Assembly: GCA_002269645.1 (NCBI GenBank)
Contig: NIVC01002442.1
Location: forward strand, 62,001-126,000
Source of the DNA: Macrostomum lignano
Taxonomy: Eukaryota
Reading direction: 5' to 3'
DNA: 64,000 nt
The notes beneath the pieces are model-generated. The model did not search any database and was not told where the DNA came from. It saw only the letters and a list, made by a program, of their open reading frames with translations. Of the stretch, positions 1 through 64,000 are shown piece after piece (positions within the stretch are counted from its first letter, which is position 1; each line of letters begins with the position of its first letter). A program made the translations under genes and the position numbers.

Positions 1-700
1 CCTATCCCACTCTGATCCCCATCAATCCTATCCCACTCTGATCCCCATCAATCCTATCCCACTCTGATCCCCATCAATCCTATCCCACTCTGATCCCACC
101 AATCCTATCCCACTCTGATTCCCATCAATCCTATTCCACTCTGATCCCCATCAATCCTATCCCACTCTGATCCCATCAATCCTATCCCACTCTGATCCCC
201 ATCAATATTATCCCACTCTGATCCCCATCAATCCTATCCCACTCTGATCCCCATCAATCCTATCCCACTCTGATCCCCATCAATCCTATCCCACTCTGAT
301 CCCCATCAATCCTATCCCACTCTGATCCCATCAATCCTATCCCACTCTGATCCCCATCAATCCTATCTCACTCTGATCCCCATCAATCCTATCCCACTCT
401 GATCCCCATCAATCCTATCCCACTCTGATCCCCATCAATCCTATCTCACTCTGATCCCCATCAATCCTATCCCACTCTGATCCCATCAATCCTATCCCAC
501 TCTGATCCCCATCAATCCTATCCCACTCTGATCCCCATCAATCTTATCCCACCCACTCTGATCCCCATTAATCCTATCCCAATCTGATCCCCATTCAGAG
601 CTATCCCACTCTGATTCCCATTCAGCTCTATCCCACTCTGATCCCCATTCAGCTCTATCCCACTCTGATCCCCATCAATCCTATCCCACTCTGATCCCAA
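1..700. repeat. 26-bp minisatellite (CCTATCCCACTCTGATCCCCATCAAT)n, ~27 copies, in intron 2 of the merlin/ERM-like gene
   Basis: Direct 26-nt periodicity; ends ~15 nt from the minus-strand donor at 716. Confidence 0.97.
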
Positions 701-716
701 ATTCCTTTCTGCACAC

Positions 717-3700
717 CTCCAGGTAGAAGAGGTGCACAGTGGCCTCCAGCAACAGGTCCTCGCCGACGTCCTCCACCCAGAAGCGAACGTGAAAGAAAAA
801 GTGCAGCGGGCAGCTGGCCGGCAAGCTTCGGACAACTTCGGACAGTCGCCTGTCTGGCCGAAGCCACCAGGAGCCGCTGCCACTGTCCGAGCCCGGCTCA
901 CTGAACTGCAGACCAAAGTACCAGGTCTCGCGGATGCCAAAGGTGACACAGGCGAGGTTGAAGACATCCTGACCAGTGCACTTGGGCTGCAGGTTAAGCG
1001 AGAAAGTAAGGCATGTAAAATATAAGTGCAATAAATACCACTGACAATACTAATGTTTGTACATAAGTAATGCAAATTCATCATGCAAACTTAAAGAAAG
1101 TGTAACCTTAAAATGAAATCTCTGAAGCCAAATTTGTTCTCTTTTGTTTTATCCAAAGACATTAAACAAGCCAATCTCACTGACGTGTACAAATTTAAGT
1201 AATTTTGGGCTTTTGGTGTATAATTTTAAAATTTTGGTGTGCGACATGCACTGAAAATTTAAAAAATCCATCATCAATAATAGTAACAATAGTTGTCCAT
1301 GCAATTGATATTTTTTCTTCTATTCTCAAAATAATGAGGTGCCATAAATGGAATTTTAATCCTCAGGCCACAATTATTCCATTTTTATCCTTCTATAGAT
1401 CATCCAGGTGCAACACCAAGCCTATCTAGCTGTCTGGCAAGTTGCAAAAATTCCCATCTAATTAGTACTCTAAATTAGTAAAGGAGTACTAATTAGATGA
1501 CAAGGTATTTACTCCTGCCATTTACCCAAACCATCAGTACCATTATTGGGGTTGTAGAAAGATCTGGCAATGAGATCATTGTTTCCTCTTGTTTGCATGC
1601 CATTTTGGATAATAAAACAGAAGAAAAAAGAAGAAAGTAAAAAAAAGAAACAAAAGTTTGCTGTCTTGCAAAAAATAGTAAAAAATGCTCATTTTTCTAC
1701 TGTCAGTAGCTTAAAAAAACTTCAAATGCAAAAAAACACCCATACAAGACACTTTACACACAAACTGATTATTGCATTGTATTTAGATATGAATTCTATG
1801 CTAGAGATAAATTTCTTAAAACTTTGTTGCTTCTTTTCCATAATGAAAAATGCTATTTTTTAATTGCTTATGGACATTTACATGTAGTGCAAAAACGACA
1901 ACCTGAGAAACTGCTCTGCAAGAACACATTTTTTGGATGTGTTAATTGCAATCGATACACTCCACAAGACCCTGCTTAAAACCAAACACATTGAATCCTT
2001 GCTGTTGTTAGAAGGGTTTTTAAAAAAGAAAACAAAATTTCTACTAGCCAAAAAGGGATGTTAAGAAAAAAAATTTGCTGCTGTTTTGTCCTAGAACACA
2101 CTTTATTTGCTACTCTACTCATATCTGGTCTTTATTTGTTTAAATGGGCTTAATTTACTCTAAATTTCAATTTTCCAAAACATTGGTTTTTTTAAGTTGC
2201 ATCCTCACTTTGGTTTTCTACCAAAAAGTAAGCCTAGCCAAACTTCCATCTAACATAACTTGGCTTATGTTGCATATTTTAAGATAGTTTAACAACTATT
2301 GTGTTCCACTTTTTGTCTAGTTTGCAGTGTATATTTCAGTTTTTTCTGGTTTGTTTGCACACTGGCTCTATTTCAATTTTATGATAGGAACTATTTTACG
2401 TTTTTCCACAACTTTTGACTGTTTTTTTAGCTTGTCAGATTTCCTATCAGATAATAAATGAAACTTTGTACTATAGTCCAGATTATAGCAGGTTTATGCT
2501 GGAATGAAAATTCACTTTTTTTCAATTTTACACCAACATAAATTAAAAAAAAAATTATGTTAAGATTTAAATTGTTTATATACCATTTTTTAAAATATAT
2601 ATTTTTAGGAATTCAGAACTTTTATTAAACTTCAAAATAGCCGTTTTTTTGCTCAAAACTGATATTTTTTGTTTTAATTTTGACTTTCTCGTGATTGCAT
2701 TATTATCTTCTATTTTAGTTTCTGATTATTTTTAGAGATTTTGATGTTGGTTGATATTTAACTGCACAATTATATTAGCCTTGAACTTGGCTTTTTTTTA
2801 GTATGCCAACTGTGTACACTTCATGTTGAACCTGAAAATTCTATATGCCAAGTGTATGCCAAGATTGTCAGCAAGAGCAAAAATATGCTAGAAAAGGCCA
2901 CCTTCTGGAATCTGGACAATGGACTTTATACAAATAGAATTATTATTTTAGTATTAACTTTGTCTAACTTAAATTAAATATTAAAAACACTAGTCTAATA
3001 GTCAAATTTTCAAAATTGACAGCTTGTATAGATTTGTATGTAAGGTAATGTATTTGGTATACATTGGCATACACTAAAAAATTGGTCATATTTTTTTCAA
3101 AGGTAAGTCTGAACTATAACCTATTATAAAAATCCTAGATCTGTCACTGATCAAGCTTTAAAAGACTAGGTGCCAATTTGGTATCTAAGCTTAAATCAAA
3201 TTACCAAATTTAAATTTAATATGCTATAAATATAATATGCTATGACATAAACTAGGAAAGCATTTATCTTCAATAAAAAAATAAAATGAATATAGTAAAA
3301 AATTAAGCTAATATAAAGACAAATAGTGTCTAGAAATTATATCTTATTACTATTATGATGAGATTATATTTGATTATGATTAGATCCTAATTGAGATATC
3401 GAGGATTTTAGAAAACCAACAAGGAAATATAGTAAAAATTGATTCAATGAGCATTTATCCCAGAAAAAACCTTATTTAAAAGTTAATGGCAAGGTTCTAT
3501 CCTAGAATATAAAATTTATTTATCATTGTAAAAAATTTTGCAAACTATAATAACTGAAATTTAATCTAATCCTATATACTAATTCTAATCTAAAATCAAA
3601 CTTTAAAAGAGTATATTTAAAACTGTTCTTTAGGAAAAAAAATTCTTGGGTTAAAGGGCCTAAATTTTAAGTGCATACTATACATCATTGGCATCAGAAG

Positions 3701-3796
3701 CCTTACCTTAACATCAAATTCCACATCAGCATCATATGTAGATATTTTAATCGATAGTTTATTTTTCTTTGTTCGCTTCATCTCTTGATCTGTCAT
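717..3796 (-). CDS. Merlin/ERM-family FERM protein, first two coding exons (gene continues beyond the window start)
   Basis: Exon 3707-3796 (MTDQEMKRTKKNKLSIKISTYDADVEFDVK, donor GTAAGG) joins in phase 0 to exon 717-986 (PKCTGQDVFNLACVTFGIRETWYFGLQF...VRFWVEDVGEDLLLEATVHLFYLE, acceptor CTGCAG, donor GTGTGC). Matches the FERM F1 lobe of merlin/ERM (DAEMEF...[24 protein letters not shown]...HLFFLQ). Both intron positions match NF2 exon boundaries as I recall them. Confidence 0.85.
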
Positions 3797-5045
3797 GTGT
3801 TACTACTGTACTGAAAAAAACACGTGAAAGGTATAAGCAAAACCAATTTGGGCACTGAACATTGGCGATTTACTGTTTTTGTTTCCTAGAACGTTTTTTA
3901 CCGCGTCTGGCCTGGTTACGTTTTACCGAAATAACGAAGTCGCTGCAAAATTCACCAAAACAGAAACATATCGAGCATTTAGAACAGAAGCAATCGATGA
4001 AACTCATGTCAACACTAAACTAAGGCAAATAAAGATTAAATATGCCGTCAAATAATGGTACCAGCCTTCAAATGATGAGTCTTGACTTTGAATTGGTGCT
4101 GGCCCCTCGGGACCGACGCAGCGTACTTACAAAACTCAATGTTGATCTATGTACTATATACATCAATTATTGTTTAGACTGTTCCTAATTTTATGGGGCC
4201 TCTATCACTAAATTCTCTACCACTTATTGTTCTTAAGCTTGGTTTTTTAGCTCAAAAACCTGCATGGCTCACGTACATGGTGGATAGATGCGTACATGTG
4301 GTAGTACGTACAGTCCTAGATTTAATCAGTTTTATTTACTTCTTTTAACAGATCTAAAAATATGAGTGCACTTACAAATTTACAATGTACAAGCAGCTCC
4401 AGTTTTCCAGTTATTATGGACGGACTGGTGATTGCATATTTTTACATGCACACTCGCATACCGGTATTGTACGTGTATATGCTACCAGTATCATTGAGAT
4501 CGCTGTTATAATTTTCTCGATTTTAAATTTCAGGTAGCCTCAGGTAACCATTTCAGCAAGCATAAAGATACATGTATATACCCTTCATACGGTAGAAGAT
4601 GACACCTTTATATCTAGTTTCATAAGCAGCAGCTACATCAACAAAGGAAGTAGAAATAATTTCTAAATTGATGCAAGAAAGACCGCATAACATTCAAGCA
4701 AGCACAACAATTTCTTTTATCGCGTAAACCACCCACAAAAGACAGACTATAATAATAATGAATGCTATATTTAACGCTGACAATACAATCCGATCACAGG
4801 GGCGGCACAAACAGCAAAGCATAAACATATTTTTGTTTGATTATATCTGTACCCACCATGCAACATCAGAAGACAAAAACTAAAGCTGCCCGACACCAAA
4901 GCAGATTAGAATAATTTATAACCATGAAATCTCAGAATGATAAATATGAGAAACGTCTCTTTCAATCAAGCTTCTTCTGGGATTGATGACACAGCAACTA
5001 AGATTGTCCACACCAAGCAGCTGTGCATCAGTCTAGCACTGAATG

Positions 5046-7545
5046 TCACACCGCATTCACCTCGCCCATGATGTTTACCCGCCGATTGTCGCAGCGCTGC
5101 GAGATCTCGGACTCAATCAGCTTCTTCAGCTCCTTGATCTGGGCTCGCAGCGCCGCCAGCTGCTGCTCCAAGTCTCGCTCTTCGTCCTCGGACTCTCGCC
5201 GGCGCTGCTCCAGCAGTTTGGAGGCCGCGGCCGCCTTGTCGGCCTGATCGCGCAGGCTGGAGAAGCGCTGCAGCAGGCGGCTGAGGTAGGCCGGCGAGGA
5301 CCTGGTGAGCATGAGGTGCTGCCGGCTGGGCTCCGTCAGCTGACCAATCAGGGCGCGGGCCCGGCTGCCCGGCTCGGCCGCTGCGATCTCACCGACGGCA
5401 GAGGAGGCGGAGAGCACGGCCTGGCTGACGCAGTTGGAGTGGTCGGCGAGCTCCTGGCCCAGCCGGCTGTAGAAGGCGTCCAGCTCGTGCAGATCATCGA
5501 GCAGACGCTCCCGAAGGTCCAGAGTGTCCAGCACCGACCGCGCCTGTGAATTGCGGCGGATGGGCGCGGGAAATTAAATTCTTAATTTGAATTGTTGCCA
5601 AACAGGGAAATATTTAAACAACTGTACACTCTCTGTACACTGTAGAGTACACTGTACTGTACAGTACTGTACACTCTCTGTGCCTTGGGGGTTGGCTGCG
5701 AATCTCACGACAACTCCAGGCCAATTTTCGCGCACACAAGTTCCGAACTGAATTTGGCCCCCCCGCAAACCAGCAGCGGTCGTGTGGCGCGAGAATCAGA
5801 AAACCGCTAACTGGACTCGGAAAATCATCGCAGACTGACCTGTTCACCCCGCGCCACACCGTCTCCCTCGAGACCTTCGCCGGCATCAGCGGTCGCGGCG
5901 CCCAGCTGGTCCTCCGAGTCGGCAATCTCAATCCCGGAGAAGTCGATGCCAGCAGCCTCGTCAACGGCGGAGAAGTCGATATCGTCGCCAAAGTCGATGC
6001 CGCCCGAGTCGTCGCCGGCAGTGGAGTCGCCGTCGCCGGCGGCGTCCCCGGCGGCCGGGCAGTCGAACTCGGCGGGCAGCGCCATGCGGAACGGCTCGAC
6101 CCTGGCCGGCGGCCGGCCCAGCGCGAACTCGTACTGCGTGGTGTTGCCGCTGGCCAGCAGGTAGCCGAGCGTCGGGCACAGCGGCGACTCCGGCGCGCCG
6201 CCCGTCTGCCGCAGGAACTCCGCGTACAGCCGCAGCGCGTCGGCGAGGCCCCGGACCGCCTCCATGCAGGCGCCATCGAACCAGTTGGGCAGCGCCTCCG
6301 CCTGCGCGATGAGCTCGGCGCGCACCCGCGCCAGCGGCAGCTGCTGACCACCGGAGCTGTCCGAGTCCGCCGCGCTCGCCAAGCCGAACTGGCGGCAGAG
6401 CGCCGCGAACTTTGCCCTGCGGTGTTGTGGAAGGGAGATGTGCAGTCAACAGTGACTCCAGAGCTCTCCTAGTAGAGTCACATTGTTAGTTAACCTGTTG
6501 TTTAACTCACAGATCGATTTATTAAGTTGAAAAGTTGCTCCGAGTCGGTTAACTCCGGCCCGCGGGCCAGACAGCTTTAACTTTACCGTACTGAGTGATA
6601 AATTTGGTTCCGCCTCCTCTCCTCTCATTTCTGCTTCCCTTCTCCTCTCTCATCTCTCCCTCCCCTCTCCTCTCTCCCTCCCCTCTCCTCTCTCCCTCCC
6701 CTCTCCTCCCTCCCTCCCTCCCTGTCCTATCTCCTTCTCTTCTCTCCCGTCCAGGGCTCTCCTTACCTGGCCTCGGCGCCAGAGGCGGCCAGTTCACCTT
6801 TGCGCCGCTCGCATTCCGCCTGGCGCCGCCTTGTGCGCTCCGATTGGCGCTTCAACAGCGGCGCCTCCTCCTGCACCAGCTTGGTGAGCAGCCGGCTGGC
6901 GTCCGCCACGTAGCAGCTGCCTCGTCTGGAATGCATGGGCTGACTGACTGACTGACTGACTGACTGGCTGACTGACTGACTGGCTGACTGACTGACTGAC
7001 TGACTGACTGACTGACTGACTGACTGACTGACTGGCTGACTGACTGACTGACTGACTGACTGACTGACTGACTGACTGGCTGACTGACTGACTGACTGAC
7101 TGACTGACTGACTGACTGACTAACTCACTGACTGACTGACTGACTGACTGACTGACTGACTGACTGACTAACTCACTGACTGACTGACTGACTGACTGAC
7201 TGACTGACTGAGTGACCTGTATATTTTGAGAATGGCATCGAGCTCGCGGATGACGGCAGACGAGTAGCCGAACAGGAAGGACTTGTTGGCGGAATCGAGC
7301 TTCTTCAGCGCCTCGGCGATGCGGTCGCAATGCCAGTAGTGAATCTGCGGCTGGCGCAGCGCGGCCTGCAGCTCGGCGCTGACGCCCTCCTGGCCGAGGC
7401 TGTCGGAGGCGGCCAGCTGGGCGATGCGCCGGCGAACCTCGGCAGCGTCCCGCAGCCAGTGGCGGTCGCAGATGCGGCGGCTGACCAGCCAGTCGGTGAG
7501 CTTGTTGCTCTGGATGTCGATGGGCAGCAGGGCGGCCGAGTCCAT
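5046..7545 (-). CDS. CDK5RAP3: CDK5 regulatory subunit-associated protein 3 (C53/LZAP), 4 exons, 520 aa
   Basis: Exons 7217-7545, 6767-6925, 5840-6416, 5046-5543, all GT-AG and frame-consistent (1563 nt). N-terminus MDSAALLPIDIQSNKLTDWLVSRR and IHYWHC match the family (PIDIQTSKLLDWLVDRR, IHYFHC). Acidic IDFG/IDFS repeats; C-terminal RRVNIMG. Confidence 0.95.
6941..7216. repeat. (CAGT)n/(ACTG)n microsatellite forming nearly all of CDK5RAP3 intron 1
   Basis: Direct 4-nt periodicity from the donor to ~15 nt before the acceptor. Confidence 0.97.
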
Positions 7546-8504
7546 GACATCAGCTCTGTAAGGCATATGCAGCTCAGCAATACAATAAAAACTCCAATAA
7601 AGGGATTTGAAGACTTGTATCTATCAATTGTCAAATTCAATTAATCTGTAAATAAGGAGTTTGAATACTTCTAAAACTTCTTTGTAGGTCAGAGGCTCAG
7701 CAATATAAAATATAAAGTAGAAATGTTTGTATTTAATTTGATTTTGAACTTAATGACTGGTCTTAGCTAGCATCAAGGTTTTAAATATAGAATTTTTAAA
7801 TTTGGATCTAGGGTGTGAATGGCACTGGGATTCTGATGATTATGTGATTCCTGCACACTTGTTTTGGCTAGGTGACCTTGGATCTAGCCAGTTCTAGATA
7901 TAGATAGTTGCTAGTTAATTTGCTAAGGCAACCATTTGTTATTTCTCTTATACTTATTATTTATAACCTTAGTCCCCTAACTAAAAACATAAAAACAAAT
8001 AAGCTGAAATATAAAAAATGAATATCAAAATTAAAAACTTTAGATACAAAACAATTGGTATTATAAAATAAGAAAATAACTAAATTAAAAACTGTTGTTT
8101 GATAAGAAGTTTAGCAAAGAATATAGGATAATTTATCCTAATATTTTTATATACAGGTCCTTGGCTTTGGTCAATTTAAGACATTTATATAATAAACAAG
8201 CTGTTGAAACCCGCGGATTTTGAACCCAGGGAATTCCAATCCCCGGAACTACTTTTGCATGTATTCTGAAATCTAAGGTCATACACAAGCAAAAACTTGT
8301 TAATAGTTAGTAGGATAGAGGTAGACATAAAATGGACACATTCGTGTAAAATTAGAATTTGAAGCAAACATTGATATTGTTGGCTGGGGTACTTCACAGA
8401 ATGTCAGGCAATGTCTGTCTGTCTGACTCTAAAACATGTATTGGCAAACTCTGGCCTCTCTGGACCCTAGGTCCCTTGGATCCTTTAAAATTTCTATCGT
8501 CTCT

Positions 8505-10095
<1,591 letters not shown>

Positions 10096-10789
10096 CCACT
10101 CTCATCTGGCCCGCACATAAGCTGGATTCTTTATCTGGCTTTTGAACTAAAAGTCTGCCGATCCCTGCTTCGAAAGCCAGTTTGTGGGACGTACTACTCT
10201 CATCGTTATTCTCATGCTTTGATCACATCATCTTTCTTGCCAATTTGCAGCCCTGAAAGGAATTTGTGTATCTTCAGCTCCACTGCAGTCTGCATCAGTC
10301 TAACAACCAAGAAAATATGCATTTCTTAGACCATTTAAATTTCAAAGTACTTTTAAGAGAAACTTAAAATTTCCATGGTGTGCCTAATTTAGTAGGGTTG
10401 TATTTCATTGCATTGCATTGCCTTTTCATAAATATTTCGCTTTTACAAACCATTCTGGATTGCCTCGATTTGCCAATTGCCATCCACTGTTAAACTGCTA
10501 CAGAGTTTGCCTATACAGAGAGGAGGGCAGTGGTTAGAATTTCTCACTAAACTGTTATGGCTAAATGTAGCCTCTCCACTCTCGGGGTGCAAGATTGCGA
10601 GAAGGCTATAAATAAAGTTATTCCAAAACACTATACATTTGCTATGTACATTCAGTCCTATCGCCTGACCCTTCATCTGGCTCTGGGGGAATGAGTGAGT
10701 GAGTGGCACAAACAACAGAAAAAGCAGACAAACTTCACATGCTTACAGTTTCTTTTTTGGTTGAGTTACAGAGTTGAAACTTTACATTT

Positions 10790-11335
10790 AGATAGAGAAT
10801 GGGTCAATGAAGAATTGTGTCAAGTTTGAAGTTAATCGCTTTATGTGGAGCAAACTTATGGCAGCTGAAAGTTAGTTAATTTTTAAACCCTTTTACACAT
10901 CTGGGCCCAGATTGGGAAAGAGAGGCAAGCGGGTGGAGGTTGGGGTGGCTGTCTCGCTAAAAAAAGCAGACTAACTTTAAAAGTGCATAGCGCCATTCAG
11001 GATTGACTTTGAGACTCGGAAATTTTACACGATTGTGTCAAAATAGTTGAAGATTGTTCATATCAAATTTGAAGAGGGTCAATAGAAGTGGAGCGGCGCT
11101 ATGGAGGATTTAGTGAAAAAATTGGGCATTTTGAGCAGTTTTTTGCACTCTTAGGTGAGAAGACTCAAATTTAACAAATTTAAAAGTAGCCTAAGACATT
11201 CTCCATAGTAAGTTTAGGGTGGGTGTAAAGTTTGGTGTAATTTGGTTAAGCAGTTTGGGAGTCCATAGCGATCAAAATTGTCCACAGACACACAGACAGA
11301 CACACAGAGTTTTGATTTTTATATGTAGAGATTAC
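10790..11335. mobile_element. Possible non-autonomous Helitron/Helentron-like element
   Basis: Repeated AAGTTTG..AATCG-like motifs, then CACAGACACACAGACAGACACACAG and a TTTTATATGTAGAGAT end, a layout typical of HINE/DINE-like elements. No termini or coding evidence confirmed. Confidence 0.3.
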
Positions 11336-11715
11336 AAAACAGGTAAGTTTAACTTTGAATAAAATATGTATAGCTTTAAATACTTGTAATAAAACCAAAG
11401 AATTAAATAAAAAAAATTCTATTTCTTAACCTTACCCTAAATGCTTTAATAGCCCTTAATATCTATACCTTATCTAAGGCTTAGGTATTATATTTGAAAA
11501 ATTGATAATAAAAACTGTATTAGGATTAATAGAAGTATATAAACAATTTGCCAAAACTGGATAGATGGATATAAATTTGCAAATAAATTTAGATTATGTT
11601 TATTACAACTAACAAACAAAAACTTACAACTAGGTCTAATAGTAATTATAATATATATATATAGTCTAGACTAGTCTTACCAAGTCAAATAAAAAAATCA
11701 TATTTGCTACAACTA

Positions 11716-12543
11716 CGAGGGGTGTCCCAAAAGTTCCCGGAATGTCTAACGTAGCTCTTCAACAGAGCCATGAAATTTCACGCCCATGGTGTCAAATGAA
11801 AGGAAATTTTGTCACAAAGAATACAAAGTTAAAATCATGTTGATATCTTTTTTTATTCAAGAGCTACAGCAAGAAACTTGCGCAAAGGTCAGGGGTAGTG
11901 TTACACAACCTCAACAATCTATGGCAATAATTTTTTCATCTCCATTTTTGGAGTTTTTCATTTTGAATTCGTGCTACTGACGTGTCAGAAAGACATGGTA
12001 GTGTCTATGGAAAAAGGAGAAATGCTCATAAAGCTAATCTGAGCTTTTGCGCGAGTGCAAATAATTTGTACCAAGCGCTTGCTTTCAACTTGAAATTTCT
12101 TTGCGAAAATGAGTTCTCTTCAGAGCCTTGAAAGTCAGCGAAGTCAAGTTTTTGCCCTTTGGTCAGTAGTGATGGAGTGGAGCCAAGATTTCTAACCACT
12201 TATTCTCTATCCACGGTGAGAACAGCCTGAAAAAAACTGCAATTTACGGATGGATCGAACGCTTTAGAGATGGCCAGTCTGCTGTGAATGAATTCAAAAT
12301 GAAAAACTCCAAAAATGGAGATGAAAAAATTATTGCCATAGATTGTTGAGGTTGTGTAACACTACCCTGACCTTTGCGCAAGTTTCTTGCTGTAGCTCTT
12401 GAATAAAAAAAGATATCAACATGATTTTAACTTTGTATTCTTTGTGACAAAATTTCCTTTCATTTGACACCATGGGCGTGAAATTTCATGGCTCTGTTGA
12501 AGAGCTACGTTAGACATTCCGGGAACTTTTGGGACACCCCTCG
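11716..12543 (+). mobile_element. Non-autonomous mariner derivative with ~255-bp TIRs and a transposase N-terminal remnant
   Basis: TA on both flanks (11714-15, 12544-45). Arms 11716-11970 and 12290-12543 are reverse complements with one 1-bp indel and start CGAGGGG. Interior from ATG 12109 encodes a frameshifted mariner HTH (MSSLQSLESQRSQVFALW / GAKISNHLFSIHGENSLKKTAIYGWIERFRDGQSAVNE). Confidence 0.9.
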
Positions 12544-13989
12544 TATAAATAATAGTTTACTAACTTAAGACAATTATTAAACAATAATAATTATTATTGA
12601 TCATTGATTATAATACATGCCCCAATTAGGCCAGATATGTAACTAACAGCTTAGCTAGGCCCCTATAGCTATTAAAAGGCATCTAAAGGATGCATATGGA
12701 TGGATGTTTAGTCCAAGGACTGAGAGGTCACCACCGACCACATAGGAATCAAACACCTGACCTGTAAGTTTTGTGTTTGACACTCAGGTAACCCTTTCAA
12801 TTTTTTTCTGAATTCGCGTCTGAATGACGCACAAGGAGGAAGCTTGTGCTTGTGTGTGTCTACGTCTTCGTATGAACGTCTTTCATATGCAACATGGGCC
12901 TAGAGTCGAGTTCTTAGAAAATTGATTCGCATTCACGATAATTTTAAAGTTTTGTACTGTTTAATCAAAGTATATTTGCAGTAAAAATCGGTGTGAAATT
13001 GTATAACAAAAAGTGCTACTAAGTGTCAGAAAAAAGTTTTTAATTTTAAAAACTACTTAAAAACCATATTTAAATGAGAAAGTTTTGCTTGATATAGGTA
13101 ATTTAACACAAATATTTCGAGGCTTTTTTCAATAAATGGCCTGTGCCATTTGTGCGCTCTACTCATTCATCTATTCTTAAAATTAACTTCAGTATAACAA
13201 ATGGCAATAAATGATAACGTATTTTAGAAAATAATTTTAATTTTACACAATTTTATATTTTAACAACCAACAAGAATGTACTTGCAGGCAGCGTTTCATT
13301 TGTAAACACTAACACAACAGCTGTCAGAGAACAAGTAGGGCGGTCTTGGCCTCGACAGACTGCTAAGTATAAGTAATTTTCGTGAATATTTCACCATATT
13401 ATTTTCTTCTGATCATCGTTGGATTTCTTTCATTACATTATTAGTAAAAAATCAAGAATATACTTTCTGTCTGGGCAGTCTGGCTATACCAATCTGCATG
13501 AGGAGTTTTACAAGTCAAGATCGATTACAAATCACTAGATTTTTATTGATCTGTCGATAGAAATAATTTAGCAGGATTTTTTATTCAGACAGCTTTACGA
13601 ATGGAGGGACAAATTTATTCTGAACACATTATCTAAACCCAAAATAAAAAAATAATGTATGTTTTAAATCATTCAGAAGTTAATTTATTCAGTTGATCAC
13701 ACATGTTTAAATAATTTTTGAGTTCCCTTCTCATTTCCCACTTTATAAGTACATACGATTTCATCTGATGTTTTATGCATGAGCTTTATGCATAAAGTTA
13801 TGCATATATATATATACTATATATACTTATTTACTCATACTTATGAATGAGTATTTCAGTTTGAGTATACTTATGAAATCTTCATCCAACTTAATATGGT
13901 AAATTACAAAAAATGCAATATTGTAATTACACCTGGAAGTAAGTCATCTGCAGAATTGCTTGATTTTATATTAATTTGCATTTCAGTCA

Positions 13990-15715
13990 ATGTCGCACAG
14001 CATAAAAGAGGGACATTTCACGTCCACTATATATGCGTACATAAAGGAGCACCGCTACAAGGAGGCGGTGAACGCCGTCAACCAGCAGCTCACAACGTAC
14101 CCGGACTCGCGGGCCGCGCTGTCGCTGCTGGGCTATTGCTTCTACCAGATGCAGGACTTTGTCTCCGCCAGCGACTCCTACGAGCGGCTCACGCAGCTGT
14201 GCCCCGACTGCGTGGAGTACCAGCTGTACTTTGCCCAGAGCCTCTATCAGGCCGGTCTCTACCAGCAGGCCATGAAGGTGAGCGCCTCATCTTCAATGCA
14301 GCGCAGATGAGTTATAGCTGCTAATTATAGCTGCTGTCAATCAACCGACTCGAATCCCGCAGGTGGCGGCGCAGATCGAGGAGCCGGCCTACCGAAGCCA
14401 GATGCTGAAGCTGGAGGCGGCAATCAAGTACGATGAGGAGGACTTCACCGGCGCCCGCGCGCTGGTGGACCAGTGCCAGGCCGACGACCCGGACAGGCAG
14501 GTGAACCTCGGCTGCCTGCTGTTCAAGGAGGGCAAGTACCAGGAGGCCTGCGCCAAGTTCACCAAAGCTATGCAGGTGAGTAAACAATCACTATCTTTAT
14601 CTACAGGGTTTTAGTAAGCCCCTCACTATCTCCAGAGTTTCAGTAAGCCCTCCCTCACTATCTCCAGAGTTTCAGTAAGCCCTCCCTCACTATCTCCAGA
14701 GTTTCAGTAAGCCCTCCCTCACTATCTCCAGAGTTTCAGTAAGCCCTCCCTCACTATCTCCAGAGTTTCAGTAAGCCCTCCCTCACTATCTCCAGAGTTT
14801 CAGTAAGCCCTCCCTCACTATCTCCAGAGTTTCAGTAAGCCCTCCCTCACTATCTCCAGAGTTTCAGTAAGCCCTCCCTCACTATCTCCAGAGTTTCAGT
14901 AAGCCCTCCCTCACTATCTCCAGAGTTTCATTAAGCTCTCCCTCACTATCTCCAGAGTTTCATTAAGCTCTCCCTCACTATCTCCAGAGTTTCATTAAGC
15001 CCTCCCTCACTATCTCCAGAGTTTCAGTAAGCCCTCCCTCACTATCTCCAGAGTTTCAGTAAGCCAATCTGGTCACCCCACCACCGCCTTTTCCCGCCGC
15101 AGGTGACCAGCTTCCGCCCGGACCTGGCCTACAACATGGCAGTCTGCCATTACCAACTGCGCCAGTACGCCCAGGCCCTGAAGCTCATCGCTGACATCAT
15201 CGAGAGGGGCATCCGCGAGCATCCGGAGCTCGGCGTTGGTATGGCAACCGAAGGCATCGAGGTGCGCAGCGTCGGAAACTCCCTGACGCTGCACGAGACC
15301 GCCCTGGTGGAGGCCTTCAACCTGAAGGCGGCCATCGAGTTCAACCGGCGCAACTTCGCCCAGGCGCAGGACGCCCTCACCGACATGCCTCCGCGCTCTG
15401 AGCAGGAGCTGGACGCCGTCACGCTGCACAACCTGGGCCTCGTTGGCATGGAAACGGACGCTTCAGCTGGTTTCCAGAAGCTGCAGTTCCTCATGCAGCA
15501 GGAGTCCTTCCCGCCTGAGACTCTGGGCAACCTGCTGCTGCTGTACGTCAAGCACGACTTCCACGACCTGGCCGCCGACGTGCTGGCCGAGAGCACCGAG
15601 CAGGCCTTCAAGCTGCTGCCGCCCTACCTGATGGACTTCCTGGAGGCCGTCATTCTGTGCCAAACAGCGCCTGAGGAGGCCTACAGGTGACTGGCATCAA
15701 TCAATCAATCAATCA

Positions 15716-15814
<99 letters not shown>

Positions 15815-15819
15815 AATCA

Positions 15820-15899
<80 letters not shown>

Positions 15900-15957
15900 C
15901 CATCTATCTATCTATCTATCTATCTATCCATCTATCTATCTATCTATCTATCTATCC

Positions 15958-16004
<47 letters not shown>

Positions 16005-18305
16005 CATCTATCTATCCCCAACACTGCCATCTGCAGGCGACTAGAGGAGATGGCCAGCAGACAGACTGAGACACTCCGAAAGCTCACAAAGATGGTGCAG
16101 CAGGCGCGCCAGAAGAAGGAAGACGAGGCTGTGAAGAAGGCGGTTAACGACTACGATGAAGGTTAGCGGATTCTGAGAGAGGAGGAGAGGAGGAGAAAAA
16201 TCACGTAGGAGTCCCGGAGGAGCGCCGGAGAAGTACATTCCCATTCTAATTCCAGCCCTGGAGAAGTACATTTCCATTCTAATTCCAGCCCTGGAGAAGT
16301 ACATTCCCATTCTAATTCCAGCCCTGGAGAAGTACATTCCAATTCTAATTCCAGCCCTGGAGAAGTACATTCCCATTCTAATTCCAGCCCTGGAGAAGTA
16401 CATTCCTATTCTAATTCCAGCCCTGGAGAAGTACATTCCCATTCTAATTCCAGCCCTGGAGAAGTACATTCCCGTTCTAATTCCAGCCCTGGAGAAGTAC
16501 ATTCCCATTCTAATTCCAGCCCTGGAGAAGTACATTCCCATTCTAATTCCAGCCCTGGAGAAGTACATTCCCATTCTAATTCCAGCCCTGGAGAAGTACA
16601 TTCCCATCCTGATGCAGCAAGCCAAGATCTACTGGGATCGCGAAAATTATCCCGAAGTGGAGAAGATCTTCCGCAACTCCGTGGAGTTCTGCAACGATCA
16701 CGACTCCTGGAAGCTGAACGTGGCTCACGTGCTGTTCATGCGGGACAAGTTCAAGGAGAGCATCAGCTTCTACGAGCCCATCGTGAAGAAGCACTACGAT
16801 CACATCCTGAACGTGAGCGCTGTGGTGCTGGCCAACCTGTGCGTGGCCTACATCATGACCAGCCAGAACGAGGATGCGGAGGAGCTCATGAGGAAAATTG
16901 AGAAGGAGGAGGAAGCGGTGAGATTATCTGAGGCTTGTTGGAACTTCTGATTCTGCCTCTCCATCAATGCTTGAATCTGCCTCTCCACTCCATCAGTGCT
17001 TGAATCAGCCTCTCTGCTCCATCGGTGCTTGAATCAGCCTCTCCACTCCATCAGTGCTTGAATCTGCCTCTTCGCTTCATCAGTGCTTGAATCAGCCTCT
17101 CCGCTCCATCAGTGCTTGAATCAGCCTCTCTGCTCCATCGGTGCTTGAATCAGCCTCTCCGCTCCATCAGTGCTTGAATCTGCCTCTTCGCTTCATCAGT
17201 GCTTGAATCAGCCTCTCCGCTTCATCAGTGCTTGAATCAGCCTCTCCACTCCATCAGTGCTTAATTCTGCCTCTCGATCAGTGCTTGATTCAGCCTCTTC
17301 GCTCTCGCTCCATCAGTAATTGAATCTGCCTCTCCAACACCTCAACAGATTGCTTACGAAGACCCGGACAAGAAGATTTTCCACTCGTGCATCGTGAACC
17401 TTGTCATCGGCACCCTGTACTGCTCCAAGGGCAATTATGAGTTCGGCATCAGCCGCATAATCAAAAGCATGGAGCCGTACCAGAAGAAGCTGGGCACGGA
17501 CACCTGGTACTATGCGAAGCGCTGCTTCCTGTCGCTGCTGGAGAACATGGCCAAGCACATGATTCTGATGAAGGACGGCGTTCTGGACGATTGCTTCAAG
17601 TTTCTGGATCTCTGCGAGAGTGAGCTCTGCGAATGGCGTGTTAGAAAACCCGAACCCAACCTGAACCTAACCTGAACCCAGCCCTAACTCAACCGGAACC
17701 CAACCTGAACCCAATCTGAACCCAATCTGAACCCAATCTGAACCCAATCTGAACCCAATCTGAACCCAAACCTGAACCAAACCTGAACTAAACCTGAACC
17801 AAACCTGAACCAAACCTGAACCAAACCTGAACCAAACCTGAACCCAACCTGAACCCAACCTGAACCCAGCCCTAACTCAACCGGAACCCAATATAAACCC
17901 AATCTGAACCCAATCTGAACCCAATCTGAACCCAATCTGAACCCAATCTGAACCCAATCTAAACCCAATCTGAACCCAAACCTGAACCAAACCTGAACTA
18001 AACCTGAACCAAACCTGAACCAAACCTGAACCAAACCTGAACCAAACCTGAACCCAACCTGAACCCAACCTGAACCCAGCCCTAACTCAACCGGAACCCA
18101 ATCTAAACCCAATCTGAACCCAATCTGAACCTAATCTGAACCCAACCCGAACCCAATCCGAACCCAACCCGCAGGATACGGCAACACAGTCAAGGCCTAC
18201 GTGGAGAACCCGCTGGCGCAGAAGGAGCCGCATCCGGGCCGAAATTCGGTCACCTTCGAGGCGCGAATGCTGAAGTCGCTGCTGTTGGACCTCACAGAGA
18301 GTTGA
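13990..18305 (+). CDS. TTC30: Tetratricopeptide repeat protein 30 / IFT70 (fleer), 7 exons, ~647 aa
   Basis: Exons 13990-14277, 14363-14575, 15103-15686, 16037-16161, 16586-16917, 17349-17619, 18175-18305, GT-AG and frame-consistent (1944 nt). Hallmarks [78 protein letters not shown]. The exon 5 acceptor is ambiguous (see findings). Confidence 0.97.
14600..15063. repeat. 32-bp minisatellite (CACTATCTCCAGAGTTTCAGTAAGCCCTCCCT)n, ~14 copies, TTC30 intron 2
   Basis: Direct periodicity. Confidence 0.96.
15696..16016. repeat. (ATCA)n then (TATC)n microsatellite, TTC30 intron 3
   Basis: Direct periodicity. Confidence 0.97.
16227..16607 (+). repeat. 33-bp repeat spanning the TTC30 intron 4/exon 5 junction, ~11.5 copies
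   Basis: Unit CCCTGGAGAAGTACATTCCCATTCTAATTCCAG; terminal AG recurs every 33 nt from 16255 to 16585. Confidence 0.97.
16950..17340. repeat. 29-bp minisatellite (TGCTTGAATCAGCCTCTCCACTCCATCAG)n, TTC30 intron 5
   Basis: Direct periodicity with variant units. Confidence 0.94.
17645..18170. repeat. AACCTG/AATCTGAACCC compound repeat with a 210-bp higher-order duplication, TTC30 intron 6
   Basis: The CCCAGCCCTAACTCAACCGGAACCC marker recurs at ~210-bp spacing (~17676, ~17866-17886, ~18076). Confidence 0.9.
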
Positions 18306-19202
18306 ACTGATTTGCAAAGATTTGCAATATGCTACTGTAAGCAGCCCCAACCGGCTATTTTACTCATTTTACTGCCCTAAGTCAACCCACGCGTCTCATG
18401 CAATCTTTTGATATTCAACTTTTGATTTTAATTTATGCGCAGAAAGTGCAAGCAATTATTTTATTTATTTATGGGTGTCATGTTCACTGTTTAAGCAGAT
18501 TTCAATTATATTTATTTGATTAAATTGTTGTTGTGAGTCGATGTTTAGCTTCTCCTTTATAGTCTTCTATGTGGCACTCAGACTGGTGGAAGTCAGTGAG
18601 GCTGGACTAGGACTTATGCCGAAAGTACTTTGTAACCTTCAAAGACTCACTGATGCAGCGTCATCGCACAGGGTGCACACAGGCCCTGACGTATTGACGA
18701 CTAAACATCGGTCCAAATTCGTTTTGACAATTTCTGCATGTACTTTCACACCAGCTGCGAGTTGCCACATCTTGTATGCCTAAGCACAATCGTAGTTCGA
18801 ACTATCTTTTTAGCACTTCTTGTAGGGCCAAGAAGAAGGCCCAGATGTCACTGATTAGAAGCTGTTAGCTGACAACATACAGGTTGTTTCAACCGTCCTT
18901 GCTGCGTATTATCTCTTCTTCTGTGGTTGAATTTCACTCCTTTACAATTCCTGTACAATCGTTTCCTGTAATTTCAGGTGTTCACTAGCTTATACCAGCT
19001 TATATTGTGCATATCCGGCTGATGCAAGCGCATCGCCAAACATTTATGCTAAAAACAGTTTTCTATGCAATACTTAAAGAACTATTCTGAAGTGAAAACA
19101 GATTTTTTGAATTAATAAATACTGTCTTGTGGCTCCTAATTAATCTGCAGTTTTCAAAACAATTGTGCCCTGAGTCAACCTGAATTGAAATCTGAAGCAG
19201 TC

Positions 19203-19361
19203 GCACAGCCCTTAGCCAAACAAATGGAGTGCACTGGAGGATAGACAGGTGCGCACAGCACTTAGCCAAACAAATGGAGTGCACTGGAGGATAGACAGGT
19301 GCGCACAGCCCTTAGCCAAACAAATGGAGTGCACTGGAGGATAGACAGGTGCGCACAGCCC
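19203..19361. repeat. 50-bp tandem repeat, 3 copies
   Basis: CTTAGCCAAACAAATGGAGTGCACTGGAGGATAGACAGGTGCGCACAGC at 19211, 19261 and 19311 (start). Confidence 0.92.
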
Positions 19362-19723
19362 AGAGCGCTGGAGCTCACTAGAAAACTCTGCATGCTTCCC
19401 TTGACGAGTTTAAAGTGCTTTGAGAAGTGTTGTGACGTTTGGAAGACTTTTCCTGACTCGTATCAAAGTTAAAAATAAAGGCTGAAACCTTAAAACATGC
19501 AAACAAAGTTGCAAGAATTTGGATACTTAAGCCAGAAAGTTCTACTTTCTGAGTTAAATATAGCCAGTCTCAATAGCAAAATATATTGTAGTCTTACAGC
19601 GTATTTCACAGATCGAAGTCCCAGTTGATTGCATAGAGGTTAATCGCGCAGAGGTACAAATTGAAAGGTATTGTGCTACAAGTTAATGTTCGAAATCAAT
19701 GTCAAGAACAATCAATCTCAACT

Positions 19724-20878
19724 CTATTTCGAACCGCAGTTGAAGACCAGAACTTCAAAAGAGTCCAGAGCTCGCTCCTCTCCGCCATACGGTACGTAGG
19801 CCCTGTTGTGGCCTAAGACGGCCTTGCCGGTGCACACTTCTCCGTTACACTGCAAGAGAAAAGTGCAACTTTATATCAGATATATTGTAGCCATTGTGTA
19901 GCGGCTTTGCCTGTGCGATACAATTTAACTGACTGGAAATGTTGCAAATTGTGTAACCAGCAAGGACAATTTTAAAACGTTAGTTTCTAGTGGTCCTTGT
20001 AAATCAGAATGCGGAATTTCGTGTTTTTAAACCAGGTGTCACAATTTCAGTCAGATGTCACAGTTTCAGTCAGGTGTCACTGTTTCAGTCAGATGCCACA
20101 GTTTCAGTCAGATGTCACAGTTTCAGTCAGATATCACAGTTTCTGTCAGATGCTGCAGTTTTAGTCAGATGTCACAGTTTCAGTCAGATGCTGATGCTAC
20201 ACACACACACACACACACACCATTTTACAGCTGGGTGAACCGAAGCAATGCAGAGTTAAGTGTGTCTTACTCCATGACACAAATTGTTCCCAAAGCGTCG
20301 AGAATCGAACCCCGGACCTCTGAGTCTGGTTTCTCCCTCAGTTCGACCCTCTAGGCTACAACCCCTCGCAGAAGTACATGTATATAGTACTTTGGCACCC
20401 TCAGGACACTGACGCCCCCTCAATGACGCGCCCCTCCCGATGCATATCCTGGCTCCGCCCCTGAATAAGCCCATAATTGCATGATTAATTTAGCGTGCAA
20501 TAAACCACAGCTGCTTACCTTGCCCCTGACCACGAACAGCGGGCTGCCTCTGTCGCTCCCTGCTACCAGCGCCCGCTGGGGCAGGACTCCGTCTCTGACG
20601 GGTGCCCAGGTAAAACCAATGCCAAATCGATCAGTGCAAGAGTGCACCAGGACCTGATAGCTCTGCACCGGCAGCTCTCTGCCGCCGAACGAGATGTACG
20701 CACAGGCCTGGCCCCTGACCAGCTTGCCGGGCACCCATTCTCCTTTGTGCTCAGCTCTGATCACGTAGCACTCGCCTCCCGCATCCGCAGCGTTGTCTGG
20801 AATTTCGCTGCCCGAAGCTGGTCGCCAGCTAAGGCAGAGCTCTACGCCAACGGTGGTTCCGAAGGTCACGTCGCTCAT
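19724..20878 (-). CDS. DM9-repeat protein (flatworm DM9-1 / natterin-like DM9 lectin domain), 2 exons, 161 aa
   Basis: Exon 20519-20878 (MSDVTFGTTVGVELCLSWRPASGSEIPDNAADAG...GEWVPGKLV...AYISFGGRELPVQSYQVLV...) joins in phase 0 to exon 19724-19849 (CNGEVCTGKAVLGHNRAYVPYGGEERALDSFEVLVFNCGSK*). Two DM9 repeats (W..A..G.iP..A..aG...Y.ar...G...pGK.......Y..yGG.E.....yEVL). Confidence 0.88.
20033..20220. repeat. 19-bp minisatellite (TCAGATGTCACAGTTTCAG)n followed by (CA)n, DM9 intron
   Basis: Direct periodicity. Confidence 0.9.
20200..20361 (-). mobile_element. tRNA-derived SINE with a CORE-like central domain and microsatellite tail
   Basis: Minus strand: A box TAGCCTAGAGGG (20347-58), B box GGTTCGATTC (20302-11), then GAGTAAGACACACTTAACTC...CCCAGCTGTAAAATGG resembling CORE (GGGCAAGTCACTTAAC...CTGTAAAATGG), ending in (TG)n. 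Confidence 0.55.
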
Positions 20879-21399
20879 GGCTGAACTTAATCGGGTTCGT
20901 TCGTTAGTCACAGCTGTCGCAACGAAAGTAGTGTTGGAGGGCAGTTTGTGCAAGGCCGAAGGCTTTATATAATGTTGGCGTGGCCAAATTTAGACCTTCG
21001 TAATTGTGAAATTTGTTTACAAGTAAAACTTGTATTTGTAAGGCTATCTGATCACTTAAAATATGCCATTTTGCATAATTTTGCTTGCTGTCACCAAAAC
21101 GCTCAACATGGACCCAATGTTGAAACCCACTCTCGTACAGCGCGCAATACGTAACCGGAAAATATGATGTAAGAATGACGTCTTTTACTTCAAGAAATGA
21201 CTTATTCTACTAATATTTTGTCAAGAAATGTTTCTGTAACAGGAATACCTGGCCAGGGGCGTCATCACCGGGGGGGGGGGGCATGTCCCCCCAGTAAAAG
21301 CAATGCGGGAAAATACCAATGCTTTGTCCCCCACCCCTTCTAGTTGTCCTGTAATGGAAATCAATAATTTTGCTTCAGGGCAACAAAACATAGCGCCTG

Positions 21400-21710
21400 C
21401 ATCACCAAAATGAGTGCCTCTGGCGCTAAAATGGTGACTTTGGCGCTAAAATGGTGCATGCGGCGCCAAAATGGTACCTATGGCGCTAAAATGGTGCCTT
21501 TGGCGCTAAAATGATGCCATTGGCGCTAAAATAGTGCGTGAAGCGCTAAAATGGTGCCTGCGGCGCTAAAATGGTGCCTGCGGCGCTAAAATGGTGCCTG
21601 TGGCATTAAAATGGTGCATGCGGCGCTAAAATGGTGCCTTTGGCGCTAAAATGATGCCATTGGCGCTAAAATAGTGCGTGAAGCGCTAAAATGGTGCCTG
21701 CGGCGCCAAA
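21400..21710. repeat. 20-bp minisatellite (TGGCGCTAAAATGGTGCCTT)n with a 140-bp higher-order repeat
   Basis: Direct periodicity; variant block 21481-21560 recurs at 21621-21700. Confidence 0.93.
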
Positions 21711-21799
21711 TGATCAATGACAACACATGTAGAATTCTCGGCTTTGTCCTCCCACCATAAAATCCATAGCGATACCCCTGTACCTGGCTATTCCAGAAA

Positions 21800-22140
21800 A
21801 TCGAGGAGGTGCACCGCAAGTCGTGTCTCGCTCCGTTTGGCGTGTTCCACCGGGTCACTGAAGACATCACAGTCGGTGGAGTTCGTCTGAAGGCTGACAG
21901 CATCTGCGCCTTCAACGTGTACTCGATCCACCACGACCCCGAGCTGCTCCCGGAGCCGCAGCGCTTCCTGCCCGAGCGGCATCTGAAGGACGGACAGTTC
22001 GCGCCGTGTCCCCACCTGGCCACCTTCCCGAGCTGTTCATCTTCTTCACGGCTCTGATGCAGCTGTATACAGCATACAGCAGGACGCTGTGGCACCTGAC
22101 GGAGGATCCGGAGTTCTCGAAAGGAACGCTCTTGAGGGCT
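21800..22140 (+). pseudogene. 3' fragment duplicate of the downstream P450, lacking the heme-binding motif
   Basis: 21800-22027 equals 23941-24168 with 2 mismatches. The 45 nt encoding GLGKRACLGESLARM are replaced by CC (frameshift). A second rearranged patch follows. Confidence 0.92.
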
Positions 22141-22869
22141 TAAAGAAACACCTGGACAAAATCTCGTTATCTCGCTGGTTGTTAAACTTTTTCATTCTTG
22201 GAGTCTGCCTTCGTAGAGTAGAGTCTGCTTCATCTGACACGCGAGAGTGATTCCACTTTTTATGTACTTTTAACATATTATATTTTTAATTTTAATTTCA
22301 CTCCATGTGACATGAGGCGCAGTTTTTGCCTCCAAAGTCAATTTTAAGAATTGTTTCTACAAGGAACTTATAAAACTCTGTTTTGTTAAATTTTTAGATC
22401 ATTTTGGCAAGCATTAGCGCCAATAACGAGCAAATTGCTATTGTTAAAGTGACATGCAAGGTCAGTTAAAGTGTCTTCAAACTGCTTGGCGAGCAACGCA
22501 ATTCGTCCCCGCATCTCAGAGTGGTTTTTGAATACGCAACAGCCTGTCCTTCTGGGGCACAAAAAATGACACGATACTTATTTTAGCACCGACCAGTTGA
22601 GCTCGAATGAAAAACCTCACTACTATAAACCAATAGAGAAGAGCTGGGTGAGCAGTACCAGTGCTGCGTAACTGTGCAGACTGGCGACGACCTTCATTTG
22701 AGACTGCGGGTCTGTAACACCATGCGAAACCATCTCGGCTAGTTTGGCAAGCAAATAACTTTTAAAAGACACTTTTCTTAGCCAGAGAGCACACTGAGCA
22801 GCAAGCCCTGCATCTGTAACTGCAACAGAGATTCAAAGCTTCCAAATAAAAACACAGGCGTTCTTCTAC

Positions 22870-24378
22870 ATGGCTACAGCTACAGTAGCTCTCGCTGGAG
22901 GCGCAGTGGCGCTCGGCCTCTACTGGCTCAAGCGAAAGCTCGACGACGCTCGAGAGCCGCCGTCGGTCGGTCGCTATCCTCTGGTTGGCAGCTACTTCCA
23001 CTTGGACGAGCCGCTCTACCTGTCGATGTACGAGAAGTTCGGCACAGAGCCGATCGTTCGAGTTCACTTCGGCACCCAGTGCGTGTTCTTTTTCAACCGG
23101 TGGCCCGTCTTCAAGGAGGCAATGATTGACAACGCTGAGCAGCTGACTGGCCGGCTGCCTCAGTACCTGCTGATGCACCTTCTCGGTGACAAGGGCGGCA
23201 TAGTGCTAACAGATGGAGAAATCTGCCGGGAGTACCGAAGGTTTACATTAAAGACGCTCCGCGACTTCGGATTCGGGCGCCATGGAGCTGAGGAGATCAT
23301 CGCGATCGAGGCGGAGCACATGGTGAGCACGCTGGATGCGGCGGCTGGAGAGCCAGTGGAGACGCTGGTGGTCATGAGCACCGCCACCAGCAACGTGATC
23401 TGCCAGCTTGTGTTCGGCTCACGACTCGCCTCCGAGGATGAGCGATTTAGCGAGATGCTCAACCTATTTAGAAACCTAACCCAGAACTCGAGTTCCAATT
23501 TTAATCGCTACACTTTCATGTCAGTGATGCCGCTAGTTAAAAATATTCCGCCACTAATGGAACTGCTTTTGAAAGTCCCAAGCTCAAAGAGGGTCGTTGA
23601 GAATTTCGAAAAGCTAAGAATGTACTGTACAGAGCAGCAAGAGCGCCATATGAAAGAGATGGACAGTGTGGATCAGGCCAGGGACTACATTGAGGCCCAC
23701 CTGCTGCACCAGAGAAAACACCCCGAGCTCTTCAACGATAAACGGCTCACACTCGCGGTCAGCGACTTGTTCGTGGCTGGAACGGACACCACCGCCAACT
23801 CGCTCCGGTGGGCCATTCTCTACATGATTGGAAACCCCGACATGGCCGAGAAGGCGCACAAGGAGATCGTCGATGTGATCGGTCGAGACCGACTGCCCAA
23901 GATGCAGGACAAGCCGAGTCTGCACTACACCCAGGCCGTCATCGAGGAGGTGCACCGCAAGTCGTGTCTCGCTCCGTTTGGCGTGTTCCACCGGGTCACT
24001 GAAGACATCACAGTCGGTGGAGTTCGTCTGAAGGCTGACAGCATCTGCGCCTTCAACGTGTACTCGATCCACCACGACCCCGAGCTGTTCCCGGAGCCGC
24101 AGCGCTTCCTGCCCGAGCGGCATCTGAAGGATGGACAGTTCGCGCCGTGTCCCCACCTGGCCACCTTCGGTCTGGGCAAGAGAGCTTGTCTGGGAGAGAG
24201 TCTGGCCAGGATGGAGCTGTTCATCTTCTTCACGGCTCTGATGCAGCGGTACCGCTTCGGTCTGGACCCCGAGGACAGTAGGACGCTGTGGCACCTGACG
24301 GAGGATCCTGAGTTCTCGAAGGGAACGCTATTGAGAGCTCCACCGCTACATAAGATTGTTTTCACACAACGCGCTTAA
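22870..24378 (+). CDS. Cytochrome P450, CYP2 clan, intronless, 502 aa
   Basis: N-terminal anchor, proline hinge PPSVGRYPLVG, I-helix AGTDTT, ExxR (EVHR), PERH, heme motif FGLGKRACLGESLA. Confidence 0.96.
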   Translation: MATATVALAGGAVALGLYWLKRKLDDAREPPSVGRYPLVGSYFHLDEPLYLSMYEKFGTEPIVRVHFGTQCVFFFNRWPVFKEAMIDNAEQLTGRLPQYLLMHLLGDKGGIVLTDGEICREYRRFTLKTLRDFGFGRHGAEEIIAIEAEHMVSTLDAAAGEPVETLVVMSTATSNVICQLVFGSRLASEDERFSEMLNLFRNLTQNSSSNFNRYTFMSVMPLVKNIPPLMELLLKVPSSKRVVENFEKLRMYCTEQQERHMKEMDSVDQARDYIEAHLLHQRKHPELFNDKRLTLAVSDLFVAGTDTTANSLRWAILYMIGNPDMAEKAHKEIVDVIGRDRLPKMQDKPSLHYTQAVIEEVHRKSCLAPFGVFHRVTEDITVGGVRLKADSICAFNVYSIHHDPELFPEPQRFLPERHLKDGQFAPCPHLATFGLGKRACLGESLARMELFIFFTALMQRYRFGLDPEDSRTLWHLTEDPEFSKGTLLRAPPLHKIVFTQRA

Positions 24379-25092
24379 AATTCGTGACTAAAGCAAAATT
24401 TTGGGCTAAATATGAACAATGACAAGCTGTTAATTTTTTGTATTCTTTTTTTCGAAATATTTAATATTATTTTCAAGCTGTTGGAACAAGTAGCTGGAGA
24501 CAAACGACAGAATTTTGTAGAGAAAAATCTATTTTATTCTTTGTATTCTATTGAAATCTAATATTAAGAATATTTTAATGGCTTTTTACTGGCTTTCTAC
24601 ATTATTGAAAATAATTTTTGCGGTGAATTCTCTAGATTCTTGTTATAATGTCTTCAAAAAAGTTTTAGCAGCAATTTAATTTTACTATTTTCTTAGAAGA
24701 TGCCCGTTTAAACTTCAGGGTAACTATAACAGGAGATAATATTTTGCTTATTTGTTAATTTGCTTAAAAGATATCCTTTGCATGCAGTCATATTTTTCAT
24801 TTAAATTTTTAATGACTCAACTTTTTATACAATTACAGGCAATCCATTGACTATCATTATTTAACTTCTATTAATCCTATTAAGCTCGTATTTGAATGGA
24901 TTTATTTCATAGCCGATTAGTTATATTATTGTTTACATGGACCAACAACCTGTGAAATAAATTTATAAGCTGCATGTTTTCTTAACTACTCTGCAGAGTC
25001 AAATGTTTTGAAATATAAATTTCCACGCGGGTACTCCCTAAATGATTCGAAGCTTGTATTAAAAAATACCTAGATTTTCAACATTTATGGCG

Positions 25093-25140
25093 AAAACCAA
25101 CGCGTTTCAACCCACTAGGGCCGTCGTCAGGGTATATTTT
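25093..25140 (-). ncRNA. Minimal type-I hammerhead ribozyme-like motif, probably within a Penelope-like element pLTR (~25000-25250)
   Basis: Minus strand reads ATACC-CUGACGA-C-GGCCC UAGU GGGUU-GAAA-CGCGUU-GG: hammerhead core, stem II with 2 GU pairs and the ACGCGU palindrome typical of PLE hammerheads. Confidence 0.6.
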
Positions 25141-25638
25141 ATCACTGAACGAAACACTCAATATAAATAAGCAAACGATTGTACTATCTCAAGTGTCAAA
25201 TTGAAAACGGGAGGGTAACCAATGTACGAAAAACATAAAAAACTAGGGGTTGGAGTTAAGCGAGAATAATGAGAGAGAGAGAGAGAGAGAGAGAAGGCAA
25301 ACAGATGTAAAAAAACAAAATGTACGCGCAAAAAAAATAGTCAAACTCAAAACACCCTAAGAAGGTGGCCCGCACCACTATGTAGCTCTCGGTCAGAGGC
25401 CAGATATGGTGTGCAGTGCAATAAGCACGCCGCTTATCTTCTCGAGCAGCAATTTTGAGCAGCGGAGTACAGTATATCTGCAAGACCTTTGCTCAAGTAT
25501 AGACAGACTGCTCGCTTTCTACAGAGAAATTATCGGGTTGCATCGGTGGCTAAAAGCTGAACTTTTCTTTTCAATTCTTTCAGCAAATCAATATACGAGC
25601 GTGATAGGATTAAAAGTCCTACAATTCAGACTGCAGAC

Positions 25639-26760
25639 ATGTCTGGATCACAACAGCAGGAGCAGCCTCAGGAGCAGCCTCAGGAGCAGTCTCAGGAGCA
25701 GCCTCAGGAGCAGCCTCAGGAGCAGCCTCAGGAGCAGCCTCAGGAGCAGCCTCAGGAGCAGCCTCAGGAGCAGCCTCAGGAGCAGCCTCAGGAGCAGCCT
25801 CAGGAGCAGCCTCAGGAGCAGCCTCAGGAGCAGCCTCAGGAGCAGCCTCAGGAGCAGCCTCAGGAGCAGCCTCAGGAGCAGCCTCAGGAGCAGCCTCAGG
25901 AGCAGCCGCAGGAGCAGCCTCAGGAGCAGCCTCAGGAGCAGCCGCAGGAGCAGCCTCAGGAGCAGCCTCAGGAGCAGCCTCAGGAGCAGCCTCAGGAGCA
26001 GCCTCAGGAGCAGCCTCAGGAGCAGCCTCAGGAGCAGCCTCAGGAGCAGCCTCAGGAGCAGCCTCAGGAGCAGCCTCAGGAGCAGCCTCAGGAGCAGCCT
26101 CAGGAGCAGCCTCAGGAGCAGCCTCAGGAGCAGCCTCAGGAGCAGCCTCAGTCAGGGGAGCCAACCGACTACGACGTGCTGGTGATTGGAGCGGGCATCA
26201 GCGGCCTGGCAGCCGCCAACGAGCTGCTGCGCCTCCGGCCCGACTGTCGGGTGGCTGTAGTGGAAGCCAAGGACCGGGTCGGCGGCCGAACCCTCGGTCA
26301 CCGGATGCGCACGGCGGGCGGCGGCGAGGCCAACTTCGACCTCGGCGGCATGTGGATCGGGCCCAGCCAGCGGCATATTTCTGAGCTGATGCGCCAGCTG
26401 CACATTGAGCAGTACCCGCAGTACCTGACTGGCCGGAAGTGCGCCGAGATGGGCGCCAAGGTGGCGCAGTACACCGGCGAGATCCCCTACATTGGGCTGG
26501 TGGGTCTGCTGGACATGGGCAAGGTGCTCGTCCAGATGGAGCGCCGAGTCCGCCAGGTAGATGCGGCCGATCCAGGAGCCTGCCGCACCGCCGCCCAGCT
26601 CGACGGCCTGACGGGCCAGGCGCTTTTCAACAGCCTGTCGTGGAGCCGCGCCACGAAGTGTCTGGTGCAGGCTGCCGCCCGCACCATCTGGGGTGCCGAC
26701 TTGAGCCGCATGTCCGCTCTCTACATGCTGGCGTACGCCAGTGCCGCAGGTGGATTCCAG
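25639..26760 (+). CDS. Flavin-containing amine oxidase (MAO-like), first exon only, with a (QEQP)41 N-terminal repeat
   Basis: FAD motif DVLVIGAGISGLAAA, EAKDRVGGRT and DLGGMWIGP.Q; donor GTAAAT at 26761. No downstream amine-oxidase exon was recognised in the window. Confidence 0.85.
25657..26148 (+). repeat. 12-bp in-frame repeat (CAGGAGCAGCCT)x41
   Basis: 492 nt, nearly invariant. Confidence 0.98.
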
Positions 26761-26784
26761 GTAAATTGCTGTAACTTGTCAGGA

Positions 26785-27035
26785 TGGGACGGGACGGGAC
26801 GGGACGGGACGGGACGGGACGGGACGGGACGGGACGGGACGGGACGGGACGGGACGGGACGGGACGGGACGGGACGGGACGGGACGGGACGGGACGGGAC
26901 GGGACGGGACGGGACGGGACGGGACGGGACGGGACGGGACGGGACGGGACGGGACGGGACGGGACGGGACGGGACGGGACGGGACGGGACGGGACGGGAC
27001 GGGACGGGACGGGACGGGACGGGACGGGACGGGAC
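26785..27035 (+). repeat. (GGGAC)x~50, G-quadruplex-prone, at the start of the amine oxidase intron
   Basis: Perfect 5-nt periodicity 24 nt after the donor. Confidence 0.98.
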
Positions 27036-27126
27036 TAATTAGTTTTTTAGTTTTTCTTCCCTTTTTTATCATTGGTGCATCTTGAGGCCAGTGCTTAGTA
27101 CACACGCCCATGTAGTCTGTCACGGT

Positions 27127-27345
27127 CTAAACAACAACAAAATTGGTAATGAATTCATGTGGCCAGGCTAAATCTGATTCACAAAGCACATTTGAAGAAA
27201 GTCTTACCGTCAGTTGATTAGGCAGAGACAGTCGCCAAGCCTCTCGTTCAGTTGCATCTTTAGGAAACGAAAACACTGCAACATTCCGATCACGGTTACT
27301 ATTGTAGTTTGCACAACAGAAAATGACGCTGCATTTTCTCGGCAT
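27127..27345 (-). mobile_element. Degenerate THAP zinc-finger remnant (P-element-like or THAP-carrying transposon)
   Basis: MPRKCSVIFCCANY...VAVFSFPKDATEREAWRLSLP...LCES matches THAP (C-x4-C, FP, W, C) but lacks the terminal His of C2CH. Confidence 0.6.
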
Positions 27346-27467
27346 GATATTTAGTTTCAGCAAGAATAAAAGTTCTCTCTCTCAATTGCAAGTGCATGCG
27401 AAGAACTCAATTTTAAGCTCAGATTTCTTCGCTTTCGTAGCTTTGGATGGGCCATAGAACAATGGTT

Positions 27468-27572
27468 GGTTATTCGTAAGTGAGACTTTAGGATAATGGT
27501 CCGGCTCATGAGTGCGCGCAGCGCATGAGTGAGCATAGGACTATTATCCTAGGGTCTCACTTACGAATAACC
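27468..27572 (+). other. 35-bp inverted repeat (hairpin)
   Basis: Arms 27468-27502 and 27538-27572: 32 Watson-Crick pairs plus 3 G-U pairs on the + strand. Confidence 0.9.
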
Positions 27573-27680
27573 GCATTGTCGAATTTCAGTGGGGCCATAG
27601 ACAAAAAGGGCATCGAAAGGAGAGAGGGGTTACCGAGGAGAGAGAGACATAAAGACTGAGGTGGTTTACTGGAGTTTGGG

Positions 27681-28445
27681 CCATAGACAACGAAGTTGCA
27701 AACAGGCTGGGGGTTAAGAGGGTGGAAAGGAAGGAGATGTGGAGAGAAAGAGAGAATAAAACGTAAATAGCTACATTCGCTTGGCCATGGAGAACCAGAC
27801 GTCATATCCGATCAACTGGGGCAATCTGCCTGTCGAAAGTTTAGCCAACGTATCTAGCAGCGAACTCAATTGGATCTCAAGACTTTCCACATCTCAGAAG
27901 GACATGAAGGATAACGAAGACTTTTTGAACTTCTTGCACTTTCTTGAGACCTGGAATCGGCTGGGCATTCGATGAGCGAGATCATGGCTATCACGGGTCA
28001 AAAGTCCGAGAGCACGGTCCGGCGCTACCTGGCAGTTAAACGGGACAAGTCCCTGCAACAATGCAGCGATGCAGTGTCGCGTGCGTTGAACATGGGACAA
28101 AGCGCCGCGACCCACGGTCAAGTAACAATGCCTGCTGACATCAGCATCCAAAGTTCCATCGTGCAAGAAGCAGTGAGCGTGTCTAATGGTCGTCAGATGA
28201 ACGGTCGGAATATCTTTATTATGAACAACTGCACTTTCAACAATTGCAATCTGTAATGGTCTTCGGCACTATGACAATTGCGCCATATTGATACTGCACA
28301 ATTAACTTTCCATAGCGCTAATCTTTTGTTGTTGGTGTTTGCTGTTTTGTTCTAAAAATAGGTGTCCATTATCCCGAGTTTGAAATCATTATCCTGAAGT
28401 TTAAGTGAAAAAATAAATAAAAGTGCTCATGGTTTAACCATAGAC
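27681..28445 (+). mobile_element. Internally deleted Crypton-type tyrosine-recombinase transposon
   Basis: LESAGHSMSEIMAITGQKSESTVRRYL (from ~27951) matches the YR C-terminal box L..AG....IMA.TGHKS.....Y with H>Q; ends in the IMNNCTFNNCNL tail typical of Crypton/DUF3504 proteins; bounded by CCATAGAC direct repeats (27681, 28438). Confidence 0.65.
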
Positions 28446-29679
28446 GATTGCATTATCCTAAAGGCTGATTTTTGACAATGCTTTTATACGAGCCTCATAC
28501 TTTTTTCGCCATGAATTGGTTCGTTTCCGGTCCTGAGTTATCAAGTTGTCCTTGCTAATAATCCTAATCCTAAAACCGACGTAAAAACTAAACGCGCCTG
28601 ATCGCTTTGTGCCATAAACTATTTTCCGATTTTCGAAAAACTTTAATACTGCAACAACATGAGCTCCACCAAAAGGGGACATGTTGTGCCCTGAAGAATC
28701 GCCCTCACCGTTACTTATTCCTTCAATGTTAGCCTTGATTCTTTACAGTTATATCTATGACCTCTATTCCCCACCAAAGCAGCTAGAGGCCCCAGCTTTC
28801 CTTTTCTTTCTTTAAGACCTGCTATGCTTACATCTTATTTCCTAAGTTAAAATACAACTGTTATCTGCAAAGCTCGATACACAACAATGGAGTCTCAGTT
28901 TCATCGCTGAAGTTTCGAAATAAACAGCATAGAATACTTGCTTGCATGGAACATGGAGCCATGGAACACCTCCAACGCACAGAGGCGACAGCCCCGCCAG
29001 CGCTCACCTGCATGCCCACCCCGCACTGATGCGGAAAGTTTTCTTGCTCTACCCTGCATGCAATAGCCTTCTTGTGCACTCGAATTATGGAAGCTGCGGC
29101 GGTATGCTTTTCGTAACACAATAAAAATAGCTTGGGCCAAAATCTTAACAGTTCAGGAGTTCGGCGATGCAGGCTCCCGCGGTACCAGCATCACGCCTTA
29201 AACACCTAATCATGCACAATAGGCTCAGTTCGCAGTCATCCAGTTCCATGAACAGCTGGTTTCAGCTGGTTTCAGGACACCCCACGATCCCAAGTAGGCA
29301 CCGACGATGACTGAAAATCAAGACAAAGACATCTGGACCAAGCCGAGATTTCAATTGAGCCCCAAATTAATGTGACTGCAATAAATACTGAGCCGAAAGT
29401 ACATAGAGTCGAAATTGCTTAAAAGTACATAATATAGCGTCGAAAAGCTTAAAAATATTTGTTTGCTAATAGGGGTACGAAGGCTTCGGTTGTCACGCAA
29501 TGTATTGTTTGTCTTTACCATACTACTGCACAGATAGTAGGCACAAAATGTACCAGTGCACATTATTGTTGTTTTTTATTGTTTATGTTCGAAAACTAAG
29601 CTTCAAATTTTGCGGTAAATAAAAAACACAAAAATACATACATAAAAATATTGGCTATGAGTATGCTAAACTGTGCGAG

Positions 29680-30200
29680 TATCAACGCTGGAATGCTCGA
29701 GACGAATCCGCTGCTTCCAGGAAGGCAGGGATCCCGTCCCCTGCCCTCCACTCTCCTGCGTAGAGCCCTCCTTAGTCTCAACCGCAGGGATCTTAGAGCA
29801 GTCAGCATCCACCGTTTCCTTCAGATCCAGGTACCTGAGGAGCGATGCCCAGCTTCTGCCGCTCAGGCAGTGATAACGCCGAGCACTTTATCTGCCACTG
29901 CCCGGTTTTCACCAGGGCCAGGCTCGCTCACCTCGGGCCAAACCCGGTTCTCTCCGACGTTTGCAGGCCCGAGAGCATCCCGCTGCTCGCACAGTACCTC
30001 AGGGACACGGGACGAGCTGAGTTCTTTCCCTTCCCACTTTGACAGAAGTCATTGGTCGCCAGGGGCTGGCGAAATGGGCGTCATGCAAGTCAAGTATTTT
30101 GGATTAGGGTCAAAGATGTGCGTCGGGTTCAACGACCGCTGGAACACAGATTTGACAGATTGAGGCGGAGTCCCCCAGTTGCCACGAACTAAACAAAAAA
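29680..30200 (+). mobile_element. 5'-truncated non-LTR retrotransposon, ORF2 C-terminus (LOA/R1/I-like)
   Basis: LLSLNRRDLRAV...ERCP/FCRSGSDNAEHFICHCPVFTRARLAHLG: the C-terminal CCHC knuckle, frameshifted, followed by a short 3' UTR and A-rich end. Confidence 0.7.
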
Positions 30201-30900
30201 CATTTTAACGCTATTTTGGCGCCGAAAAAAGGCTCCTATTTTTTCCTGAGATATTTGACCACCTTGACCTCCCCTAGATGGGCACTATTTGAGAGGGACA
30301 GTGACCTCCCCATCTCGATTTTAATGATTACCTCTGGCTATTCCCCTGCTTTCGAGTTTTCTCCCCCCTAATCAAGATACAGGTAGCTAAACTTTCAGTT
30401 GAAATAACACATTAAGTAGCAAACAAGCCAAGTCTGCATTCGCTACCATTCAAAGCATTTTGGAGGCGGGGTTGTAAACTTGCGCAGGCAAGGCTGGTGC
30501 GCCTCTATCGCACAATGAGTTGCTAAATGAAACTTTGAAATGAAACTACATGCGCTCAGCGGGGTTGCAACTACAACTAACAATGCGAATTTCATCCGAA
30601 CGACCCCAGCCCAGCTCAGAAACAAGCTCTGAATGGAATTCGTGTTAACACAGCTTGCCTGTCTGCTTGCGCCAACTATCTGCAAAACACTTCTAATTGT
30701 GCTCATGCACTGCTCAGCTCCCATCCACACAGCAGCGCTGCCCACTCAACCGCAGTGTGCGGCGCCATAGATATGCTCGTTCGCGCTCAGCTAGCCATGC
30801 TCGGCTCGGCTCTGCTCGCGACGAGACGCACCGGGCACCGAAGCGCAACTCGAAAAGCAGCGAAACTCCCTCAGTCTGCCGTCTTATTTGAAGCTCTTCA

Positions 30901-31577
30901 ATGGCTCCGGAGCGGCCCACGCTGTTCTACTTTGACTTCCGGGGTCGGGGCGAGCTCTGCCGGCTCGTCCTGTCCGCCGCAGGCATCGAGTTTGACGAGG
31001 TTCGGTTCAGCAGGCAGCAGTGGGCCGAGACCTACCGCAGCCTGTCGCCGAATGGCCGCTGCCCGTTCGTCCAGCTGCCCAACGGCCGCACCCTCACCCA
31101 GAGCCTGGCCATCGCGCGCTACTTTGCCCGCCTGGGCGGTCTCTATGGCAACCCGGATGATCCCTGGGAGGCCTTCCTCATCGACCAGGCCGTGCAGCAG
31201 GCGGAGGACCTCGAGCTGGAGCTGCTGCGAGTCTACCGGACCCCAGAGGACCAGCGGATGGCGCTCTGGCAGGCCGACATCAGCGAGCGGTGCGGCCAGC
31301 TGGCGGCCGGGCTCGCCCGCCTCGTCCCCGGCGGCAAACCCGTGGTCCCTGGCGCCGCCACCGGGGCTACCCTGGGCGACCTGGCCGTCTTCAAAGCGGC
31401 AGACGCGGCGGCGCGCCTTCCGGTGTTCAACCTGCCGCCGGAGCAGCACGCCGAGCTGTCCGAAGCCTCGGCCAGGCTGCTGCTGCTGCCCGACCTTCGG
31501 CGCACAGCGAACGGCTGCTGGCCACGAGTCCCCGGCTGGCCGCCTACGTGAAGGCCCGGCCGGCCACGCCATCCTGA
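30901..31577 (+). CDS. Glutathione S-transferase (sigma-like), intronless, apparent 1-nt frameshift near 31500
   Basis: FYFDFRGRGELCRLVL, P.GRCP, TQSLAIARY. The family-like C-terminus AHSERLLATSPRLAAYVKARPATPS* is in the other frame (stop 31575-77); the uncorrected ORF stops at 31551. Confidence 0.9.
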
Positions 31578-32181
31578 TTGGCCGGCTTCAGTGACTACTG
31601 ACAGTAGCAGTAGGCCAGAAGAATGCAATCGGGTCTCTCTTGTCAATTGAATCTGCAAACAATTTCTGTTATTGAAATGACGCGAATTAAGAATCAATTT
31701 GATTACCTTCATTGCATCCAGCCCGAGGGATTTTGAAACAGCAGCTCGCGCACTGGCATGGCATGTGATTCGATTCCAATTTTAATTGGTGTACTTTAAT
31801 GCAAATAATGATTTGTTGTTTGCATCCATTGATGACCTGTCATTTCTGTTCCATAATTTTTCCAAGGACGACTTAAAAACGTAGAACGTACGTAGAATAA
31901 AAAATTTACATAAAATCATAATTTTTTAACGGAGAGCTTTACGAATATCAATAGAGCAATAAGAAAGGCACAACATATCAAAAGATGAGCACTGGATCTG
32001 CCTCCTATCAAAAGCAATAACAATTTTTGTGCTGAAAAATGAAAACTTCCTATCTCCGTAGTGTATTTTTCCGGGAAAAAGTGCCTTCAAAACTTTTCTA
32101 AGAAACGAGGTGTCCAGTCCTTCTACTTAAGTCTTCCTTGAATTTTTCACGAGTTTGATCACTCTGTCAGGGAATGGGGCA

Positions 32182-32388
32182 GTTCTAGAGTGAGCTCAGG
32201 AGCTGGGAGTGAATGAGGCAGTTCAAGAGTGAGCTCAGGAGCTGGGAGTGAATGAGGCAGTTCAAGAGTGAGCTCAGGAGCTGGGAGTGAATGAGGCAGT
32301 TCTAGAGTGAGCTCAGAAGCTTAGAGTGAATGAGGCAGTTCAAGAGTGAGCTCAGAAGCTGGGAGTGAATGAGGCAGTTCTAGAGTGA
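32182..32388. repeat. 39-bp tandem repeat, ~5 copies
   Basis: GTTCAAGAGTGAGCTCAGGAGCTGGGAGTGAATGAGGCA at 32182, 32221, 32260, 32299, 32338. Confidence 0.92.
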
Positions 32389-32836
32389 AAAATACCCAAT
32401 TACAAGTAAAGCTCCAGCCTGTCACAGGGCGGAGCTATTTATAGTAGAACATTTTTGTTGTCCTGGGAACTGTCTCTCTCTCTCTCTCTACTCTCGGGTC
32501 AGGCCAGTGATTGCACTGCCTGAGGCAACATGGCAGTGAGAGAGTGAGAATGTACATTGAGCAATGCGGTATATAATGGCTACAGCAGATTGTACTTTGC
32601 CGACAGGCCAAGTACAGTCAGAGTGGAAAGCCAGTTGAGTCAAAGCAGCGCAATGCGCATGAAGAGTCCCTCTGCTCATAGCAGGTTTTGACAGTCTGCA
32701 TGCTTTGGTCGGTCGAGGTCGAGTCGAGGTTGAATCTTTGAGAAAATTTATTCTGAAACTGGGTCGGGCTTCCGGAATCTTCATCAGTCGAGCACTTCGT
32801 GGACGAAGAAGTTCAAAGCAGCGAAATCGTCACGGA

Positions 32837-34757
32837 ATGGAGCCACATCACGTGAAGGTACTCCGCTGCCTTCGTGCATCGAATCTTCAACACAATCTAA
32901 ACTAGCAATCCACTCAGTAATGCAACTCTAGCAATCCACTCAGCAATACAACTCTAGCAATCCACTCAGTAATGCAACTCTAGCAATCCACTCAGCAATG
33001 CAACTCTAGCAATCCACTCAGTAATGCAACTCTAGCAATCCACTCAGTAATGCAACTCTAACAATCCACTCAGCAATGCAACTCTAGCAATCCACTCAGC
33101 AATGCAACTCTAGCAATCCACTCAGTAATGCAACTCTAGCAATCCACTCAGTAATGCAACTCTAGCAATCCACTCAGTAATGCAACTCTAGCAATCCACT
33201 CAGTAATGCAACTCTAGCAATCCACTCAGTAATGCAACTCTAACAATCCACTCAGCAATGCAACTCTAGCAATCTACTCAGTAATGCAACTCTAACAATC
33301 CACTCAGTAATGCAACTCTAGCAATCCACTCAGTAATGCAACTCTAGCAATCCACTCAGCAATGCAACTCTAGCAATCCACTCAGTAATGCAACTCTAGC
33401 AATCCACTCAGTAATGCAACTCTAGCAATCCATTCAGCAATGCAACTCTAGCAATCCACTCAGTAATGCAACTCTAGCAATCCCCTCAGCAATGCAACTC
33501 TAGCAATCCACTCAGTAATGCAACTCTAGCAATCCCCTCAGAAATGCAACTCTAGCAATCCACTCAGTAATGCAACTCTAGCAATCCACTCAGTAATGCA
33601 ACTCTAGCAATCCACTCAGTAATGCAACTCTAGCAATCCACTCAGCAATGCAACTCTAGCAATCCACTCAGTAATGCAACTCTAGCAATCCACTCAGCAA
33701 TGCAACTCTAGCAATCCACTCAGCAATGCAACTCTAGCAATCCACTCAGCAATGCAACTCTAGCAATCCACTCTGCAATGCAACTCTAGCAATCCACTCA
33801 GAAATGCAACTCTAGCAATCCACTCAGTAATGCAACTCTAGCAATCCACTCAGTAATGCAACTCTAGCAATCCCCTCAGCAATGCAACTCTAGCAATCCA
33901 CTCAGTAATGCAACTCTAGCAATCCACTCAGTAATGCAACTCTAGCAATCCCCTCAGCAATGCAACTCTAGCAATCCACTCAGTAATGCAACTCTAGCAA
34001 TCCACTCAGTAATGCAACTTAGTAATAGCGATCTACCCTTTAGTCTCACAATATATTTGCGCAGGTTGGCGACAGCAGCGACCACAGCCGTCGTGTTCGC
34101 GTCGTGCACATCAGCGACACCCACCGGCGTCACGCGGAGTTCGCGAAGGCGATACCCGACGGGGACATCCTGGTGCACTCGGGCGACTTTGACTCGTTCA
34201 GCCTGGCCAAGCTGCCCCTCCTGCGGCTGCTGGAGGAGCGGGAGATCGGCAAAGTGGCCGCCTTCTTTGACTCGCAGTCACACCAGCACAAGGTGTTTGT
34301 GCCCGGCAACCACGACATGCGGCTGGCCAGCTACCACCTGGCCGGCGGCCGGGGCCGGGGCAGCCTCGCCAGCCGCCTGGCCTCCAGCTGCCACGTGCTC
34401 ATCGACTCGGAAGTGACCCTCTGCGGCCTGAAGTTCTACGGCATCCCCTGGTGCCCGTTGCGCGACGCCAGCTACGCTCGCGCCTTCAGCGAGCCGTGGG
34501 AGAGCCTCCTGCCGCGGTGGCAAGCCGCGCCGGCTGACACCGACGTGCTGGTGACGCACATCCCGCCGTGGGAAGAGCTCGGCAGAGAGGTGCGCGAGCG
34601 GATCAGACCGCTGGCGTTGCTGCACGGGCACATCCACCGGGGAAACGGAGTGAAGTACTGGGAGAAGGGAGGCAGTGACTCTTCTGTGCTCGTGTCGAAT
34701 GCAGCGATGGACGAGATTCCTAAGCCGGTGGTCATCGATTTCTACCATGAGTCGTGA
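32837..34757 (+). CDS. Calcineurin-like metallophosphoesterase (MPPED/239FB-like), 2 exons, ~237 aa
   Basis: Exon 34065-34757 has all five motifs (DTH, SGDF, GNHD, THIPP, GHIH). Exon 1 32837-32857 (MEPHHVK, donor GTACTC) joins in phase 0; exon 1 is less certain. Confidence 0.85.
32903..34020. repeat. 26-bp minisatellite (GCAATCCACTCAGTAATGCAACTCTA)n, ~43 copies, metallophosphoesterase intron
   Basis: Direct periodicity. Confidence 0.97.
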
Positions 34758-36124
34758 TATGTTGATTATTTTTCCATGAAACATAGGTTTGCATGTACGT
34801 TTACCTGGTACGTTTACATGCTTCAAAATGATGAAAGAAGCTAACTTTTGCAATTATGGTATTTAAACCATTTGTATATTCAGATTGAAAATTTTGAAGC
34901 TGTGATATAATAATGACATTTTTATTATTATACAGTTATTTAGCCTTTTAAAATTACATGTATGGTAGAATTACCTGCACACATTTATGATTTATTGCAT
35001 GTAACGATCGAAACTGCATATTACTTTAAAATGCTAAGTAAATATTGTAATCTTGACCTTCATCATTACCTAATAGTCGTGTATATACTGCTTCTGATTG
35101 ACTGAACATGTCTTTCAGCTTTTTAAAAAATGATGGTAGTGTTGTTTGTAGCATTTATCACTGACCAGTTTAGTGATACATGTGACTGCAATGTACATTT
35201 CATCGTCGTAAAAATACATCTTGGTTAATTTATAACTGCTCTATGACGCAAACTTCTACCGCAAAATTGCTACATAAATACGAGCCCCAAAAGCTTCGAT
35301 TCCTATTCAAACCAGCCCTTATCAAATGACTCCCGGAAATCGGCAATCAGAGATGGCTATTGTATAGAATTTGTGCATTTTTGAGCAGAAAATTTTTTCG
35401 ATTTTCTGCTGATAGCCAAGCAAAAGCGCTGTCTCTCTATCTCTCTCAGAGAAATCTGGAACAATGATTTCAATTGGTCATGGACACATGTACTCATATT
35501 TGATGCTAGATTCTTCGATCAATAATAATACATCGCTTGTAGGGGACGATCAACAAAGAAGGCAAAGCTTACCCCCTCCCCCATACTGCGATCCTATTTC
35601 TCAAAACAAAGCTAAAAACTTGTGGTCGTTATTATGTGGTTTTTTTAATTCAGTGAATTTTATTTCCTCAACTTGCTGCTAGGGTTAGTTGATTCGTTTT
35701 GTTTTATTTGTACAAGTTTCTTACCGACTTTTGAAACCATTGTTTCTATAAAATAAAATAAATCAATCAGCTAATTTAGTCTGTGCCCCTTAATAAAATT
35801 TGTCTGTTGTAAAGTCAAGGGTATTCGGTACTGTTTTGAAGGTATTTCTAAATAAAAAATTAAATCACTAAGACACACCATTGTGTCTGCCTGTTTGGCT
35901 TATTTTTATACATTCCTTAGTTTAGTTTTTCTTGTGTTGTTACAATACAAAAATAAATTGTGGCTTGGCATTAGTAGTTGTTAATTGAGCTGTTTTACTA
36001 TTATCCACATACACTGATACTAATGATACTATAGATCTATTAGTCTTTACTGTCACTTGTATATAAAGTTCCTTATTTTTCAAGGGGATATTGACAGTAC
36101 AACATAGCTTAACTAAGCCCTAAT

Positions 36125-39100
36125 ATGCCAAAGAATTCCAAACAAGTTGCGTATTTACATAACCCCACTGTTGGAAATTATCACTATGGTAAGTAGGAAG
36201 TTAAAACTATTCCTAAAAAGGCAATGTGTTTATATGAAGGCCTTTATATCTAAAGTGGCACATCTAGGGGGGGTAGCCATTAGGGATTAGATGATATTAT
36301 ATTTTTAGGATTTTCAAGACTCAAGACCTTTGCTTTTGAGATAATCAAGATTAAGCCTAATTAGCATTTAGTAGGCCTATTTACACATTTTTTGTTAGTG
36401 CTAATATTATTATTTGTTAAATATGTATAATGATATAGAAAGAAAACCAATATTATAAAATAATGAGTTTGTTAGTAAGTTGATATAGGGATTAACTGAG
36501 CATGATTTTTTTCATGCATGATTGGAACTCAACTGTGACTATGCATGACCGTGAATTTTTTATAGCATACATTTTAATTTAAACACAATAATTAATATTA
36601 ATACTACCAAGTTTAATAATTTTTATTGATTTTTTAAGTTTTGTTTTATAATGTTTATAGTTTGACTATCTTTTATTATGTGGCTTTGTTATTATCTAAA
36701 CTGATTTGTTGCAGTCTCTTAGCTCTTAGCTTTGGCCTATTTTAATAAGAAGCATAAGGCAAAATTAAAAAATTCTTTTTTAAAGAAAGTATAAAGTCCA
36801 TTTTGATAAAAAAAAAATTTTGATTTTACATTTTAGGTCCTAAGCAAATTGGCTATTCATCATTATAATTTTTTAATAATATTACATATTTTATATTTAT
36901 AACAATATCAGGTATAATAAAATAAATAGCAAAACCATTTTGTATAACTTCTGGAGAAGTAAAAAAATTATGCTATTAATTATTATGCTTAGAATGATTA
37001 GGCCCTACTAGTGTACCAAAAATTTCTAATTTTCTAGCATACCAATTGACAGTTTAGCCATTTGGGCATTCCAATTTGGTATACCATTTAAATTTTAAGT
37101 TTGAGATAAATTTTTGGCTCTTAATTACAAAAAATGTTAATTATAAATTTATATTTTTGAGCTGTAATTTTGTTTTATTTAAAATGAGAATAATTTGAAA
37201 TATTTTTAAAAAGATATTCTTTATAAGAAGGTTTTCTTAAAAAAATCTTTTCATTTGATGTATTTTTACAAAATTTATTGCTTCTAGCATACTATATACT
37301 GCATTATCTTGACTATGGATTTATTGGAAATTAAAGTACTTTTGGCTTTTTATATATTTATTACTAATTTGTATTAACTCACAGGCCCAGGCCATCCAAT
37401 GAAGCCTCACAGACTCAGCCTGACCCACAGCCTCATTGTGAATTATGGCCTCATCGATGCCATGGATGTAAGCTGGCTTCCTGTTCATTGTCGTGTTTTT
37501 TTATGTTTAATGTTTTATGTATCATGTGTAATGGTAAAGCTGCACTCCCATATGCACTCATTTTAGTACTTTATTCCATATCGCGCCACATCTCACGACA
37601 TGGCCCTGTTCCACACCGAGGATTATGTGCACTTCCTGGAGAGCGTCTCGCCCCAGACCATCGGCAGCGTTGCCAAGGAGGTCACCAGCATGTTCAATGT
37701 CGGCGACGACTGGTTAGTGACTTCTTCGTGCTCGGCTGCTGCATCCCTCCTGCTGGGATGTCCCCAGCCCTCCTGGGATGTCCCCAGCCCTCCTGGGATG
37801 TCCCCAGCCCTCCTGCTGTGGTGTCCGCATCTCCCGCTGGGGTGTGTCCGCATCCCTCCCGCTGGGGTGTCCGCATCCCTCCTGCTGTGGTGTCCGCATC
37901 CCTCCCGCTGGAGTGTCCGCATCCCTCCTGCTGTGGTGTCCGCATCCCTCCTGCTGTGGTGTCCGCATCTCCCGCTGGGGTGTGTCCGCATCTCTCCTGC
38001 TGTGGTGTCCGCATCCCTCCTGCTGTGGTGTCCGCATCTCCCGCTGGGGTGTGTCCGCATCCCTCCCGCTGGGGTGTCCGCATCCCTCTTGCTGGGGTGT
38101 CCGCGTCCCTCCCCCATGTACAGAAGCCCCCTGACCGCCACCCGCAGCCCGGTATTTGACGGCATCTTCGACTTCTGCTCGGCGTACACCGGCGCCTCCA
38201 TTCAGGGAGCGCAGCTGATCAACAACAATGTGAGCTTGCGGGTTACAGGTGCTTTGTAAACATCCGGTCATCACTGCTAGCACTACAGAGTTTAATAGTT
38301 GTCCTTGAGTTTGAACGCCAGCTGTCTGAATTGAGTGCCAGCTGTCTGAATTGAGTGCCAGCTGTCTGAATTGAGTGCCCGCTGTCTGAATTGAATGCCA
38401 GCTGTCTGAATTGAGTGCCAGCTGTCTGAATTGAGTGCCAGCTGTCTGAATTGAATGCCAGCTGTCTGAACTGAATGCCAGCTGTCTGAACTGAATGCCA
38501 GCTGTCTGAACTGAATGCCAGCTGTCTGAACTGAATGCCAGCTGTCTGAACTGAATGCCAGCTGTCTGAACTGAATGCCAGCTGTCTGAACTGAATGCCA
38601 GCTGTCTGAACTGAATGCCAGCTGTCTGAATTGAATGCCAGCTGTCTGAATTGAGTGCCAGCTGTCTGAACTGAATGCCAGCTGTCTGAACTGAATGCCA
38701 GCTGTCTGAATTGAATGCCAGCTGTCTGAACTGAATGCCAGCTGTCTGAACTGAATGCCAGCTGTCTGAACTGAATGCCAGCTGTCTGAACTGAATGCCA
38801 GCTGTCTGAACTGAATGCCAGCTGTCTGAATTGAATTGAGATCTTCGCCCCCCCCCACACCGCAGCAATGCGAGATCGCCATCAACTGGTCCGGCGGCCT
38901 TCACCACGCCAAGAAGTACGAGGCCTCCGGCTTCTGCTACATCAACGACATCGTGCTGGGAATCCTGGAGCTGTTAAAGCACCACGCTCGGGTGCTGTAC
39001 ATCGACATCGACATTCACCACGGCGACGGCGTGCAGGAGGCCTTCTACCTGACCGACCGCGTGATGACGGTGTCCTTCCACAAGTACGGCAACCTCTTCT

Positions 39101-39750
39101 TCCCGGGCACCGGCGACATGTACGAGATCGGCGCGGACGCCGGCCGGCTGTACAGCGTCAACGTGCCGCTGAAGGAGGGCATCGACGATGAGCTGTACGC
39201 CTCGATCTTCAAGCCGGTGGTGCGCGACGTGTTCGACTTCTACCAGCCCTCCGTGGTGGTGCTGCAGTGCGGCGCCGACTCGCTCGGCTGCGACCGGCTC
39301 GGCGTCTTCAATTTGAGCATCTGTGGCCACGGCGAGTGCGTCCGGTTTGTCAAGAGCTTCGGCGTGCCGACCCTCGTGCTGGGCGGCGGCGGCTACACGG
39401 TGCGCAACGTGGCCCGCTGCTGGACCTACGAGACCGCCTGCCTGCTGGGCCGCGAGGACGACATGGCGCCCGACCTGCCCTTCTCCGAGTACATCGACTT
39501 CTTCTCGCCGGACTTCGTGCTGCACCCGGACCTGAGCACCAAGCAGGAGAACATGAACACCAAGACCTACTTGGACTCCATCCGGGTGGTGGTGCACGAC
39601 AACCTCAAGCAGCTCAGCCACGCGCCCTCCGTCCAGCTGCAGGACGTGCCGCCCGACTTTTTTCCTCAGCTGGACGATGACCAGCGCGCCGAGATGGAGG
39701 AGCGGGAGGACGCCCGGATGTCCGGCTCTGACCAGGATATGTACGACTAG
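36125..39750 (+). CDS. HDAC3: Histone deacetylase 3, 5 exons, 419 aa
   Basis: Exons 36125-36188, 37385-37467, 37567-37712, 38148-38229, 38866-39750, frame-consistent (1260 nt). [42 protein letters not shown], and HDAC3-type [45 protein letters not shown]. Confidence 0.97.
37745..38105. repeat. GC-rich ~19-22-bp compound minisatellite, HDAC3 intron 3
   Basis: Recurring CTCCTGCTGTGGTGTCCGCATC / CCCGCTGGGGTGT units. Confidence 0.9.
38318..38835. repeat. 20-bp minisatellite (GCTGTCTGAACTGAATGCCA)n, ~26 copies, HDAC3 intron 4
   Basis: Direct periodicity. Confidence 0.97.
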
Positions 39751-40283
39751 GCACTTTGCAGAGGGAAAGCATGCTGTATAGAACTGTGCATGAGTTTTAT
39801 CGCTTTAGTCCCGCCTAATGTTTGCTTTTTTTAGCTGCTAACCCTTTGAATTTACGGTAAATCTGCGGTCTGTACAGCGAAAGCAAAAAGCATCCATTGT
39901 CTTGTAATAAATTGTGCTGAACTTGTCCGTACGGTACTGTAAATCTACCGACTCGGCAATAGAAACTCTTTGCCAAGTGCGCAAATCAACATTTTAAAGC
40001 ATGCACATTGGCTTTATCCGGCTTGAATGAATTTCACTGTGAACAGTGGACTGCGACTCAAGTGAGAGCTTCTACATCTGTATGTGCTTATATCTACATA
40101 CGTATCTACATATGTATACGCACAGATCACACGAGGTGTACTGCTGCTGCAAGCCCAGACTTTCTAATCATCGGACATGTACAATTTCTGTGATTTGGGG
40201 TTGGCCCTCGTGGAGTGAATCGCACCGCACGCCCCAAAACTAATGTACGTATTACATAAACCACGGACGAGGTAAAAATTTGC

Positions 40284-40405
40284 GTTATTGACATTGAATA
40301 CGAGTTGAGTGAACACCAGCTAGTTGGGTTATTGACATTGAATACGAGCTGAGTGTACACCAGCTAGTTGGGTTATTGACTTTGAGTACGAGCTGTGAGT
40401 GTACT
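40284..40405. repeat. 44-bp tandem repeat, ~2.7 copies, between the HDAC3 and nuclear receptor 3' ends
   Basis: GTTATTGAC at 40284, 40328, 40372. Confidence 0.85.
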
Positions 40406-40542
40406 AGCTCGTAACACCAAACTTCATGCGTTTTGTGTCCTTAATATGATATCAGTTTCTAAATTGAAGCAAAATTTGTTAATTTATATCCAAGCAAATT
40501 CTGTCAAATCTGTGCTTAACTTCAGAAGTAAGATAAGCAGTT

Positions 40543-42567
40543 TCAGTACAGCTGGCGCAGCTGCTGCGGGTCCACCTCAGTCAGGGCGGTCCGCAGCATC
40601 TCTTCGGTCAGCGGAGGTGGCAGGCGGCCCTCCTGGTTGAACACGCGTTCAAAGTAGGCCAGCGTCAGCAGGCGGGCGCTGATCAAGTTGCTGCTGATCT
40701 GGAGGAGGCGGCCGCGGCGCACCGGGCAGGGGCAGATGCGTCTCAGCGCCTGGAGGTGGTGTCGCTGAAGAGCATCAATGCTGTCAGGATCAGCCCACTG
40801 AGTTGAGCCGCTGATCTCCAAGAAGATGATGACGCGCAGGTGCAGCAGCTCGGCGTGTCGCAGGTTCAGCTGGCCGAGGAGCTGCGCCAGGCAGCGGGAT
40901 TGCTGGCTGATCCGCGGCGGCTGCGGAGAGCCTTCGGTCAGACTGAAGCCTTCGCAGAACCGCAGCGTCCCGGAGTAGGGCTGCGAGTTCCACGCCACCT
41001 GGAGGCATTGGCAGACAGCTAAGTAGGGGGTTGCCTTTTGGTTGGGTGCATATTCCGTGCAGGGACCGGGTGCATGCACGGATACTGTAAAAACGCCTAC
41101 CCGGGCATGTTTGCATGGTAACTATACTGGCTCTAAGGGGTTTACTCGTACAAGGTTAACCAAGGTTTAGCTAAATGCTAATCGGAAGGAAAATTCTACA
41201 TGTACGTCACTCCTAAGCAAACCAAGGCTACTCTAAATGGCATCTGCAAAATGCACACCTGCAGATTGATGACGTCAAGCCAGTGCCTCTGTATCAGGGC
41301 TACCCGGTCTTCCATGAGCAGGGCAGAAAATCCCGGAAGCTGCTTGGCCCAGCGCACCAGCGAGCCCAGGTAGGCCTCAACTAGCAGAGAGATGCCGATG
41401 GGCATGATCAGTCTCAGGTCCTGCTCCCCGGCCATGTCGCTCATGTCGATGCGTACCGGTTCCAGGTCCGGCACGCCTTCCTCCTGGCTGCTATCCACAG
41501 CGCTTGCCGAGCTCTGGGACGGACCGGCCGAGCTCTGGGACGGACCGGCCGCCTCGGAAACACTCGGTGGTCTCGGGAGAATCTGTCGGGGCCTCCATGG
41601 CGGCGGGGTTGCAGGAGGTGCCATCGGCAGCAGCTGCTGCTGTGCGCTTGCCTGCTGATAGAGCTGCCGCAGGTGCTGCGGCCAGGCTGATAGCATTGGC
41701 TGCAACAGCATGGAGCCAGCCGGCTGGCGGATGGTCACTCGAGGTCCGATCGAGTTGTAGAGCACCATCTGTTGCTGTTGCTGCTGCGCTCCAATGGGCC
41801 CTGGTGCACTTAAAGGCGCTCTCTGTGGGGATAATTTTGGTTGAATTGGTTTTAATTAATTTCTGCATTGCGTTGATCAGATGCTTCAATATCGATCAGT
41901 TTCTACCTGAAATTTCTGCACTATTTAAGTATTTGTTTAGATAGAAAGACTGACTGGCGCTTCATCACTTTTTCATTCCTAAGTGTCACAATGAAATAGA
42001 AAAAATCCTTTTCGATTAAGTCTGGATCTGCAGGATCTTATGCAGGATGTCCGCCTCCAGGATGTACGCTTGTTAAACCTGGATATTGTTCGCTAGTCAT
42101 TAGGTCCTTGGATCATGGACAGCTTGTCAAGGTTTGCCTAAGGGCAAACAAGCAGACAGTCGAAATGTCCATAAAACTTGAAAAAAACTAACAAACACCC
42201 GGTAGATATCAAAACAGTGGAAGTTTTAGCAAGCAAACTTTATTGAAGAGCTCAACCTGTCTGTGCGCTCGCGCGGTGACGCGGCGCCACCAATGTCCGG
42301 CGCCAGCGAGCGGACAAGCGCGGTTCGCATGCCGACCTGCAGGCAGCGGCGGAAGCGACAGGCGCCGCAGCCCCGGTTCCGCTCGGAAGCGAGCGAGCAG
42401 TGATGCGGTTTCCGGATGCAGCTGTAAGTCAGGCAGAGCTGCACCGTCCGCTTGAAGAAGGACTTGCAGGCGTGGCAGGTCACGGCGCCGTAGTGACTGC
42501 CGGCCGGCCAAGTGCAGCGGCAGACGGCGCAGCGGTTATCAGCCCTCTTTGCCTTAGAGTCCGACAT
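40543..42567 (-). CDS. Divergent nuclear hormone receptor (C4 DNA-binding domain + ligand-binding domain), 3 exons, ~438 aa
   Basis: Exons 42257-42567, 41259-41808, 40543-40998, frame-consistent. DBD CAVC...HYGAVTCHACKSFFKR...C...C...CGACRFRRCLQVGM; LBD signature WAKQLPGFSALLMEDRVALI; AF-2-like LTEEML. Confidence 0.9.
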
Positions 42568-43659
42568 CTTGTGTCCGAAGCAGAGATAAAGCAGAGTCAC
42601 AGCAGAGCTCGAAATCGAGAGCAAAAAAGCTATAAAGCTCTGCTTTGACGGACTCCGAGTTGAGCATAAATACGCCGAGATGAGGCTGCTGGGACTCCCG
42701 CCTCTCCTTAATTGGAGGCAGAGTAAGGTAATTTGTCGATTAAGGAAAATTTTCGAAGGAGGTGGCACCTGAGCACGCAGAAAAGCTTCCGAGCATGGAA
42801 AATGCAGCGTGATTAGTCAAATTATCTGGTGATGGTGATGGTAAGGCCGACCACGCATGATGGCCCAACATTAACCTCTGGCTGTGAAAGCTCGAGTCCG
42901 CATCTGTAGGATTTGGCTCCAGGAGCCCCCATCCATTATAGCCCCCTCCCCCCTCCAGTCTCCGAGGAGCAGCTGCTCAAAGATCAGCAAAACAATGCAA
43001 CTTAATCTTGCATCGCAACAAAAGCAATTGTCAATGGACATCTCCAGTTGATTTACGTCGCTCAACCGGGCAAAACAGTCATCGTCATTATTTCTCATCG
43101 GGACAGAAAACCTCCTTGTTAATTAGATAGATTACCTGGCAAGCTGGATCATAATAGACACAATCAAAGAGAGCATGAAAAGAAACATGATAGAGACAGC
43201 TGATCCTGGCTCGCAGCGGTAGATGCAGCATGCCATGAGACAGACTTGGCCTACGAGCTGCAGTCTGCGTTGTTTTTAAAAAGAGTCAACCTCTTTTTAG
43301 AGCAGGCATGGCTGGAGTTATCTCCATGCTGCCCTACTAGCCGACCCAGGGATACGCGTCCCACGAGTGTTGAAGGTGGACCCTAAGGCCACTGGACAGC
43401 TTTGGATTTTGGCCTTAGCTGCTAAGGGTACAGGTTATCCCCTGTGCGCTTACCTGATCAGGTGTCTCTGGCTACATGTACAGCTCCGAGGTAAAGGTGC
43501 AGCCCTTTGATCGTAACAGGGTACGCAGCTAATTTTCTAATGCCTAAGGTTTTGACCGCGCCGAAGGGCTGGATGATTGGGGAGCTGAACCGGCCGCTTG
43601 GTTTCCTTTTCTTTTTTTAATTTTTTCTTCCGTGACTCTGCTCACCCTTTCCCGTTTTC

Positions 43660-44510
43660 AGCCATGGCTTCTACCACCGCAAATAATCCCGCTAAGGACG
43701 GGACCCCGGCAACTCCGGCAGTTGGGTTGCCACCGCAGGGGCAGTTGGGCTCGTCGCGGGCTCGTCTGGCGACAAACCCGCACGCGCACCCGGGTCCGCA
43801 ATTCACGCCGCAATGAGTGGCGCCGACGCGATAGGGAGGCTACGGGCCGGCAACCTGCGGAGGGGAACCTCGGGAAAACCCCGCTGGTATGCCACACACA
43901 GCAAACCCGCCACCACCACCGAAACCTACGGAGCAAGGAGCAAGACCTCACTGCCGATGAATTCTCGAAAGTGCCTGGCGCACCATCGATGCTGCACTTA
44001 TTGACCAGCTCCTGGCAGGCTGCCCCCGTGAGTGTGGTCAGATCAGCCAAGACCGACGGCTGCTTCTTCATTTGGTGCAACTCAGAGAGGAGAGCAGCCG
44101 GAGTCTGTGCGAGCTTCTACCAAAATTAGATTGGCCTAAGAAGCTCGGCAAACTCGTCTTCGCCAGGGAGGGCGAGCGACAAAAGACCCAGCACTTTTGC
44201 GTCTGGATCCCGGCCGCGGTGCCATTAAGTCCGGGAATCAGCTGAGGCAGATCCTGCTGAAGCTTCATGCACCCTGACCTCGAGGTCATCGCGGGCTCCT
44301 GCACGCGTGATCTTACGCGTAAAGGGGACCACGGTGATCTTGGAGCTCCCTGACGCCTGGGCTAAGCGCTTGCTGCTAAAGTCCACGATCCACCTTGGTC
44401 TGCGACTCAGCTGACCATCCTCCGTTGAGGAGCGGAAAGCTAGCTGCAACGAAGCCAAGCATGCTGAGGCTTTCGAAACCGTAGCTGGAGCCCATGCAGG
44501 TTCCTCCGGC
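43660..44510 (+). mobile_element. Possible degenerate LINE ORF1 (DUF4780/LOA-like), possibly partly inverted
   Basis: Frameshifted GCFFIWCNSE.. / ELLPKLDWPKKLGKLVFAREGERQKTQHFCVWIP.. / QILLKL..PDLEV resembles LOA-type ORF1; minus-strand RWIVDFSSKRL piece at 44310-44510. Recalled similarity only. Confidence 0.3.
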
Positions 44511-45632
44511 AAAGAAGCTGTAGCAAACGGCTGACCAGCAACCGCAACCGCAGACCTGCTAGGAGCACCCGAAGGCTAGGTCGGGTCTGATTCAGCGCGC
44601 GCTGGACCAGGCCAGGAGCCTCCGGGCGCATCGACGGTGGGGCTGGAGCAGCGGGGGCAGCGCCATGCAGTCCACTTGATCAACCGCCATGTCCGCCGCC
44701 CGACGAATGCTGAAGGCCCGAGAGCAGGCACCCATGAGATAAAAGTGACGGTCACGCTGCGGTAGTGCAGGACCTGCCACGCAGATGGCGACCGCAGTAC
44801 GTCAGTACGTCCGCGCAGAACATGGGCGGACCTATGGGTACGTTTTCTCTCAATGTCGCGCGGCCCTACGAGTAAGCATCAAAAGGGCGGGGAGATGCGG
44901 GCCGTGGTTACTAGCTCCCGTCGTGTAAAAACCGATGCGTGCTCTGCTTCTCGCTCTGGAAACGATATATATATATGGTGTCCGGGACAAGATCGACCAC
45001 TGTATATAACAGGACGTAAAACTCAAAGATCGTGTAAATTTTATTATTTCTATTTCATCGAAAAATCACTGCGGAGATAGGAAAAATCACTTTTTTCATC
45101 ACAAAATTGATTATTGCAAGCATTTTGATCGCACCAAATGTTCATTGTTCTTTAGACGAAACAGCCAAGTACTCGTAACGTAAAACAAATAAGAGCAAGA
45201 AAGTATAAGATAAAGGATAAAAAACTCTATCTAAAAGGCAAATTTATGAAAGAAAGTCCGAAAAAAATTCTTTGACTATTTAGGTCCTTCAAACTCAGAT
45301 AAAAGATTGAATTATTCATCAAAATTAAATTTCACATCTTGATAAGAAATATTTAAATTAATCTGATAGTCAGAGAGCTAGCGCAACTTCAATCATTGTG
45401 TGGAGAGTATAGATTCCTTCCGTGTCTGATTATCTGAGATCCCCATCGTTAAAAAATTATACAACAGCGTTTGTAATCTCTAGACGTTAGTCACTTCCAT
45501 AGAATTTCGGAAATTAATTTATTTTCCAAGTTGCTTTTACTAACTAAAGTGTAACTAGTCAGGCCCTAGCTCTAGGTTAGTGCTTCACATTTATCGCCAC
45601 AAAGCGAATAACACCAATTCAGTTGTTTAAAA

Positions 45633-48600
45633 ATGGAAACTTTGCCAGAGAATGACACGTTTTCAGCGCTGCTCATTGGATTCATGGGTGTTGTTATTTT
45701 TATGCTGTTGTATTTTTTCCAAAGCAGTCGCAAGAAAGATAGCACATCAGTATCTAGTATTGATGAAAAGTCTAACTGGAATGCAGAGAAGAATGGAAAA
45801 CAAAGCAGCAAGTCGGGTAAGTTTTAAGGCACAGCTAAACCTTGTTGCTTGTAATGTGTAATCATTGTGAATCTTTGAGTAAGTTTTCTATCAAAATTTA
45901 GCTATATACTGGACTCCAGAAAATTTTGGAATACAAAGGGACCTAGAGTATACCATTGTTATACAAAGGGGCCTGGCATGCCCTCTTGGCATACAGCTTG
46001 TTATATAAGCTAGAGATTGCCAAGACAGTAGGTGCAATGGGACCAAGTTTCAAGTCCCAACCAATGCAAAAAAAATATACAAAAAGGTACAAAAAATGAC
46101 AAAATTTAAGCTTAGCATAGTCTCCATATGCATAGTTAGAATAGCTAAATTTTGATCAAAAAAGAATAGCTTCCAAAAATTAACATTCTGGGTCTCCATA
46201 GCCTTAGTGTTTTCTTATTCTATATACTTTATTCTGGGCCTTTTTGATCTCAGTATTTCTCTAGGCCTATTCTAGATAAGAACTAACAAGATTTTGTTAG
46301 GCTAAAAGAATAAACAAATTGTCTTCAAAAAGACTATGGCTTGAGCAGTTTTTTTGTCTTTAGCAAGAAAGCAAAACTGCAAATTGATTATATTTTGGTC
46401 CAAGTAGAGCATATAGGCCTATATAGCAATTGAGAAAAAAGGGGTAAGATATTATTAGCTAAAGTGAGTTAGAACAAATTGCTGTTGAAATTTTAACAAA
46501 ATATTAAAATATTAAAACAAAAAGGAATTTTTTACTGGCTAATGCATTTGTATACATATGAGCTATTTAACTACTAAAAGTAATAATAGTTTGCATGGAC
46601 CTTATTTCTATAGATATTTAAAGAAATAGGTATATAGAGATATCTATGTATTATTTACAATTTTTATTGTTTGATATATTTAAATCTATAAATCTATATT
46701 TAACCTAATAAACCTTTTATCTAGTTTGAATTCCATAATTTAGTTTAAATATTCTAATCATTTTGGTTTTGAAATGGTCCATTAGTAATAGATGTTAGAA
46801 TGTTAAAAGTTAGATTTTAATTGGATCAAACAAATGGGCTTGAATTTTTTATTACTCTTAAATTGTTTATTTAAAATTTATATTTTATGAAACTTTTAAT
46901 TTATTTCAATACATTTCTCTATCCCCAGCTTCCCAGCCATCTGCTAAGCAACCTAAGCCAACCACAAAGAAGGATGCAAAGTCTCCACAGTTCACACACG
47001 AGTGGCTTGCCTGCACACTAAAAGGTCACACTGGCAATGTACTGGATATTGACTTCAGTCCTAATGGCAAATATCTTATTAGCTGCGATGATGGTGAGCT
47101 GAATAGCTGTTTTGCAATGATGCCCTGTAGAATCTGCAGTCGGGTCAGTGGAATCTGCAGTCGGGTCAGTGGAATCTGCAGTCTGGGGTCAATGGAATCT
47201 GCAGTCTGGGGTCAGTGGAATCTGCAGTCGGGTCAGTGGAATCTGCAGTCTGGGGTCAGTGGAATCTGCAATCTAGGGTCAATGGAATCTGCAGTCTGGG
47301 GTCAGTGGAATCTGCAGTCTGGGGTCAGTGGAATCTGCAGTCTGGGGTCAGTGGAATCTGCAGTCTGGGGTCAGTGGAATCTGCAGTCTGGGGTCAGTGG
47401 AATCTGCAGTCTGGGGTCAGTGGAATCTGCAGTCTAGGGTCCGTGGAATCTGCAGTCTACAGTCTAGGGTCAGTAGAATCTGCAGTCTAGGGTCAATGGA
47501 ATCTGCAGTCTAGGGTCAGTGGAATCTGCAGTCTAGGGTCAGTGGAATCTGCAATCTAGGGTCAGTGGAATCTGCAGTCTACAGTCTAGGGTCAGTAGAA
47601 TCTGCAGTCTAGGGTCAATGGAATCTGCAGTCTAGGGTCAATGGAATCTGCAGTCTACAGTCTAGGGTCAGTAGAATCTGCAGTCTAGGGTCAGTGGAAT
47701 CTGCAGTCTACAGTCTAGGGTCAGTGGAATCTGCAGTCTGGGGTCCGTGGAATCTGCAGTCTGGGGTCAGTAGAATCTGCAGTCTAGGGTCAGTGGAATC
47801 TGCAGTCTAGGGTCAATGGAATCTGCAGTCTAGGGTCAGTGGAATCTGCAGTCTACAGTCTAGGGTCAGTAGAATCTGCAGTCTAGGGTCAGTGGAATCT
47901 GCAGTCTGGGGTCCGTGGAATCTGCAGTCGGGTCAGTGGAATCTGCAGTCTGGGGTCAGTAGAATCTGCAGTCTAGGGTCAGTGGAATCTGCAGTCTAGG
48001 GTCAGTGGAATCTGCAGTCTAGGGTCAGTGGAATCTGCAGTCTAGGGTCAGTGGAATCTGCAGTCTACAGTCTAGGGTCAGTAGAATCTGCAGTCTAGGG
48101 TCAGTGGAATCTGCAGTCTAGGGTCAGTGGAATCTGCAGTCTACAGTCTAGGGTCAGTAGAATCTGCAGTCTAGGGTCAATGGAATCTGCACTCTAGGGT
48201 CAGTGGAATCTGCAGTCTAGGGTCAGTGGAATCTGCAGTCTAGGGTCAGTGGAATCTGCAGTCTACAGTCTGGGGTCAGTAGAATCTGCAGTCTAGGGTC
48301 AATGGAATCTGCAGTCTAGGGTCAGTGGAATCTGCAGTCTAGGGTCAGTGGAATCTGCAGTCTAGGGTCAGTGGAATCTGCAGTCTACAGTCTAGGGTCA
48401 GTAGAATCTGCAGTCTAGGGTCAGTGGAATCTGCAGTCTGGGGTCCGTGGAATCTGCAGTCGGGTCAGTGGAATCTGCAGTCTGGGGTCAGTAGAATCTG
48501 CAGTCTAGGGTCAGTGGAATCTGCAGTCCCATATCCCACCCCCCCAGACCGGTCCTGCTTCCTGTGGTTCACAAAGGACTGGTCGGTCCGCAAGGCGGTG

Positions 48601-50479
48601 AGCAGCGTGAAGGTGCCGCTGCAGCTGGACCACGGCAGCCGGGTGGCCTTCAGCCCAGACTCCAAGGCCTTCATCGTGAACCTGTACAACAGCCGCAGCC
48701 TGGCAGTGTACAAGCTGGCCAGATCAACAGACGACCCCGGCCGCAAGACTCCGCTGACCGTGTCGCACCTGTCCGAGTTCCAGCACCAGGACCCGGGCGA
48801 CCCCGCCGAGCTGCTGTCGCTGGGAGTCGCCTCCACCGGCGGCTTCGTCATGACCTGCTACTCTGACACCCGCATCAAGCTGTGGAGCCGCCGTGGCGAC
48901 CACCTGGCAACCATTGACACCTGCCACATGACCAACTGCATGGCGGCCGTCAGCCCTTGCGGCCGCTTTGTCGCCAGCTGCGGCTTCACGCCTGATGTTA
49001 AGGTGGGCAAAGTCTCCCAAATCCCTAACTGATCCAAATCTCCCAAATCCCTAACTGATCCAAATCTCCCAAATCCCTAACTGATCCAAATCTCCCAAAT
49101 CCCTAACTGATCCAAATCTCCCAAATCCCTAACTGATCCAAATCTCCCAAATCCCTAACTGATCCAAATCTCCCAAATCCCTAACTGATCCAAATCTCCC
49201 AAATCCCTAACTGATCCAAATCTCCCAAATCCCTAACTGATCCAAATCTCCCAAATCCCTAACTGATCCAAATCTCCCAAATCCCTAACTGATCCAAATC
49301 TCCCAAATCCCTAACTGATCCAAATCTCCCAAATCCCTAACTGATCCAAATCTCCCAAATCCCTAACTGATCCAAATCTCCAAAATCCCTAACTAATCCA
49401 AATCTCCCAAATCCCTAACTGATCCAAATCTCCCAAATCCCTAACTGATCCAAATCTCCCAAATCCCTAACTGATCCAAATCTCCCAAAATCTCTAACTA
49501 ATCCAAATCTCCCAAATCTCTAACTAATCCAAATCTCCCAAATCCCTAACTGATCCAAATTTCCCAAATCCCTAACTAATCCAAATCTCCCAAATCCCTA
49601 ACTAATCCAAATCTCCCAAATCCCTAACTAATCCAAATCTCCCAAATCTCTAACTAATCCAAATCTCCCAAATCCCTAACTGATCCAAATCTCCCAAATC
49701 CCTAACTAATCCAAATCTCCCAAATCCCTAACTGATCCAAATCTCCCAAATCCCTAACTGATCCCCAACAGTCCCAAATCCCTAACTAATCCAAATCCCC
49801 CAAAATTCCTAACTGATCCAAATCCCCCAAAATCCCTAACTGATCCCCAACAGTCCCAAATCCCTATCCCACCGTCCCGCAGGTGTGGGAGGTGTCGCTG
49901 GACAAGTCGGGCTCGGGCCTGTCGGGCCCCCCAGCCCGGGCATTCGAGCTGAAGGGCCACAATGCCCAGGTGGACGGCCTGGCGTTCAGCGCGGACTCGA
50001 CGCGGATGGCCACGGCCAGCAAGGACACCACCTGGAAGCTGTGGAACATCGACGTCCGCTACAAGCTGGGCGAGGACCCCAAGCTGCTCGTTACGGGCCG
50101 GTTCCGGCGCGACGGCCTCTGCCGCATCGCCCTGTCGCCCGATGCCAGGTGCGTTGCCATAGCAACCGGCGCCTCCGTGACGGTGTACAGCTGCCTGGAC
50201 GCCAGCCAGCTGGCGCAGTTCTCCGGCCTGCACCAGGGCGCCGGGGTGTCGCGGGCGCTGTTCCACCCCAGGGCGCAGTTCCTGGTCACCTGCGGCTCCG
50301 ACCGCCACATGCCGGTGCTGCTGAACGTCCCCGGCGCCCGGGCCGCCATCGCCGACTGCGCGGCCAAGGCGAAGTCGACGCAGAGCCGCGCCCAGCGGGA
50401 GATGTTCGAGCAGGAGCTGGCCGAGACCCGCGCCTTCTTGGCCGGCCACGGCGTTGCCACGGGGGAGGCAGCCGGCTGA
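45633..50479 (+). CDS. TBL2: Transducin beta-like protein 2 (ER-membrane WD40), 4 exons, 466 aa
   Basis: Exons 45633-45816, 46929-47093, 48548-49002, 49883-50479, frame-consistent (1401 nt). N-terminal TM helix; FTHEWLACTLKGHTG, AAVSPCGRFVASCGFTPDVKVWEV, AFELKGH, SKDTTWKLWNIDVRY. Confidence 0.95.
47133..48526. repeat. 23-bp minisatellite (TGGAATCTGCAGTCTAGGGTCAG)n with 30-bp variants, TBL2 intron 2
   Basis: Direct periodicity, ~1.4 kb. Confidence 0.97.
49010..49865. repeat. 26-bp minisatellite (CCAAATCTCCCAAATCCCTAACTGAT)n, TBL2 intron 3
   Basis: Direct periodicity; fills the intron nearly from donor to acceptor. Confidence 0.97.
50153..50166. promoter_or_regulatory. RFX X-box GTTGCCATAGCAAC inside TBL2 exon 4
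   Basis: Matches the X-box consensus GTYNCY-AT-RGNAAC. Confidence 0.5.
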
Positions 50480-50493
50480 GGTTCCTCATCTCC

Positions 50494-50507
50494 GTTGCCA
50501 TGGCAAC
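50494..50507. promoter_or_regulatory. Perfect palindromic RFX X-box GTTGCCATGGCAAC, 14 nt after the TBL2 stop codon
   Basis: Exact 14-bp palindrome equal to the canonical RFX site. Confidence 0.6.
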
Positions 50508-50894
50508 AACGTTTGCCTGTCCCCCCGCCCCGGACTGCCAAGGACACGAGCTGAACTTCTACTATTATTATTCTGTTTGTCATCGCGTTGAACGTCTTGA
50601 ATGTGTCCGAGACTCCGATTGGGCATTCGGGTTTGATTGAGACTGGCTTTGCCGAGGGGTCCGAAGTTGAACACATCTACCCTATTGGACTTGGGAGATT
50701 ATCTGAATCTGTCTGATTGACTGCGTGGTTTTCATATTCGCAAGTTTATGGGGAGTTTTTGTCAAGCAAATTTCAAAATAATAGTGCGTTCTTTTTTGCT
50801 GCTTTCAACCATGTGCAATTCTGAGATGCCAAGACTCAAGGGGGTTGCTGAGAGGCCAATACTCAGGCTAAGGGTAATGCTATCAGCTGGGTTA

Positions 50895-51105
50895 ACAGAC
50901 AGACACTAAGATGGACGGACAGAGACAGACAGACAGACAGACAGGTAGGCAGACAGAGACAGGCAGACAGACAGGCAGGCAGACACAGACAGGCAGACAG
51001 ACAGACAGACAGGTAGGTAGGCAGACAGACAGACAGGCAGACAGAGACAGACAGACAGGCAGACAGACAGATAGAGACAGACAGACAGACAGGTAGGCAG
51101 ACAAA
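50895..51105. repeat. (CAGA/CAGG)n microsatellite
   Basis: Direct periodicity. Confidence 0.95.
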
Positions 51106-51697
51106 AATTAATTATATTCAGGTTAAAAATTTGCTTCAGGTAAAAATAAATGTTTGGCATGCTTGCTAATAATTAATACTAGCTAAATGGTTTGCTTTTT
51201 ATCAGCCTTGCAGATTTTTGCTTGCCCAATTTCAGCTATTAACTCTGGTGGTTTTCATTATTAAACTCAGTTCTCCCGTTTTCTTTTCCTAATCATTAAT
51301 TAAATCGCGCATCATGCGCTCAACTTGCTACTCAAAATCCTCGGCGTTTTTAAGTAGCAACGTTTGCGTTGGTCAGTGTTTTCCTTGTTTATTATATTTA
51401 AAATTGAAATTAACCATTAGAAATGCTTATTCATATTCACTGTTTTCTCTTATTTATTTAAAAGTTCAGTCTGCAGATCTGCGGTGCCAATTGGTTTTCT
51501 CTTTGCTCGAATTTCTGCTTATCATTGCTGAGATCTGTCTGACAGGTCAGGCAAATATATATGAGCGCAGGCCCAGCCACTGCTGACTGGCTGGGTGCAT
51601 CCGTGACCTTAGTGCAAATCCTATGGGCTTGTTGATGTGTTCATTTTTACAGCAGCTGCTGAGCAGTCCTTCCGGAACTTCTTTTAATGTGTTAAAT

Positions 51698-52405
51698 AAT
51701 CTCCCCTGAACAGATTGGAGAATCTCCCCTGAACAGATTGGAGAATCTCCCCTGAACAGATTGGAGAATCTCCCCTGAGCAGATTAGAGAATCTCGCCTG
51801 AACAGATTGGAGAATCTCGCCTGAACAGATTGGAGAATCTCCCCAGAGCAGATTAGAGAATCTCCCCTGAGCAGATTAGAGAATCTCCCCTGAACAGATT
51901 GGAGAATCTCCCCTGAACAGATTGGAGAATCTCCCCTGAACAGATTGGAGAATCTCCCCAGAACAGATTGGAGAATCTCCCCTGAGCAGATTGGAGAATC
52001 TCCCCAGAGCAGATTGGAGAATCTCCCCTGAACAGATTGGAGAATCTCCCCTGAACAGATTGGAGAATCTCCCCTGAACAGATTGGAGAATCTCCCCAGA
52101 ACAGATTGGAGAATCTCCCCTGAGCAGATTGGAGAATCTCCCCTGAACAGATTGGAGAATCTCCCCTGAACAGATTGGAGAATCTCCCCAGAGTAGATTG
52201 GAGAATCTCCCCTGAACAGATTGGAGAATCTCCCCAGAACAGATTGGAGAATCTCCCCTGAACAAATTGGAGAATCTCCCCTGAACAGATTGGAGAATCT
52301 CCCCAGAACAGATTGGAGAATCTCCCCTGAAAAGATTGGAGAATCTCCCCAGAACAGATTGGAGAATCTCCCCTGAACAGATTGGAGAATCTCCCCTGAG
52401 CAGAT
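51698..52405. repeat. 23-bp minisatellite (GAACAGATTGGAGAATCTCCCCT)n, ~30 copies
   Basis: Direct periodicity; each unit contains the dyad GGAGA-A-TCTCC. Confidence 0.97.
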
Positions 52406-53004
52406 CTCTCCTGAACCGTGGTTACACCACATAAAGAATCCCTACTCGACAGCCAGCCTAATCCTGCCACACACTTGGCTGCCCCCCCCCCCCCCCAGCT
52501 GCAAGCGGCGGGTTCAAGCCGCTGGGCTCACCCAATTGACAAGCAACCCGTGAGCATCAGTTTGCAGCTGAGCGGCTGGCAGCTGTGAGCAGCGGCTCAT
52601 CTGCACCGCGGGCGGAATGTCAGGAAAATGAGACAGACAGAACAGATGACTGACTGAAGGCGGAGCCGAGTTCCAACCAGCCCCCCAAATCAGCATCCAT
52701 CCCATTTATCCCAGCTTTGGGATTCGCTAATCTTCTCTCGCCAGGCCTCGCAAATCCCCTTCCCAGTGCGTCTGTTCTGCATCGGCTTGGGAATAAAATC
52801 CCCGATCGCTGTATCGCCTTCCCCCACTCTGTTCGATTGACTGGACACGCTTTTCGAGTGGGCGTGTGGAATTCGCTCGGGAGTCTCGGGTTTAGTTGCT
52901 AGGCTGGGAAGGATTGACGGGTGTAAATTTCCAGATCCAGCTTCTAGCAGCCTTTATTGTCGGCTTCTAAATTTTGTAGATTTTGGGATTTTTTGGATTA
53001 TTTG

Positions 53005-53920
53005 AGCACACAGCCTAATCAGGTGAGCACACACAGTCTAATCAGGTGAGCGCACATTCTAATCAGGTGAGCACACAGTCTAATCAGGTGAGCACACAGT
53101 CTAACCAGGTGAGCACACACAGTCTCATCAGGTGAGCACACAGTCTAATCAGGTGAGCACACCGTCTAATCAGGTGAGCACACAGTCTAATCAGGTGAGC
53201 ACACAGTCTAACCAGGTGAGCACACACAGTCTCATCAGGTGAGCACACAGTCTCATCAGGTGAGCACACAGTCTAATCAGGTGAGCACACAGTCTAATCA
53301 GGTGAGCACACACAGTCTAATCAGGTGAGCACACAGTCTAATCAGGTGAGCACACAGTCTAACCAGGTGAGCACACACAGTCTAATCAGGTGAGCACACA
53401 CAGTCTAATCAGGTGAGCACACACAGTCTCATCAGATGAGCACACAGTCTCATCAGGTGAGCACACACAGTCTCATCAGGTGAGCACACAGTCTCATCAG
53501 GTGAGCACACAGTCTAACCAGGTGAGCACACACAGTCTCATCAGGTGAGCACACAGTCTCATCAGGTGAGTACACAGTCTAACCAGGTGAGCACACACAG
53601 TCTCATCAGGTGAGTACACACAGTCTCATCAGGTGAGTACACAGTCTAATCAGGTGAGCACACAGCCTAATCAGGTGAGCACACACAGTCTCATCAGGTG
53701 AGTACACAGTCTAATCAGGTGAGCACACACAGTCTAATCAGATGAGCACACAGTCTAATCAGGTGAGAACACAGTCTAATCAGGTGAGCACACAGCCTAA
53801 TCAGGTGAGCACACACAGTCTCATCAGGTGAGCACACAGCCTAATCAGGTGAGCACACAGCTTTATTAAGTGAGCACATAGCCTCATCAGTTGAGCACAC
53901 ACAGTCTTATCAGGTGAGCA
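53005..53920 (+). repeat. 21/23-bp minisatellite (CACAGTCTAATCAGGTGAGCA)n, ~40 copies
   Basis: Direct periodicity; each unit contains CTAAT-CAG-GTGAG. Confidence 0.97.
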
Positions 53921-54805
53921 GGCACACGAATGGGAAGAAGCTCACAAATGCGAGCTAATTCTTTAGGCTGTACACCAGAGATGAGCTCACACAGCAACAG
54001 AGCTATAAAAGTGCAACCCTTGAATTGAATTCCCTGGCTGTCACGGCCAGTTTCCCAATTTCCAATCGATTGGAGCGGAACCAGGCTGAATGCGAGAACC
54101 CTAACTTATTAATAATTAATGAGATGCCACAATTCTAGCTGCAGCAGATAAGTGGAATCCAAAACCAGCATTGACGTGCAGGCCATCTACCCTGTTGTCC
54201 ATGACGTCTTTGGGGATCTTGTGCCTCCCCGCAGTTACCTTGATAATCCCCAAATTGATTTGAATTGATTTGATTCTCTCCTAGGGTGCATCCGGAACCT
54301 TCCCAAGAAGCAGAGCAGGAAAACTCCTGCTCAAACTCAAGCTGGCCAAGTGAAACAATACAAAAATTGCCCGGGCGCCAGCTGTTCTTCTCTGCTTCCA
54401 CTGAGGCCAGGTTGCTACTCAGCGCCCCCCCCCTGTGTTCCACATCGCGCAAGCATAAATTATTGAGTCCGTTATGCGATAAAATACTCAGCTCTGAGAC
54501 CCCCGCCCAGCGAAAGCGTGGAAGGGGAAAGGGAGTCTTGGGAGACTTCATTTCTTCCCCTCCGTCCGCCTCCTTCCTCTTCAAGCCCCAGCTTCACTCA
54601 CGCGGAGATCCCCTCTGCCAGGGCGCTGAACAGGGGGGTGGATTTTTGGTGCCGGCCCTGCTGAATGACTGCCTGAGTTCTCTCGGCTGCTGGTGCCGCA
54701 GCGGCGAGATTCGCCAGAGGCCTCGCAGACCAACCGCTGCGGAGCTGAGCAGGGGAGGGGGGCGGCTGGCGGGCCGGATTAAAGCGCGGGGAAGTGCAAG
54801 GGGAA

Positions 54806-56260
54806 ATGAGGAAAAGGACCGCACGTCACGCCGTCACCGCCAGCCGGACAATGGAGGCCGCGGAGGACCTGCCGGCCGAGACAGCCGCGCCGGCCAGCCG
54901 GCAGACCGTGACAATCATCAGCACCCGGACTGGGCGCCGGACCTCCATCCACCATGACACGGACTTCGCGGACAAGATGAACTCCTACATTGTCAGCCCG
55001 CTGATTCCGCTGCCGAAGCCGCGGTTGCCCCAGCAGCTGCAGCCTCAGCAGCCTCAGCAGCAGCAGCAGCAGAAAAAGCAGCGATCCAAGCAGCCGCGGG
55101 CCGCCCGCCGCTCGGTCTCCTGTCCTGAGCCGGCCACCTCGTCAGCGTCTCAGCGCCAGCCTCCGCTGCTGCCTCATCAATCGTTTTTACAGCCCCACCA
55201 GCGCCAGCTGTCCGGCCAGCAGCGCCGCAGGCAGCCGGGCCGCAACCCCACCCTGGAGCGGCTGCTGCAGCCCAGCGCCAGGGAGATGTCGCGCTCCGAG
55301 CAGCTGCTGGACAAAATGCGCAGCCTCAAACTGCGGATCCAGCGGCACGCCGTGCAGACCAACTGCGGCAACGTCTCTGTCGCCGACTGGCCACCGCCCC
55401 CGGACGTCCTGCTGGCGCACGCGTCCCCGCCGCCGCCGGTGCAGCGCGCCACACCCACGTCGCCGACCTTCGCCAGCACCGACAACGGCGGCGGCATCGT
55501 GTGCTCGGACTCCGACATTCGCTCCATCATAGCCAGCATCCAGCAGTTCGAGAAGTCGGTGCAGCAGAGCCAGCTGGCGCAGCTCATCGAGGTCATCTCG
55601 GTGCCATCCGAGCCGCCGCTGCCGCCCTGCCTGACCTCCTCGCCGAACCGGCAGCAGCGGCAGCAGGCCGTGAGGAAGCAGGTGTGCTTCATCGACCCCA
55701 AGCAGAACCGCCTGCTGATGCCGCAGCACCTGTCTGCTGCCGCCGCATCATCCTCAGAAGCTCCGAGCGAGTCTCTGACAACCGCGTCGCAGAAGCAGCG
55801 CCGGTCGCCACCGCCGCCCCGCCGACAGACGCCGTCCCCGCCGCCACCGCCTCCGGCGTCGGGCGCTTCAGGCGGCAGCAGCTGCCGGCGCGGCTCCTTA
55901 TGCAACGCCTGCCACCACAGCTTCGACCTGTGCGATGCCGATGTACCCGGACCTTCGGACGGCTCGTCAATGCCTCCGCCGCCGCCGCCGCCCAAAGACG
56001 TGAGCTTCGACGAGAACGGGCAGACCTGGGACGTCTACGGGGCGGACATCGACCCTGACCTGCTGGGGCAGGCCATCCAGACTCACCTGACCGCCGCCAG
56101 GTGCAGCGGCATCTCCGCTGAGGCCATCAGCTCGAAGACTTCTGCAGCCGATGCCGCGCCGGCCGCCGCGTCCCTAGACTCCCCCGACTCCTTGAACTCA
56201 CAAAAGCGACCGCAGACGTCTGCGGTGTCGCTTCTCTGCTGCGCTGGAGGTCGCAGCTGA
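54806..56260 (+). CDS. GPRIN-like protein (GRIN C-terminal domain), single coding exon, ~484 aa
   Basis: Long GC3-rich ORF, mostly Pro/Gln/Ser low complexity. PKDVSFDENGQTWDVYGADIDPDLLGQAIQTHL matches GRIN_C (VRDV.WDEKGMTWEVYGA..D.E.LG.AIQ.HL); Cys-Cys near the C-terminus. Start could be 54806 or 54851. Confidence 0.8.
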   Translation: MRKRTARHAVTASRTMEAAEDLPAETAAPASRQTVTIISTRTGRRTSIHHDTDFADKMNSYIVSPLIPLPKPRLPQQLQPQQPQQQQQQKKQRSKQPRAARRSVSCPEPATSSASQRQPPLLPHQSFLQPHQRQLSGQQRRRQPGRNPTLERLLQPSAREMSRSEQLLDKMRSLKLRIQRHAVQTNCGNVSVADWPPPPDVLLAHASPPPPVQRATPTSPTFASTDNGGGIVCSDSDIRSIIASIQQFEKSVQQSQLAQLIEVISVPSEPPLPPCLTSSPNRQQRQQAVRKQVCFIDPKQNRLLMPQHLSAAAASSSEAPSESLTTASQKQRRSPPPPRRQTPSPPPPPPASGASGGSSCRRGSLCNACHHSFDLCDADVPGPSDGSSMPPPPPPPKDVSFDENGQTWDVYGADIDPDLLGQAIQTHLTAARCSGISAEAISSKTSAADAAPAAASLDSPDSLNSQKRPQTSAVSLLCCAGGRS

Positions 56261-56935
56261 AGCCTCTCGTAACTGGCCGCCCTCATCCGCCCCCTATCCG
56301 CCCCCCATCCGCCCCCCCCCCCAATCTGCTTTTATTCTCTTGCTTCAATATTTCGATCGATCAATACGCAATAAATTCGGAGAATCGCAGCCGATCTTCG
56401 CTCAAAAAAATTTCTGACGAGTTAATTTATTCCCAAAAAATCAATTCGCTCCGCAGCCTGAAGACTGGCCGCCAGCAGGAAGTCATCTCATCTTCTCATC
56501 CCTTCTAAACTTAGACCCAATCGAAATTCCAAACCGCATTTGCATTTCTTCATAGAGCAGCGCTTCGGCAAAACTATAACTGCCGAAGTAATGAATGCTC
56601 AGAGGGACCTTGAGCTCAGCTACTGGGTCTGAGTTCTCGGTTGAGCACAGCAGGCACAGCAGGGAGGCGAGCTCCGGCCTCCTGAGTAAACAGAGCAGAG
56701 TCTTCTAGGAGATAGATGGATAGAGCAGCCAGAAATCAATGATATCCGCCTGCGCCAGCAGATCTGCTTCCTTAAGGGCCGCCCTGATGCGGGTGTTTGC
56801 CCAGCCCGACCCCAACACCCCCCCTCCCGGGTTTCAGCTGCCGACTTCTTGTTCTCTGTTGAGTTCCGAGACACACCTGCGCAGCTGCAGCGCTCTGGCA
56901 CCATGTAAACTGCTGTGAAATTGCATCGGTGAATT

Positions 56936-59900
56936 CTAGAAGGGATAGATTAGCAATCCATTCTATCCTATCATCCCAGAAGGGTCAGAATAGCAATCCA
57001 TTCTATCCTATCATCCCAGAAGGGTCAGATTAGCAATCCATTCTATCCTATCATCCCAGAAGGGTCAGATTAGCAATCCATTCTATTCTATCATCCCAGA
57101 AGGGTCAGATTAGCAATCCATTCCATCCTATCATCCCAGAAGGGTCAGAATAGCAATCCATTCTATTCTATCATCCCAGAAGGGTCAGATTAGCAATCCA
57201 TTCTATTCTATCATCCCAGAAGGGTCAGAATAGCAATCCATTCTATCCTATCATCCCAGAAGGGTCAGAATAGCAATCCATTCCATCCTATCATCCCAGA
57301 AGGGTTAGAATAGCAATCCATTCTATTCTATCATCCCAGAAGGGTCAGATTAGCAATCCATTCTATTCTATCATCCCAGAAGGGTCAGAATAGCAATCCA
57401 TTCTATCCTATCATCCCAGAAGGGTCAGAATAGCAATCCATTCTATTCTATCATCCCAGAAGGGTCAGATTAGCAATCCATTCTATTCTATCATCCCAGA
57501 AGGGTCAGAATAGCAATCCATTCTATCCTATCATCCCAGAAGGGTCAGAATAGCAATCCATTCCATCCTATCATCCCAGAAGGGTCAGAATAGCAATCCA
57601 TTCTATTCTATCATCCCAGAAGGGTCAGATTAGCAATCCATTCTATTCTATCATCCCAGAAGGGTCAGAATAGCAATCCATTCTATCCTATCATCCCAGA
57701 AGGGTCAGAATAGCAATCCATTCCTTCCTATCATCCCAGAAGGGTAAGATTAGCAATCCATCCCATCTTTTCCCTTCAAAAGTGTCAGATTAGCAATCCA
57801 TTCTATCCTATCATCTCAGAAGGGTCAGATTAGCAATCCATTCTATCCTATCATCTCAGAAGGGTCAGATTAGCAATCCATCCCATCTTTTCCCTTCAAA
57901 AGTGTCAGATTAGCAATCCATTCTATCCTATCATCCCAGAAGGGTCAGAATAGCAATCCATTCTATCCTATCATCTCAGAAGGGTCAGATTAGCAATCCA
58001 TCCCATCTTTTCCCTTCAAAAGTGTCAGATTAGCAATCCATTCTATCCTATCATCCCAGAAGGGTCAGATTAGCAATCCATTCCATCTTTTCCTTTCAAA
58101 AGTGTCAGATTAGCAATCCATTCTATCCTATCATCCCAGAAGGGTCAGATTAGCAATCCATTCTATCCTATCATCTCAGAAGGGTCAGATTAGCAATCCA
58201 TTCCATCTTTTCCCTTCAAAAGTGTCAGATTAGCAATCCATTCTATCCTATCATCTCAGAAGGGTCAGATTAGCAATCCATTCTATCCTATCACCCCAGA
58301 AGGGTCAGAATAGCAATCCATTCCCCCAGAAGGGTCAGATTAGCAATCCATTCCATCTTTTCCCTTCAAAAGTGTCAGATTAGCAATCCATTCTATCCTA
58401 TCATCTCAGAAGGGTCAGAATAGCAATCCATTCTATCCTATCATCCCAGAAGGGTCAGATTAGCAATCCATTCTATCCTATCATCCCAGAAGGGTCAGAT
58501 TAGCAATCCATCCCATCTTTTCCCTTCAAAAGTGTCAGATTAGCAATCCATTCTATCCTATCATCCCAAAAGGGTCAGATCAGCAATCCATCCCATCTTT
58601 TCCCTTCAAAAGTGTCAGATTAGCAATCCATTCCATCTTTTCCCTTCAAAAGTGTCAGATTAGCAATCCATTCTATTCTATCATCCCAGAAGGGTCAGAA
58701 TAGCAATCCATTCTATTCTATCATCCCAGAAGGGACAGATTAGCAATCCATTCCATCTTTTCCTTTCAAAAGTGTCAGACTAGCAATCCATTCTATCCTA
58801 TCATCCCAGAAGGGTCAGATTAGCAATCCATTCTATCCTATCATCTCAGAAGGGTCAGATTAGCAATCCATTCCATCTTTTCCCTTCAAAAGTGTCAGAT
58901 TAGCAATCCATTCCATCTTTTCCCTTCAAAAGTGTCAAATTAGCAATCCATTCCATATTTTCCCTTCAAAAGTGTCAGATTAGCAATCCATTCTATCCTA
59001 TCATCTCAGAAGGGTCAGATTAGCAATCCATTCTATCATATCATCTCAGAAGGGTCAGATTAGCAATCCATTCTATCATATCATCTCAGAAGGGTCAGAT
59101 TAGCAATCCATTCTATCCTATCATCTCAGAAGGGTCAGATTAGCAATCCATTCCATCTTTTCCTTTCAAAAGTGTCAGATTAGCAATCCATTCTATCCTA
59201 TCATCTCAGAAGGGTCAGATTAGCAATCCATTCTATCCTATCATCCCAGAAGGGTCAGATTAGCAATCCATTATTATAATTATCCCAGAAGGGTCAGAAT
59301 AGCAATCCATTCTATTCTATCATCCCAGAAGGGACAGATTAGCAATCCATTCCATCTTTTCCTTTCAAAAGTGTCAGACTAGCAATCCATTCTATCCTAT
59401 CATCCCAGAAGGGTCAGATTAGCAATCCATTCTATCCTATCATCCCAGAAGGGTCAGATTAGCAATCCATTCTATCCTATCATCCCAGAAGGGTCAGATT
59501 AGCAATCCATTCTATCCTATCATCTCAGAAGGGTCAGATTAGCAATCCATTCCATCTTTTCCCTTCAAAAGTGTCAGATTAGCAATCCATTCTATCCTAT
59601 CATCTCAGAAGGGTCAGATTAGCAATCCATTCTATCCTATCACCCCAGAAGGGTCAGAATAGCAATCCATTCCCCCAGAAGGGTCAGATTAGCAATCCAT
59701 TCCATCTTTTCCCTTCAAAAGTGTCAGATTAGCAATCCATTCTATCCTATCATCTCAGAAGGGTCAGATTAGCAATCCATTCTACCATATCATCCCAGAA
59801 GGGCCAGATTAGCAATCCATTCTATCCTATCATCCCAGAAGGGTCAGATTAGCAATCCATCCCATCTTTTCCCTTCAAAAGTGTCAGATTAGCAATCCAT

Positions 59901-62900
59901 TCTATCCTATCATCCCAGAAGGGTCAGAATAGCAATCCATTCTATCCTATCATCTCAGAAGGGTCAGATTAGCAATCCATCCCATCTTTTCCCTTCAAAA
60001 GTGTCAGATTAGCAATCCATTCTATCCTATCATCTCAGAAGGGTCAGATTAGCAATCCATTCTATCCTATCATCCCAGAAGGGTCAGATTAGCAATCCAT
60101 TCCATCTTTTCCTTTCAAAAGTGTCAGATTAGCAATCCATTCTATCCTATCATCCCAGAAGGGTCAGATTAGCAATCCATTCTATCCTATCATCTCAGAA
60201 GGGTCAGATTAGCAATCCATTCCATCTTTTCCCTTCAAAAGTGTCAGATTAGCAATCCATTCTATCCTATCATCTCAGAAGGGTCAGATTAGCAATCCAT
60301 TCTATCCTATCACCCCAGAAGGGTCAGAATAGCAATCCATTCCCCCAGAAGGGTCAGATTAGCAATCCATTCCATCTTTTCCCTTCAAAAGTGTCAGATT
60401 AGCAATCCATTCTATCCTATCATCTCAGAAGGGTCAGAATAGCAATCCATTCTATCCTATCATCCCAGAAGGGTCAGATTAGCAATCCATTCTATCCTAT
60501 CATCCCAGAAGGGTCAGATTAGCAATCCATCCCATCTTTTCCCTTCAAAAGTGTCAGATTAGCAATCCATTCTATCCTATCATCCCAAAAGGGTCAGATC
60601 AGCAATCCATCCCATCTTTTCCCTTCAAAAGTGTCAGATTAGCAATCCATTCCATCTTTTCCCTTCAAAAGTGTCAGATTAGCAATCCATTCTATTCTAT
60701 CATCCCAGAAGGGTCAGAATAGCAATCCATTCTATTCTATCATCCCAGAAGGGACAGATTAGCAATCCATTCCATCTTTTCCTTTCAAAAGTGTCAGACT
60801 AGCAATCCATTCTATCCTATCATCCCAGAAGGGTCAGATTAGCAATCCATTCTATCCTATCATCTCAGAAGGGTCAGATTAGCAATCCATTCCATCTTTT
60901 CCCTTCAAAAGTGTCAGATTAGCAATCCATTTCATCTTTTCCCTTCAAAAGTGTCAAATTAGCAATCCATTCCATATTTTCCCTTCAAAAGTGTCAGATT
61001 AGCAATCCATTCTATCCTATCATCTCAGAAGGGTCAGATTAGCAATCCATTCTATCATATCATCTCAGAAGGGTCAGATTAGCAATCCATTCTATCATAT
61101 CATCTCAGAAGGGTCAGATTAGCAATCCATTCTATCCTATCATCTCAGAAGGGTCAGATTAGCAATCCATTCCATCTTTTCCTTTCAAAAGTGTCAGATT
61201 AGCAATCCATTCTATCCTATCATCTCAGAAGGGTCAGATTAGCAATCCATTCTATCCTATCATCCCAGAAGGGTCAGATTAGCAATCCATTATTATAATT
61301 ATCCCAGAAGGGTCAGAATAGCAATCCATTCTATTCTATCATCCCAGAAGGGACAGATTAGCAATCCATTCCATCTTTTCCTTTCAAAAGTGTCAGACTA
61401 GCAATCCATTCTATCCTATCATCCCAGAAGGGTCAGATTAGCAATCCATTCTATCCTATCATCCCAGAAGGGTCAGATTAGCAATCCATTCTATCCTATC
61501 ATCCCAGAAGGGTCAGATTAGCAATCCATTCTATCCTATCATCTCAGAAGGGTCAGATTAGCAATCCATTCCATCTTTTCCCTTCAAAAGTGTCAGATTA
61601 GCAATCCATTCTATCCTATCATCTCAGAAGGGTCAGATTAGCAATCCATTCTATCCTATCACCCCAGAAGGGTCAGATTAGCAATCCATCCCATCTTTTC
61701 CCTTCAAAAGTGTCAGATTAGCAATCCATTCTATCCTATCATCCCAAAAGGGTCAGATCAGCAATCCATCCCATCTTTTCCCTTCAAAAGTGTCAGATTA
61801 GCAATCCATTCCATCTTTTCCCTTCAAAAGTGTCAGATTAGCAATCCATTCTATTCTATCATCCCAGAAGGGTCAGAATAGCAATCCATTCTATTCTATC
61901 ATCCCAGAAGGGACAGATTAGCAATCCATTCCATCTTTTCCTTTCAAAAGTGTCAGACTAGCAATCCATTCTATCCTATCATCCCAGAAGGGTCAGATTA
62001 GCAATCCATTCTATCCTATCATCTCAGAAGGGTCAGATTAGCAATCCATTCCATCTTTTCCCTTCAAAAGTGTCAGATTAGCAATCCATTCCATCTTTTC
62101 CCTTCAAAAGTGTCAAATTAGCAATCCATTCCATATTTTCCCTTCAAAAGTGTCAGATTAGCAATCCATTCTATCCTATCATCTCAGAAGGGTCAGATTA
62201 GCAATCCATTCTATCATATCATCTCAGAAGGGTCAGATTAGCAATCCATTCTATCATATCATCTCAGAAGGGTCAGATTAGCAATCCATTCTATCCTATC
62301 ATCTCAGAAGGGTCAGATTAGCAATCCATTCCATCTTTTCCTTTCAAAAGTGTCAGATTAGCAATCCATTCTATCCTATCATCTCAGAAGGGTCAGATTA
62401 GCAATCCATTCTATCCTATCATCCCAGAAGGGTCAGATTAGCAATCCATTATTATAATTATCCCAGAAGGGTCAGAATAGCAATCCATTCTATTCTATCA
62501 TCCCAGAAGGGACAGATTAGCAATCCATTCCATCTTTTCCTTTCAAAAGTGTCAGACTAGCAATCCATTCTATCCTATCATCCCAGAAGGGTCAGATTAG
62601 CAATCCATTCTATCCTATCATCCCAGAAGGGTCAGATTAGCAATCCATTCTATCCTATCATCCCAGAAGGGTCAGATTAGCAATCCATTCTATCCTATCA
62701 TCTCAGAAGGGTCAGATTAGCAATCCATTCCATCTTTTCCCTTCAAAAGTGTCAGATTAGCAATCCATTCTATCCTATCATCTCAGAAGGGTCAGATTAG
62801 CAATCCATTCTATCCTATCACCCCAGAAGGGTCAGAATAGCAATCCATTCCCCCAGAAGGGTCAGATTAGCAATCCATTCCATCTTTTCCCTTCAAAAGT

Positions 62901-64000
62901 GTCAGATTAGCAATCCATTCTATCCTATCATCTCAGAAGGGTCAGATTAGCAATCCATTCTACCATATCATCCCAGAAGGGCCAGATTAGCAATCCATTC
63001 TATCCTATCATCCCAGAAGGGTCAGATTAGCAATCCATCCCATCTTTTCCCTTCAAAAGTGTCAGATTAGCAATCCATTCTATCCTATCATCCCAGAAGG
63101 GTCAGAATAGCAATCCATTCTATCCTATCATCTCAGAAGGGTCAGATTAGCAATCCATCCCATCTTTTCCCTTCAAAAGTGTCAGATTAGCAATCCATTC
63201 TATCCTATCATCTCAGAAGGGTCAGATTAGCAATCCATTCTATCCTATCATCCCAGAAGGGTCAGATTAGCAATCCATTCCATCTTTTCCTTTCAAAAGT
63301 GTCAGATTAGCAATCCATTCTATCCTATCATCCCAGAAGGGTCAGATTAGCAATCCATTCTATCCTATCATCTCAGAAGGGTCAGATTAGCAATCCATTC
63401 CATCTTTTCCCTTCAAAAGTGTCAGATTAGCAATCCATTCTATCCTATCATCTCAGAAGGGTCAGATTAGCAATCCATTCTATCCTATCACCCCAGAAGG
63501 GTCAGAATAGCAATCCATTCCCCCAGAAGGGTCAGATTAGCAATCCATTCCATCTTTTCCCTTCAAAAGTGTCAGATTAGCAATCCATTCTATCCTATCA
63601 TCTCAGAAGGGTCAGAATAGCAATCCATTCTATCCTATCATCCCAGAAGGGTCAGATTAGCAATCCATTCTATCCTATCATCCCAGAAGGGTCAGATTAG
63701 CAATCCATCCCATCTTTTCCCTTCAAAAGTGTCAGATTAGCAATCCATTCTATCCTATCATCCCAAAAGGGTCAGATCAGCAATCCATCCCATCTTTTCC
63801 CTTCAAAAGTGTCAGATTAGCAATCCATTCCATCTTTTCCCTTCAAAAGTGTCAGATTAGCAATCCATTCTATTCTATCATCCCAGAAGGGTCAGAATAG
63901 CAATCCATTCTATTCTATCATCCCAGAAGGGACAGATTAGCAATCCATTCCATCTTTTCCTTTCAAAAGTGTCAGACTAGCAATCCATTCTATCCTATCA
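56936..64000. repeat. 40-bp satellite, >175 units, two monomer types, higher-order repeats; runs off the window end
   Basis: Type A GAAGGGTCAGATTAGCAATCCATTCTATCCTATCATCCCA; type B AAAGTGTCAGATTAGCAATCCATTCCATCTTTTCCCTTCA. Confidence 0.98.

Follow-up and report, generated by a model that had tools for sequence, protein, structure and literature searches.

The 64,000-nucleotide stretch of Macrostomum lignano DNA analyzed here (contig NIVC01002442.1; hereafter, the window) contains, on its plus strand, the coding region of an IFT70/TTC30 gene (Mlig000704g1, positions 13990–18305), which is divided into seven coding exons (13990–14277, 14363–14575, 15103–15686, 16037–16161, 16586–16917, 17349–17619 and 18175–18305). 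In our hand-built model of this gene, every intron is of the GT-AG type, and the translation, 647 aa long, is 100% identical to the M. lignano protein PAA57823.1. The IFT70 chains 8bd7_C and 4uzy_A from the PDB match this protein across residues 5–645 (E ~ 3.5e-240), metazoan TTC30A/IFT70A proteins show 65–72% identity to it, and its AlphaFold model is all-helical. Full-length homology together with the TPR superhelix confirms the assignment to the IFT70/TTC30 family, and the gene identity, the exon and intron numbering and the donor site given in the original prediction for this locus are all correct. Searches with the protein yielded no matches between 83% and 100% identity and no orthologue from a sister species, and an Rfam scan of positions 13000–19000 produced no matches.

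The feature of interest resides in intron 4 (16162–16585; 424 nt, with the GT donor at 16162–16163). This intron separates exon 4 (16037–16161), which ends in GATGAAG in phase 1 such that its final G opens the Ala404 codon, from exon 5 (16586–16917), the coding start of which falls in the middle of a helix spanning residues 391–421. The position and phase of the intron, after E403, are common to both M. lignano paralog groups. Its 5′ part is a unique, purine-rich leader, gttagcggattctgagagaggaggag...ggagcgcc (16162–16222), which is adjoined by an array of 33-nt repeats detected by TRF at 16227–16607 (11.5 copies, 97% matches, 0% indels, score 734). When read in register with the splice junction, the array consists, as originally predicted, of eleven 33-nt units (16223–16585), each ending in CCAG: the unit combines the 11-nt tail of the intron, TCTAATTCCAG, which includes a branch-like CTAAT, with the first 22 nt of exon 5, CCCTGGAGAAGTACATTCCCAT, the template of this exon-derived part being the start of the exon itself (16586–16607), which is also the last half-copy of the TRF array. 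All eleven acceptors are identical from −11 to +22; the AG of the 3′-most copy (16584–16585) appears to be the functional one, and the AGs of the ten upstream, decoy acceptors end at 16255, 16288, 16321, 16354, 16387, 16420, 16453, 16486, 16519 and 16552. A 29-nt pattern derived from the unit has 11 matches in the window compared to 0 expected from 100 shuffles, and the head-to-tail arrangement with a 33-nt period fits within the range of ~10–100 bp that is typical of minisatellites.

Single substitutions distinguish four of the units in the window (16273 C>T, 16341 C>A, 16407 C>T and 16474 A>G). The 5′-most unit (16223–16255) has a degenerate 5′ edge, CGCCGG instead of the CCCTGG found elsewhere, and the leader ends with a twelfth in-register AG (16221–16222) in a poor, purine-rich context. 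Concealment of the internal acceptors by RNA secondary structure was considered and rejected, the predicted fold of 16130–16660 being no more stable than shuffled sequences (z = +0.63).

The choice of acceptor within the array does not affect the reading frame, as had been predicted: splicing to the first AG (16255) would yield an in-frame product of 757 aa, with 10 extra 11-aa units and no stop. Across the 11, 42 and 10 units found in three copies of the gene, the IFT70 frame contains no stops. Retention of intron 4 would result in an immediate stop (GGT TAG). A unit that is divisible by three and open in frame is only weakly informative as an indication of coding. Among the 20 arrays in the window, 5 have a period that is a multiple of three, and the intron 4 array is open in two of the three plus-strand frames, so that its frame neutrality is unremarkable.

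Six database proteins represent this gene, three from GenBank and three listed in UniProt, and all of them contain, with a single ALEKYIP, the canonical sequence across the junction of exons 4 and 5, which only the AG at 16584–16585 can yield. The GenBank models, which are based on RNA-seq, encode the canonical 647-aa protein at all three loci, whether the array has 10, 11 or 41 units with an acceptor, and this protein requires the last AG (16585); the UniProt-listed models are likewise canonical at this junction. None of the ten upstream AGs is used in any annotated protein. Judging from these RNA-seq-based gene models, only the last copy appears to serve splicing. Exclusive use of the last AG had been named in advance as the outcome that would speak against a role of the array, and this is essentially what is seen in the models at the three loci, low-level use of upstream sites being outside their reach. 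Indeed, the GenBank annotation was produced with StringTie/TACO from RNA-seq and a de novo transcriptome and was filtered to remove transcripts overlapping repeat annotations, and a read joining exon 4 to an internal unit could be placed with equal quality at 10 or more positions in each of the 3 loci, so that minor isoforms would be systematically missed. The two outcomes would differ in diagnostic k-mers, namely, ACGATGAAGCCCTGGAGAAGTACATTCCCATCCTGATG for the canonical junction and ACGATGAAGCCCTGGAGAAGTACATT[CT]CCATTCTAAT for an upstream AG, where exon 4 would join ...CCCATTCTAATTCCAGCCC.... A search of 5.8 billion proteins with a query comprising exon 4, four units and exon 5 retrieved only canonical IFT70 fragments from other taxa, in a collection from which RNA-seq-derived proteins of M. 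lignano are seemingly absent (the cluster consists of NCBI and UniRef entries); no proteins with ILIPALEKY-type repeats were detected among the same 5.8 billion.

Three near-identical copies of the gene are present on separate contigs, with acceptors in 11 (the window copy), 41 and 10 units. In the coding sequence, these copies differ at only 6–8 of the 1944 sites (~99.6–99.7% identity), and the leader and exon context of the array are identical in all three. The copy number differs between the loci not only for this array but for all five intronic arrays of the gene (14.7/14.7/16.8, 80.8/286.8/204.8, 11.5/42.5/10.5, 12.1/20.1/10.1 and 47.4/44.5/51.5 copies across the three loci). Each contig displays its own distinct pattern of variant units, which are interspersed among the others, so that the array behaves as a variable-number repeat; in one unit, an AG>AT change has eliminated the acceptor.

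The repeats in the other introns put these observations in perspective. Arrays with a period of 11 or more account for 26% of the window, and simple or tandem repeats account for 15% of the M. lignano genome. On the plus strand of the IFT70 gene, intron 2 is filled by a 32-mer array (14598–15065) that includes 14 decoy YAGs with a pyrimidine content equal to or greater than that of the true acceptor; intron 3, by (ATCT)n (15696–16016); intron 5, by a 29-mer array (16959–17304) with 10 strong-looking decoy YAGs whose pyrimidine content likewise equals or exceeds that of the true acceptor; and intron 6, by an 11-mer array (17647–18169) that stops 5 nt short of the acceptor. The equivalent of intron 4 is filled by unrelated arrays in both paralog groups. 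Because the genome is saturated with intronic minisatellites, the case of intron 4 is much less exceptional than it appears in isolation. A literature search for Macrostomum minisatellites returned nothing specific. In a genome this rich in repeats, the array is most likely one more unstable repeat of an ordinary kind, and we consider it likely that it is a selectively neutral, hypervariable intronic minisatellite.

Examination of the peptide that the array could encode supports this interpretation. Read in frame, the variants among the units include 2 synonymous and 7 non-synonymous changes (K>N, Y>H and one AG>AT being among these variants), compared to 8 synonymous and 2 non-synonymous variants in the real coding sequence (Fisher p = 0.023, with only 9 and 10 variant types contributing to the contrast). 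The units thus show no coding constraint and no sign of purifying selection on the encoded peptide. Furthermore, the insertion point lies inside the helix of residues 391–421 in the AlphaFold model (mean pLDDT 81), amidst residues that are invariant in 35 metazoan IFT70s (L405, Y408, P410, L412 and M413), and the Chlamydomonas IFT70 aligns across this point without a gap. As far as the protein is concerned, the array is probably without a role, and the neutrality of its frame is incidental.

Several other readings have to be weighed against the neutral minisatellite. The original prediction entertained a coding VNTR within a conserved TPR protein; a repeat that is constitutively translated within IFT70 is, however, highly improbable, despite a period divisible by three and a frame that remains open through 10–42 units. 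The repeat is missing from the protein models at all three loci, the six proteins of this gene having the single ALEKYIP, and no protein bearing it was found in the collection of 5.8 billion; neither the metazoan orthologues nor the Chlamydomonas protein have an insertion at this point; each unit, moreover, carries a consensus acceptor downstream of a GT donor, the retained intron would terminate translation at once, and the units are free of coding constraint. We likewise regard as hardly credible the possibility that the array, or its copy number, stems from mis-assembly of long reads. The assembly is PacBio-based, the genome is very rich in repeats and contains some redundancy, and the exact numbers of array copies may be wrong, but the array appears in the same register on three separate contigs that are told apart by SNPs and a ~3-kb indel, and the pattern of variant units is private to each.

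A less extreme possibility, anticipated as a tunable acceptor array, is that the upstream copies are real acceptors several of which are used appreciably, either as splicing noise or in a functionally tuned manner. In that event, each IFT70 allele would give rise to a series of in-frame isoforms in which 0 to n extra 11-aa modules interrupt the middle of a conserved TPR helix, the range depending on the number of units that the allele carries. In support of such usage, the acceptors share the same sequence from −11 to +22 and are not hidden by RNA structure (z-score +0.63), and the annotation pipeline would under-detect these isoforms; because every choice is in frame and stop-free, the products would also escape nonsense-mediated decay. 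Nevertheless, this scenario appears unlikely, given that no annotated or database protein contains an extra unit, that there is no coding constraint on the unit variants, one of the units having lost its AG altogether, that the number of units drifts from 10 to 41 between copies with ~99.6–99.7% identical exons, as in the other arrays, that the insertion would break a confidently predicted helix of invariant residues, and that the decoys offered by the intron 2 and intron 5 arrays are similarly passed over in the gene models. Also doubtful, and slightly more so, is the origin of the whole unit from the exon, by a 33-nt coding duplication within it: in this case, the ancestral acceptor would be the AG at 16222, and the copies would have been intronized as CCTGATGCAG mutated to TCTAATTCCAG, a genuine 3′-ward shift of the splice site. 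The array does open with an exon-like half unit, CGCCGGAGAAGTACATTCCCAT, following the in-register AG at 16222, so that the exon-like parts outnumber the intron tails by one, and TCTAATTCCAG weakly resembles CCTGATGCAG. This resemblance, on which the predicted exon derivation of the 11-nt tail was founded, is not significant, however, since 8% of shuffles match it, as do 3 of 7 11-mers taken from unrelated acceptors; the stretch upstream of 16222 is rich in purines, which sets it apart from every real acceptor of the gene and its paralogs; and the degenerate 5′ edge can result equally from ordinary decay or from microhomology (CCGGAG vs CTGGAG) at the array boundary.

Returning to the neutral minisatellite, we propose that it originated when a 33-bp segment spanning the junction of intron 4 and exon 5 (11 nt of the intron and 22 nt of the exon) was tandemly duplicated ahead of the divergence of the three gene copies in the DV1 line, either unequal exchange or replication slippage being a conceivable mechanism. 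Since then, the array has grown and shrunk, reaching 10, 11 and 41 units with an acceptor, and has acquired variant units, in the same way as the remaining four arrays in the introns of the gene. According to the RNA-seq-based gene models, the mRNA joins the donor at 16161 to exon 5 at 16586, all the upstream copies being removed as part of the intron. Thus, the idea that a splice site was caught in the course of shifting by tandem duplication holds with regard to the duplication of the junction but not with regard to the shift: relative to the protein, the acceptor has not moved, and it is the intron that has grown by exon-derived copies.

For its branch point and pyrimidine tract, the real acceptor probably relies on the array itself, given that the CTAAT of the preceding unit is located ~40 nt upstream of this acceptor and that the CTAAT 7 nt upstream would be too close. 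Because the copies are identical from −11 to +22, the success of the last acceptor should depend on sequence more than 22 nt downstream, the candidate determinants being the genuine exon sequence and, through exon definition, the nearness of the next donor at 16918. Nothing in the local sequence would by itself explain why, of eleven identical acceptors, it is the last that wins. In 1986, Reed and Maniatis reportedly found that identical tandem 3′ splice sites compete and that flanking exon sequence and proximity decide between them; these experiments are said to have employed engineered two-copy constructs in mammalian extracts, whereas here the array is a natural one, from a flatworm, with 10–41 copies and only 22 nt of the exon duplicated.

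Although it probably affects neither the protein nor the animal, the array amounts to a natural experiment in acceptor competition, with 10–41 acceptors within one intron that have in common the branch-like motif, the pyrimidine tract, the AG and the first 22 exon bases. If only the last copy is used, the selection of one site from many that have the same sequence from −11 to +22 would be dictated, in M. lignano, wholly by sequence located more than 22 nt into the exon. Leakage to other acceptors would be directly countable in RNA-seq because in-frame mis-choices escape nonsense-mediated decay, and, since transgenesis works in M. lignano (PMC5730564), constructs could be used to test how acceptors are defined in a genome with decoy-rich introns. 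The array is, in addition, an example of intron growth in which copies of the neighboring exon are taken up while the mRNA stays unchanged.

The literature on natural multi-copy duplicated acceptors includes work on NAGNAG sites, a BRCA1 case and the class of variable internal tandem repeats at exon–intron boundaries described by De Grassi and Ciccarelli in recently duplicated genes (2009; PMC2812944), with no array like that of intron 4 found. It is to this last, known class that the intron 4 array belongs: it runs 22 nt into exon 5, overlapping the boundary, its copy number differs between ~99.6–99.7% identical paralogs, and it is spliced out. Most of the human cases, however, are novel introns derived from exon sequence via cryptic sites, and 66% of them have repeat-retaining transcripts (PMC2812944), whereas intron 4 is pre-existing, shared by the paralogs and only lengthened, its repeat unit carries the genuine acceptor, and the annotated proteins include no repeat-retaining transcript. 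NAGNAG and other tandem acceptors resemble the array in that in-frame acceptors occur in a row, each accounting for a small in-frame insertion or deletion, but are spaced by 3–18 nt (PMC1449888, PMC4484395); in the array, the spacing is 33 nt and each site has its own pyrimidine tract instead of a common one. Moreover, the NAGNAG class is defined by the use of more than one site, whereas only the canonical junction is represented in the six protein models.

In the BRCA1 case, which is human, a pathogenic tandem duplication of intron 9 and part of exon 10 includes, like the array, the acceptor and the start of the exon, but the cDNA kept the whole duplicated piece, including the intron part, with a resulting frameshift (PMC11839443). 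Use of the upstream acceptor is implied there, in contrast to the downstream-most acceptor and unchanged protein in M. lignano, so that the success of the last copy is not a general rule. Human spl-TRs (PMC10078293) and CeRep25B of Caenorhabditis elegans (PMC4039745) are, similarly, intronic minisatellites that adjoin a splice site and could in principle affect splicing, but they act as regulatory sequences and are not copies of a splice junction. Finally, in the Rogers model of intron gain, exemplified by potato RdRp (PMC4974935), a splice-site-bearing tandem duplication also alters intron structure without changing the mRNA, but in M. lignano no new intron bounded by a duplicated exon segment has appeared: the position is common to both paralog groups and only the length is altered. 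When the boundaries of intron 3, which is paralog-specific, were examined for a duplication signature of the Rogers type, the 11/20 matches were no better than the 9/20 and 10/20 of introns 1 and 2, a level that reflects the splice consensus, and such a signature is not supported.

The 33-nt array in intron 4 of IFT70/TTC30 is most likely an ordinary unstable intronic minisatellite that has copied its own acceptor together with the start of the adjoining exon. A hand-built GT-AG model of the host gene includes seven coding exons on the plus strand (13990-14277, 14363-14575, 15103-15686, 16037-16161, 16586-16917, 17349-17619 and 18175-18305) and yields a 647-aa protein with 100% identity to Macrostomum lignano PAA57823.1 (BOX15_Mlig000704g1) and 65-72% identity to metazoan IFT70A/TTC30A; it also matches the solved chains of Chlamydomonas IFT70 (8bd7_C and 4uzy_A) at E ~ 3.5e-240. 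Contig NIVC01002442.1 (GCA_002269645.1) is identical to the window at positions 7987-24305. The model bears out the donor at 16161, the intron and exon numbering, and the reading frame of the original prediction.

The array (16227-16607) consists of 11.5 copies with 97% matches and 0 indels, according to Tandem Repeats Finder. Each of the eleven in-register units is closed by TCTAATTCCAG and is followed every time by CCCTGGAGAAGTACATTCCCAT, and the AG ends fall at 16255, then 16288 and onward to 16585; the unit count and these positions agree exactly with those originally listed, confirming the eleven-unit acceptor array. The 29-nt unit pattern has 11 matches in the window versus 0 in 100 shuffles. 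Four of the window's units carry single substitutions, and the 5'-most one (16223-16255) has a degenerate 5' edge, preceded by an in-register, purine-embedded AG at 16222. As anticipated, extra repeats would be in frame: splicing to the first AG is predicted to give a 757-aa product with ten extra 11-aa modules.

The IFT70 gene is represented by six database proteins, comprising a GenBank model for each of the three loci and three UniProt-listed models, which the source assigns to M. lignano. All six contain a single ALEKYIP at the junction, the sequence that the 3'-most AG (16585) alone yields. The GenBank annotation is based on RNA-seq processed with StringTie/TACO and on genome alignment of a de novo transcriptome, and the gene models indicate that the dominant isoform is canonical. 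Minor isoforms using upstream AGs could escape annotation; transcripts overlapping repeat annotations were filtered out of the GenBank set, and any reads spanning junctions to internal units would map ambiguously, to 10 or more sites at each of the three loci. In a search of 5.8 billion proteins, a collection in which RNA-seq assemblies of this gene from M. lignano appear to be missing, ILIPALEKY was absent from the matches to a repeat-containing junction query.

The suggestion that the array is a coding VNTR is not supported, given the uniformly single ALEKYIP and the lack of constraint on the unit variants. Among the 9 types of internal-unit variants, 2 are synonymous in the IFT70 frame and 7 are non-synonymous (K>N, Y>H, H>Q, P>S, I>V, I>T and an AG-destroying A>S), whereas the 10 sites that vary in the actual exons divide into 8 synonymous and 2 non-synonymous (p = 0.023, Fisher's exact test); the repeat is without coding constraint. 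The frame neutrality of the array is hardly meaningful. Of the 20 window arrays, 5 have a period divisible by three, and the 33-mer array can be read without a stop in two plus-strand frames out of three and in one minus-strand frame. Indels are likewise lacking in the 32-mer and 11-mer arrays, which are clearly non-coding, and in L002, another copy of the gene, the frame stays open over 42 units simply because one open unit was copied. The AlphaFold model (mean pLDDT 81) puts the insertion point at the centre of a long helix (residues 391-421; pLDDT ~85-90 at the site), where it is surrounded by L405, Y408, P410, L412, M413, Q415 and A416, which are invariant among 35 metazoan IFT70s, and the alignment with Chlamydomonas IFT70 has no gap there. 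By inference, the addition of 11 to ~450 proline-containing residues at this point would probably be disruptive. Two short ORFs from other animals (P0133 and P0137) read through an intron between ALER and YIP (...ALER|...|YIPVLM...), three residues further into the protein than that of M. lignano, and therefore the intron position near the conserved helix varies between lineages.

The assembly contains three near-identical copies of the gene, in the window (g1), L002 (g3) and L003 (g2), consistent with the redundancy of the DV1 line and its extra large chromosomes. Only 6-8 of the 1944 coding sites differ between copies, mostly synonymously, whereas intron 4 spans 424, 1439 and 391 nt in the window, L002 and L003, with 11, 41 and 10 AG-ending units, respectively. 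In the same order, the copy numbers are 11.5, 42.5 and 10.5 for the 33-mer, 14.7, 14.7 and 16.8 for the 32-mer of intron 2, 80.8, 286.8 and 204.8 for (ATCT)n of intron 3, 12.1, 20.1 and 10.1 for the 29-mer of intron 5, and 47.4, 44.5 and 51.5 for the 11-mer of intron 6, although these exact values may be imprecise. Thus, the intron-4 array acts as a VNTR, and the other four arrays of the gene vary likewise between copies. An assembly artefact is disfavoured because the three independent contigs differ in SNPs, an indel and variant-unit patterns. In variant units of L002 and L003, GAATCACATT and GAATCAAATT replace GAAGTACATT, and TCTAACTCCAG replaces TCTAATTCCAG, all absent from the window; a single CCAT abolishing an AG is found in L002 only. 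In L002 (8985-10423; L003 8731-9121), the unit directly 5' of the true exon is the variant GAATCAAATT, so that variant units reach the position beside it. If the first 22 nt of the exon were overwritten by such a variant through conversion, the conserved residues K407 and Y408 would be altered, which makes the array a potential mutational hazard for exon 5.

The array probably arose when a 33-bp junction-spanning segment was tandemly duplicated in the common ancestor of the three copies; slippage or unequal exchange would then have altered it, with the upstream copies becoming decoys. Given that the copies are identical from -11 to +22, the choice of the last one must depend on sequence past +22, conceivably exonic enhancers or nearness to the donor at 16918 via exon definition. 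The CTAAT of a unit, 7 nt from its own AG, is probably too close to serve it, so that the CTAAT of the preceding unit (~40 nt upstream) is the likely branch point of the real acceptor, in which case the array would now supply both the branch point and the pyrimidine tract. RNA structure was rejected as the reason for acceptor choice (fold z = +0.63), and no Rfam families were found in the gene region. The exon-like half unit with which the array opens would also fit a duplication within the exon that was later intronised; however, the sequence 5' of 16222 is unlike an acceptor, and the similarity of the 11-nt tail TCTAATTCCAG to the exon continuation is not significant. The original interpretation is thus partly supported: the array anatomy, donor, numbering and frame were read correctly, whereas the exon origin of this tail is among the points that find no support.

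The closest described class (PMC2812944) consists of variable internal tandem repeats found at exon-intron boundaries in human genes of recent duplication; unlike the duplicated junction of M. lignano, they usually give rise to new introns, often with repeat-retaining transcripts. Intron gain by tandem duplication does not apply here because the paralogs have the same intron 4, and the array is not a NAGNAG-type tandem acceptor, given the 33-nt spacing and no demonstrated multi-site use. Conceptually, it is a natural multi-copy analogue of the competition constructs with duplicated splice sites reportedly used by Reed and Maniatis in 1986. In a BRCA1 duplication including an acceptor, splicing took place at the upstream copy (PMC11839443), so the last-copy outcome in IFT70 is no foregone rule. 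The main value of the array would be as a ready-made acceptor-choice assay in a transgenesis-capable flatworm.

Intronic minisatellites saturate the M. lignano genome, and arrays of this kind fill most introns. Simple and tandem repeats account for 15% of the genome (PMC5730564); the 64-kb window has 66 TRF rows, with ~26% of its bases belonging to arrays whose period is at least 11, and arrays (32-mer, (ATCT)n, 33-mer, 29-mer and 11-mer) are the main content of 5 of the 6 IFT70 introns. Both M. lignano paralog groups (83% and 68% identity to the window gene) have the intron after E403, in the same position and phase, filled by unrelated arrays, a 30-mer in one and a 35-mer in the other. In introns 2 and 5, the arrays add 14 and 10 further YAGs, respectively, with upstream pyrimidine content at least that of the real acceptor. 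The 20-mer array TGAATGCCAGCTGTCTGAAC x26 (38312-38870), in which every unit has one GCCAG, stops ~30 nt short of the acceptor that precedes an HDAC exon (ORF 38836-39750, Hist_deacetyl 2.4e-66), a further stack of decoys beside a real acceptor. Decoy-acceptor arrays are therefore routine in this genome, and intron 4 is special only in that its unit copies the real junction with 22 nt of exon.

The 29-mer array of intron 5 (16959-17304) has a 19-nt core, TTGARTCWGCCTCTCCRCT, in common with the 35-mer array that occupies the counterpart of intron 4 in the paralog of 68% identity (L006 6524-6922). That old paralogs have related minisatellites in different introns suggests a repeat family that is dispersed and possibly mobile or seeded. 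Intron 3 (15687-16036), nearly all (ATCT)n, is missing from both paralog groups, where the exons are continuous across the site, and may be lineage-specific; no duplication signature was detected at its junctions (11/20 similarity, not above introns 1 and 2). A 40-nt minisatellite (56938-64000; ~178 copies, >7 kb, 85% matches) reaches the window end, and its embedded 30-nt sub-repeats, recurring every ~670-2500 nt, suggest higher-order structure.

A genuine coding VNTR is plausible elsewhere in the window, at the N-terminus of an amine-oxidase-like ORF (25639-26220, +; Pfam Amino_oxidase, 3.5e-16), where the 12-nt array CAGGAGCAGCCT x41 (25657-26151) directly follows the ATG at 25639. Translation from this ATG gives MSGSQQ(QEQP)n and continues without a frame change into DYDVLVIGAGISGLAAA, the FAD-binding Rossmann motif. 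An apparently intronless cytochrome P450 ORF of 502 aa (22870-24378, +; Pfam p450, 4.8e-90) has upstream of it a short fragment (21770-22054, +) that repeats its C-terminal part (EEVHRKSCLAPFGVFHRVT...), suggesting partial tandem duplication of the P450 gene.
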